DNA of 64,000 nt from the IMG/VR virus record IMGVR_UViG_3300029705_006997. One strand, 5' to 3'. The notes under the pieces are model-generated. The model had not been told where the DNA came from and ran no database searches. It saw nothing but the letters and a program-made list of their open reading frames with translations. The translations under genes were made by a program, and so were the position numbers. Positions 1 through 64,000 of this stretch are shown piece after piece. The DNA comes from an uncultured virus (IMG/VR IMGVR_UViG_3300029705_006997) (Duplodnaviria; Heunggongvirae; Uroviricota; Caudoviricetes). Every line of letters starts with the position of its first letter. Within the stretch, counting starts at the first letter, position 1.

Positions 1-495
1 AAGACAAGCGTTCTTTGGTCAGGTATGGATATGGAATTTGAAAATATTACGGATGTTGATGAACTTACGGAATATTTCAAGGAAGCAACAAGCTCTGTAT
101 GGCAAGATTCAGAAGAGTATCAGAACGACCCTGATGACGAAAAGGCAATAGGTCGCGGAAACTCGAAAATCTGGGAACAGAGGAGACTTGGTCCATATTA
201 TGACGAAAGCGGCAATGTTTATTATCGTTATGCTTGGTATCTTGTACCGAGAGTATTGTCCGATGAAAATCTCAGTGAAACAGACCTGAAATGGTATGAT
301 GACATGCGTAATGACGGTGCCGAAAAGGGCTTTGGAGACATTGAGGAAGATTTGGATAAATACAAAGAAAGTCATGAAGTTGACGAGCATAATACCAACA
401 ATACACCATCTGAGGCAACAGGTGAAGATATAGACGGTTATAAGCGTAAGCTTGCCGAAAATGAACGAATTGCTGACTGGATAAGAGTTGACTGA
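1..495 (+). CDS. Hypothetical acidic protein, probably truncated by the window edge
   Basis: The frame of ORF 25..495 is open back to base 1. Confidence 0.6.
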   Translation, partial: KTSVLWSGMDMEFENITDVDELTEYFKEATSSVWQDSEEYQNDPDDEKAIGRGNSKIWEQRRLGPYYDESGNVYYRYAWYLVPRVLSDENLSETDLKWYDDMRNDGAEKGFGDIEEDLDKYKESHEVDEHNTNNTPSEATGEDIDGYKRKLAENERIADWIRVD

Positions 496-1132
496 ATGCT
501 GGGACCCTGACTGTACGGAATGTGAAGGTAAAGGCGGTCACGGCGATTTCAATACTCTTGCTCAGGGTGATATTATCATTAAAGATGATAAGGTTTATAT
601 CTGGCTTGGAACAGATGCTGTCGAAGCAATGTTCCCGCTTGAAAAAGACCCCGTAAGCGAATCGGGTGATTCGTCAACATCATCGGATGATTATGTGCCG
701 TTTGATACATCCAAGCTTTGTATGGCAGGCGGAGATGAAGCTCAGAAGCTCAAATCTGTTGATACAACAGGTTTTGAATGGAGCAAGCCTTGCGAAGCTT
801 ATGTCGACCATGAAACTCCGTGTCCTGAACACGGTGTTCTGGAAGAACTGCCTACAACTCCGGAGCCTCACGACCCTGACGCTTGTATGCCATATAATCC
901 TGATGGAAAATGGACAGTGTACAGATGCATTGTACCTAATTATACTGATACTTATCGTTCTGCAGGTATTCTTTATGACCCGACAGACGAAGATGATTGG
1001 GAGATTTGGTACAAATATCGTTACAAGGGTATGGAGCCGACATCAGATACACGTCAGTATCTTGAAGAGATTCGTAAGGAACTCGGTCTTGATATTGATA
1101 CTGATTATCCGAGAGACCAAGTAAACAGATAA
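488..1132 (+). CDS. Hypothetical Cys/acidic-rich protein (possibly a frameshifted continuation of the upstream ORF)
   Basis: 214-aa ORF with weak TTG start overlapping the upstream stop; followed by a hairpin. Confidence 0.55.
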   Translation: MTECWDPDCTECEGKGGHGDFNTLAQGDIIIKDDKVYIWLGTDAVEAMFPLEKDPVSESGDSSTSSDDYVPFDTSKLCMAGGDEAQKLKSVDTTGFEWSKPCEAYVDHETPCPEHGVLEELPTTPEPHDPDACMPYNPDGKWTVYRCIVPNYTDTYRSAGILYDPTDEDDWEIWYKYRYKGMEPTSDTRQYLEEIRKELGLDIDTDYPRDQVNR

Positions 1133-1139
1133 TTGATGG

Positions 1140-1175
1140 CAACCACAACGGTTATATAACCGTTGTGGTTGTTTC
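1140..1175 (+). terminator. Palindromic hairpin, likely terminator
   Basis: CAACCACAACGGTTATATAACCGTTGTGGTTG followed by TTTCT. Confidence 0.65.
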
Positions 1176-1187
1176 TGTTAAAAACAC

Positions 1188-1249
1188 CTCATTTATGAGC
1201 GATTATAACAGAAAAAGCTATTGACAAGGTGGCACGGGTATGTTATAAT
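1188..1249 (+). promoter_or_regulatory. sigmaA-type promoter with upstream CTCATTTATGAG box
   Basis: TTGACA 1221-1226, 17-nt spacer, TATAAT 1244-1249; box 1188-1199. Confidence 0.8.
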
Positions 1250-1308
1250 AAGTAAAGAATGGAACCGTAATTCAGGTGACGTTTTCAGATAAGGACAGGT
1301 GAGGGTTT

Positions 1309-1953
1309 ATGCGGTTACTGCCTGATAGAAATTTTAAAGAGAATTATAAGAAGCGTTACGATGCCAATTACGAAAAAATAATGAATTACCGTAAGGAGAG
1401 AGCTGAAGCCAAGGCTGCCCGACCGCCTTTTGATTTTGATAAATTCAAAAAGACATTCGTCGGAGCCGGAGCGGTAATTGTAATTTTCGGATGTATTTTT
1501 GGTGTAGGCGCTTTTTTTTCGAGTCTTTTTGAAGAAAATGAGAATGAGATAGCAAAGCTTGAACAAGAGATTGCAAATATCGAAAACACTATACAGCAAT
1601 ATCAGATAGTCAATTCTGAGGAAAAATATGCTCAGATAAACGAGGCTTTGCTTTATATAACGGCTCTTCAGAATCAATATGCATCAAATACTTTCAGTGA
1701 AAATTTTGATGTTTATGCAGAGCGTTATCTCGGTGAATATAACAACAATTGGGCAGCAGAAATTGAGACATATGATAATCTCACATGGAAGGGTTATCTT
1801 GATAACAGCTGTGAATTCAGAAATAGTGCAGATATGCTGTTTATTTTGTATGACAATTCAAAACCTGTTTTGGTTGCAGAAATATCTTATGGTCTGACTG
1901 AAGCGGGAAATCTTGATACGCTCAAAAGCGTAAGAAAGCAGGTATTGTCGTGA
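1309..1953 (+). CDS. Single-TM coiled-coil hypothetical protein (possibly conjugation associated)
   Basis: 214-aa ORF, RBS, one hydrophobic helix. Confidence 0.75.
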   Translation: MRLLPDRNFKENYKKRYDANYEKIMNYRKERAEAKAARPPFDFDKFKKTFVGAGAVIVIFGCIFGVGAFFSSLFEENENEIAKLEQEIANIENTIQQYQIVNSEEKYAQINEALLYITALQNQYASNTFSENFDVYAERYLGEYNNNWAAEIETYDNLTWKGYLDNSCEFRNSADMLFILYDNSKPVLVAEISYGLTEAGNLDTLKSVRKQVLS

Positions 1954-2504
1954 AGAATATACTTAAAATACTCTGCATACCTGTTGTTTTTGTTGTTATA
2001 ATAGCTGTTTGTGCAGTTCTGCACAATAAATCTCTTGAAAAAACAATAAATGAGCTTACTGTAAGGCGTGATGAATTGCAAATCATTGCCGATGAAATGA
2101 TAGCCGATTCACATCGTATTGATGCTCAGAGTATTGAGGATATTCAGCTTCTTGACGGTGTATTTAGTAAAATGTTCACATTTTACAATATGGAAGAATT
2201 TGATGCAGCTCGTGACTTTGCTGTTGAATATAATATTCCTGAGGTATTTGTCGATGCTTTTTACAATAAAAAAGAATTGGCAAATATGTACACCGATTCA
2301 ATGCTTGAGATATTATGCCGATATGATTCCTCGGATATTTATCTTTTAAAAAGAGAAGATGATACTGCATATTATTATGCGACAGTTACATTGAACACTG
2401 TCAAATACAGTGGGAGCTTTGATTTGGCTATTTTCGTTTCCGTCAAAAGCTATGGTGATGAAAGGGAACGAATTACTTCGATGTTATATTATTACATAAC
2501 ATAA
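1950..2504 (+). CDS. N-terminally anchored hypothetical protein
   Basis: 184-aa ORF translationally coupled via GTGA overlap. Confidence 0.75.
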   Translation: MKNILKILCIPVVFVVIIAVCAVLHNKSLEKTINELTVRRDELQIIADEMIADSHRIDAQSIEDIQLLDGVFSKMFTFYNMEEFDAARDFAVEYNIPEVFVDAFYNKKELANMYTDSMLEILCRYDSSDIYLLKREDDTAYYYATVTLNTVKYSGSFDLAIFVSVKSYGDERERITSMLYYYIT

Positions 2505-2560
2505 AATCAGACATAAATGACGTATTTTCAACATAATTCAAGACGAAAGGATTTTATGAA

Positions 2561-3010
2561 ATGATGGATGCACTCAAAACCAATTCGCAATCAACTGACA
2601 ATATTGATAACAAAAAAGTCAGAAAAAAGGTTGACAAAAAACCTAAAATCAAAAAAGAACGCAAGAAACGTGATTGGGTCGGAATAGTGCATAGAATATG
2701 CAAGATAGGTATATTCCGAACACTTGAGGCCGTTGCTGTTTTCATTTTAATAAGCACACTCAGTATTTTTATCGGCAGTTCTGTGCTTCCCACGTTAGCT
2801 TTTACGGTTGCTGATGGCAGCAATATCACTCAGTCTACGGATTTTTACACCGCTTGTGCCACATGGCTTTTGCCTATGCTGTTTTATGCATTATTGATTG
2901 TTTGTGGGACATTGGCCATTTTTCGTAAATTCATTAAATGGTTTCATAATAAAATAACAGGTATTATCAATACCGAAGAAACAACAGAAAAGGAGAGTAA
3001 TCAGAAATGA
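2561..3010 (+). CDS. Two-TM membrane protein
   Basis: 149-aa ORF with RBS and two hydrophobic segments. Confidence 0.75.
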   Translation: MMDALKTNSQSTDNIDNKKVRKKVDKKPKIKKERKKRDWVGIVHRICKIGIFRTLEAVAVFILISTLSIFIGSSVLPTLAFTVADGSNITQSTDFYTACATWLLPMLFYALLIVCGTLAIFRKFIKWFHNKITGIINTEETTEKESNQK

Positions 3011-4482
3011 GCAGAATAGCATATGCTTTCGACAAAGCCACATCTCCTGTTAAACGTGCAGGGTCAGCAAATGTCGTAATACATCCCGAAAGTCAGTATA
3101 TGGCATTGTGTCAGTTTACCAACATATATTGGTCTTTTGATAAGGAAAAGAATTATGCACCAATGCTGCGTCTTGAGGGTGAAGTGGAGCGTCTCGATTC
3201 GATTTGCAGCAGCTGTAAATCCAAGGATACAGCCGCTTGTACAAAATGCCCCAATTCAAAATTTCCACATAATTTTGATACATTGTATTTTGGCGATAAT
3301 AAGCCGCAGGTTACATATGATTACTCTTTTGATGAAAATCAGCTCGCCGAGCTTGCAAAAAAGGGTTTTTGGTCGGATACCGGAGTAAATATTCCTGAAA
3401 AATTTACTACGGCAAAATTTCAGCTCGAAATAAAAGCTGTTATTGAGGAGCTTGCTGATACTTATGATAAAGACAGGATTCCCGTTTTTAATGTAATCCT
3501 GACCAAGCCTCATGAACAGTCATTTGATGTCAAGGCTTACTCTCTTGCTCAGTTTATCACAAGAAAACAGAAGGAAGAGGCTAAGGTTATTGAGGTCAAG
3601 GGTCTCGAACAGGAAATGAATATCAACGAACTTGTTGAAAAGTCTAAAGAAATTCTTGAAGCTGAAAAGCAGGCTGCTCAGCAGGCAAGCTATAAGCCTA
3701 AATCTGCCGCTGAGGTTGCAGCGGAACGTGCATCTGCAAATATTGCAGCGAATGTCAGCAGTCAGCTTGATGATATTCAGGCTCGTCGTGATGAAAATAA
3801 CGCTCGTGTCGAAGCTGAAAAGGCAGCTGAAGAAGCAAGAATCAAGGCTGAACAGGAAGCTGCTGCGTCAGCTAAGCCTGAGGAAAAGGATAAGAACGAT
3901 GTTGAGTTCAGCGAAGCTGTCGAAATCAAAAATGATGATGTTCGTAATCTCACAGGTGGCGTAGAAGCCAATAAGTATGAAAATAACAGCAGTATTTTCA
4001 ATGCATCTGATGAAGATATTGATGAAGAGCTTCCTGAAAATGTAGCAGAGCTTATGAAGAAGCTTGGCGGTGGTAACAATGCGGCTTCCAATGAAGCTGA
4101 TAATGTTGTAAATGAGCCAATCGATGATGTTATTATTGAAGAACCTGTTGAAAATTCAGAAGGTTCGTCTGATAACAGTTCAACATCTGGTTCCAACAGT
4201 GATTCAGGTGCGGCTTCAGGTGCTCAGGGTCTCGGTGTTTATACATTCGAAGACCAGTCTACAGCTCAGTTTGAGGTTCGCAGTGATGTGAACGGCAGCG
4301 AAACAAAGGATGACAATGATAAGAAAAATGAAGAAGATGAGAAAAAGGCTGATGAAGTCAAGGCTGATGAAAAGCATGATTCCGTCGAAGACGCTGCTTT
4401 GAAAAAGGCTCATCTTAACAATATCATCAGTAATACGACGGTGAAAGCTGACAGCAAGGATAAGAATGACAGGAGCAAATAA
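3007..4482 (+). CDS. Hypothetical protein with Cys cluster and acidic low-complexity C-terminus
   Basis: 491-aa ORF, ATGA overlap; CSSC...CTKC. Confidence 0.8.
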   Translation: MSRIAYAFDKATSPVKRAGSANVVIHPESQYMALCQFTNIYWSFDKEKNYAPMLRLEGEVERLDSICSSCKSKDTAACTKCPNSKFPHNFDTLYFGDNKPQVTYDYSFDENQLAELAKKGFWSDTGVNIPEKFTTAKFQLEIKAVIEELADTYDKDRIPVFNVILTKPHEQSFDVKAYSLAQFITRKQKEEAKVIEVKGLEQEMNINELVEKSKEILEAEKQAAQQASYKPKSAAEVAAERASANIAANVSSQLDDIQARRDENNARVEAEKAAEEARIKAEQEAAASAKPEEKDKNDVEFSEAVEIKNDDVRNLTGGVEANKYENNSSIFNASDEDIDEELPENVAELMKKLGGGNNAASNEADNVVNEPIDDVIIEEPVENSEGSSDNSSTSGSNSDSGAASGAQGLGVYTFEDQSTAQFEVRSDVNGSETKDDNDKKNEEDEKKADEVKADEKHDSVEDAALKKAHLNNIISNTTVKADSKDKNDRSK

Positions 4483-4488
4483 GATTTT

Positions 4489-4526
4489 TACCCGTTGTGA
4501 TTTATATATTACAACGGGTTTTTTAT
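4489..4526 (+). terminator. Intrinsic terminator
   Basis: ACCCGTTGT...ACAACGGGT plus T tract. Confidence 0.7.
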
Positions 4527-4542
4527 TGAAAGGGTGATATGA

Positions 4543-5103
4543 ATGGTCAGTTTGGCAGGTAAATTTGAAAGAGCAGTGGAAATGACTTCGAATTCAGATG
4601 CAATTTCTGATGAAAAAGCAACAATAATCTGGACGTGTATTCTTGTAGTCTGGGCTATAATTTTTGTCATACAGTATTTTCTTGGTTTCGGAACTGCTTA
4701 CAGATGTACCAAAAAAGGCAACGATAGGGGAACAGGTTTGTTTTTGTATTTGATAGGTTTTTCTTTCGCTGCTTTGATACCCGGATTGGGACTGCATTAT
4801 TACATAAAGCATTTGCAGACAAAAATTATTATTCAGCAGGCTGCTCCGCAGCAGCAGAATATTATTCGTGTTGTAGACGCATCTCAGATGCCGCAATCGC
4901 AGAATATGCAAATGCAACAGCAGGTTTCTTCCAATCAGATGAATCAACAGGTTTATAACCCTTATCAACAGCAGGCTGTAAGACCTCAGGTTCCGCCTGC
5001 GCGGGATATAGCTATTCCAAATCAAAATCCTGTTCAGATACAATATGAACAGACGCAACCATCCCAGTCTGTCAACAATCAGTCAAATAATAATAAACAG
5101 TAA
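4543..5103 (+). CDS. Two-TM membrane protein with Gln-rich tail
   Basis: 186-aa ORF with RBS. Confidence 0.75.
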   Translation: MVSLAGKFERAVEMTSNSDAISDEKATIIWTCILVVWAIIFVIQYFLGFGTAYRCTKKGNDRGTGLFLYLIGFSFAALIPGLGLHYYIKHLQTKIIIQQAAPQQQNIIRVVDASQMPQSQNMQMQQQVSSNQMNQQVYNPYQQQAVRPQVPPARDIAIPNQNPVQIQYEQTQPSQSVNNQSNNNKQ

Positions 5104-5118
5104 AAAAGAGGAGTCTTT

Positions 5119-5526
5119 ATGAAGGTTTCAGTAAAACATACACATAAAAAAGATGCACATAATCACACCATTCGATTCACGTCTGTTGAAAATTTCAATG
5201 AATTCATGTCATTCATTGATATATGTGCTGATTATAAATTTTCTTGCAAGGATTCGGAGCGCTATAAGAAATTGATTGATAATATCAAAAATAATATCGT
5301 AAATGAGACATCAATTTCAATATCTGAAGATGATTTTTGTACGTTGTTCTCACTCATGACGCATATGGCTGTATATGAATTGCCTGAATTCATAATTCGT
5401 CAGGAAGAAGCGAAAAATGCTCAGAAAGAATTGAAAAATGCAGCAATGAAAGCTGTTGATAGTGCAAAAGAGCTGATAAAGCTGTATGAAAAAGAAATTT
5501 ATGGGTATTCAAAAACATTCAAGTAA
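5119..5526 (+). CDS. Hypothetical protein
   Basis: 135-aa ORF, GAGGAG RBS. Confidence 0.75.
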   Translation: MKVSVKHTHKKDAHNHTIRFTSVENFNEFMSFIDICADYKFSCKDSERYKKLIDNIKNNIVNETSISISEDDFCTLFSLMTHMAVYELPEFIIRQEEAKNAQKELKNAAMKAVDSAKELIKLYEKEIYGYSKTFK

Positions 5527-5545
5527 TGTGTTGTGATTATGAGGA

Positions 5546-6028
5546 GTGAAACATAATATGGGTAATATTTCAGTTGACAGCGGCGGTTTACCATTCAGTG
5601 ATGCAAGTCATTTGGCAAACCATTTGAACTATTTGTTCCGAACAGATAAAAATCAGAAATGGACAAATGAGCTTACAAATCAAAACATTGTTTGTATTTT
5701 CGACGGAGACGCAACACCTATTCCATTTTCTGATGATTTGAATTCAAGAAAGAAAGTAATGGAACGTGCGAAAGCTTTGTGTAAAAACCATGATATCGGT
5801 TTATTACAGATGATGAGATGTGAATACGCTGACAATAATATTTACGTATTTGATGACGATATGTATGATGATTTGGTAAATATCGTCAAGGCTATGCAGG
5901 ACGCAAATGGTATTACATTGTTACTGCTTGTTACGCATTGTGACCAAAAGCAGCTGTATACGCATTTTCATATAGTATATGAAAATAAGACGGATAAGGC
6001 TTTACCTGAGATACTGGGTTGGCAATAA
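5546..6028 (+). CDS. Hypothetical protein with HxxxxxxxxHFH (HUH-like) motif
   Basis: 160-aa ORF; start may be ATG 5558. Confidence 0.65.
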   Translation: MKHNMGNISVDSGGLPFSDASHLANHLNYLFRTDKNQKWTNELTNQNIVCIFDGDATPIPFSDDLNSRKKVMERAKALCKNHDIGLLQMMRCEYADNNIYVFDDDMYDDLVNIVKAMQDANGITLLLLVTHCDQKQLYTHFHIVYENKTDKALPEILGWQ

Positions 6029-6047
6029 GTAAAAGGTGGAATTTTAA

Positions 6048-6716
6048 TTGATTATACGAAGAAACAAAATGGCAAAGGTTAATCATAAGATTTTTTCAGA
6101 AATAGCTGCGTCATTTGCTGACCCTAAGCGTGTTTATGTTACTGAGGATAATGCCGGAAATATGGCAATTGTTATCAAGAGCAATATTTGCAGACTTGAA
6201 ATTACAACAGGTAATGCAGGTGTGCATGTTATCGCACAGGTTGATGTTGATATTGATATCAAAACAGGCAATAAACGCAGAATTGGCAGCGAATATCATT
6301 ATGTATTTGAAAGTGATTTCAAAAAAGCCAAGTCCAAGCATTATATTAAGCAAACAGAATTGTTGTTTCGATATTTAATAGGTGAGGCATTATGTATGCC
6401 ATATACACCTGAACATAGAGCTCGTTCTGTTCCCATGGATATATTGCCGTCCGAAGTCAATATTTATGGTAAGGAACATTTCTGGGAGAATTATTTTGTT
6501 GCAGAGCATAGCTATGGTGATGTTCATAAATTGGATGAATGGCTTGAGCTGTGCTGCAGTGAGCATAGAATAAATGCTCGTCGAATTCGAGAGGATGCGA
6601 GAGTGCTTGAGGAAAGCTATGTTTTCTTTTGCTCCAATTCACCTGAGACTTATTATCCCGGTATATGTCTGATATCGTGTCAGAATTGTAAAAATCCATG
6701 TATAACTATTGATTGA
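6048..6716 (+). CDS. Hypothetical protein with C-terminal Cys cluster
   Basis: 222-aa ORF; CLISCQNCKNPC. Confidence 0.7.
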   Translation: MIIRRNKMAKVNHKIFSEIAASFADPKRVYVTEDNAGNMAIVIKSNICRLEITTGNAGVHVIAQVDVDIDIKTGNKRRIGSEYHYVFESDFKKAKSKHYIKQTELLFRYLIGEALCMPYTPEHRARSVPMDILPSEVNIYGKEHFWENYFVAEHSYGDVHKLDEWLELCCSEHRINARRIREDARVLEESYVFFCSNSPETYYPGICLISCQNCKNPCITID

Positions 6717-6734
6717 GACAGGAGATATATCATT

Positions 6735-7616
6735 ATGAAGAAAATCATTGTATTTATTATGTCGGTTACTATACTTGCTGCTTTTACAGGCTGTTCTGAT
6801 AAAAGTGATGAAAAGACTGTAACAAAAACTGCAACAACCACTACTGTTGAAACAACACTTGTTGAGACTGAGGATGTTTCCGATATTATGTCAGAGACAA
6901 CGGTTAACACATCCATTGACATGGAAGTCGGCAGTACGGATGGCACTGTGTCTTCTGAAATCGAAACATCTTCTGAAACTGAGATATCGGTCGATAAATC
7001 AGATATGGAAGCTGTTTTAGCTGCTAAAAATGACGCTATGTGGGCTATTGACATGAGCCGTAAAATCGATGAATGGGAAAATAACGTTAATCTCAGAATG
7101 GTTTACAATCTTCCTGAAGATGCGACAGGAATCGGCGGCGTGAATATGTTTATGCACAGACTTGGCGATAAGTTTGCTGTGAGCATTGATGTGTCGGGTA
7201 TAATGTCCTCAGATATGCTTTATGATGGAAAAGATATGTATTGTATAGATAAAGCATTGGGCTATTATTACAAAAGCTCTATGAGTCCCGAAGCGGGTAG
7301 TGCTGAGATGAATGCATATCTTGTGAGTGACAGTGCAGCTGATTGTTTTTTGGGAGACGGCATTGAGGAAGTCAACGGTGTAGCTTATATCTATGAGGAA
7401 TATGATATCGAAGGTCAGAAAATCAAGTATTATTTCGATGAAAACGCAGAGGTAATATATGCGGGTTCTGACGCAGACGGTTATTACATATATTTTGATT
7501 TTATTGTTGAATTTGCAGATTCAAAGGATGAAAGCATATTTGCTATTCCTGACGGATTGACTGAAGTTACAGAAGATGAATATGTGGAAATTCTTTTGGG
7601 TTCACTTGAATCATAA
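6735..7616 (+). CDS. Putative lipoprotein
   Basis: Signal peptide with lipobox FTGC, Thr/Ser-rich linker. Confidence 0.8.
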   Translation: MKKIIVFIMSVTILAAFTGCSDKSDEKTVTKTATTTTVETTLVETEDVSDIMSETTVNTSIDMEVGSTDGTVSSEIETSSETEISVDKSDMEAVLAAKNDAMWAIDMSRKIDEWENNVNLRMVYNLPEDATGIGGVNMFMHRLGDKFAVSIDVSGIMSSDMLYDGKDMYCIDKALGYYYKSSMSPEAGSAEMNAYLVSDSAADCFLGDGIEEVNGVAYIYEEYDIEGQKIKYYFDENAEVIYAGSDADGYYIYFDFIVEFADSKDESIFAIPDGLTEVTEDEYVEILLGSLES

Positions 7617-7652
7617 TGCGATTCTATGAGAATAGAACAGGAGATGACATTC

Positions 7653-7826
7653 ATGTACAACAATATAGTCAATATTGTGAAAACAATAGTTAATGCTGTG
7701 TTTTCCGAATTTGGAATGACGGGCAGTATCATGATGTGTGTTTGTCTTATACTGCTTATGATTGTTTTTTTTAAAAATTTGTTAAAGAATGATGAGAAAT
7801 TATCTGAATATAAAGTAAAGGAGTAA
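7653..7826 (+). CDS. Small membrane protein
   Basis: GGAG RBS before ATG 7653 inside ORF 7626..7826; one TM helix. Confidence 0.55.
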   Translation: MYNNIVNIVKTIVNAVFSEFGMTGSIMMCVCLILLMIVFFKNLLKNDEKLSEYKVKE

Positions 7827-7836
7827 TTTATTATGA

Positions 7837-8676
7837 GTGAAAAAAAAGACTGATGAACAGAAGATAAAAGTGGTCATCTCACTGGAAGAATGTGATTATT
7901 TTAAAGACTTGTTTGATTTGTGTGCCTGCATTCACAACGATAAAGGCAACATAAAATCAGAAAAGAACGCAAGAGCGATTTCTGATAAGTTTAAGAAAAT
8001 CGTCGATAAGCCGGGTAAAAAGGCTATGGCTACCGGTGTCACATCAGTTCGTTTTTCAAATGAAGATGTACGAACCATGCTTCATAATTTCATTGTATAT
8101 AATGCTTATTCTCACAGAGAAAATGAGGATGAGCAGGCAGCTGAGGATAACATCGAGCTTACTGTTGAAGCAGATGCGTTTGATGCCTTGGTTGATGACA
8201 TTGAGTCTGAGCTTTGTTATTTGAGCAATCAGACAGATGAAGACCCATTTTATGATGAAGAAGAAAATGCGGCAGCAACGGCAAGATATAAAGATTTGCT
8301 CGAAACAATGAATTCCGGTTCGAATACCGAAACTGATGATGCGGTCAATATGTCTATGTCCCGCGATAAAATCGAGGATTTGTTGAATTTTGCAGGCAAT
8401 TCAATCTCTGAGTGGCAGGATGCGAATGCAGACCTGTCAGTTGAATGTTGTGCCAGACAGGATGCAATTGACGAACTGACAAAGCAGGTGGAAAGCTTTG
8501 ATGAATGGTTGTTAAACCGGTACAAGCGTGTTTGTCATGCAAGCAGCTTGGCATTCAAGGCTGTAAAAGGTTTTGGCGATTTATTCGATGCTGTTGCTGA
8601 GATAGCAAACATTGATGATTTTGATGAAATTGTCAAAGACGTCAATAGTTATAGTTTTTCATCTGAAGAAGAATAA
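7837..8676 (+). CDS. Hypothetical acidic protein
   Basis: 279-aa ORF. Confidence 0.75.
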   Translation: MKKKTDEQKIKVVISLEECDYFKDLFDLCACIHNDKGNIKSEKNARAISDKFKKIVDKPGKKAMATGVTSVRFSNEDVRTMLHNFIVYNAYSHRENEDEQAAEDNIELTVEADAFDALVDDIESELCYLSNQTDEDPFYDEEENAAATARYKDLLETMNSGSNTETDDAVNMSMSRDKIEDLLNFAGNSISEWQDANADLSVECCARQDAIDELTKQVESFDEWLLNRYKRVCHASSLAFKAVKGFGDLFDAVAEIANIDDFDEIVKDVNSYSFSSEEE

Positions 8677-8694
8677 AAAATTGGAGCATTTGGT

Positions 8695-9159
8695 ATGAAC
8701 ATTAAAGAAGAATTAACATCTGAACAGATTGCAATGACTGTTGAACGTTATGTGACAAACAGTGAAATATTTTACATCAAGAATGGTGCGTTATACAGGC
8801 AATATACGGAATTTAAGCGACCTGCTATATTGATAGGTGATATTTTTCATCGTTTTGCAGCCTTTGATTCATATGATGTGTTGGTTGAAAAATATTTGGA
8901 TATCAAAAATGATGTCTTTCCTTTGGATGATTTTACTGTTGAAGAACAGGGCTATATTCTTGTTCGTCATTGTATTTTGAGTTCATATCCTTCACACACA
9001 GGCGGCAGTTTTACTGAGGAATTCTGCAATCTTCTTGTTGCGTCTTCAAATCCTGATATCAAAAAGAAATTGTATCCTGATGCAAAGATGTGGCTTAAAG
9101 ATGAAATGGAATATTTTCCGATGAAATTAAGATATGAGCAGTCTTCGGATGTATCTTGA
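8695..9159 (+). CDS. Hypothetical protein
   Basis: 154-aa ORF with GGAG RBS. Confidence 0.7.
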   Translation: MNIKEELTSEQIAMTVERYVTNSEIFYIKNGALYRQYTEFKRPAILIGDIFHRFAAFDSYDVLVEKYLDIKNDVFPLDDFTVEEQGYILVRHCILSSYPSHTGGSFTEEFCNLLVASSNPDIKKKLYPDAKMWLKDEMEYFPMKLRYEQSSDVS

Positions 9160-9180
9160 AATGATGATTTTCATTTGAGT

Positions 9181-9214
9181 AAAAAAAAGAGCAACCCGTA
9201 GGTTGCTCTTTTTT
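9181..9214. terminator. Bidirectional intrinsic terminator
   Basis: AAAAAAAAGAGCAACC-CGTA-GGTTGCTCTTTTTT between convergent units. Confidence 0.8.
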
Positions 9215-9308
9215 CTTATTTCAGACAACTATGATATAAAGATGTAAGTTGAGGCTTTGTATTAGCAGAAATCAAGCGTATAAATCGTTCATTACATCTT
9301 TAAATCCA

Positions 9309-9414
9309 ATCCGCCTGACCGCGAGGTCAGGATTTTACTTAACACCTGTACTGCCAAAATCGCCGGCCTCATGCTCTGTGTCAGAAAGCTTATCAGTAAT
9401 TATGATTTCAGAAA
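9309..9414 (-). pseudogene. Degenerate copy of the dut 3' end plus downstream hairpin
   Basis: Aligns by eye to 12407-12513 (shared GATTTTACTTAACACCTGTACTGCCAAAA...TCTGTGTCAGAAAGCT). Confidence 0.85.
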
Positions 9415-9442
9415 ATACAGGAAATAATATTAACCATTGCAA

Positions 9443-10777
9443 TTATTCATCATATCTGGTTTTCGGTTTGCTTGACTCAGATAATTTGTTGGCAATGTCT
9501 GTTGTGTTGCAATCGGATGCTATTGCTCCTAAAGAAGCACTTCTTTCAATTGGATTGGACGCACCGCAGTAATTGACATCATTAAGAAACGTTTTTTCAA
9601 CAGTTGTTGTCTTATTTCTTGACAAAGCTACAGATTCTAACTGTTGAATTCTATTTTCAACAAAATTAACAATTGCGTTACGTCGATTATCATCAATATA
9701 TGTTTTGACTTTTTCATCTGATAAAATATCATTTATTTCATTGGTCATAGAGTTTAACTTTGAAAAGTCGAGCCAATCGAATGAAGATACGAGTTTTAGT
9801 TGTTCTTCGTGAGTGCTTTTGAACGGTCTGCATTCAATATTGATATGAAGTCTTTGAGCAATTTTATCATAGCCTAAAGAAGAACCACTATCAAATATCG
9901 GAGCCATGCTTGTCCATTCGAGAGTGTTTGCATCACGTATTATGCCAAAATTATTAAAATGACGGTCTTCGTTTGCTATAATATAATCAAGTACGAACAT
10001 TTCATCAAGTGCTTGTTTACAATTTTTTATTCCATTTTCATCACATATATTCACAAAATGATTGTAGGGACTACAGTTATTTGAACGCATTTTACTATGC
10101 ATAACTTGCCAAGCACTTACTAATTCCGTGTCAGCTGTAATGAAATCTTCACATATGCTATAAGGTTCATCATTTTGCCATTCGAGCTCATAAGTGACAT
10201 GAGGTATGTTTAATTTACTCATTAGCTGTGATGCAATTACTTCATTAAAAGGCTGCTGCATAAAAGGGTCATGTCCCGCTTTAAGCAAACATCTTTTTCC
10301 GTTAATTATTTTCCAACGTTTTTTCAGCTGACCATCTGACGTATTGTCCGGAGAACACAGATTTAATGATTCATTTGAATTTTTGTTTCCGAACATAAGG
10401 TCGCCCATATCTTCGGAAAAATCATTTTCGAAAAAATTAACATCGTTCCAGTTAATGGTACTGTTTGTCGGTTTAATCCAATATTGGTCTGATAAACTTA
10501 AGCCAAAACTATGTTCAAGAATCAATTGAGGAGTGCTTATGTTCAGTGTGTCAAGAACCTTTTGAATACCATGACGGCTCGCCGGTATCGAACGTCCTTT
10601 GAACCATTCGTTAAGGTTTGCACAAAGAATGACAGCATTTTTATGTTGAACGCCGACAGGAAGATGTTCAGCAGATAATAAGTCAGATATTTTAGATATA
10701 TTACCTTTTGTTTCATTCATACATAAATGAGCAACAGTCTTATTTTTATGCATCAATGTATAATTAAAGTCTTTCAT
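9443..10777 (-). CDS. HipA-family Ser/Thr kinase (toxin-like)
   Basis: SDGQLKKRWK, LLK, NEVIAS, IIANEDRHFNNFG and APIFDSG motifs; ATG 10777 or GTG 10786. Confidence 0.85.
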   Translation of the reverse strand: MKDFNYTLMHKNKTVAHLCMNETKGNISKISDLLSAEHLPVGVQHKNAVILCANLNEWFKGRSIPASRHGIQKVLDTLNISTPQLILEHSFGLSLSDQYWIKPTNSTINWNDVNFFENDFSEDMGDLMFGNKNSNESLNLCSPDNTSDGQLKKRWKIINGKRCLLKAGHDPFMQQPFNEVIASQLMSKLNIPHVTYELEWQNDEPYSICEDFITADTELVSAWQVMHSKMRSNNCSPYNHFVNICDENGIKNCKQALDEMFVLDYIIANEDRHFNNFGIIRDANTLEWTSMAPIFDSGSSLGYDKIAQRLHINIECRPFKSTHEEQLKLVSSFDWLDFSKLNSMTNEINDILSDEKVKTYIDDNRRNAIVNFVENRIQQLESVALSRNKTTTVEKTFLNDVNYCGASNPIERSASLGAIASDCNTTDIANKLSESSKPKTRYDE

Positions 10778-10824
10778 CCTCGGCACTTCCTTTCTGTGTA
10801 AGCGTTTGTTTTTATGTTAATTGT

Positions 10825-10854
10825 AAGAAAGAGCCTTGATAAAATCAAGGCTCT
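10825..10854 (-). terminator. Leader terminator upstream of the HipA-like gene
   Basis: AGAGCCTTGAT-TTT-ATCAAGGCTCT followed by TTCTT on the minus strand. Confidence 0.65.
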
Positions 10855-10892
10855 CAATAAGTATGTTTTCTTTTCGTTTGTTATCATCACTT

Positions 10893-10991
10893 GGTCAATT
10901 TTTATTTTACCGACGAGTCAGAACCGTCACTCGTCATCAACGCACGGTCAATTTTTATTTTAACGTTGTGTCAGAACCGTCACACAACATC
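10893..10991 (-). ncRNA. Two tandem 46-nt structured repeats (53-nt period), pseudoknot-like
   Basis: Copies at 10893-10938 and 10946-10991 with identical loop, near-identical linker and compensatory stem changes. Confidence 0.7.
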
Positions 10992-11022
10992 TTCTGCGAT
11001 GATGAGGATTTCCCTCACTTAT

Positions 11023-11051
11023 ATTATATCCGATAAATCGGATATTGTCAA
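11023..11051 (-). promoter_or_regulatory. sigmaA-type promoter for repeat array and HipA-like gene
   Basis: TTGACA 11051-11046, 17 nt, TATAAT 11028-11023. Confidence 0.8.
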
Positions 11052-11241
11052 TAGATTTTGAAATATATTTCTTGTAAAATCAGGAAATGATATTAACCGT
11101 TGACTTTAAAGACAATCCGTCCGTCTGTCAGGACGGAAAGGGGAGAAGAAATCAATAAAAAACATGAACAGTTATTTCTTTGTTTATTATTAAAAGAGAA
11201 TTTTGGGAGAGTTATTAATGGCTATCTGTGAGCTCTTTTTA

Positions 11242-11270
11242 TTGACAGATTGACCGTGTTATGCTATAAT
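11242..11270 (+). promoter_or_regulatory. sigmaA-type promoter of the TA operon
   Basis: TTGACA-17-TATAAT with extended TG. Confidence 0.75.
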
Positions 11271-11315
11271 ATATTATAAGATAACATAATATAATATTGA
11301 GAAAGGGGCGTTTTT

Positions 11316-11810
11316 ATGGAACGAGTAGTGAATATTGCACAGTATATTTTTGATGTTTATAAAAAAGAATCAGGCTGTGTTATTGACGAAATGAAGCTTC
11401 ATAAATTATTATATTTTTCTCAGCGTGAGTGTTTAGCATTGCTCAACAGACCTATGTTTGATGAACCGTTGCAAGGTTGGAAATACGGACCCGTTTGTCC
11501 GGTTATTCGCGGCACATATACTGAACACGGTATTTATGCCGAAACGCAGCCTATATCAGATGAAAGTGCATATATTGTTAATAACATCATGGCTCAATAC
11601 AGTTTTATTGAAGCATGGAAATTGAGCGAATTGACACACAAAGAAACATCATGGCTTAATTCAAGAGTCGGACTTAAAGACGGAGAAAACGGAAATAGAG
11701 AGTTGCTTTTAGATGATATCAGAAAAGATGCCGAGAAAGTAAGACCCTATGATAGCGTATGGGATATGTATTATGATGAATTTGATGATGCGGAAGAGGT
11801 GTCATCATGA
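11316..11810 (+). CDS. Panacea/SocA-like (DUF4065) antitoxin
   Basis: MKLHKLLYFSQ, W.YGPV, LSELTH.E.SW motifs. Confidence 0.85.
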   Translation: MERVVNIAQYIFDVYKKESGCVIDEMKLHKLLYFSQRECLALLNRPMFDEPLQGWKYGPVCPVIRGTYTEHGIYAETQPISDESAYIVNNIMAQYSFIEAWKLSELTHKETSWLNSRVGLKDGENGNRELLLDDIRKDAEKVRPYDSVWDMYYDEFDDAEEVSS

Positions 11811-12175
11811 TAGGAAAAATTTGCTCTATCTCTACCCAGTATTACGATACCAAATTACATCAGATGAAAATAAAATCTCGACCTGCTTTGGTTATAGCAC
11901 AAGCAGATATTGGCGATTACAATGTTCTTCCTGTTTCAAAAGTATCAGATAAAAGCAAAGTTGACGTAATTTATGATATTCCGCTTGACCCAAGCGCATA
12001 TCCCAAGCTTAATCTTTCTGCCTATTCTTATGTTCGAACACATAAGCAAACAGTTGTTAACAGGGGTCAAATGGGCAGGATATATGGCGATATGAAACAC
12101 GATTATCCCAATTTGTATCAGACCGTTGCAGACAAAATTAAAGATTATAATAAACAAATTATCGATAATATGTAA
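11807..12175 (+). CDS. PemK/MazF-like toxin
   Basis: KSRPALVIA, LPVS, SYVRTHK motifs; coupled to the antitoxin. Confidence 0.7.
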   Translation: MIGKICSISTQYYDTKLHQMKIKSRPALVIAQADIGDYNVLPVSKVSDKSKVDVIYDIPLDPSAYPKLNLSAYSYVRTHKQTVVNRGQMGRIYGDMKHDYPNLYQTVADKIKDYNKQIIDNM

Positions 12176-12432
12176 TTTTTGTTGTCGGAAGTTTGTCATT
12201 GGCATCAATCCAAGGTCGGATGCTGACGTCGTTGGCTGTCAGGCAATTTACAAGAAATTCAGTAAAAGTATCGTCATAAGGACGATTTGATGCTGCATTT
12301 TCTATTATTTTGTTACATATGCTAAAAAAATAACCTGTACCGCTGACCACGGACAGGTTATTCTTGTTATTTAGGAGACTGACCCGAATCTATCAGTTTG
12401 AATTATATCCGCCTGTCCGTAAGGACAGGATT

Positions 12433-12981
12433 TTACTTAACACCTGTACTGCCAAAACCGCCGGACCCACGTTCTGTGTCAGAAAGCTCATCAGTAATCA
12501 TTATTTCAGGAAACAAAACAGGTGTCACAATAAGCTGTGCTACACGGTCTTTGTCATAAATCGTCACATAATCGTTTGAATAGTTACGAAGCGGTATCTT
12601 AATTTCACCTCTGTAATCACTGTCAATAACGGCTACGTTATTAGCAAGAACGAGTCCCTGCTTGACAGAAAGACCGGAACGGGGATATAAAAGCAGAGCT
12701 ATATCATCCCTTGATGGTTCTACGGCGAGACCCGTTGATACAAGAATTGTGCAATGAGGTGGAATATCAATATGCTTTCCTTTTTCGTCTATGCATACTG
12801 TTACTGTTTTACGAGCATCTTTTGCCCAGTCAACGGTACTGAATATCATATTATGATTGACGATAGCCATATCTTCACCTGCATTGGGAAGAATTATGTT
12901 CATATCAAGACCTGCCGAGCACGCCGTGCCTCGCGAGGGGATAACAGCATCTGGATTGAGCTTTTTGAATCTGAGTTCCAT
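12433..12981 (-). CDS. dut: dUTPase
   Basis: AGLD, PRSGL, VIDSDYRGE, RVAQL, RGSGGFGSTG motifs. Confidence 0.95.
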   Translation of the reverse strand: MELRFKKLNPDAVIPSRGTACSAGLDMNIILPNAGEDMAIVNHNMIFSTVDWAKDARKTVTVCIDEKGKHIDIPPHCTILVSTGLAVEPSRDDIALLLYPRSGLSVKQGLVLANNVAVIDSDYRGEIKIPLRNYSNDYVTIYDKDRVAQLIVTPVLFPEIMITDELSDTERGSGGFGSTGVK

Positions 12982-12999
12982 AAAATATAATCCTTTCTT

Positions 13000-13293
13000 T
13001 TAGTATTCATCAGGAAACAGAATAGTGGTAACACTTCTGTCCCATTCTGTGATTATATAAATCTGACCGCAGCAGGTATTATAAGTCGCAAAAATTCGAT
13101 TGTTGCCATTTTCAATAGCTTCATCGTTCTGCTTTTTGTCTTCATCGTATTTCATATCTGACCAGTCAGCTTTCAGATACTTGGAAAATGCGTTATCGAC
13201 ATCAGTTTTAAACTGCGGATTTGATTTCATTTTAAGATTGATACCTCTTGTAGCTACAAGACGTCCTATTTCAAATTTTCCTATTTTTTTCAT
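13000..13293 (-). CDS. Small plasmid/phage-type conserved hypothetical protein
   Basis: GRLVATRG ... IITEWDRSVTTILFPDEY; GGAG RBS before ATG 13293. Confidence 0.7.
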   Translation of the reverse strand: MKKIGKFEIGRLVATRGINLKMKSNPQFKTDVDNAFSKYLKADWSDMKYDEDKKQNDEAIENGNNRIFATYNTCCGQIYIITEWDRSVTTILFPDEY

Positions 13294-13363
13294 GATAACA
13301 TCTCCTTGATATGAATAATTTGAAACCATCCCGTCTGTCTGTCAAGACAGATAGGGAGAGAAG

Positions 13364-13595
13364 AAAAAAGCTGTTGCATCAGAACAACAGCTTTTCAATG
13401 ATTATATAACAGCTTTTGCCGGCTGCAGGCCGCGATATCCTTGTAAATATCTGAAATGGTCGGCAAAAATGAGTCCTTGCCGCAGACTACAGTGTTCTGT
13501 CACACTGCGGAACGCTATGATTGATTCATAGCCGCATGGATTGACCTGTTCCATGACAGTACAGCACTTTGTCACCGTTATATATAATCTTTTAT
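13364..13595 (-). ncRNA. Candidate stand-alone structured RNA with own promoter and terminator
   Basis: Promoter 13630-13602, terminal stem 13400-13410 with 13577-13589, several internal hairpins, terminator 13364-13395. Confidence 0.6.
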
Positions 13596-13695
13596 AGATA
13601 TATTATATCTTATTCATCAGGTATTGTCAATACGATTTCATTCTCATTTTTGAAGGAAAAAAATAATCAGCCGCAGCTGCGACTGATGTTTTATA

Positions 13696-13974
13696 TTATT
13701 TTTTAGCTGTATAGGAGTTATATGCTTTCTTGAAATCCATGATAGCTTTATACATAGCTATGATGTCAGGATTATCGCTGATGACTTCTCTGTCGTCAGA
13801 ATGTTCACTGATTTCAGTGTATCTGACAAGCATATTCTTTTCAATTTTGATTTCGGAATATGTGCGTGCGTCAAAGCCAAATTCTTTACAGATAGCTTTG
13901 ATGGCTTCATTAGGTGTGATATTCACTTCAATAGGAAATGGAACAGTCATAGCGTTTACTCTCATGATAATCAC
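13696..13974 (-). CDS. Hypothetical protein
   Basis: 92-aa ORF with RBS and downstream hairpin. Confidence 0.65.
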   Translation of the reverse strand: MIIMRVNAMTVPFPIEVNITPNEAIKAICKEFGFDARTYSEIKIEKNMLVRYTEISEHSDDREVISDNPDIIAMYKAIMDFKKAYNSYTAKK

Positions 13975-14164
13975 TCATCCTTTTTAAGAATAACCCGAAA
14001 GAATGTGAATTCTTTAAAGAAAAGAAACAACCCGTCATCAATGACGGGTTGTATGTTAAAATGTTGAAAGGTATTATAGTACGATATTTTCAAACAGTGT
14101 ACCATTTATATTACGCCCGCCTGTCCGTAAGGACAGGTTTTATATTTGAAATATGCTAATTATA

Positions 14165-14237
14165 CTCAAATATGAGGTGTTTTTACTTTAATCAATATTT
14201 GTGGATGATTGACTTTTTATGATTGTTATGATATAAT
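14165..14237 (+). promoter_or_regulatory. sigmaA-type promoter with CTCAAATATGAG box
   Basis: TTGACT 14209-14214, 17 nt, TATAAT 14232-14237; box 14165-14176. Confidence 0.7.
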
Positions 14238-14279
14238 TAATACATATGATATTGACTATTTCAATGAAATAGGAAAGGA

Positions 14280-14468
14280 TTGATTGATATGAATGAAATC
14301 CCGGAATACAAACATGATTGTGAAACAAAAGTGACAGTTGATAAAACGGGTAAGGTTGCTTCAGGTATATATGTCGGTCAGCCAAGTGTGATGTGCCGAC
14401 TTCTTGCTGCACAGAATTTGTTTCCAATTGAAACAGCTAATGCTGAAAATGATAAGCAAATGAACTGA
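14280..14468 (+). CDS. Small hypothetical protein
   Basis: GGAAAGGA RBS; likely ATG at 14289. Confidence 0.5.
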   Translation: MIDMNEIPEYKHDCETKVTVDKTGKVASGIYVGQPSVMCRLLAAQNLFPIETANAENDKQMN

Positions 14469-14510
14469 TTTTATGTAATTCAGACAATAAAGAGGACAGG
14501 AGTTTTTGAC

Positions 14511-15197
14511 ATGCAATTAGACAAAGTTATACCTAACGTCGACTTTCCATCAATAAATAATTTTGATATAATTGATAAAGATGAAGAACTGGTGTCTTTA
14601 TCAGAAGCGGGCTTTTTATGTGAATCTCAGTATTATGAGCAAGGCATAGCAGGCTCTTTGAAAGATTGCTATGCAAGACGCAGCGTTGTTGATAAGCTTC
14701 AGGTTGCACAAAGTCTGCTTCCAAAGGGTCTTAAGTTCAAGATATATGATGCTTACAGACCAATCAGTGTTCAGCAAACACTTTGGGATTTTTATCGGAA
14801 TAAAATTCAAAACGATAATCCAAGTCTGTCTGAAACAGAGCTGGACAAGAAAACAAGCTTTTTTGTCAGCAAGCCAAGTTATGATGAAATGCATCCATCA
14901 TTGCATAATACAGGCGGAGCTGTCGATTTGACGTTGGTTACGGACAATGGTTATGCTCTTAATATGGGTACGCTTTTTGATGATTTCACAGAAAGAGCGT
15001 GGACCAATCATTTTGAACAATATACGAAGTGTGAAGAAGTTAAAATAAACCGCAGGGTTTTATATAACGCAATGCTTGAAGCAGGCTTTACCAATTTGCC
15101 ATCAGAATGGTGGCATTATGATTACGGAACAAAGTTCTGGGGTTATTTCACAAAGCAGGATGCTTTGTACAAAGGTATATTGAATAGTCCTTTTTAG
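14511..15197 (+). CDS. D-Ala-D-Ala dipeptidase (peptidase M15D, VanX/DdpX-like)
   Basis: YDAYRP, SLHNTGGAVDLTL, MGT.FD, EWWHY motifs. Confidence 0.9.
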   Translation: MQLDKVIPNVDFPSINNFDIIDKDEELVSLSEAGFLCESQYYEQGIAGSLKDCYARRSVVDKLQVAQSLLPKGLKFKIYDAYRPISVQQTLWDFYRNKIQNDNPSLSETELDKKTSFFVSKPSYDEMHPSLHNTGGAVDLTLVTDNGYALNMGTLFDDFTERAWTNHFEQYTKCEEVKINRRVLYNAMLEAGFTNLPSEWWHYDYGTKFWGYFTKQDALYKGILNSPF

Positions 15198-15227
15198 CAG
15201 AAAATGATAATGGAAAGGAAAATTATC

Positions 15228-15548
15228 ATGGAATGGTATACATATCGTTATGATTGGAATAAAAAGGCGATAGTCAAATATAATATTTTTCAAAGTGCGG
15301 GTTTTTCGGCAGCTGTAGAAAAATTATTGAAAACAAGCAAAAACAAGACTTTGTTTAAAGATTCTCTTAGAAGAGAATTGTCATATTATTTCAGAGGCAA
15401 ATATGAGTATGAAGCAGCTGTTGTTCCGTTGTTTGAAAATAACAGGGATATTGAGCTTCGAATCGATGTTTATGAACAGGTAATGCTCAATTTTGATGTT
15501 TTTGTCGAATATGTTTGGAAAACGGGAAGAAAGGAGTTTAAAAAATGA
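15228..15548 (+). CDS. Hypothetical protein (phage/plasmid type)
   Basis: GAAAGGA RBS before ATG 15228. Confidence 0.65.
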   Translation: MEWYTYRYDWNKKAIVKYNIFQSAGFSAAVEKLLKTSKNKTLFKDSLRRELSYYFRGKYEYEAAVVPLFENNRDIELRIDVYEQVMLNFDVFVEYVWKTGRKEFKK

Positions 15549-15856
15549 GCGGCGGGTATTTTCAATATGAAGACAGACATCTGAAATATCAGATATTTCC
15601 CCATGATAAATTGACAAATGAGCTTGAGGACAGAGAAATATCTGAGCTTGTTTGGGATGTACTGGATTTATTACATGAATTTGATTATTATAAAAAAGGT
15701 GACAGCGATGAAGAAGATTACATCAAAGCCAAAAATGAGTTCAAAAAGAAATGGTTCGAGGATGACAGAAGTATTCGCTGCAAGCGCTATATTGATGATA
15801 TGAAAAAAGAGTTATATGCGACCTTCGGTATAACAGACAAGAAAGCTGCAAAATGA
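15545..15856 (+). CDS. Hypothetical protein (phage type, MSGG start)
   Basis: 103-aa ORF, coupled start. Confidence 0.7.
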   Translation: MSGGYFQYEDRHLKYQIFPHDKLTNELEDREISELVWDVLDLLHEFDYYKKGDSDEEDYIKAKNEFKKKWFEDDRSIRCKRYIDDMKKELYATFGITDKKAAK

Positions 15857-15887
15857 CATATAATAATTAACGAAAGGGTAGACAGAA

Positions 15888-18002
15888 ATGGCATTGTCAC
15901 AAAGTATAGTAGTCAAAAATGAATTTACAATCAAGAGTGACGGAAAAGGCTCCAGAGGAAGCACTCCCGGAGATTATGTAACAAATTATATGGCAAGAGA
16001 TGAAGCCATAGAGACATTAACACCTGTCAAACGTTTGGAACAACAGGATTTCATTGAGCGTTATATGCTCAGAGAAGATGTTGTTGCTATGGCTGATGAC
16101 AGATGGCAGCTTAAGCCTGAATTTCGTCGTATTCAAAAATACGGTGGGGTAGCCTTTGGTTACGGCAGCATATCAATGTCTGATGAGAAATTGAAATTTG
16201 CCAGTAAGGATATTCAAACTCAATTTGATAACGGCAAAACTGTGTTAAAAACAGTTTTATCGTTTGATGAAGCATATCTGAGAGAAAATAAGCTCATACC
16301 TGATGATTTTGTTTGTACAAAAGCAGGTGATTACAGAGGGAAGCTCGACCAGATGAAGCTCAGAATGGGTATCATGCATGGGCTTGATGCGTTAGCGAAA
16401 GACTATGATGATTTGCAATATGTTGGCGTTATTCAGGTTGATACCAAGCATGTTCATTGCCATTTGGCGATGGTGGACAGAGGTGTAGGTACTTTAACTG
16501 CGGACGGTACACAAAAAGGAAAGCTTTCTACAGCACAAAAGGATAAGCTTCGCCGAAGCGTAGACTTGTTTCTTGATGAAAGCAAGAGCGTTCAGTATAT
16601 GAGCAGCAATATTGCAATGGATAAGCGAAACACGTCTATTTTTGTAAAACAGGTTAGTCATCGTACGATGCAGCAAAACGGTACAGCACAGCTGCTGATG
16701 GCTTGTTTGCCTGATGATAAACGTTTGTGGAGAGCGTCAAGTAATAATAAGCAAATGGAAAAAGCCAATGCTTTGGCCAGAAGCTATGTTCAGGAATTGT
16801 TTAATCAGCCTGATTCAGGCTATAACAAAATTCAAAGAAGCATCCATAATTATGCCGAAACAAGACGGGAACGCGAAGGTTTAGATGATGAAGCTTATAA
16901 GGCATTGATTAGAAACGGTGAAAAACGAGTCGAGGACGAGTGTGTCAATGCTGTTTATGGAATGCTGCAGAATATTTCAAGACGAGATAGGAACACACAC
17001 ACTCCTATGCTTGATTTAATGGCTATGCCTGCACAGGATATAGCCAAGGATGCAGATGAGTTCGGGGAGTTTACATATAAGCTTCGCAGCTATAGTACAC
17101 GACTTGATTATCATAAAAAAGAACGTGAAAAAGCGCATGCTATTGTAGAAAGCTATGAGACCGCCAAAAAGGCAGGTCAGATATCCGAAGACTCAAAGCC
17201 TGTATATGATTTCTTCAAATTTGAAGAAGAATATAATGAAAAACTGATGTGTAAGTATCAGCATTTTCTGCATTTTCTTCCGCCGTCTGATAAATATCAG
17301 GATGAACTCGACGAGATTTTGGATTACAGAAAAAAGCTCGGTGATGTTGAGGGTATGTTTTATGATAAAACGATAAAGCGTATGACTGCTAAAAATGCGG
17401 AAGATTATGCTGAAAGGGTTTATGGTCAACGAGGCGGTAAGTATATGACTTTTGAGCCGTCTATCATAGAAACCCGATTGGAACATATGCGTGAGACATT
17501 AGAAAAAAAAGATAAGGATTTTGCATTTAAAATATCGGTTGATGCGTTGTCTATCGATACTTCCGCAGAAACACCTGTGTTTGTGCGTGATATCAAATAT
17601 GATTTTGATGATGTCAAAGCACTCGATATTCATCATCTCGGTTATGATTTTTCACAGAATATGACGGTTAGTCGTAAAAATGCTGACATTTTTATCGAAA
17701 CCGCTCGCAAGAGAGCAGAGCTTGCTCAGGCGGCTCGTGAATACTTGATTAATTCAGGACAGAGAAGCGAGCTTGAAAATATCAATATGCGTGATATAAG
17801 ACTTATGTCCAAGATTGCTGACGGTATGTCTAAAAAACCGGAAATTGAGTCTAAGCGTATGGATGAAAGTCAGGTTCGTAAGGTGAAAACTACAGATTTG
17901 AGCAAGCGTTTTGATATGAGTATTCCTGTGAAACAGAGCTTGCTTGAGATTCAAATGGAAGATGACGAGGAAATCACGATGGGACGTCGTAAATTTCATT
18001 AA
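15888..18002 (+). CDS. Relaxase, MobL-like
   Basis: N-terminal YVTNYMAR, KTVLSFD..YL, VIQVDTKHVHCHLA HUH motif. Confidence 0.8.
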   Translation: MALSQSIVVKNEFTIKSDGKGSRGSTPGDYVTNYMARDEAIETLTPVKRLEQQDFIERYMLREDVVAMADDRWQLKPEFRRIQKYGGVAFGYGSISMSDEKLKFASKDIQTQFDNGKTVLKTVLSFDEAYLRENKLIPDDFVCTKAGDYRGKLDQMKLRMGIMHGLDALAKDYDDLQYVGVIQVDTKHVHCHLAMVDRGVGTLTADGTQKGKLSTAQKDKLRRSVDLFLDESKSVQYMSSNIAMDKRNTSIFVKQVSHRTMQQNGTAQLLMACLPDDKRLWRASSNNKQMEKANALARSYVQELFNQPDSGYNKIQRSIHNYAETRREREGLDDEAYKALIRNGEKRVEDECVNAVYGMLQNISRRDRNTHTPMLDLMAMPAQDIAKDADEFGEFTYKLRSYSTRLDYHKKEREKAHAIVESYETAKKAGQISEDSKPVYDFFKFEEEYNEKLMCKYQHFLHFLPPSDKYQDELDEILDYRKKLGDVEGMFYDKTIKRMTAKNAEDYAERVYGQRGGKYMTFEPSIIETRLEHMRETLEKKDKDFAFKISVDALSIDTSAETPVFVRDIKYDFDDVKALDIHHLGYDFSQNMTVSRKNADIFIETARKRAELAQAAREYLINSGQRSELENINMRDIRLMSKIADGMSKKPEIESKRMDESQVRKVKTTDLSKRFDMSIPVKQSLLEIQMEDDEEITMGRRKFH

Positions 18003-18017
18003 TGAAAGGCTGATTTT

Positions 18018-18824
18018 ATGAAATTATTGAGTAAGCAAGATAAATCATATGATGATAATTCACAGGAGCTTTCTCGTCTTTTAGGGGATTATGATGATAA
18101 ATATATTCTTGCTATTGAGGCAAGCTTATGGTTTCCATATAAAGCTTCAAATGTTACTGTAAATATCAATTTGCGGGATAAAGACAATCAAGAAATATAT
18201 TCATTGGATACTTTTGTAGGAACACCTGTTCCGAACAAAAATATCTTGTTTGCAAGGGCCAGTTTTGGACGAAATAAATCACATAATTTTATTCCTGTAA
18301 TTTTTGATAGTTTTGATGAGCTCTGTAAAGTGTCAAAGGTTGAAGTAATATGGGATGTTCGCAATGATGAGAACAACGAACGTGAATTTGTTGTTTCGGA
18401 ATATGATGTTTCATTTGCTGAATCTGTTTTCAATAAGTGTTATGCTTTGGGTACATATGATATGACATCTTATGACATATGCAATAAAGAAAAACTCAAG
18501 AATAAAGAAATTGAGCTTGATTTGAATGAAAATCCCGATGAATCGGCAAGGAGATTATATTTTGAGCACCCTTTAGGTGCTGAATATGACGATGTTTATC
18601 TCATAACATATCATCAAGAACAGCTTATTACTATTCGTGAGGCACATGCTGATGAAAGCAATTATGTTTTTGATGTTGAGAAAACAGCTGCTTCAAATGC
18701 TGTTACAAATGTTATTCTTCGTTGTCTGGCAGATGATTTTGAAGTCAATAAGGATTATAATATCCCCATTGTGCTCTGTCATACAATGGTTGAATTGGAT
18801 GATGAAAGAGTAATTGCAATGTAA
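18018..18824 (+). CDS. Hypothetical protein
   Basis: 268-aa ORF with RBS. Confidence 0.75.
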   Translation: MKLLSKQDKSYDDNSQELSRLLGDYDDKYILAIEASLWFPYKASNVTVNINLRDKDNQEIYSLDTFVGTPVPNKNILFARASFGRNKSHNFIPVIFDSFDELCKVSKVEVIWDVRNDENNEREFVVSEYDVSFAESVFNKCYALGTYDMTSYDICNKEKLKNKEIELDLNENPDESARRLYFEHPLGAEYDDVYLITYHQEQLITIREAHADESNYVFDVEKTAASNAVTNVILRCLADDFEVNKDYNIPIVLCHTMVELDDERVIAM

Positions 18825-19135
18825 ACTTTTATTAATAATGTGTGAGAATGATAATCCCCGAACAATGTTCGGGGTTATTTTTATGGTGCTTTAAGTTTGC
18901 AATTATTTGCATTAAATCGATACCCATACGAATGTGTCACGATATGTCAAGTCAAAATGACTATTTTATACTCATAAATAAGGCTATTTGGGTAAATATT
19001 AACAAACTTTTAAAAAATGTATTGATTTTGTCTTGACAATGTGTTATACTGAATTCAGTAAATAATAAATAAACAAAGTGTTTATTATTTTTTTACGAAA
19101 AAATAACAAAATTTCAGACAAGGAGAGATGTCATT

Positions 19136-19864
19136 ATGAGTTCACAGGTTCAGGACGCAAATGCTAAAGTTTCAGAGAATGCAAAAGCTGAAGCTGTCAA
19201 AAATGAAAAGCCATACAATAAAGATGGTATGGATGCAAACGGTAAACATGAATTGATAGCCTTTACTGATGGTAAGGTTACGGAAAAAGGCAGAGTGTTG
19301 ATGAATATTCAGCATAATCATGAGATGTATACCAAGGCTGAAATTCAAGAAGGTTACGGGCATTCATCGCCATTTCTCAAAAATATCAATTCAGGCAAAG
19401 TTGATGAAAATGGCAAAGCTATTAAATATCAGAGAATCGATATGACAGAATCTCAATATAAAGCTATTGCTGAGGCGAGTGCGGGCAAATCATATGTTGA
19501 CCCCGAAACAGGCAGGGAAGCTTATATCTTCAAAGCAAAGCTTATGGAGAAATCTGCAAATACAACACAACCCGATGGTACTCATGCTCAGAAAAAGTTC
19601 AAGATGCCTGATACTACAACACTTGAACCATCTGATTGTCCTCGTCTTACTGCAACAAGGGTGAAAAAACAGTATGCTAACAGCCATGCTATGAACGAGT
19701 TATATAAAGCCAATCCGGAATTATATAATCGCAATAATGAAGCTGATAAGGCAGCTGAATCTGATAAAAATGTTGTTAGTAAAAACAGAAGCGTTAAGCT
19801 CGGTGTTGAAGCAGCTAAGGCTGCGCCTGAGGCTGAAGCTCAGAGCACAGGTCTTGAAAAGTAA
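19136..19864 (+). CDS. Hypothetical protein, paralog of the next gene
   Basis: MTESQYKAIAEAS resembles ISKSQYDAIREAA in 19948..20568. Confidence 0.8.
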   Translation: MSSQVQDANAKVSENAKAEAVKNEKPYNKDGMDANGKHELIAFTDGKVTEKGRVLMNIQHNHEMYTKAEIQEGYGHSSPFLKNINSGKVDENGKAIKYQRIDMTESQYKAIAEASAGKSYVDPETGREAYIFKAKLMEKSANTTQPDGTHAQKKFKMPDTTTLEPSDCPRLTATRVKKQYANSHAMNELYKANPELYNRNNEADKAAESDKNVVSKNRSVKLGVEAAKAAPEAEAQSTGLEK

Positions 19865-19947
19865 GCCGTGATTTGAATATATTTTAACTCGGCATATGAA
19901 AATGTGCCGAGTTTTTTATTCACAGACGATATGAAAGGACGGATTTT

Positions 19948-20568
19948 ATGTCACAGAATTCAAATGATGTACGTTTAGACAATATTGAGAAAAAAATTAC
20001 TAATGGTGACAGCTTGGTTGCATTTGATGCTGCTGATAAAAAGAACAGAGATGTCATTGTTAGCGTAATTGCTGACAAAGCCGGAAAAAACAAAGATGGT
20101 TATATTGTAACCATGGAACTCAGACAGGATGGTAAATTTGGTATTGATAATCCTTATGCGGATGCTAATTTGATAAATTATGAGCATAATGGTGAAACAA
20201 AGCATACAACATATATATCAAAGTCTCAGTATGATGCTATCAGAGAAGCTGCCGGAGATAATGCTGTTCAGGATGGTAAGGCAACACGTATGGCTGTTAG
20301 TGGTCATTTGATGAATTGCAAGAGTGCTCAGCGAGGGGATATGGGTATTATGCTCAATCCTAAAACAGTTAAGGCACCAACCGTTTCTTTTGATGAAGAT
20401 GCATTAAAGGACCATCGAAATACTATCAATCAAAACAAAAAAGATGCAGCTGATATAGAAAAATCTGCTGAAAGTAATAAGGAAGCAACTGCATCAAATG
20501 CCGGGGTTGACAAAACAGACCTTGTAAATGAAAAATCTGAAATGAAAATTGAAGATAGACCACCATGA
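19948..20568 (+). CDS. Hypothetical protein, paralog of the previous gene
   Basis: 206-aa ORF with RBS; shared motif. Confidence 0.8.
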   Translation: MSQNSNDVRLDNIEKKITNGDSLVAFDAADKKNRDVIVSVIADKAGKNKDGYIVTMELRQDGKFGIDNPYADANLINYEHNGETKHTTYISKSQYDAIREAAGDNAVQDGKATRMAVSGHLMNCKSAQRGDMGIMLNPKTVKAPTVSFDEDALKDHRNTINQNKKDAADIEKSAESNKEATASNAGVDKTDLVNEKSEMKIEDRPP

Positions 20569-20595
20569 ATTAAAGAAGATGGCACATTTTGCGTT

Positions 20596-22563
20596 GTGAT
20601 TAAGAATTATCAATCGCATTCATTGCGAAACCCTCTTGCTGATATTCCTTATGTTCCGGAAGCTCATTATGATTATGAGCCCGATTTGACAGGATTGACA
20701 GAAGAAGAGCTTGTGAAATATGCTGATAAGGTTTCTGAATATTGCGGACGTGTGGATGGTCGTTCTTTTAATTTAGACAGGACGAATCCGGGTGTGTACA
20801 CAATCGATAGCGAAAATGAAAGTATAGCTGGGGAAATAGCTAACGCGTTTGATGAAAATGGAAAATTTATCACAAACGGCGTTACCATTTGTAATCGTGA
20901 TACATTCACAAAACAGGATTTCGATTTACAAAAAGAAAACATGGCGATTGTTGCTGATATAAATGCTGGGCGACAGAAGGTTCATGAACAGGAAGCTAAA
21001 GCTCAGGAAAAGATTCAGTATGATGAAACTAAGCGTAAGAATTTTATAGGTAATTTTACAATAAAATCTGATGGTGATATCATACCTATCACGCTCGATT
21101 CTCAAATAAAAGACAATCAAGCAGATAATGTTTCTTTTGAAATAATTTACGATTTATCGGATTGTGAATATGATAATGCTATACGCACAGCTGATTATCA
21201 TGTTGAAAATCCTGATTCGCCTTCATTTTTGAAAACAGAGGCTGCGAATGTTGATGCAAAAGTGCCGATTGACGAGGCAGGCAATATCAATATGGACAAA
21301 TTAAAGGATTGCGCTTATTGTGATTTGGATATACGTCCAAATGCTACAACTCTCACAGGTGAAACAGTTGGTGGTGAAAAGATTCGAACATATGCGTTCA
21401 GTGCTCAGGTCGATGATAACGGTGTAATAGATTTTGATACAATAGACAAATCGTCTCTTTATCCTGAAGTATTACCTGAAGATTGTGCTCTCAGAACAAT
21501 ATCTTTGCATAATATTACATTATCTGAAGTAATGACCAAAGCTCTTGAATGTTCACAGCAGATATCAGAAGAAGATATGAACACAATGCGACAGAGTATG
21601 GAAGACAATCGTGTGGAATTTGATGAAAAATTCAACGCTGATGACCCTCGTGCTTTTTATGAAGAGCAGTATAAAAAGGTTATCGAAGAAGCTCTTGCTG
21701 TACCTGAAGATGCTGTTGATTTCGATTATGAGAAAAATGAAGAGCATAAAAAAGCAATTCTTGAATCAAGAATGGACAGCTTTGATGAATGTGAGATAGG
21801 GTTATGTGCTGCCGAATCCATTAATCCAACACCAAAACAGCTGATATATCCACGCAGTAAGACTATGACTGATAAAACAGATGAATCACAGCCATTTTAT
21901 GCAACAAGCGATGGTTATTATCATGTGTTGTTACGGGAAAAGGCGATTACGAGCGTCAGTGCAGGTTTTCCATCCACCAGTAGTCAGCAAACGGAATGTC
22001 ATTGCACTCTTGATATGTCTAAAGCATCAAAAGCTGATATTGTAAATTTAGCTGAATCATCAGGAAAAATTGATGATTGTACAGTGAAGGCCGGATATTC
22101 AATGTCTGTTGATGAAAAATCTTTTCGTAAACACACGTCAGATGCTTGTTTTGAAGATGCTATCACTGAATATGAATCCCATAAAAAACTTGCTGATGAT
22201 AAAAATGCATGGGGCAGTGTTATGTACAGAAATTATTCTGCAGAAAGATATATATCAGGTGTAGTTCGTCTTGATGAGCACGGCAAGTTTGATATGTCAA
22301 CATTTATTCCATCTTCTGAAAATCACAGAGAAGGATTTTCGAAAGATACTATTGAGCAGCATAAAGAAAACAATAAGTTGTTGTCTGATTTGATAAAACA
22401 CAAGGAACTCGGCATACCTGCTGCAGACAGAATGGCTCAGATTGAGTCTGATAAAGCAGCTGTTTCAGCTCGTTCAGCAAAGCTTGCGGCTACTTCTTCA
22501 TTTGTTGGATTCACAGATGATGTATCCGAAAAGACAAATGATAATCAGGATTTCAGGTTTTAA
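20596..22563 (+). CDS. Large acidic hypothetical protein
   Basis: 655-aa ORF followed by terminator; start uncertain. Confidence 0.75.
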   Translation: MIKNYQSHSLRNPLADIPYVPEAHYDYEPDLTGLTEEELVKYADKVSEYCGRVDGRSFNLDRTNPGVYTIDSENESIAGEIANAFDENGKFITNGVTICNRDTFTKQDFDLQKENMAIVADINAGRQKVHEQEAKAQEKIQYDETKRKNFIGNFTIKSDGDIIPITLDSQIKDNQADNVSFEIIYDLSDCEYDNAIRTADYHVENPDSPSFLKTEAANVDAKVPIDEAGNINMDKLKDCAYCDLDIRPNATTLTGETVGGEKIRTYAFSAQVDDNGVIDFDTIDKSSLYPEVLPEDCALRTISLHNITLSEVMTKALECSQQISEEDMNTMRQSMEDNRVEFDEKFNADDPRAFYEEQYKKVIEEALAVPEDAVDFDYEKNEEHKKAILESRMDSFDECEIGLCAAESINPTPKQLIYPRSKTMTDKTDESQPFYATSDGYYHVLLREKAITSVSAGFPSTSSQQTECHCTLDMSKASKADIVNLAESSGKIDDCTVKAGYSMSVDEKSFRKHTSDACFEDAITEYESHKKLADDKNAWGSVMYRNYSAERYISGVVRLDEHGKFDMSTFIPSSENHREGFSKDTIEQHKENNKLLSDLIKHKELGIPAADRMAQIESDKAAVSARSAKLAATSSFVGFTDDVSEKTNDNQDFRF

Positions 22564-22652
22564 ATAATTAACAAAACATCTCTTATGCCGGTTGGCATGG
22601 GGGATGTTTTTTGTTTTTATATTGTGAATATTATAATAATATTGAAATTATG

Positions 22653-22715
22653 CTCATTTATGAGGGCAAAATGAATTATTTAGCTATTGACAGGTAGCAC
22701 GAGATGTGATATAAT
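22653..22715 (+). promoter_or_regulatory. sigmaA-type promoter with CTCATTTATGAG box
   Basis: TTGACA 22687-22692, 17 nt, TATAAT 22710-22715; box 22653-22664. Confidence 0.8.
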
Positions 22716-22799
22716 GTAATTACAAAATATTATGACAATGATATTGGCATTATATTCAGACTATTTTAAAAAGACGATGAGAAAGGACTATAGTAAGAA

Positions 22800-25700
22800 A
22801 TGACAGGGTCACAAATTTATAAGGCATTAGCGGCCTGCCCTGAGTTTCAGACGCAGTTTCCGATGTTGCATTGCTATGGGACACCTGTAAAAAGGATGAC
22901 TCGTCAGCTTATCGGCAGAGAGAAACAGTTACGTCAGCTCAAGGCGGGTCTTTTACGCCCTGAACTTTGTAATGTATTGCTTTTGGGTGATGCAGGTTCA
23001 GGAAAATCCTGTGCAAATGATACACTCATACCTGTAGCCGATGAAAGAGGTTATGTACTCATTTCAGAGCTTAAAGTTGGTGATTATGTTTTCGATGAAA
23101 ATGGTAAACCGACACAGGTGTTGGGCGTATTTCCGCAGGGTAAAAAACATGCTTATAAGGTATCATTTCCCGATGGTGCCGGGATTGTATGCAACGATGA
23201 ACATTTGTGGAATGTTCGTAAGCGTAAAGCTCATTATTCGAACAGACCGTTTGAAACAATGACTCTCAGAGAGATGATGGATTTCGGTATTACACGTGAT
23301 TTGTCATCGGGCAAACGCAGAAGCTTTTACATTCCAATGAACGATGCGCTTCAGCGTGAAGAACGTGATTTACCGATTCATCCGTATGTAATCGGAGCGT
23401 TAATCGGTGATGGCAGTTTGTCGGCTAATAGTCAATTAACAGTATCATCAAATGATAAGTTTGTTGTGGATAAGATTGCAAGCTTGATAGGCGCTATTGA
23501 TGTTGTTAAAAGTATTTCGAATTACGATTGGTATTTTGTCAGAAAATCTAAGATAGGTACATCAACACATATTCAACAGAGTGAGCTCGCAAGCAAATGT
23601 TCTTTTGATAAAGTATTCTTTACCAAAAGCATCGAACGGCGTATTCCTCGTGAATATATGTTGGGTTCCATTGAGCAGCGATATGCGTTGCTCAGAGGTC
23701 TTATGGATACTGACGGTACGGTATCAGGTAACGGCAGATGTAATTGTTCATACAGTACAAACAATAAATTGCTTGCCGAAGATGTTCAGGAGCTTGTTCG
23801 TTCTCTTGGTATGAGAGCAAGTATTGCTGTTTCTCATCGTAATGATGATGTCCATAAAAACGATGAGTACGAAGTACATATTAGTGTTCCCGATGAGAAT
23901 AAGTTTAAATTGTTCAGCTTACCTAAGCATTTGGAAAAGCTTAATGCAAATCTTCGTGACAACAAGCATTTCAATAAGCATTATGATGATTTAGCTGTTG
24001 AATCAGTTGAAGATTTGGGCTATGAAACAGAGATGACTTGTATCTATGTTGATTCGCCGTCACATTTGTTTCAGGCAGGTAAAGAACATATCGTAACACA
24101 TAACACAGCTCTTGTACAGGGTGCTATGGCGGCTGATACAGCTCGTGTTTATCTCGAAATCGATATTTCAAAGATGATTGCTGATTTGAGAGATAACAAT
24201 GAAATGGCCGTTAAAATCAAAGCATTGTTTGATGAATCAGCCAAGTTTGTTAAAGAGTCAGGAACGGAAATTGTTTTGTTCATTGACGAATTTCATTTGA
24301 TTTGTATGCTTTCGGATGCAGCTGTTGAAGCCTTAAAGCCTCAGCTTGCCGACTCGGGTACACGAGGTGTACGAACGATAGTTGCCACTACATTTACCGA
24401 ATTCCGAGAATACATTTCGGCAAACCAGCCTCTTGTACAGCGACTTCAGAGAATTGAAATTCTCCCGCCTGCAAAGGAAGCGATAGTATCCATTCTTAAA
24501 TCCTTTGCTAAGATTTACGGAGTTGCTGATGAAATTCATGGTACATATCTGTATGAGCAGATTATTGAACTCAGTAACAGATATATTCCTGCGAACTCTC
24601 AGCCTCGTAAGAGTATTCTTTTGCTCGACCTTATGGTTGGTTGGTACAGAGCTGAGCCGGGGACAAAGATGGACATCAATCTGTTGTATGACGTTTTGAA
24701 ATATTCCGAGGGTATTGAGCTTAATGTAAGCGTAGATGCGGTCGGTATTAAAAAACGTCTTGACAGTAAGGTATTTGCTCAATATCTTGCAACCAGTGCG
24801 GTTGCGTCAAGATTGCAGATTACATCCGCTGACCTTAATAACAAGACAAAGCCTATGGGCAGTTTCTTGTTTACAGGTTCGACAGGTGTTGGTAAGGCGT
24901 TGACAAATTCTACTCGAATTCCTGTTTATACAGCTGATAATTCAGTATGTTATAAATTGAATGGGGATTTGAAAGTAGGGGACTATGTTTTTAATCGTGA
25001 AGGTAAGCCTGTTGAGATAACAGGTGTTTATCCGCAGGGTGAGCTCGATGTTTATGAAGTTGTGCTCACAGATGGACGCAAATTGCTTTGCAATGGCGAA
25101 CATATCTGGACCTATAAGTCCAGATTCGGTAATGGTTCCAAGGCATGGAAAAATGCCACAACGGAAGAACTGAGACAAAAATATCAGAATAAGTATTATA
25201 ACGAAGGTCGTCGTGCTCATACTGTAAAGTTTGTAATTCCTATGAATCAGGCTGTTCAATGGCCTGAAATCGATTATGAAGTCCACCCGTATGTGGTGGG
25301 CAGCATGATAGGCAACGGGTGTCTTACTTTGTCAGGATTGACATTTTCATCAAATGATAGGTCCGTTGTCAAGCGTATAGCGACTTTAATTGGTGCTCGC
25401 AGTTATCGTAAAGATAATGCGAACTATAATTGGTATTTTTACAATAAGCCTTATGACAAGAATAAACGAAACTGTCGTATTCAGACAGCTGATGTTTTTA
25501 AATCAATTCCGGAGCTTATAAATAAGCATTCGGGTAAGCGGTATATTCCCGATATTTACAAAAAGGGTTCGATTAAACAGCGTTGGGAGCTTATCAGGGG
25601 TTTGTTTGACACTGATGGAACAATAAGTCGAACTAATAATCGGTTTAATGTATCGTATAGTACGATGTCTGAGAGATTGGCATACGATATTCAAGAAGTG

Positions 25701-26876
25701 CTTTATTCTCTTGGTATTTCAAGCAACATATCTTGCCGTAAGCGAGATAATAAAAACGATGAATACGATGTTCATGTTAAAATCGGAAATCAGGATAAAG
25801 AAAAGTTCTTTTATGTCGAGCGAAAGAGAGCAATTGCTCGCAAAGCTGCGAAATCCGATGCCCATAAAACGAGAGTCAAGAAATTCGGAGAAGTTATCGG
25901 TATTCGTGATATTCGTAAGCTTGATTATAAGGAAGAAATGACCTGTATCATGGTTGATGACCCTGAGCATCTGTATCAAGCGGGGAATTTTGTAGTGACT
26001 CATAATACTGAGCTCACAAAACAGCTTGCTGAAATTCTTTTCGCAGACCCAAAACGTCTTATTCGTTTTGATATGACTGAATACTCTCAGCCTCAGTCTA
26101 TTGAACGTTTCAGAACTGAAGTTACTACGAAAGTCTGGGAGCGTCCTTACTCCGTATTGCTTTTCGATGAAATCGAAAAAGCCTGCGGTGATGTAACAAG
26201 AATTTTACTTCAGGTTCTTGACGATGGTCGTCTTATCGACCAGAATAACCGAGAAGTAAGCTTTTTGAATACATATATTGTACTCACAACCAATGCCGCA
26301 AGTGAAATTTATAAGACTGTCGGTAACTACGTGAATGATGACAATATGTCTGAAGCTGACCAGATTAAAGCACTTGGTAAGTATATGAAAGTTATCAGAC
26401 GTGCGATTGTTGAAGGTACAGGTAACAATAAATTCCCGCCTGAACTTCTCGGTCGTATTGACGCGATTTGCCCGTTCATGCCTTTGAGTGAAGATACACA
26501 GCGTAAAATTCTTGAAAAAAGAATGGAAAAGCTGCGTATTGAGGTTGAACAGAAGCATAATCTTAAATTATCCTATGCAACTGACGATATTCTCAGATAT
26601 ATCCTGCGTGATAAACTGGATACAGAATCTGATTCAGGTGGTGCTCGTATTGTAGCAACCAAGTTTGAAGAAGAGGTTGTAATCGAGGTTGCGAGAATAA
26701 TCAATTTTATCAACAGTGACAGCGATACTACGCTGACTCATGATAATATCATAGGCATAAGGATTGTTGTTGAAGGTGATATGGCTGTTGACAACAAGAA
26801 TTTGCTTGAAGGTAATGCAAGTATCGTTGCATATCCTGTAAACAAGGATAACAAAATTGTTCAAATCATTAAATGA
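22800..26876 (+). CDS. ClpA/ClpB-like double AAA+ ATPase with two inteins (about 622 aa after splicing)
   Basis: LIGRE, GDAGSGK|TALV, LFIDEFH, GSTGVGK|TELTK, RFDMTEY, LLFDEIEKA, LLQVLDDGRL, PELLGRID. Confidence 0.9.
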   Translation: MTGSQIYKALAACPEFQTQFPMLHCYGTPVKRMTRQLIGREKQLRQLKAGLLRPELCNVLLLGDAGSGKSCANDTLIPVADERGYVLISELKVGDYVFDENGKPTQVLGVFPQGKKHAYKVSFPDGAGIVCNDEHLWNVRKRKAHYSNRPFETMTLREMMDFGITRDLSSGKRRSFYIPMNDALQREERDLPIHPYVIGALIGDGSLSANSQLTVSSNDKFVVDKIASLIGAIDVVKSISNYDWYFVRKSKIGTSTHIQQSELASKCSFDKVFFTKSIERRIPREYMLGSIEQRYALLRGLMDTDGTVSGNGRCNCSYSTNNKLLAEDVQELVRSLGMRASIAVSHRNDDVHKNDEYEVHISVPDENKFKLFSLPKHLEKLNANLRDNKHFNKHYDDLAVESVEDLGYETEMTCIYVDSPSHLFQAGKEHIVTHNTALVQGAMAADTARVYLEIDISKMIADLRDNNEMAVKIKALFDESAKFVKESGTEIVLFIDEFHLICMLSDAAVEALKPQLADSGTRGVRTIVATTFTEFREYISANQPLVQRLQRIEILPPAKEAIVSILKSFAKIYGVADEIHGTYLYEQIIELSNRYIPANSQPRKSILLLDLMVGWYRAEPGTKMDINLLYDVLKYSEGIELNVSVDAVGIKKRLDSKVFAQYLATSAVASRLQITSADLNNKTKPMGSFLFTGSTGVGKALTNSTRIPVYTADNSVCYKLNGDLKVGDYVFNREGKPVEITGVYPQGELDVYEVVLTDGRKLLCNGEHIWTYKSRFGNGSKAWKNATTEELRQKYQNKYYNEGRRAHTVKFVIPMNQAVQWPEIDYEVHPYVVGSMIGNGCLTLSGLTFSSNDRSVVKRIATLIGARSYRKDNANYNWYFYNKPYDKNKRNCRIQTADVFKSIPELINKHSGKRYIPDIYKKGSIKQRWELIRGLFDTDGTISRTNNRFNVSYSTMSERLAYDIQEVLYSLGISSNISCRKRDNKNDEYDVHVKIGNQDKEKFFYVERKRAIARKAAKSDAHKTRVKKFGEVIGIRDIRKLDYKEEMTCIMVDDPEHLYQAGNFVVTHNTELTKQLAEILFADPKRLIRFDMTEYSQPQSIERFRTEVTTKVWERPYSVLLFDEIEKACGDVTRILLQVLDDGRLIDQNNREVSFLNTYIVLTTNAASEIYKTVGNYVNDDNMSEADQIKALGKYMKVIRRAIVEGTGNNKFPPELLGRIDAICPFMPLSEDTQRKILEKRMEKLRIEVEQKHNLKLSYATDDILRYILRDKLDTESDSGGARIVATKFEEEVVIEVARIINFINSDSDTTLTHDNIIGIRIVVEGDMAVDNKNLLEGNASIVAYPVNKDNKIVQIIK
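23007..24104 (+). mobile_element. Intein 1 with LAGLIDADG endonuclease (366 aa)
   Basis: Begins SCANDT, ends VTHN before Thr; IGALIGDG and LRGLMDTDG motifs. Confidence 0.9.
24897..26006 (+). mobile_element. Intein 2 with LAGLIDADG endonuclease (370 aa), Ala1
   Basis: Begins ALTNST, ends VTHN before Thr; VGSMIGNG and IRGLFDTDG motifs. Confidence 0.9.
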
Positions 26877-26894
26877 CAAAGGAGTGAATGACAG

Positions 26895-29288
26895 ATGAAG
26901 TTTCCTAACATCGGTGGTAAAAAGGCTGATAATGCTGAGAACTCATCTTCCGCACCTGCTGCGGCAAACAAAAAGGCAACTAAATCTGAAATGGGCGAAT
27001 ATCTTTCCGAAACAGTCGGAAGCGCAATGACAGATGTTATCGTAAAGAATGAAAACTTTATCGTCAGGGAAAACGGTAAGACCTATTACATAGGTATGCT
27101 GCTTGACGTAACAAAAATCGGCGGTATTAACAAAAAGGCTGTCAATAACAAAGATATAGGCGGAGTTATCGAAGCTATCAAGAGCAATCATATTGATGCT
27201 TATATTACTGATGAATTCAACAACAATAATGAATTGCTGTTTATTCCGTCAGCGGCTACATTTGACAGACTTATGGACTACGGCGTGTTCAGACGTGTTG
27301 ACGGCTATGAATTCATTAAGCTTGATAAAAAGCTCAATGTAGTCGAAAGAACAGGTGTGTTCGGAACATATGACGAGTTCAGGGATATCGGAAACGGAAG
27401 TAAGAAGATTACTGAGTTTGTAAAGCCTAAGGATGTCATTGTTCAGGGTTCACCGGAAGACCCGACAGCAAATCATAATCCTCTTGCAACTTTTGCAAAT
27501 AAAATTAAGGATGTTACATCGGATGTGGTCGAAAAGGCTGCACCTGTTGTTACTAAGGCTGTCAATACGGTGACAGAAAAAATATCTGAGACATCAGGTA
27601 TCAAGGATATGGTTCCGCCAAAGGCAGAAAAGCCTAAAGAAGAACCAAAACAGGAAGCCCCTGTTGTTGAAAATACTCAGCCTGTTCAGCAGGCACCTGT
27701 TCAGCAGCAGACAGTACAGCCCACAGCTCCTGTGTCCAATATTCCGGCTGAAGATGAACAGGAAGTCACATATACTGAAACCAGTATTATGAGTACAATA
27801 GAGCGTGTATTCCATGCTGATAATCTTGATTTACCTGTATCAACGGAACCTTTTGACCAGCTGTTCACACTTAATAACCATTTGATTAAATTCGATATCG
27901 ATTCTCGTGATACATATGTAAACGAAAGACTCAATGTCATGGCTGCCGATGCAAATCGTGATTTGCTGAAGCTTCGTGCTGATAATCTGAAAAAACTCAG
28001 AGAAAAGTACATCATGGTTATGTCAGTTCGTATTCTTGATATTCAGCGTGAATTCGATATTAACGATAAGTCGACACCGTATGGTCAAAGAAAGTGGAAC
28101 ATTGATGAAACACGAGAAAAAAGAGTTGAATCTGTTGCCACAGAAATTGAAGCGAAGCGTAAAGAAATCGAAGATGAATACAACAAGTCATTGGAAGAGT
28201 ATTGTGAAGCCGAAGCCAAAAAGGCGAGAAGCGAGTATAACAATAAATATCAGAGAACCTGCAATGACCGTATGAATCAGGTTGAAAGCCTTGTAAAGGC
28301 TGAAATCGATAACGACTATAATCGTGCTATCAGTGATTTGTATACATCAAGACGCAGTGAAGCACTTACTCTTCTTGATATGAACGTAACTATGACTCTT
28401 AAGGAACTTGCTGAAGAATACAAGGCTATGTTTGAAGAAGAAAATGCTTTGTATATCGAACGTGCCGAACAGATGCGTGAATATACGAAAGAGCTGCATG
28501 CCGAAGACGCTAAGCGTCTGGCTATCGAAGAAGAGCGTAATCGTATTTCCAATGAGGTTAATGATGCAAGAGCTGAAGCGGCTGCTAAAATTGAGCTTAT
28601 CCGAAAGGAATTCGAGACAGCTCAGGCTGCTCTTGAAGCACGTTCCGAAGCAACTATTGCTCAGGCTGAAAATCAGAATACACTTATCAAGGAACAGATG
28701 GATGCAAGAACATCTGCTCTTGAACAGGATAAAGAAAGATTGCAGAAGCAGCTTGATGAAGCCATCAAAAGAGCAGATGAAGCTCAGGAAAATGTCAGAG
28801 CGGATTACGAGCATAGGCTCACACAGGCTCAGGATGACAGAGATTCTTGGAAACAGACGCTCGAAAGCTACAAGGAGCAGCATAAGCATAATAACAGATT
28901 GGCAACGATTCTTGTTATTGCAATCACAATTGCGGCAATTGCAGGCGGTTTTGTAGCCGGCGGTGTTTACTGGAACAGAATTGTAGCGGGTGAGCTTACA
29001 AACAATTCAAGTGATGTTGAAATCAATGTGATTGACCCTAATACGGTAAATACTACAACAGAGCTTGAAAGTGCTGTAACTGACGCATTGACAGACAATG
29101 AAACAGAAAATACTGAGACAAGCAATGAAAAGACAGCGGAAACATCAGTTCCCGAAGAGTCTGAGATTACATCTTCTGTAACTACAGCTGTGACTACAGT
29201 TCCTGAAGATGATGAAGATACATCGTCAGTTACAACACCTGTTACAACTCGTTCCTCAGGAACCTTTACCACAACAGGTCGTAATTGA
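26895..29288 (+). CDS. Long coiled-coil protein with C-terminal TM helix and Thr-rich tail
   Basis: 797-aa ORF with GGAG RBS. Confidence 0.85.
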   Translation: MKFPNIGGKKADNAENSSSAPAAANKKATKSEMGEYLSETVGSAMTDVIVKNENFIVRENGKTYYIGMLLDVTKIGGINKKAVNNKDIGGVIEAIKSNHIDAYITDEFNNNNELLFIPSAATFDRLMDYGVFRRVDGYEFIKLDKKLNVVERTGVFGTYDEFRDIGNGSKKITEFVKPKDVIVQGSPEDPTANHNPLATFANKIKDVTSDVVEKAAPVVTKAVNTVTEKISETSGIKDMVPPKAEKPKEEPKQEAPVVENTQPVQQAPVQQQTVQPTAPVSNIPAEDEQEVTYTETSIMSTIERVFHADNLDLPVSTEPFDQLFTLNNHLIKFDIDSRDTYVNERLNVMAADANRDLLKLRADNLKKLREKYIMVMSVRILDIQREFDINDKSTPYGQRKWNIDETREKRVESVATEIEAKRKEIEDEYNKSLEEYCEAEAKKARSEYNNKYQRTCNDRMNQVESLVKAEIDNDYNRAISDLYTSRRSEALTLLDMNVTMTLKELAEEYKAMFEEENALYIERAEQMREYTKELHAEDAKRLAIEEERNRISNEVNDARAEAAAKIELIRKEFETAQAALEARSEATIAQAENQNTLIKEQMDARTSALEQDKERLQKQLDEAIKRADEAQENVRADYEHRLTQAQDDRDSWKQTLESYKEQHKHNNRLATILVIAITIAAIAGGFVAGGVYWNRIVAGELTNNSSDVEINVIDPNTVNTTTELESAVTDALTDNETENTETSNEKTAETSVPEESEITSSVTTAVTTVPEDDEDTSSVTTPVTTRSSGTFTTTGRN

Positions 29289-29297
29289 CAGTAAATT

Positions 29298-29332
29298 CAA
29301 CCCTTGCTTGAGTAAAATCAAGCAAGGGTTTT
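29298..29332 (+). terminator. Terminator-like hairpin directly upstream of the virD4-like gene
   Basis: AACCCTTGCTTGA...TCAAGCAAGGGTTTTT. Confidence 0.65.
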
Positions 29333-29358
29333 TAAATTCGTAAAGGAGTGATGTATTG

Positions 29359-40079: not shown

Positions 40080-40975
40080 AGCTTCTTTACAGACCCGACG
40101 ATTTCGACGCTTACATCAGGTACGCCATCACAGAACGTCGATTTGGCAGGTATGTCATTCCCAAGACGTCTCGGTGTCAGATTCCATAATGACTACATTA
40201 AAATGTATCATCTTGCAGGTTTGCAGGTAAAATGGCAGGCATTTGAAGACGAATTGTATGAAAAGCCTCTGGGTAAGGACTTTGAACACGAAGACCTGAT
40301 TACCCGTGAGGGTTGGGCGAAGTATTATTTCAAAGGTATTTTCCCCAACGACGTTACTTATCTGCGTATGCAGATTAAGAATCCAAGCACAGGTATGCTT
40401 ATCAAGGATTTCTATTTTAAGTTTGAAAAGTCTTATCAGACATCACTTGATGGTAGATTCTACGTTAAGGACCCTGTTCTCGGAACCAAAATAGTCAAGA
40501 ACGGTATCTTGACAGAACTTAAAGGTGTACGTCGTAAATCAACAGGCGAAAAGATGTTTATTCCTCGTAAGACAACATTTAAGCGTGATACTGTTGACTT
40601 TATGCAGGCAAAGCCTGAAAAGAAGCGTACAAATGCAAAGGCAATCATCAGAACAATGTGTCGTTATGCAGAGAAGCCTAAAATGGTTTTCTTGGTAACA
40701 CCGCCACATTTGATGAACTATGCAAAATTGATTCTTATCCTCATTAAACAGCTTGTGGATTTGAATTTCGACCAGTCATATATGACTAAGAGCAATCAGA
40801 AGCCGCTCTATAAAACAAGATTTATGCTTGATGAGTTGGGTAACTTACAGTCTGAAGGACATGGTATCTCAGGCTTCGAGACAATGCTCTCAATCGGGTT
40901 AGGCCAAGAGCAGCAATTTACTTTGATACTCCAGACGCTCCAACAATTACGAGACGTGTATGGAGAAAGCGTAGA
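40080..40975 (+). CDS. VirD4/TraG-like coupling protein, exon 2
   Basis: FTDP.ISTLTS, Walker B FMLDELGNL, ILQTLQQLRDVYG. Confidence 0.85.
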
Positions 40976-42592
40976 GTGCGACTTGTTCTTTTATAACTGA
41001 ATTTATTTCAGGAAATAAAGCAGTAATATATTCTTTCAATTTTTTATTATAATGAGGAAGGCGGTGAATAGTTCAAACGATATGGTATTAAGCACTGGTG
41101 ATAAATTTTTCGATTTAACTGTTGTCACATTATCAAATGTAGTCACTATAGGACATAAGCACACTATGAATAAATATCTATGTGAATGCGTATGCGGTAA
41201 TCATATTGAAGTAAGCCAAGGCGAACTTGTCGGTAAACACGTGAGAAGTTGCGGTTGTCGACATAAGCCTAAAAAACAATCCTTGAAGTATGATTTAACG
41301 GATTGTTATTTTGGTAAATTGCATGTGATTGACCAAGCGGAGACATTTTGGTCAGATTCAGGGAAATCTCGAATGATTCGATGGAATTGCGAATGTGAAT
41401 GCGGTAATAAAATCACAGTAAATTCACGAGCATTACGAACCGGAGCAACACAATCATGCGGTTGTTTACAAAAACAACGCGTTTCAGAAGCTTTAACAGA
41501 TGATTTAACAGGTAAGCGTTTTGGTATGCTTCGCGTTATTGAACGAGCTGGGTCATATCGTAAAACAAATAAGTCAGGCGGAGTAGCAGCATTATGGCGA
41601 TGTGAATGCGATTGTGGCAATGAAACAATCACATTTGGTTGGTCGCTTAAATGTGGTGATAATGTTTCTTGTGGTTGTGCAAAAAAATCACAAGCGGAAC
41701 GATATGTAGAAGACATATTGATTCAAAACGGGTATGTAAAAGATTCCACATATTTTATGGAAAAAACATTTCCCGATTTAATCAGTGTTGACGGCGGTTA
41801 TTTACGATTCGATTTCGCTGTGATAAAAAACAATAGCTACATTTTTATCGAGTGTCAAGGCGAGCAACATTATAAATCAGTTGAATGGTTTGGTGGAGAT
41901 GAGGCATTTAATCGAAGACAAGCCAATGACATTTTGAAGAAAAATTGGGTATTATCACATAATTATCGTTTGATTGAAATCCCGTATACCATTCATTTGT
42001 ATGATGAATTTTTAAATATTTTATTGAAAGAACATATTATTGAACTGGCAAATTGAATATTGGAATGATAAAGTAACGTTTTGAAACAATATCACTAATC
42101 ACCAACATGCGATGTTATTCGTATGGAGCTTGGTAATGTCGGCGTCAAATACGTCGGGTGTCTATAAAATACGTATGGTGAGAATGTATTGAATACTGAC
42201 GAACTTGTGAATGAAAACGTTGATTATTTGCAGATGAGTAAAAATCTACGTATGAAAATCTGCGCTATACGAAAAAATCAATGTGATTTTGGCGGGTATA
42301 GATGTGAATATTGACGTAAAGCAAGCACCTAAACGTATATGTAAAGATAGATTTGTCGGAACAAGGAAAGATATCAATCGTTCAGATTACGGTCGAAGAA
42401 CAATAAGCCGTTTAGTTGATATTGAAAAGTAGTGTTCGGAGCGATGATGACTCTTGTAATGAGAGCAGGAGTAATGGACACAAGTCGAAATTGATTTTTC
42501 GATGGAACGCCGTGTGCGGTGAAAGTCGCACGCACGGTGTGGGTGAGGGGAAAATTCGGAAACAATGAAACAGTAGAATTACCTATTCACAT
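40976..42592 (+). mobile_element. Group II intron 2 (class-B-like, no RT, endonuclease ORF in domain I)
   Basis: 5' GTGCG; EBS1 TCTACG 42245-42250 complements exon end CGTAGA; DV from 42505; 3' end CCTATTCACAT; splice restores GESVD-KIVQGN. Confidence 0.9.
41052..42056 (+). CDS. Intron-encoded putative homing endonuclease (three CxCxCG...SCGC repeats plus PD-(D/E)XK/Vsr-like domain)
   Basis: DLTGKRFG.L.V repeats; LRFDF...IECQGEQHY...LIEIPY. Confidence 0.75.
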   Translation: MRKAVNSSNDMVLSTGDKFFDLTVVTLSNVVTIGHKHTMNKYLCECVCGNHIEVSQGELVGKHVRSCGCRHKPKKQSLKYDLTDCYFGKLHVIDQAETFWSDSGKSRMIRWNCECECGNKITVNSRALRTGATQSCGCLQKQRVSEALTDDLTGKRFGMLRVIERAGSYRKTNKSGGVAALWRCECDCGNETITFGWSLKCGDNVSCGCAKKSQAERYVEDILIQNGYVKDSTYFMEKTFPDLISVDGGYLRFDFAVIKNNSYIFIECQGEQHYKSVEWFGGDEAFNRRQANDILKKNWVLSHNYRLIEIPYTIHLYDEFLNILLKEHIIELAN

Positions 42593-43811
42593 TAAGATTG
42601 TTCAAGGTAACACATCAAATATCGTGTTCCTTAAATCAACAGATGATGCGATGCTTGATACATTGCAGAAAATGTCGGGTACGACACATAAGTCGTTTAC
42701 TGATTCTAAGACGATTACCCGTGATATGCAGAAGCTTATGATGCAGAATGAAGGTAAGGCGTCTTACACAATGACAACGAAAGAAGTGCCTGTTATTTCT
42801 TATAACGATATGGCATTTATTTCGGAGCGTAACAGTATTATCTTCCGTGCAGGCGATAGCCCTGTATGGAACAGAAATGAAACAATTCTGCCGATGTCTT
42901 GGCGTTTGTTTAAGAATACTATTACACAGCCGGGTAAGGAATATTCGCTCCAGACTATCCCTACTCTCAGTTCTGCTCTGGATTTTGATATCAGACAGAA
43001 CCAGCCTGATTTTGTCAAGATGCTTGACAAGAGAATGGCACAGGCAAGTAAGGCGGCAGAAGCTATGTCTATGTTCAAAACGGCATATGATTATACAGAC
43101 GCTGAGCTTGCGAAGCTTGACATTGACGCATATTCCGATGAAATTATGAGTCTTATCAGTGGTATTCTCAATGATAGCCTTGGAAAAGGAACAGCAATAG
43201 CTGACGCTGATGACGAATGTGAGAGCGATGATGTAATAAATATCGATGATTGGGACGACGATATGCTTGAGCCTGATTATATTGATGATATTGACGATAT
43301 CAGTTCTTATGGAATGATTGATTCGGATGACATTGAGGATAATGATGACGTACAACAGGAAGCTGCGAGACGTCAGGCACAGCGTGATGAAAGAGACCGC
43401 AGGATTTATGCAGGCGGTTATATTTCCAAAGCTATGCTTCTTAATCCTGATGGTACAGTCAGGTCACACTCGTTTGATAAAGATTTTGCAGAAATCTTTT
43501 CAAACAATTCAGGTATTATTTTCCGAGACACCGTATATTTCAATGAAAACAACGGAGATTTGTACGGTAAGAACGGTCAGCCATTTATTACAAAAGCCGA
43601 CAATGCAGCTATGATTGCTAAAATGAATGAAGCCGCTCAGGATGATGATACCAAGGTATATTCAGAAGAAGACATTGCCGAACGTAATTTGAGTGCGTTT
43701 AATACTTATATAGTACATGACGCATTTTATCAGTTCTTAGCAAGTCTTGACAGTTGGAATTTTGCAGACAGCGTGTTTGAACGTGAAATGAGAAGACGTA
43801 TGGAAGCATAA
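42593..43811 (+). CDS. VirD4/TraG-like coupling protein, exon 3
   Basis: IVQGNTSNIVFLKSTD..L..L.K.SG, typical TraG/D C-terminal region; acidic tail. Confidence 0.85.
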
Positions 43812-43828
43812 TTCTGGTTACAAGCTAA

Positions 43829-43862
43829 GGCGGTAGGTGGTCAACACACTACCGCCTTTTTT
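43829..43862 (+). terminator. Intrinsic terminator
   Basis: GGCGGTAG...CTACCGCC plus T tract. Confidence 0.75.
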
Positions 43863-43880
43863 GTAAGAAAGGGTATAATT

Positions 43881-44540
43881 ATGAAAATTAAATATAGAGA
43901 CGAAAACATTACAGCCGATGTTATCGGAATTTTGATAACATTATTTTTTGTTTTTATTGCTATTGCAGTTGTATTGAACGATGAATATGAATCCGTTTAT
44001 GCACCCACAGGATTAACACATATGCCTGTTACAACGGGTATCATAATAATTCCTATTATTACAGGTATTGTTACGGCTATAAGCTTGATGAGAACTCTTG
44101 GATTTATAAAAAAGAGAAAATATTTGACAGAAAAGGGCACTAAGTGTCATGGAAAAGTAACTCGTGTTATGAAATATAATGATACCACAGATTCAAAGCA
44201 GCACAGATATTATCTTGAAGTCAAGTATTTTAGTCAGGTTATCGGCAAAGAAATAACGATTTACACACCATTCGTTGTGAGAAATTTTGCCGATAAAGAC
44301 AATATGAAATGTACGATATATGAGTGTTCCAATCACAAAAAGAAAATCATGAGTCGTAAAACAGGCTTATTCAACATGAATATAGAGCTTGACAGAGAAA
44401 ATTTTGATGATAGAGTAGCATACGTAGTGGATACTCTTGATGATGCTGAACCATATGAGGCTTCAAAAGCTGAAAAAGTCGTTGGGGTCATATGCGTAGC
44501 TATATTCATTATAATGTTTTGTTTCGCTTTGAAAAAATAA
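43881..44540 (+). CDS. Three-TM membrane protein, paralog of the next gene
   Basis: KKRKYLTEKGTKCHGKV, YFSQV, YTP shared with neighbour. Confidence 0.8.
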   Translation: MKIKYRDENITADVIGILITLFFVFIAIAVVLNDEYESVYAPTGLTHMPVTTGIIIIPIITGIVTAISLMRTLGFIKKRKYLTEKGTKCHGKVTRVMKYNDTTDSKQHRYYLEVKYFSQVIGKEITIYTPFVVRNFADKDNMKCTIYECSNHKKKIMSRKTGLFNMNIELDRENFDDRVAYVVDTLDDAEPYEASKAEKVVGVICVAIFIIMFCFALKK

Positions 44541-44557
44541 AAGGGAGCGGATTTTTG

Positions 44558-45232
44558 ATGAGAGTAAAATATACACAAGAAGTTTCAGGAGTGTTTATCG
44601 TGTTGATAGCAATAAGCTGCGGATTTATTGCACTGGGTGTCGGTCTTATCATATGCAACGGTTTCACTCTGAATACAATATCAAGTTCGGCTAAGTTATC
44701 TTTAATAGCTGTTTTCATATTTGCATTAGCTATGTGGGCACGAAAACAATCGATTTTATTTATGAAAAAAAGGGAACATTTGGTTCAGAATGGTATAAAG
44801 TGTACAGGACGTGTTGTTTACATGCATGTTCATTCTTTTGGAAATCGCATTTCGAGAAGACGTAATGCAAATAAGGCTGTCAGTTTTCATGTTTCTTATT
44901 ATAGTCAGATATTGAGAAAAGAAATTAGTTTCGTGACACCTGAAATATGTCGTGATTTTGATGTTAATCTTGAGACAGCAAAGGATTTGGTTTGTGTTAT
45001 TTATGAAATGCCGGCTGAGGAGTCATCAGATACGGATGTATCGTTCATGTTCAACACAGGGACAACGGATTTGAACCAAAATGATGATGCAGGTAAGGTA
45101 TTTTGTATGATTGATGCTTTTGATAATGCCAAGCCAAAGCCAAAAACGCATGATATGGTGTCTAAATTGTTTGTAGTTTTATGGTTTGCATTAGCCGCAG
45201 CTGTGATTTATTTTGCCAATAAATTTGCATAA
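44558..45232 (+). CDS. Three-TM membrane protein, paralog of the previous gene
   Basis: KKREHLVQNGIKCTGRV, YYSQI, VTP; GGGAG RBS before ATG 44558. Confidence 0.8.
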   Translation: MRVKYTQEVSGVFIVLIAISCGFIALGVGLIICNGFTLNTISSSAKLSLIAVFIFALAMWARKQSILFMKKREHLVQNGIKCTGRVVYMHVHSFGNRISRRRNANKAVSFHVSYYSQILRKEISFVTPEICRDFDVNLETAKDLVCVIYEMPAEESSDTDVSFMFNTGTTDLNQNDDAGKVFCMIDAFDNAKPKPKTHDMVSKLFVVLWFALAAAVIYFANKFA

Positions 45233-45355
45233 TGAAATTGAGTCACACTTTTCGTATAGTAAAAGTGTGACTTGTTTTTCAAAAAGCCGCTTTTTTGCGG
45301 CTTTTTTCAGTTTGAAATGAATAATTAACAATAATTCAATAAATGCTGTTTTTAT

Positions 45356-45406
45356 CTCAAATACGAGGTGATTTTGATTGACAAATTGCTAAAAATATGA
45401 TATAAT
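45356..45406 (+). promoter_or_regulatory. sigmaA-type promoter with CTCAAATACGAG box
   Basis: TTGACA 45378-45383, 17 nt, TATAAT 45401-45406. Confidence 0.8.
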
Positions 45407-45557
45407 TTAAGTATAGACAGAATATATCATGACGTATTTTAATATCAGCATTTTCAGATACAGACGTAATGTATGATAAGCTTTTGAAGGCGGATGTATC
45501 TGAATGACATCTGTCTTTTTTTATCGGATTGTATGACAAATCATTGGACGGAAAGGA

Positions 45558-48500
45558 ATGAGTGTTATGGCGAAGAATAGCCGATTGAGCCATGATGAGA
45601 GGCAAAGACTCATCAAAATCACAGGTCTGGATGAATTGAGGGAATTTATTCCTGATGATGATTTTACAGACGCATTGATTGAGCATGCTGCTGCGGGGTT
45701 GAGCAAAGAACAGCTTGATTCTGAGGATGAGTATTTGTCACCTGCAAGAGAAGGTATGATTAATAACAGCCGAGCTGTTATGAAATATCTTCGTGATAAT
45801 GGGCATAGTTTTTCAGTTTTGCCTGACAGCAGGGATGGTCAGCTGAAGGTTAAGCTTGAGACCTCGAATATTGAGGTCAGAGTGATGGATACTGAGGATA
45901 AGGCTCAGTATGTGGGTCGTGTATACAATGACGGTATTACTTATGCTTTTTCCAAGGGTGCTAATTCAGGCGGGAAGAATCAGCAAAGCGATGCCATTGA
46001 TAATATTACACCCGATATGGCTGTTGACTTGGTAAAATACGGTCTTGGTGAAGATGTAAAGAGACGTATGTACACAGATGCCGAGCATCAGCATTCTGTT
46101 GATGACAAAAAGGTAGGCGCTGCACAGCGTAATCGTTTTGGTGTTGACCCTGAAAACTATCAGCCTAAGTCAAATGGCGGTTTTTCGGCATTGTATGAAA
46201 CAAGAACTCCAAGTAAGATTGGAACAAGGAATGTATCAAATAATATTTATATAAAAGCTACCGATGAACGTAAGTCTACGGTTATGCGATTTGATACAGA
46301 AAATGGTCTTGATGATGCAGAGCTTTATGTTAAAAACAGCATGGAAAATGCGGAAGCTGCATTTACATCAAGGCTGAAGCTTGAGGCTGTTGATGTTCTT
46401 GCTCAGCTGTCTGTTGCAGGTGAATTTGAAGGTGAGCCTGAGTTTTCAGGCGACCCTCGTATCGCTGATATGCAAAAAGCATATTACGACACACGAAAGG
46501 AAATTTATTCAGATAAAGCGGCATATCCGGATGCGGCTGCTATCGATAATGCTAAGTTTGTACAGGATGAGGCTACCAGAAATCAGGTTTCTGAGATGTT
46601 TGGCAATCAGTCTTTAAAGACCATAAATCCTGTAGCCGTAGCGTCATATATGGATGAAAGTAAGGGTTTGCTTACAAACGAGGCTAATTTGCTTTCTGCA
46701 CTCAAGAAAATAAACAATAGTGATAATCCGTCTTATGATATCGAGGGTGATGACTTTGCTTCTAATTATTTCAAGGAGCGTATGGTTGCATATAACCCGA
46801 ATCCTACGACAATCGGCGGTAAAACATATCCTATGGATATCAACCCGAACGGACCCGATGCAGATAAAATGTCACCATTCTGGAAAGAGATGGGTAAGTC
46901 TGTATACGATGGACTTGAAGGTATGGGTGTTCAGGTAAAAAGTATCCATGTTGATGAAAATGGCGTAATTCATTATGAAGGCGGTCGTACACAGGGTACT
47001 TTCTCAGGTAAGAGTAAACCTGAATGGACAGATGTAGTCGGAGATATTGGTCAGGTATTTGAGCCTGAAACCAATGATTATGTTCTTGACGAAAATGGTA
47101 ATCCGACAGGTGAACGTAACCTTACAAAGGGATTTCTGCGTACAAATTTCAATTCGGATGAAAATTATTATATTGCACCCGGTTATACGGCATATGTTGA
47201 GCCGCCATCTGAAGAAAAAGGTACTGAGGGTCAGAGTTATATCGAGCGTACTCGTTTGAGAGGTTATCCTCAGATAATGTCTGATAAGATAAAAGCTACA
47301 ATCAGGCATGACCTTGCATCTGAAGGTGTTGATGGATATTACGATAATACGGCAGGTCTCAATGGTGTGTATCATCATTTGTATGGCGATAAAAAGAGTC
47401 TTGATTTCATAGATAAAATGCGTGAAACAGGAACTCCTGATGACGTAATCGAGGCTATTAACAAGACATCATTGCAGCGTGTCAAGTATGATAAGCATTA
47501 CGGCAGTGATACAAACATACTTGCTGTACAGAAGGCTGAACTCAAAAAAGATAAGGCAATGAGGGGACATGACGTTTATCTTGATGACGTGGGTGCAAAC
47601 ATTGCTCTTATGGACCATAGCTTGTCTAAGAATGTTTTTGACCCATATGCCACAAGTACGGGTACTAATCAGGGTCTTGTAAGATATCTTGTTGACGGTG
47701 CTACTGTCAACCCCGACGGCACTATCAATAAGGGCGACAGTGAGTATTGTAATCTCATAAATCATGATAATTTTAAATATACAAGAGAGGGTAATAACCC
47801 GAACGACCGTGTTTTGATGGCATTTGTAAATGCTATGAATCAGAGTTCAACAGCTATTGGTCGCACAGTCAATCCGGAAGGTGAAGAGATTGAGCCTATT
47901 GGTGTTGGTATGGCTCATATGTCACTTGGCGGTTATACGCAGGATGACGCATTTGTTGTATCAAAGGATTTTGCTGATTCTTGTATGATTCGCGGTGATG
48001 ACGGCAATCTTCGTCCGCTTAAAATCGGCGATAAAATCTGCGACCATTCAGGTAACAAGGGTGTTATTTCATTCATTGCAGACCGAAATGCTGACATGAG
48101 TTATTATGAACCACAGCCTATAGCTGAGGGTATGAGCGTTGAAGAAATCAAGGCTATCGAAAAGAAGAATGATGCTCTTGAACAGCAGAGAAAGATTATC
48201 GAATTGTTTAAAGATAATCCATCTTTGGACATAGTAGGCGCACCTTATACAGCTCCGTCAAGATTTAATGGTGGTACTTCTCGTGAAATGATTGCGAGTC
48301 AGGAAAAGGCAAAGGCTTGCGGAATGCCTACTGACCTTATCGTAGATGGAAAAGTTCATGCAGGCAGCATTGGCTATGCTAAAATTATTGTAACTGATAT
48401 GCCTGTTGATGTCAAAACTCATATTTACGGCAGTGAAAGTCGTGTAAAAGAAGCTATGAATGAAGAAGCTGAAAAGCGGCAGGAAAATGACGGCTTCGAT

Positions 48501-51500
48501 TTGGGTGAGACAAGCGGTGGACGTAAGGCTTCAGGTCAGATGGTCTGGGGACTTGCTGAAATGAATGCAAGCGGTGTTATTCGTGAAATTTACGGTAATA
48601 ACGAAAGTCCGCTTGTAAAAGCTCGTGAAATGATGCTTGCTGTTGGTCTTGATGTTGACGAAACAGGTAAGCTTCACAGAGGCTATAAGCCTCATCAGAT
48701 AGGCGTTGATGATAATAATCAGCCTATTTATGAGGAACGTAATAATATTTCAGTACGCGGCATATATAACGATTGTCGTTCAAGCGAGGTTCCCGGCAGT
48801 GTCGGTGTCAAGGAGATAAAAGACCGCTTTACCGAGTCTTTGGGCGAAGACGGTGGATTTATGAAGATACCATTCCCAATCAAGATGGCAACAGGTGATA
48901 TGACACCTGAAATTCTTGATGAAAACGGTAATGGTACGGGTGAGTATCGACTTCCTGTTCTTTCGGGTAAATTCAGAAGTGGACGAGAAACTGTCGATAA
49001 TCAGCTCATATCCCATGATTATACTGCTCGTTATAACGAGATATTTAATCAGTCGATTGAATATCTTAAAAACGAGGATAAAGCAAATCATGCAAATCCT
49101 GAAGATGGCAATTATCATTATATGTACAGAGGCGAAGACAGAGTTTTGTCTCAGAGTGCATTGCAGGATAAAATGAATAAAGCTCAGGCGAGTGCTCAGA
49201 AAGCATATGATGCTATTGCTGATGACATCAAGGAACGTCAGTTTACAGGTAAGCATAATGTCTGGAAAGATGACGTTATGCGTAAAGAACTCAAGGGAAC
49301 AAGTACAGCCGTTATTTCTCCTGACCCAACGCTTGATTTGAATGAAGTTCGAATGAGTGTTAAGATGGCTATCGGTTTGGGTCTTGTTAAGGAAAACACG
49401 AATATCGAGGAATTTAATAAAAATGCCAAGCTTGATGACAAGATTGTTGTGGGTTGGAGAGACCCATTGCTGTCAGGCGGCGGTGAACGTTCCTTTATTG
49501 TAAATATCGTTGAAGACAGACCGGGTCATCCGGGCTATGACCCCAATAATCCAAATAACGGACTTGTGGGTATTCAGATTAATCCATCTGCGGCAACTTC
49601 ATTTGAAGGTGACTTCGATGGTGACAGTATGGGCTTTTATAAGCCTAAGGGCAAGGCAGCCATTCGTGATTGTAAAGAAAAGCTCAGTCATTGGGCTCAG
49701 ATTCTTAACAATGAAATGGGTAATCCCGGCGAACGTAAGCCTTATTTTCAGGATGGTCTCGACGTTGCGGCAGGTGTATATCGTGACGCTGAAAAAGGCG
49801 GCGATGTAAAGGTTCGCATGGAAGAGGCTGAAAAGCTTATGAATTTGGCTGATATGCTTGGTGATAAGCGTGTTACTCCGGGTTCAGGCAATTACAGAGC
49901 CTTTGAGATGTATAATGCAGCTATGCATGATGCTCACAGAGAAGCTTTCGGTCACGATGTTATTTCTTATGAAAATCCGCAGAAGCACATTGAGTCGTTG
50001 TTCTCAATGACAGAAGAGGGTGCTAAGGGCAGCATTGATAAGCTGAAGAAAGGCTATGCACCTTATTTTGGCTGTGAATTTGAGGTTGATGAAAATAACA
50101 AAATCGTCAGCTTTAAGGATGCTGAGTCATACGCAACTCCTGAAGCAAGACAGGCGTCTATGGCTGCAGGTCATGCAAAGGCTGTTCTGACAGGTGTTGC
50201 AGGTAAATTTTCACAGCATGCTGAGATGCTTGCTTTGAACTATGAGCCTAAGACATCCAAAGAAAAATTCGACTTTGCAGAACGTAAAGATTTGAATAAT
50301 GTCATGACGCTCATTGAGCATGGCTACAAGGTTCAGCCTAAACAGAAGGATATTCAGGTTGATGAAATTATTGACGGTAAACGCACAGGTAATACTGTGA
50401 CCAAGACAATCAATTCATGGGAGCCTGTTGTTGCCCGTGATGAAAAAGGTGAGGTCATCAGAGATAATCAGGGTAAACCCACATATGAAAAAGAGGATTA
50501 TTTCAAGACCGTAACCGATGAAAACGGCAAGACTAAGCGTGTTGTAAATGAGAATGCATTGCCTATCATAAATGCTGTAAGACAGAAATCCAATGAAATG
50601 GGAGCTAACGGTACGTTCTCTGCATCAGCGGCTGCAACTGCTCTTACTCATCCTGTTACACAGTCAGTAATGCAGCTTAAGCATGATACAGGTCCTGAGA
50701 TTCTTCACAAGATTTCGATGATTCAGGAAGTTGCCCCTGCTCTTTGGGCAGGTCATAAAATCGGCAGAGTGCCTGATAATGATACAGGCGAGCTGAAGTG
50801 GCAGGTATTGACTGAACGAAACCCTGAAAACGGTCGTTATGAGCCTCAGCCTGCAAGTCCTGCTGAGTGGAAGAAGATGATGAAAGACTTCTATGAGGCT
50901 AAGGATGGTCTTAATGTAGGCACGCCAAATCCTGAACATGTAAACACAATGGCTGAGATAATGACAGTGAAAGCACCTAACGGTAAGGAATACATCGAAG
51001 GTTTTGATACGAAAACCAAGAAGGTTCTTGAAACTGAAACCGCATTGACTCGTCTTGCTTATGAGGGCAACTTTGATACTCTTATTGAGTATGCTGATAA
51101 AAATGCAAATCTGTTTGAAGGTAAAACAAACAGTTATATTGCACCTAAGGTAGTCAATGATAATATTCGTGAGCTTAACGCGTCGATGGCGGACCCCACA
51201 TATGTACCTCAGTTTAAAGGCTTTGCTGCCAAAGATACAAGGTGTAAAGACGGTGTTGTTGACAGACCGTCAGTAGATGTTGTGGATGAGGTTATGAAGC
51301 AGGGTACTGTACATATCAAGGTTGAAGATGATTATTCAATCGATGATATTACTGTTAATAACAAGCCTGATTATGATGTGACTGAAAACGTACAGCTGAA
51401 TCAAAGCAATAATGCACCTGCAAGAACTTACGCTGATTTGAGTGTTGAAGAACAGCTTGATGTAATGAGAGCTGTTGCTAAGAAAAAGGTGGATGGAACA

Positions 51501-52082
51501 ATCAGCAAAGATAATTGTTCAAGCATTGAGGCTGAAGCTGTTCATCTGTATGCAACGCAGCTTGCACAGTATAAGGAATTGGGCAGTAAGGAACGTGTGA
51601 TGGAATATGAAAGTGAAAATCCAAATGCGTTCAAAGAGCTTCGCACTATAAAGAAGTTTATAGATGTTGAAAGAAACGTTCCGTCTTTGGACAGATTGTC
51701 TGATGAAGAGTACAAAAAGGTAGCAATGTCAGTTGCTTCGGCTTACAGTAATCGTAAAGATACAGCACAGCCTGTTTTTGGAACAGCAAATGAAGAATTG
51801 TTCCATGAAAGACTTAAAAAGCAGGACGCTCAGTTGGCAGGTTTGTCTGCTAATGAAAAACAGCAGGCTATTGCTGAAAATCCTGCGGCATTCAGAGAGC
51901 GTATCGCTTGTCGTAATGCGTTCAATATAATTGAACAGCAGAACGCAAATGTATCCGTAACTCAGACTCCTGTTTCTTCATCGCAGCGTCTTAATGATGC
52001 TATTCACAATCTTATGTCCGAAGAAGATGCAAGTAAGATTAAAGCTGCACAGGCAGAGCAGGATAATATCGCTAAAAAGTAA
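45558..52082 (+). CDS. Single-chain two-barrel (beta/beta'-like) DNA-dependent RNA polymerase
   Basis: beta-like GYTQDDA and LKIGDKICDHSGNKGVIS; beta'-like WRDP.L and FEGDFDGD. Confidence 0.85.
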   Translation: MSVMAKNSRLSHDERQRLIKITGLDELREFIPDDDFTDALIEHAAAGLSKEQLDSEDEYLSPAREGMINNSRAVMKYLRDNGHSFSVLPDSRDGQLKVKLETSNIEVRVMDTEDKAQYVGRVYNDGITYAFSKGANSGGKNQQSDAIDNITPDMAVDLVKYGLGEDVKRRMYTDAEHQHSVDDKKVGAAQRNRFGVDPENYQPKSNGGFSALYETRTPSKIGTRNVSNNIYIKATDERKSTVMRFDTENGLDDAELYVKNSMENAEAAFTSRLKLEAVDVLAQLSVAGEFEGEPEFSGDPRIADMQKAYYDTRKEIYSDKAAYPDAAAIDNAKFVQDEATRNQVSEMFGNQSLKTINPVAVASYMDESKGLLTNEANLLSALKKINNSDNPSYDIEGDDFASNYFKERMVAYNPNPTTIGGKTYPMDINPNGPDADKMSPFWKEMGKSVYDGLEGMGVQVKSIHVDENGVIHYEGGRTQGTFSGKSKPEWTDVVGDIGQVFEPETNDYVLDENGNPTGERNLTKGFLRTNFNSDENYYIAPGYTAYVEPPSEEKGTEGQSYIERTRLRGYPQIMSDKIKATIRHDLASEGVDGYYDNTAGLNGVYHHLYGDKKSLDFIDKMRETGTPDDVIEAINKTSLQRVKYDKHYGSDTNILAVQKAELKKDKAMRGHDVYLDDVGANIALMDHSLSKNVFDPYATSTGTNQGLVRYLVDGATVNPDGTINKGDSEYCNLINHDNFKYTREGNNPNDRVLMAFVNAMNQSSTAIGRTVNPEGEEIEPIGVGMAHMSLGGYTQDDAFVVSKDFADSCMIRGDDGNLRPLKIGDKICDHSGNKGVISFIADRNADMSYYEPQPIAEGMSVEEIKAIEKKNDALEQQRKIIELFKDNPSLDIVGAPYTAPSRFNGGTSREMIASQEKAKACGMPTDLIVDGKVHAGSIGYAKIIVTDMPVDVKTHIYGSESRVKEAMNEEAEKRQENDGFDLGETSGGRKASGQMVWGLAEMNASGVIREIYGNNESPLVKAREMMLAVGLDVDETGKLHRGYKPHQIGVDDNNQPIYEERNNISVRGIYNDCRSSEVPGSVGVKEIKDRFTESLGEDGGFMKIPFPIKMATGDMTPEILDENGNGTGEYRLPVLSGKFRSGRETVDNQLISHDYTARYNEIFNQSIEYLKNEDKANHANPEDGNYHYMYRGEDRVLSQSALQDKMNKAQASAQKAYDAIADDIKERQFTGKHNVWKDDVMRKELKGTSTAVISPDPTLDLNEVRMSVKMAIGLGLVKENTNIEEFNKNAKLDDKIVVGWRDPLLSGGGERSFIVNIVEDRPGHPGYDPNNPNNGLVGIQINPSAATSFEGDFDGDSMGFYKPKGKAAIRDCKEKLSHWAQILNNEMGNPGERKPYFQDGLDVAAGVYRDAEKGGDVKVRMEEAEKLMNLADMLGDKRVTPGSGNYRAFEMYNAAMHDAHREAFGHDVISYENPQKHIESLFSMTEEGAKGSIDKLKKGYAPYFGCEFEVDENNKIVSFKDAESYATPEARQASMAAGHAKAVLTGVAGKFSQHAEMLALNYEPKTSKEKFDFAERKDLNNVMTLIEHGYKVQPKQKDIQVDEIIDGKRTGNTVTKTINSWEPVVARDEKGEVIRDNQGKPTYEKEDYFKTVTDENGKTKRVVNENALPIINAVRQKSNEMGANGTFSASAAATALTHPVTQSVMQLKHDTGPEILHKISMIQEVAPALWAGHKIGRVPDNDTGELKWQVLTERNPENGRYEPQPASPAEWKKMMKDFYEAKDGLNVGTPNPEHVNTMAEIMTVKAPNGKEYIEGFDTKTKKVLETETALTRLAYEGNFDTLIEYADKNANLFEGKTNSYIAPKVVNDNIRELNASMADPTYVPQFKGFAAKDTRCKDGVVDRPSVDVVDEVMKQGTVHIKVEDDYSIDDITVNNKPDYDVTENVQLNQSNNAPARTYADLSVEEQLDVMRAVAKKKVDGTISKDNCSSIEAEAVHLYATQLAQYKELGSKERVMEYESENPNAFKELRTIKKFIDVERNVPSLDRLSDEEYKKVAMSVASAYSNRKDTAQPVFGTANEELFHERLKKQDAQLAGLSANEKQQAIAENPAAFRERIACRNAFNIIEQQNANVSVTQTPVSSSQRLNDAIHNLMSEEDASKIKAAQAEQDNIAKK

Positions 52083-52137
52083 ATGATATACAGCAGGGAA
52101 GATATATGTCTTCTCTGCTGTAACATTGAGGTGTATT

Positions 52138-52434
52138 ATGATTGATTTTTCAAAAGACGCTGTCAAGTCTGTTCAGGCAGGTAAGACGATAAAAACTGAG
52201 GATAGTAAAAAAATTCGTAACAGACCTGAACGACCATTACATATCAATTACGATTTTGCAGACAGGGATGTTCAAAAAGAACAGCCTGATAATGCTATGA
52301 TAGGTCGAAAGGTACAGGAAGAAGAAAAAATTGAGAAACCTGAGCCTGTACAAAAAAAGCAAAAAAGCAGATTCGATAATATAAATGGCGGCAGTTATGA
52401 AAAACGAAAAGATGATATTGAACTCAGTAAATAA
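52138..52434 (+). CDS. Small hydrophilic hypothetical protein
   Basis: GAGGTG RBS before ATG 52138. Confidence 0.65.
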   Translation: MIDFSKDAVKSVQAGKTIKTEDSKKIRNRPERPLHINYDFADRDVQKEQPDNAMIGRKVQEEEKIEKPEPVQKKQKSRFDNINGGSYEKRKDDIELSK

Positions 52435-52473
52435 AAAAAATAATACCTCGGTGCGTCGCACCGAGGTATTTTG
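52435..52473. terminator. Bidirectional terminator between convergent blocks
   Basis: AATACCTCGGTGCG-T-CGCACCGAGGTATT with A/T tracts. Confidence 0.8.
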
Positions 52474-52476
52474 TTG

Positions 52477-52875
52477 TTATTCAAATTTGGTTTTGGTTTT
52501 AAGTAAAACCGATAAATCAGCCTTAATCTGTTCTATCGTCTTTTTTTTCTCGTCAATCATTTTATTTCGCAAATTTCGGGCATATGTTTCGGCTTCTGTT
52601 TTATCAGGTGTATAGTAAACAGTTCCGTGTTTTAATTTCATTTCATGCCGCAGATATGACTGTGTTAAACGTGTTGTACTTGATAAAGCATCTGTAAAAT
52701 ACGGAGCATCAAGTCTGTATACATCTTTTCCGTCGTAGTCTGTTAATAACATAGCCGGTATTTTTGAAAGACGGATATTTGCATCGCATTTGTACACTGA
52801 ATAGATAACTGAATTAGCTTCAAAAGGCATATTCATACCTTTTGAAATATGAATATTGGTCATAGCCTCAATCAT
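52477..52875 (-). CDS. Hypothetical protein
   Basis: 132-aa ORF in a minus-strand cluster. Confidence 0.65.
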   Translation of the reverse strand: MIEAMTNIHISKGMNMPFEANSVIYSVYKCDANIRLSKIPAMLLTDYDGKDVYRLDAPYFTDALSSTTRLTQSYLRHEMKLKHGTVYYTPDKTEAETYARNLRNKMIDEKKKTIEQIKADLSVLLKTKTKFE

Positions 52876-53312
52876 TCCTCTCTGTGTATTTCGAGATAAT
52901 CAACATTTTTGGCTGAAAAACTAAGACCTGTGAAAGCAGGTATGTAATCAGTGAAGAGAGCATCGACATAAGCCTGTGAAAAAGAAGGACGTTCTGTCCA
53001 CGGATAGTAAGGTGGAATATAAATGAACCAGTTGCCGTCGTAATCATTGATTGCGTCAAAAGACTTTGATTTGCTTGCATCATTGAAAAATTCGGCAAAT
53101 TCTTCATAAAATTCGTCATCACCGCTGCTTGTAAGCCATTCCAGCCATTCATCATTGGTTATGTCAGTATTTTCAGGAATAAAGCGTTCAAAAAGAGGCT
53201 TGTCATCAGGATGGGTTTCGAGATAATCAAGAATGCTATCGAGTTCGATAAATTCTATGATTTCACTTATTTTGATGCCATAGCCGTGAATAACGGATGT
53301 AGAATAACTCAT
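52872..53312 (-). CDS. Hypothetical acidic protein
   Basis: GAAAGGA RBS before ATG 53312. Confidence 0.7.
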   Translation of the reverse strand: MSYSTSVIHGYGIKISEIIEFIELDSILDYLETHPDDKPLFERFIPENTDITNDEWLEWLTSSGDDEFYEEFAEFFNDASKSKSFDAINDYDGNWFIYIPPYYPWTERPSFSQAYVDALFTDYIPAFTGLSFSAKNVDYLEIHREE

Positions 53313-53381
53313 AAAAAGTCCTTTCTCATAATAAAACAATCAGCTACTTGGAGCAGCTGATTGTTGATATGATTTTTTTTA

Positions 53382-53666
53382 TTAATATTCAGGCGGAGTG
53401 TTATTTTTAAACAATTCGATATGGTTGTGATATGCTTTTATCAGAACATCTTCCATATACTGTCTGGTTTTATGGTCGATAGGATGAATTATATCACGAA
53501 AACCGCTCTCCGTCTTTTTGCTCGGCATACCGACACAAAGGCGGTTTTCGAGCTGAAGGATTTTTATATCGTGAAGAGCGATGCTGTCGTCAAGTGTGAC
53601 TGACATTATAGCTCTTACAATTCCTTCTTTGTAGATTTTTCTGATTTTAATGTCTGTAATTTTCAT
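53382..53666 (-). CDS. spoVG: SpoVG-family nucleic-acid-binding regulator
   Basis: MKITDIKIRK, HDIKI, GMPSKK, FRDIIHPI. Confidence 0.9.
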   Translation of the reverse strand: MKITDIKIRKIYKEGIVRAIMSVTLDDSIALHDIKILQLENRLCVGMPSKKTESGFRDIIHPIDHKTRQYMEDVLIKAYHNHIELFKNNTPPEY

Positions 53667-53844
53667 TGCAAGTCAATCCTTTCGTGGTCACGAAGCTGTT
53701 TGTAACAGCTTTTTTGTCGTGTATTATGTTGAGCTGAAGCCTTGCAATTATTGTACCATATTTTCAGAAAAATATCAAGACATAGTTTTGTATTTTTATC
53801 TCATTTTTCAGAATGTTTTGAGATTTTGGCAGTAAATCACAGAA

Positions 53845-54189
53845 TTACTGCCACTGTTCGATGACATAATAGTTATCGACAGTCAGTTCACCGCAGTTTT
53901 TGATAACAGGCTTTACTGAACCCTTGGTGTAAGCTTCTACACCTTCCATGAGAGTATCGATGTTGAGTCCATTTTCGTATGAAACAGGGAAGTCAGCAGC
54001 TTCATCATCTTCATTAAATGTATCAAGAAGACTGTTTACTTTCTTGAAAATTTCAGTCATTTCTTCTTCAGAAATGCTTCTATCAACAGTCAATAAACAG
54101 ATTCTTTTATCAACGTCTTCGGGGTCATCGCTGCCTGCATAGAATGTGACATTGAGCAGATAAGTGTATTTGTTAATATATTCGACCAT
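53845..54189 (-). CDS. Hypothetical protein, tandem paralog
   Basis: MVEY...FPVSYENGLNIDTLMEG...NYYVIEQW. Confidence 0.8.
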   Translation of the reverse strand: MVEYINKYTYLLNVTFYAGSDDPEDVDKRICLLTVDRSISEEEMTEIFKKVNSLLDTFNEDDEAADFPVSYENGLNIDTLMEGVEAYTKGSVKPVIKNCGELTVDNYYVIEQWQ

Positions 54190-54217
54190 AAAATGTTATC
54201 CTTTCGATTTCAGTATT

Positions 54218-54574
54218 TTAAATTTGCAGCCATTGTTCGATAACATAGTAATTATCGAAATTCAACTCTTTACAATCATGTTTCATCAGAGTCACTTCAC
54301 CCTTGGTATAAAGGCGAATGCCTTCCATAAGGGTATCAATATTCATACCGTTATCATATGAAACAGGAAACTCTGTATTTGCATCATTTTCATTAAGCAG
54401 TTTATTGACTGTTTCAAAGATTTCAGTCATTTTTTCTGCAGAAATAGGTTCATGAGTTGTAAGCTTGTATAAGTCTGTGTTAATACTCTTGGTGTGAATA
54501 TTAACGTGAACAGCGGTGTCTACACAAAAGGTGACTTTGAGCAGATAAGTATACGTAGAAAGATATTCGACCAT
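54218..54574 (-). CDS. Hypothetical protein, tandem paralog
   Basis: MVEY...FPVSYDNGMNIDTLMEG...NYYVIEQW; identical upstream sequence. Confidence 0.8.
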   Translation of the reverse strand: MVEYLSTYTYLLKVTFCVDTAVHVNIHTKSINTDLYKLTTHEPISAEKMTEIFETVNKLLNENDANTEFPVSYDNGMNIDTLMEGIRLYTKGEVTLMKHDCKELNFDNYYVIEQWLQI

Positions 54575-54598
54575 AAAATGTTATCCTTTCGATTTCGA

Positions 54599-54934
54599 TT
54601 AAAGTTTATTCCATATACAAGCGAGTTCACTCATGGTTTTGATAGGAAATGGGTCATTTCTTGTGCCATAACCGGATATATTGATATATTCGGAGTTTAC
54701 AAAAATGTTGTAAATATAAGCTTCGGGCTCTTCATCGAGACATTCATAGCTTATTCCAAGACTTTTATGACCTTGGATATGAAATTCAAAAATACCCATA
54801 TTTTTACGAAGCTTTGCAAAATTGACTTCATTTTTGATGATTTTGGTCATATCTGCAGGTGAATAGAGCTTGTTTGAAGGTTTTAACATGGTAAGAATCC
54901 CCGCAATATTAAGCAGTTTCGTTATGATAATCAA
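54599..54934 (-). CDS. Hypothetical protein
   Basis: ORF in operon context; start uncertain. Confidence 0.55.
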   Translation of the reverse strand: MIIITKLLNIAGILTMLKPSNKLYSPADMTKIIKNEVNFAKLRKNMGIFEFHIQGHKSLGISYECLDEEPEAYIYNIFVNSEYINISGYGTRNDPFPIKTMSELACIWNKL

Positions 54935-55172
54935 TAAGCTGCTGATTGTAAGCCGTGAGCTTGCGAATGTCAGAAATCATAGGGTCATCTGCGGATTTTG
55001 CACTGCACAAATGGCAGGAACAATGGATTTTATTCTTGCTGTATCTGTTTTTCTGTTCGTAATAGCCGTCAGAGGCATAATAATGAGATTTTCTCATTTT
55101 CTTAGCAATGGCATTTCGACGCATTGCTCTGAAATAAGCCTTGCCTCTATAAGATGATTTCTTTTCATTCAT
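54909..55172 (-). CDS. Small basic protein with HCSC.LC motif
   Basis: AAGGAG RBS before ATG 55172. Confidence 0.65.
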   Translation of the reverse strand: MNEKKSSYRGKAYFRAMRRNAIAKKMRKSHYYASDGYYEQKNRYSKNKIHCSCHLCSAKSADDPMISDIRKLTAYNQQLIDYHNETA

Positions 55173-55195
55173 AAACAATCAGCTCCTTATATTTT

Positions 55196-55636
55196 TTAGA
55201 CTGTCAGCAACTTTCTTACTTTTTCAGCCTGTTCTGCTGTTAGAAAATAGTTGTTCTTAGCCATTTCATCGTTGTAACCGAGATTTGTACACGTCTGAGC
55301 AACGACCGTGGTGGTAACACCAAGTTCTTCCGAAAGCGTCTTCATTGAGATAGTTGCAGGTGCAGCAGGTGTTGGTTCATCGGGTGTTGAATTTGTGTTA
55401 TTATCAGTTGTATCGGAAGCAGGCTTCTTCTTGCGGGCAGGCTTTGCAGGCTTCTGCTCAGGGATAGTTGTGTCTGCATTTTCATTCTTAGCCTTTTCAA
55501 GAAGCTCTGTGAGCATCTGAAGCTGGTTCTTATAGCAGATGCGTTCAGTCTCAGCAATCTTGATTTTAGTGTCGCATTCAGCAATTTCCTTTTCACAAGC
55601 GACCATTTCCTTTGTAATCTTTTCAATAAGTGTCAT
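55196..55636 (-). CDS. Coiled-coil protein with possible C-terminal HTH
   Basis: ISMKTLSEELGVTTTVV. Confidence 0.7.
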   Translation of the reverse strand: MTLIEKITKEMVACEKEIAECDTKIKIAETERICYKNQLQMLTELLEKAKNENADTTIPEQKPAKPARKKKPASDTTDNNTNSTPDEPTPAAPATISMKTLSEELGVTTTVVAQTCTNLGYNDEMAKNNYFLTAEQAEKVRKLLTV

Positions 55637-55661
55637 AATTTTTATTCCTTTCTTGTTGTAA

Positions 55662-55880
55662 TTAATCGTCGAATATTTCTTCAGTTCGAACTTTTACTAT
55701 GATAGTATCAATGTCAGGATATTCCTTTTGAACATTTTCTGCGTGTTTGGCATCATGGTATAACTTAGCTTTGCGAACCTGCTTGTCCCAAACTTTTAAA
55801 CCGCAGTAATACAAGCCGTCTTTGCTTTTGATAGCATATGAGATATCACAGGTGAAGCGTTCTTTTTCAAGTCGGGGCAT
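55662..55880 (-). CDS. Small hypothetical protein
   Basis: 72-aa ORF with RBS. Confidence 0.6.
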   Translation of the reverse strand: MPRLEKERFTCDISYAIKSKDGLYYCGLKVWDKQVRKAKLYHDAKHAENVQKEYPDIDTIIVKVRTEEIFDD

Positions 55881-55898
55881 TATAAAACAACCTTTCTG

Positions 55899-56579
55899 TC
55901 AAAATATATGCTCTTTGGTACACTTTCCGCTGTTGTCATCATATATCAAAACCCGAACTCTTTCTGTTTCACCGACAAGCTCAAGTTTTACAGAAATATT
56001 GGGTTTTGTGATATAATCAGAAACAAATTCAACATTGACACCGGCATATTCACAATTATTATCATAAATCTGTTTATATGCCTGTGCTTTGAATACGCCG
56101 GCAGGTGTAGACATATTGAGCCGTTCATCAGGAACAATAACATTTTTTAAGCTGAATTTTTCAGGTATTGACGGTTTGTAGTCTATTACACGAGTGTTTC
56201 GCCAATCCCATTCGGTAAAGGGAAGTATCTGATTATCATCTGTTTTTACAGCAAAGCTGTAATTTTTGTTATCGTATATAACAATGGCTTTCTTATTGCT
56301 GCAAACGTCCAGAATTACATCATTGACAAATATATTTACACCCATGGCAATTTTATTATCAAGTCGTAAGCCTGTGTACATACCGACAGTATTGGGGTCA
56401 ATTTCATAAGAAATATCAAAACCTCGAACACAATCGATGGTTTTAATTTTGTAAGTATTTACATCATAGTATAAATACCCAATAACAACAGTACCATCGG
56501 GAGCAGCACTATTGGTGTGAGCATCTCCATGAATAACCTTAGTTTCAGCTTTGTATAAAGCGTCGTAAGCTGTAAACAT
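55899..56579 (-). CDS. YopX-like protein, tandem paralog
   Basis: EIDPNTVGMYTGL...IFVNDVI. Confidence 0.7.
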   Translation of the reverse strand: MFTAYDALYKAETKVIHGDAHTNSAAPDGTVVIGYLYYDVNTYKIKTIDCVRGFDISYEIDPNTVGMYTGLRLDNKIAMGVNIFVNDVILDVCSNKKAIVIYDNKNYSFAVKTDDNQILPFTEWDWRNTRVIDYKPSIPEKFSLKNVIVPDERLNMSTPAGVFKAQAYKQIYDNNCEYAGVNVEFVSDYITKPNISVKLELVGETERVRVLIYDDNSGKCTKEHIF

Positions 56580-56598
56580 ATTGCATCAATCCTTTCTG

Positions 56599-57276
56599 TC
56601 AAGTGAACATTCCAAATGAATATTCAGCAACATAGTCCTCATTATTATCGTCTTTATCGTACATTAAAACACGAAGTCTTCCTGTTTCACCAACGAGTTC
56701 AAACTTGACAGTAGACGCAGGTTCATTGTTGTTAGGAACAAAGTCAACATCAATACCGACATATTCATTATCGTCATTGTAGGCATGTGCTCTGAATGCA
56801 CCAACAGGTGTAATCAGATTGAGCTGTTCATCGAAAATGCTGACATCTTCTAAGTCGATTTTTTTAGATGCAGTCGGCTTATAGCTTGTTATACGAGTAT
56901 CATGCCAGTTCCATTTTGTGAATGGAATTATGCCATTATTGACTGTTTTTACAGCAAAGCAGTAATTTGTTTCATCATAAATAACAATGCCGCTATTGCC
57001 GTTGTAAAGGTCCAGAACCTCATCGTTGACAAAAACCATGGATTCATCATGTTCGTTATCGAGACGTAAGCCTGTGAAAACACCAACCGTATCCGGGTCA
57101 ACTTCATAAGAAGTGTAATCACTGCGGCCAAAGTCAAAAACTTTGATTTTATAAGCACCTACATCATGATACAAATGTCCGGTGACGATTGTGCCATCGG
57201 GAATACCGTTATTATGCGGGTCTCCGCAGATTGCTTTTGTGAATGCTTTGTATACAGCTGTTTGAGCATTAAGCAT
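56599..57276 (-). CDS. YopX-like protein, tandem paralog
   Basis: EVDPDTVGVFTGL...VFVNDEV. Confidence 0.7.
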   Translation of the reverse strand: MLNAQTAVYKAFTKAICGDPHNNGIPDGTIVTGHLYHDVGAYKIKVFDFGRSDYTSYEVDPDTVGVFTGLRLDNEHDESMVFVNDEVLDLYNGNSGIVIYDETNYCFAVKTVNNGIIPFTKWNWHDTRITSYKPTASKKIDLEDVSIFDEQLNLITPVGAFRAHAYNDDNEYVGIDVDFVPNNNEPASTVKFELVGETGRLRVLMYDKDDNNEDYVAEYSFGMFT

Positions 57277-57349
57277 ATATAATTAACTCCTTTTATGAAT
57301 TATCAGAATAGACACTTCCCCGTATAAACAGGGAAGTGTGATTGTCATG

Positions 57350-58117
57350 TTACCTGCTGATTGTGATGTCGATATGACCCATCTTGGTCATAGCATCTTC
57401 AGCATATGTATTGTTAATCATCTGTGACAGATTCTTAGGAATGCAGTCACAATCAAGATAGAATGAGATTGCATCTGCAATAACGCTTGTTTCAAAGCCG
57501 TCTGCGTCATAACGAAGATATGTAGTGAGATAAGCTTCGATGTTATCGGCGATATTATCTCTGCCTTCAGCTCTGTACTTTTCAATAAGCTCATCGTTAT
57601 CGACTTTGAGATAATCCTGTGAACAGATTTCATCAGCTGTATCGAAGAGTTCACGAACAGCGTCTTCGGAAAGCTTTTCATGAGCTACGAGCATACGATT
57701 GCTCTTTTCGATTTCTTCGCCGTCTTCGTATAATGAGAGTGTAATATCGTATATGAAGACCTTGTCCTGAACAGCATATGCGTCAAGTCTTGCAGCAAAA
57801 TCGTCGTCTATCACAATGCCGTCAATGGTTTCGTTCTTATCTTCATATTCATCTGAAGGCATATTTTCCTGAATCTTGCGACCCTCAGCATAAGCCTTGA
57901 TAATATCATCCATAAGAGCTGTGTCTGCGAAAATCTTGTCACAATCGTGGTCAAACCTCATTGTGCGTCTGATGAACTTTTCGATATCTCTGCGATATTC
58001 AGTCAGTGTACGCATTTCGCGGACAATAGCTTCGACATCAGCAGCTGCGATGCTGATAGAGCCTGTTTCATTTGTAAGAGTAAGCATATTTTCATTAAGA
58101 CAGGTTGTTGTGTTCAT
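57350..58117 (-). CDS. Hypothetical acidic protein
   Basis: 255-aa ORF with AGAAAGGA RBS. Confidence 0.75.
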   Translation of the reverse strand: MNTTTCLNENMLTLTNETGSISIAAADVEAIVREMRTLTEYRRDIEKFIRRTMRFDHDCDKIFADTALMDDIIKAYAEGRKIQENMPSDEYEDKNETIDGIVIDDDFAARLDAYAVQDKVFIYDITLSLYEDGEEIEKSNRMLVAHEKLSEDAVRELFDTADEICSQDYLKVDNDELIEKYRAEGRDNIADNIEAYLTTYLRYDADGFETSVIADAISFYLDCDCIPKNLSQMINNTYAEDAMTKMGHIDITISR

Positions 58118-58180
58118 AGTGATAAATCCTTTCTTGCTTTTGAATGTATTTGTTAGTGGCGAAAATTGTTTTCGTTGATT

Positions 58181-58651
58181 TTAATTCGTCACATCTGCTG
58201 TTGCTTCATCCTGTGGACAAAAACGTACAGGAAGACCTGTCAACTCACTCAGTTTCTTTACACCATAAACAATTGTATGGAACATAGCTGTCAAGTCCTT
58301 ATTTGATTTAGCACGAAGTTCTTCGAGAATATATTCAGCTGTTTCCTTTGTAAGTGTAAGAATGGCATTGATGAAAGCGGTCTTTCCGTCTTCTTCGGAA
58401 ACTGTTTTTTCAAACATTTCATCCACCCAAATTGAGCCTTCGTCTTCAATTGTAGGGTGGTCGATAAGATAAGCGTTGTTGTCTTCATCAAAGTCGCGGA
58501 TACGAACGATAAGACCTGAAAATACGGTCATATCCTCAGTAACAGCAATATCTTCAGCCTGATTTGCCATTCTGTAATTGTTTCCGATAGCAAGGTCGCT
58601 GCGGACCTGCACGTAATCTCCGATTTTGTACATAGTGTTGGTTGTGTTCAT
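58181..58651 (-). CDS. Hypothetical protein with SH3/KOW-like N-terminus
   Basis: YKIGDYVQVRSDL...WVDEMFE. Confidence 0.75.
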   Translation of the reverse strand: MNTTNTMYKIGDYVQVRSDLAIGNNYRMANQAEDIAVTEDMTVFSGLIVRIRDFDEDNNAYLIDHPTIEDEGSIWVDEMFEKTVSEEDGKTAFINAILTLTKETAEYILEELRAKSNKDLTAMFHTIVYGVKKLSELTGLPVRFCPQDEATADVTN

Positions 58652-58714
58652 GATGATAAATCCTTTCTTGATTTTAATTTATTTATTGATTTTTTTTGAA
58701 TAGAATTGAATATG

Positions 58715-58954
58715 TCATGTATTACGGCTTTCATTATATGTCCAGCCTTTGACATACTTAGGGCTTGAAATTCTTTTTGCTTCACGAACTGCTTCTTTTG
58801 GTATTGAAAAAATGCTGCAGAATTTCAAAGATGAATTGCTGTCCAAACGCTGTTGTCGTACTGCTTTATACGATTCAGTGCTATGATATGTTTCAATAAA
58901 ATGTTCATGCTTGTCCATATCAGCGACAACAGCAAAGAGCATATCATGTTTCAT
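58715..58954 (-). CDS. Small hypothetical protein
   Basis: 79-aa ORF. Confidence 0.55.
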   Translation of the reverse strand: MKHDMLFAVVADMDKHEHFIETYHSTESYKAVRQQRLDSNSSLKFCSIFSIPKEAVREAKRISSPKYVKGWTYNESRNT

Positions 58955-58968
58955 TTTATATCACTCTT

Positions 58969-59142
58969 TCATAATGCAATCTGGTCAGGTGTCAGGAACA
59001 CCGTTGTTTGTTGTTCATGATAAAATCCACTGCAAGATACAGCTGTGAGTTCCTGAATGTTTTCATTCCAAACGCTGTTTATCTTTATTTCAGTATCATC
59101 AGGTAAATTTTCAATGATACTTTTCATTTCTTTTACGGTCAT
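58969..59142 (-). CDS. Small hypothetical protein (57 aa, not in the ORF track)
   Basis: MTVKEMKSIIENLPDDTEI..., AGAAAGGG RBS. Confidence 0.65.
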   Translation of the reverse strand: MTVKEMKSIIENLPDDTEIKINSVWNENIQELTAVSCSGFYHEQQTTVFLTPDQIAL

Positions 59143-59168
59143 AGCAAAAACCCTTTCTTGATTATTGT

Positions 59169-60338
59169 TTAATTCGCTTTGAAGTTGTATATAGGAATGA
59201 TACGTTCAAGGATTTCCACAGTAGGCTCTATACACTCCATGATTTCAGTGTAGTTTTTGTAAGCAAACGGTGCTTCATCAAGAGTGCTTTCATTTACGCA
59301 GGTAGTGTAAATACCTGCTGTTTTCATTGTATCAGCATATTCTTCAACAGAGAAGATTTCCTTAGCTTTTGAGCGTGAGTATAATCTTCCTGCACCGTGA
59401 GGGGCTGAATAGTTCCATTCAGGATTGCCTTTGCCTTTGCATACAAGCATACCATCACGCATATTAAGAGGAATGACCAATATTTCATCTCTTTTCGCAG
59501 AGATGGCGCCCTTGCGGAGAATCATGCTTTCTATATCAATATAGTTGTGAATGGAATTGATATGAGAAACAATTTTGCCGGACATCCGAGTCACAATAGC
59601 GTTGAGCATCGTGAAGCGATTCTGGTCAGCAAATTTCTGCATGATAGCTATATCGTGGAGATAGTCCTGCATATCTTGTCCTGTAAGATAGCACAGGTCA
59701 CGAGATATATTTATCTTATTTTCCTGCAGCCAAAGTTCACGCTTGACAGGCGGGATAGTCTGCAATAATTCTGTCAGTGTTTTGTGATTGTGTTCTTTTG
59801 TACGCTGTTCAGCAAGGTTCTGATAATACTTTGCCACAGCAAGACCTATATTACGGCTGCCGCTGTGTACAGCGATATAGCCATTTTTGTAAGCCTCAAG
59901 AAAATGATTGCCGCCGCCAAGGGTGCCCATGGCACGCTTTGCTCTGTCTTGAACTTCTTTGGTGAGTTTGTCCCAACAAAGGAGTTTGGTAAAGTCAAAA
60001 TAGACCTCATTCTCGTGTACTGCCATACCATGAGGTATGTTCTTTCGAATAACCTCGTCGAGTTCAGGAAGACGATTTTCAAAGTCAATGTCGGTATGGA
60101 CAAGGTCGACTCCACATCCAATGTCTACACCCACGAGATTAGGGCAAATTTTATCGGTAATTGTCATCGTTGTTCCGATAACACAGCCTGCGCCTGCGTG
60201 AGCATCAGGCATGATTCGGATATTGGCGTTTTCTCCGATAGGGGAATTGGCCATTTCGCTGATTTGTGAAATAGCTTCCTGTTCGATGGTCTTGGCATAG
60301 ACAATGACATCACCGTGTTTTGAAGTTAAGGTAAACAT
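59169..60338 (-). CDS. rtcB: RtcB-family RNA ligase
   Basis: MPDAHAG, VGVDIGCG, GTLGGGNHF, HSGSR, HNY, RKGA, SAPHGAGR, DEAP.AYK. Confidence 0.95.
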   Translation of the reverse strand: MFTLTSKHGDVIVYAKTIEQEAISQISEMANSPIGENANIRIMPDAHAGAGCVIGTTMTITDKICPNLVGVDIGCGVDLVHTDIDFENRLPELDEVIRKNIPHGMAVHENEVYFDFTKLLCWDKLTKEVQDRAKRAMGTLGGGNHFLEAYKNGYIAVHSGSRNIGLAVAKYYQNLAEQRTKEHNHKTLTELLQTIPPVKRELWLQENKINISRDLCYLTGQDMQDYLHDIAIMQKFADQNRFTMLNAIVTRMSGKIVSHINSIHNYIDIESMILRKGAISAKRDEILVIPLNMRDGMLVCKGKGNPEWNYSAPHGAGRLYSRSKAKEIFSVEEYADTMKTAGIYTTCVNESTLDEAPFAYKNYTEIMECIEPTVEILERIIPIYNFKAN

Positions 60339-60359
60339 TGTATCACGTCCTTTCTTTGT

Positions 60360-64000: not shown

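Follow-up and report, generated by a model that had tools for sequence, protein, structure and literature searches.

NCgl1702-like RNA polymerases, a family predicted by bioinformatics, consist of one chain, and their genes have VirD4 as a neighbor. According to the available text of PMC7824862, the beta barrel of these enzymes lacks the SBHM/flap insert. This was the one mention of the family in our literature search, which yielded no experiment, template, promoter, role, export signal or activity for it (subscription papers and supplements lay outside the search); the accessible parts of PMC6211774 and PMC8987985 contain nothing on the family. YonO of B. subtilis SPbeta is likewise a single-chain, two-barrel, DNA-dependent RNA polymerase with an aspartate triad; it is phage-borne, has a size of about 100 kDa, and its homology to the cellular enzyme is limited to a few residues and does not include the trigger loop, as given in the available portion of PMC5467207. 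The virion RNA polymerase of phage N4 uses hairpin promoters on the template strand, with a freely variable paired stem, a loop closed by G and A, and a fixed spacer (PMC4496689, accessible text). Frpo elements are single-strand promoters in the leading regions of plasmids, where the folded template permits early expression from transferred DNA (PMC11541004, accessible text). Plasmid primases are themselves transferred during conjugation (PMC5512222).

The window, which is the whole stretch of 64,000 nucleotides analyzed here, carries a MobL-type conjugative element of gut bacteria with its own RNA polymerase. The polymerase gene at 45558-52082 (plus strand) encodes 2174 aa and was characterized from its reading frame, motifs, Pfam matches, homologs and structure models. 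The original prediction, that a conjugative element here encodes a two-barrel polymerase with beta-like and beta'-like parts fused, is supported. All the motifs that it quoted are in place, the beta-like ones preceding the beta'-like ones: GYTQDDA starts at 47931 (aa 792), GDK is at 48027 (K826), GNKGVIS at 48051-48071 (K834), RDP at 49458 (R1301), and DFDGD at 49611-49625 (aa 1352-1356), which places both barrels in one polypeptide. The Pfam model RNA_pol_Rpb2_6 matched above its cut-off (E 7e-7) and RNA_pol_Rpb1_2 below it (E 6.5e-5). No NCBIfam model matched the polymerase.

The homolog search took in proteins of 1195-3805 aa and gave 118 matches, of which one was identical to the query and was removed. 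In the remaining 117, which share 25-75% overall identity, D797, K826, K834, R902 and R989 are conserved without exception; R1301, D1352 and D1354 are conserved in 116 and D1356 in 115, where the exceptions are alignment gaps. Against solved structures, the single sequence found nothing below E 0.35, whereas a profile matched beta' at E 3.5e-17, from the lid to the barrel and funnel. Metagenomes yielded no match to the single protein; with the profile, 66 loci were obtained, most of them distant. From established knowledge, it is very probable that the enzyme works by two-barrel catalysis with the metal held at DFDGD.

The structure models of the polymerase have a pLDDT of 88-90 and match beta and then beta' collinearly, with double-psi beta-barrel (DPBB) matches in both halves. 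The beta-like half (aa 439 to about 1015; 46872-48602, plus strand) contains barrel B with D797, K826, K834, R902 and R989. Its DPBB match lies at aa 765-900, K826 and K834 map to beta K1065 and K1073, and aa 439-900 align to beta 37..1153 of 6j9e_C (Z 9.1, rmsd 3.4, 332 aligned). D797 and K826 are only 29 residues apart, compared with 251 in beta, which indicates that the SBHM/flap insert is absent. In the beta'-like half (aa 1036-1790; 48663-50927, plus strand) lie the lid, the clamp and switch 2, together with barrel A, which bears DFDGD, and the funnel with GAKGS. This half aligns to beta' 20..1249 of 6alg_J (Z 14.6, rmsd 4.3, 453 aligned), model residues 607-724, for the barrel with the aspartate triad, match DPBB domains (Z 8.5-8.9), and HHalign gave 96% to beta' 240-496. 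The two halves together are covered by one structural alignment with QDE-1 (Z 13.3, rmsd 4.6, 390 aligned), as expected for barrels juxtaposed in a shared active site, and alignments across both barrels were also obtained with P74 gp62 (Z 11.0) and P23-45 gp96 (Z 10.6); all three are two-barrel enzymes made of one chain.

In the models, a 33-residue helix at aa 1528-1560 (50139-50237, plus strand) is the probable bridge helix, and two helices at aa 1689-1730 (50622-50747, plus strand) form the probable trigger loop, although neither ranks first in the gapless sequence scan: the bridge helix ranks only fourth (z 3.1) and the trigger loop second (z 4.4). The bridge-helix residues K1541, T1545 and G1549 are found in 113, 111 and 115 of the 117 homologs. 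Q1702 (113/117) and H1709 (110/117), within a conserved TQ..Q.KH, line up with Q929 and H936 of beta'. The spacing between the bridge helix and the trigger motif is 34 residues in most homologs and 160 in the window polymerase. The N-terminal domain (aa 1-438; 45558-46871, plus strand) is confidently modeled; folded as part of a larger model, it had no clear match in a whole-model structure search and no usable atlas hit. Of its 128 relatives, 109 are proteins of at least 1700 aa. It is a candidate promoter-recognition module.

These features can be compared with the described enzymes. As the original prediction proposed, the polymerase is probably of the NCgl1702-like kind, with which it shares, by description of that family, the mobile-element origin, the flap-less beta barrel, the single chain and the adjacency to VirD4. 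The accompanying grouping with YonO is not supported, because far more of the cellular enzyme is kept: the 2174-aa protein has extensive beta/beta' homology, collinear from the beta N-terminus past the probable trigger loop, and its best structural matches are to cellular multisubunit enzymes. It differs from the latter in its one chain, the missing flap, the extra N-terminal domain and the absence of a Sigma70_r2 match in all five elements searched. The polymerase is a shrunken cellular-type enzyme and not a YonO-type one. A phage origin was considered and rejected, since no full-length match was present among 50,697 phage records, where tblastn gave only five weak beta'-type matches; the 25 strong IMG/VR matches are mostly positioned behind VirD4.

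The gene neighborhood is that of a transfer system. The window encodes a MobL relaxase (15888-18002, plus strand; Pfam E 1.9e-50), and, as conserved neighbors of the polymerase, a Clp-like AAA ATPase and a coiled-coil membrane protein (22800-29288, plus strand), the ATPase reading frame with its two LAGLIDADG inteins spanning 22800-26876. The VirD4-like coupling protein (29356-43811, plus strand) is encoded in three pieces (29356-32256, 40080-40975 and 42593-43811) with two group II introns between the exons. VirD4 lies upstream of the polymerase gene in 67 of 72 loci, and a MobL relaxase is present in 33 of 34 polymerase-bearing host genomes or plasmids tested; among 14 control genomes, the sole MobL-positive one was C. 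glutamicum. In C. glutamicum, CGP3 has an actin-like protein (PMC5539076, accessible text), as does the relative G431; together with the MobL result for C. glutamicum, this is an indirect link to the NCgl1702-like family. The "terminal repeats" of G431 are a 48-nt stretch that we take to be sequencing adapter, so that the completeness of G431 is doubtful. VirB4 was not matched through Pfam AAA_10 in any of five elements; a reading of these elements as lacking VirB4 was dropped, because NCBIfam NF045975 gives weak VirB4-like matches in three of them. The polymerase family ranges over Bacillota and Actinomycetota, and its carriers include plasmids of Lactococcus, Staphylococcus, Gordonia, Rhodococcus and Streptomyces; in a sample of 399 Clostridia genomes, it was found in one, which was the center itself. 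RNA data for the element consist of one run (share 0.06, contigs only) and have no bearing on expression either way.

The original prediction also stated that the polymerase transcribes the element genes independently of the host. This part has to be restricted, because host-type sigma-A promoters of consensus sequence precede both the polymerase gene and the transfer operons. A perfect sigma-A-type promoter, TTGACA-17-TATAAT with an extended -10 TG, lies at 45378-45406 (plus strand) upstream of the polymerase gene, preceded by a terminator-like hairpin at about 45283-45308, and a near-consensus promoter occupies the same position in four other loci (L004, L111, L026 and L016). The promoters of the transfer operons are at 1221 and 22687. 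The polymerase promoter region also contains, at 45356-45367, a copy of an operator-like palindrome with the consensus CTCAWWWATGAG; of its nine sites with at most one mismatch, six are followed, after 22-44 bp, by a near-consensus promoter. Judged from these promoter sequences, the host enzyme probably expresses both the polymerase and the transfer machinery.

A different class of site was found mostly upstream of the non-transfer genes, and mostly on their template strand. The motif consists of T-N10-CCG followed by a 7-bp hairpin, in which the stem sequence is free and the loop is mostly GNNA. The window has eight such sites, all on the plus strand: 9291-9345, which is a duplicate of 12389-12443; 11097-11151, upstream of a minus-strand HipA-like gene; 12389-12443; 13311-13365, whose T (13320) precedes by 27 nt the second ATG, at 13293, in the minus-strand ORF 13000-13329; 13975-14029, whose T is 19 nt before the minus-strand ATG at 13965; 14097-14151; 34211-34265, inside the intron 1 cargo together with a weaker second site at 34079-34134; and 63112-63166, upstream of the minus-strand gene block ending at 52477. 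Some motif sites adjoin sigma-A promoters.

There are 20-31 motif sites in G431 and about 10 in a further genome, G001. Under the strict pattern, the window has 8 sites (0.05 in shuffles) and G431 has 20 (0.7 in shuffles), and all 28 are on the plus strand. The T is invariant in 27 of 27 aligned sites, although it was outside the search pattern. Among the perfect GNNA hairpins, 27 have a CCG-like foot, and 25 of these are on the plus strand with the T; of the eight that lack such a foot, one has a T. In G001, on which the model was not trained, there were 11 model matches, on contigs mostly homologous to the element; the T is present in eight of nine strict sites, and the six of those with a following ORF are all on its template strand. 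The stems show 88 double changes; this covariation is partly circular, the sites having been selected for pairing, and the weight is therefore carried by the unselected T and the strand bias.

The motif is limited to a clade. In 18 other genomes or plasmids with more distant polymerases, the motif model, applied to only 150 candidates in each genome, matched 0-2 times, and distant elements had 0-2 strict sites each; a general hairpin scan of the distant elements gave no clear counterpart, and five of the 66 loci from the metagenome profile scan, searched with the motif model, gave no match. In the family control genomes, 10 of 100 had one or two matches, the strongest of which lies beside element-like genes; with the query used here, the polymerase was not found in the five motif-matching control genomes checked.

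The geometry of the motif, with its fixed T, CCG and hairpin, is compatible with a hairpin promoter like those of phage N4. Both have the template-strand hairpin, the free stem, the loop closed by G and A, and the fixed spacer, and the N4 enzyme is delivered with the DNA. They differ in the loop, which in N4 has 3 nt centered at -11 and in the window motif has 4 nt at a distance of about 21 nt from the T, and in the enzyme, which is T7-like in N4 and has a two-barrel fold in the window. Frpo is comparable to the role proposed for the motif, in that a folded template gives early expression of DNA that has been transferred. Frpo mimics the -35/-10 duplex for the host enzyme, whereas hexamers of this sort are absent from the window motif and the element supplies an enzyme of its own.

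An acidic pattern at the C-terminus occurs in 63 of 115 homologs, compared with 17 in shuffles, where the pattern was written after inspecting the tails and the loci counted are phylogenetically non-independent. By class of reading frame, and subject to the same limits, it is found in 60 of 66 polymerases, 3 of 78 VirD4 proteins, 2 of 53 AAA proteins and none of 51 coiled-coil proteins; of the MobL relaxases, only 11 of 30 have it. It is also enriched in co-located cargo-like genes, and in the window a small ORF with an acidic C-terminal tail lies downstream of the polymerase gene (52126-52434, plus strand); the window polymerase itself does not match the pattern. The tail common to most homologs may be an export signal.

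The best explanation, which predicts an active, alpha- and sigma-independent, DNA-dependent polymerase on a MobL-type conjugative element of Gram-positive bacteria, would proceed in three steps. The host sigma-A enzyme would express the polymerase and the transfer operons from the consensus promoters with their shared operator. The polymerase would then leave the donor alongside the DNA through the conjugation channel by means of its C-terminal signal, an export for which the chances seem to us evenly divided. RNA would start at or beside the invariant T, 11 nt from the CCG foot of the template-strand hairpin; numbering the T +1 puts CCG at positions -11 to -13 and the beginning of the stem at -14, and the hairpin would take the place of the upstream duplex in an open complex. 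That the polymerase recognizes this hairpin with its CCG foot and starts there is, in our estimate, equally likely to be right or wrong. The templates would be the incoming single-stranded DNA or hairpins extruded by supercoiling, leading to transcription of the non-transfer genes. Taken as a whole, we hold the three-step explanation in the balance; the restriction of the motif to a clade, its matches in control genomes, the window sites distant from a templated ATG or adjoining sigma-A promoters, and the missing tail pattern of the window polymerase count against it. On this reading, the polymerase would transcribe, or prime, the element DNA from the hairpins, probably in the recipient; the strand-specific motif and the shared acidic tail lend indirect support to the action after transfer that the original prediction suggested. 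A more tentative version is that an injected, one-chain, cellular-type polymerase transcribes the incoming strand from element-specific hairpins free of alpha, sigma and the host enzyme, like the polymerases packaged in phage virions.

The same polymerase could instead act at the same sites as a substitute for a primase, making short primers from which the complement of the transferred strand is synthesized. The sites are numerous and on one strand, some are far from any gene start (for three in the window, the next templated ATG is at a distance of 350 to 7235 nt), and a match to Toprim_2, the primase type searched, is absent in five of five elements; by the title of a reference in PMC11541004, Frpo serves both transcription and priming. 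However, many sites stand in templating orientation with a start codon 40-100 nt further on, and the clamp, the lid and the probable trigger loop suggest processive transcription; we consider this alternative unlikely. We are also doubtful that the polymerase acts in the established host on double-stranded promoters while the motif belongs to another clade-specific factor, for which a regulator, a host-polymerase promoter on single-stranded DNA, a PriA- or HUH-type site and an RNA leader are candidates. The motif was undetected in the distant polymerase-bearing elements, the window polymerase lacks the tail pattern, and 2174 aa would be a large cargo for export. Against this, the fixed spacing from T to CCG with a free stem does not correspond to a -35/-10 promoter, a terminator or a dimer operator, and the column counts of the coding strand show no conservation like T(-7). 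The loops GCTA, GTCA and GCCA, which occur in the motif hairpins, break the GNRA rule of RNA loops and also count against this alternative. That the protein serves the transfer apparatus as a scaffold, either catalytically dead or not transcribing, is very improbable: its tight linkage to VirD4 and the lack of activity data for the NCgl1702-like family in the literature search agree with a scaffold, but all the metal- and NTP-binding residues are conserved over the wide range of overall identity given above.

Returning to transcription from hairpins by an exported polymerase, the hairpin motif and the tail are additions to what the literature gives for the NCgl1702-like family, and a candidate promoter of 35 nt makes that family testable. 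If the proposal is true, conjugative elements of Bacillota and Actinomycetota would gain host-independent early gene expression, and the polymerase would be a minimal cellular-type enzyme in which alpha, sigma and the flap are replaced by one new domain. Such an enzyme is of interest for the evolution of polymerases and as an orthogonal transcription tool.

The original prediction of a single-chain two-barrel RNA polymerase was borne out at the sequence level, as the 2174-aa ORF (45558-52082, plus strand) and every quoted motif were found where they had been placed. A search with residues 700-1500, which took in only proteins of 1195-3805 aa, returned 118 proteins of 1283-2775 aa, and conservation was counted in 117 of these, the query-identical one being left out. 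The beta-type residues D797, K826, K834, R902 and R989 are invariant in 117/117 homologues; of the beta'-type residues, R1301 and DFDGD persist in 115-116 of the 117. The protein joins a predicted family as a new member, and it is predicted with high confidence to be catalytically active.

The 49-member family profile matched solved beta' subunits across the lid, clamp, switch 2 and barrel (E = 3.5e-17), with a second matching stretch in the beta' funnel, and HHalign of the family against Salmonella beta' gave 96% across residues 240-496. AlphaFold2 models were obtained for residues 1-900 (pLDDT 90, pTM 0.87) and 640-1790 (pLDDT 88, pTM 0.81). In these models, the beta-like half (aa 439 to about 1015) aligns with beta 37..1153 at Z 9.1, aa 640-956 with beta at Z 14.7, and the beta'-like half (aa 1036-1790) with beta' 20..1249 at Z 14.6. 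Both barrels are covered by one alignment to single-chain two-barrel enzymes. The suggested grouping with the phage YonO type was rejected on comparison with YonO as PMC5467207 describes it.

When 16 segments of the family were scanned without gaps against beta/beta', nine ranked top clearly on the expected motif. The bridge-helix segment reached rank 4 and the trigger-loop segment rank 2-3, and the support for both assignments therefore comes from their order, the helices in the model and conservation. A flap insert was absent from the beta-like half. Between the probable bridge helix and the probable trigger helix lies a beta-rich insertion (about 125 aa; aa 1561-1688, 50238-50621), which is limited to this polymerase and one homologue, P0002. 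Residues 1-438 are modelled well and make up a family domain, for which structural comparison gave no fold assignment; 109 of its 128 relatives lie within proteins of at least 1700 aa, and most of the distant ones carry about 200 more residues N-terminal to it.

Of 25 GNRA-loop hairpins found by scanning the window and G431, a genome carrying a related element, 24 are on the plus strand. The refined pattern CCG-N7-GNNA-N7' occurs 8 and 20 times, respectively, always on the plus strand, versus 0.05 and 0.7 in shuffles. When 27 of the 28 sites were aligned, a T preceded CCG by 11 nt in 27/27; the stems are free in sequence with pairing maintained, a test that is partly circular. The plus strand bears the transfer genes and templates most other genes, coding outside the G431 transfer block being 82 kb on the minus versus 32 kb on the plus strand. 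A covariance model found 31 sites in G431, all on the plus strand, of which some have different loops; in G001, a related genome unused in training, it found 11. Seven of eight examined G001 hairpin contigs are homologous to element proteins, and the T is present at 8/9 strict sites on these eight. Ten of the 100 family control genomes gave 1-2 matches, the one strong match flanking element-like genes; distant polymerase-bearing elements have 0-2 matches each.

If the invariant T is taken as +1, CCG occupies -11 to -13, with the stem beginning at -14, which is open-complex geometry. Co-occurrence in three related elements leads us to infer that the polymerase reads the motif; the chances that it would transcribe from these sites appear evenly balanced, and that it would instead prime at them seems rather unlikely. 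The motif anatomy parallels that of phage N4 promoters, as described in PMC4496689. Readings of the motif as a terminator, Frpo, a sigma-A -10 element or a dimer operator were considered, and none fits.

Host-type promoters are also present. Perfect TTGACA-N16-18-TATAAT occurs seven times in the window versus 0.15 in shuffles, including sites at 45378 before the polymerase, at 22687 before the AAA-VirD4 operon and before the genes from 1309; in G431, near-consensus promoters precede the transfer operons and the polymerase. This arrangement suggests that the transfer genes probably do not need the element polymerase, and the proposal that the enzyme transcribes element genes independently of the host would have to be narrowed accordingly. 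An operator-like palindrome, CTCAWWWATGAG, lies near host-type promoters (1188, 13643, 14165, 18971, 22653, 36846, 37340, 45356 and 53800) and sits before six of the window promoters.

Upstream of the polymerase lie genes for the MobL relaxase, a two-intein Clp-like ATPase, a membrane protein with a coiled coil and a VirD4-like coupling protein. VirD4 is upstream in 67/72 loci, three of the five exceptions being short contigs, and MobL is present in 33/34 polymerase-bearing genomes or plasmids. Among 14 control genomes, MobL was found only in C. glutamicum, a match on the basis of which CGP3, labelled a prophage, may be a similar conjugative element. The polymerase was found on 13 of 72,556 plasmids, each time annotated 'hypothetical protein', and the phage records searched gave no full-length match. 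Its distribution is sporadic (1/399 sampled Clostridia genomes), and the nearest named relative is from an Oscillospiraceae MAG (L004, 55%). The 25 polymerase-bearing IMG/VR 'viral' contigs (L111-L135) resemble conjugative elements.

Within the transfer region, the Clp-like two-domain AAA ATPase (22800-26876), which carries two LAGLIDADG inteins, is conserved; speculatively, it might unfold cargo for export, the polymerase for example. The VirB4-like ATPase in two loci (L143:5092-8051 of G431 and L001:8671-11666) comprises an N-terminal piece of 290-310 aa followed by an ORF of 680-710 aa without a family match, and appears to be an atypical or split VirB4. Accessory genes of the window (9443-12175, 12433-12981, 14511-15197, 59169-60338 and 53382-53666) include a HipA-like kinase, a SocA/Panacea antitoxin with a PemK-like partner, a dUTPase, a D-Ala-D-Ala dipeptidase, an RtcB ligase and SpoVG. 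Two successive ORFs at 25-1132 correspond to one 680-aa G431 protein and are putatively parts of one gene, split or frameshifted, at the edge of the window.

The VirD4-like gene is interrupted by two predicted group II introns; its exon phases are compatible, the exons stay in frame, the pieces abut in relatives, and public contigs include an allele without intron 2. Intron 1 (32257-40079, 7823 nt) carries promoters and hairpin sites of its own along with six cargo ORFs, including a C39-peptidase ABC transporter and a PcfJ-like protein, and no reverse transcriptase was seen in it. Intron 2 (40976-42592, 1617 nt) contains an ORF (41052-42056) with Cys-rich repeats, endonuclease-like by eye and not a reverse transcriptase, which precedes the domain I Rfam match and is not in domain IV. 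Similar ORFs occur at this site in three related loci (L004, L129 and L132), and in many Actinomycete relatives the site holds an intein-like insert.

Most polymerase homologues end in a low-complexity tail, with acidic residues at positions -5 to -8 followed by Gly/hydrophobic ones from -4 to -1, which may resemble type IV C-terminal signals. The pattern, composed after the tails had been inspected, fits 63/115 homologues versus 17 in shuffles. By locus, it fits 60/66 polymerases and 52/62, 22/22 and 18/22 members of three neighbouring families, and few VirD4, AAA and coiled-coil proteins. In G431, the polymerase fits, as do all of the six plus-strand ORFs of at least 100 aa that come next, versus 26/192 overall. 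MobL fits in 11/30, two of the 30 picks being wrong-frame ORFs, and the C-terminus of the window polymerase itself does not match; both results count against export. Uncharacterised gene runs behind the polymerase (L145:9102-15054 of G431 and L004:10871-17677) encode products with the acidic tail, which are candidate exported effectors.

What is new here is the proposed pairing of a predicted polymerase family with a strand-exclusive hairpin motif, which renders the function of the family directly testable.
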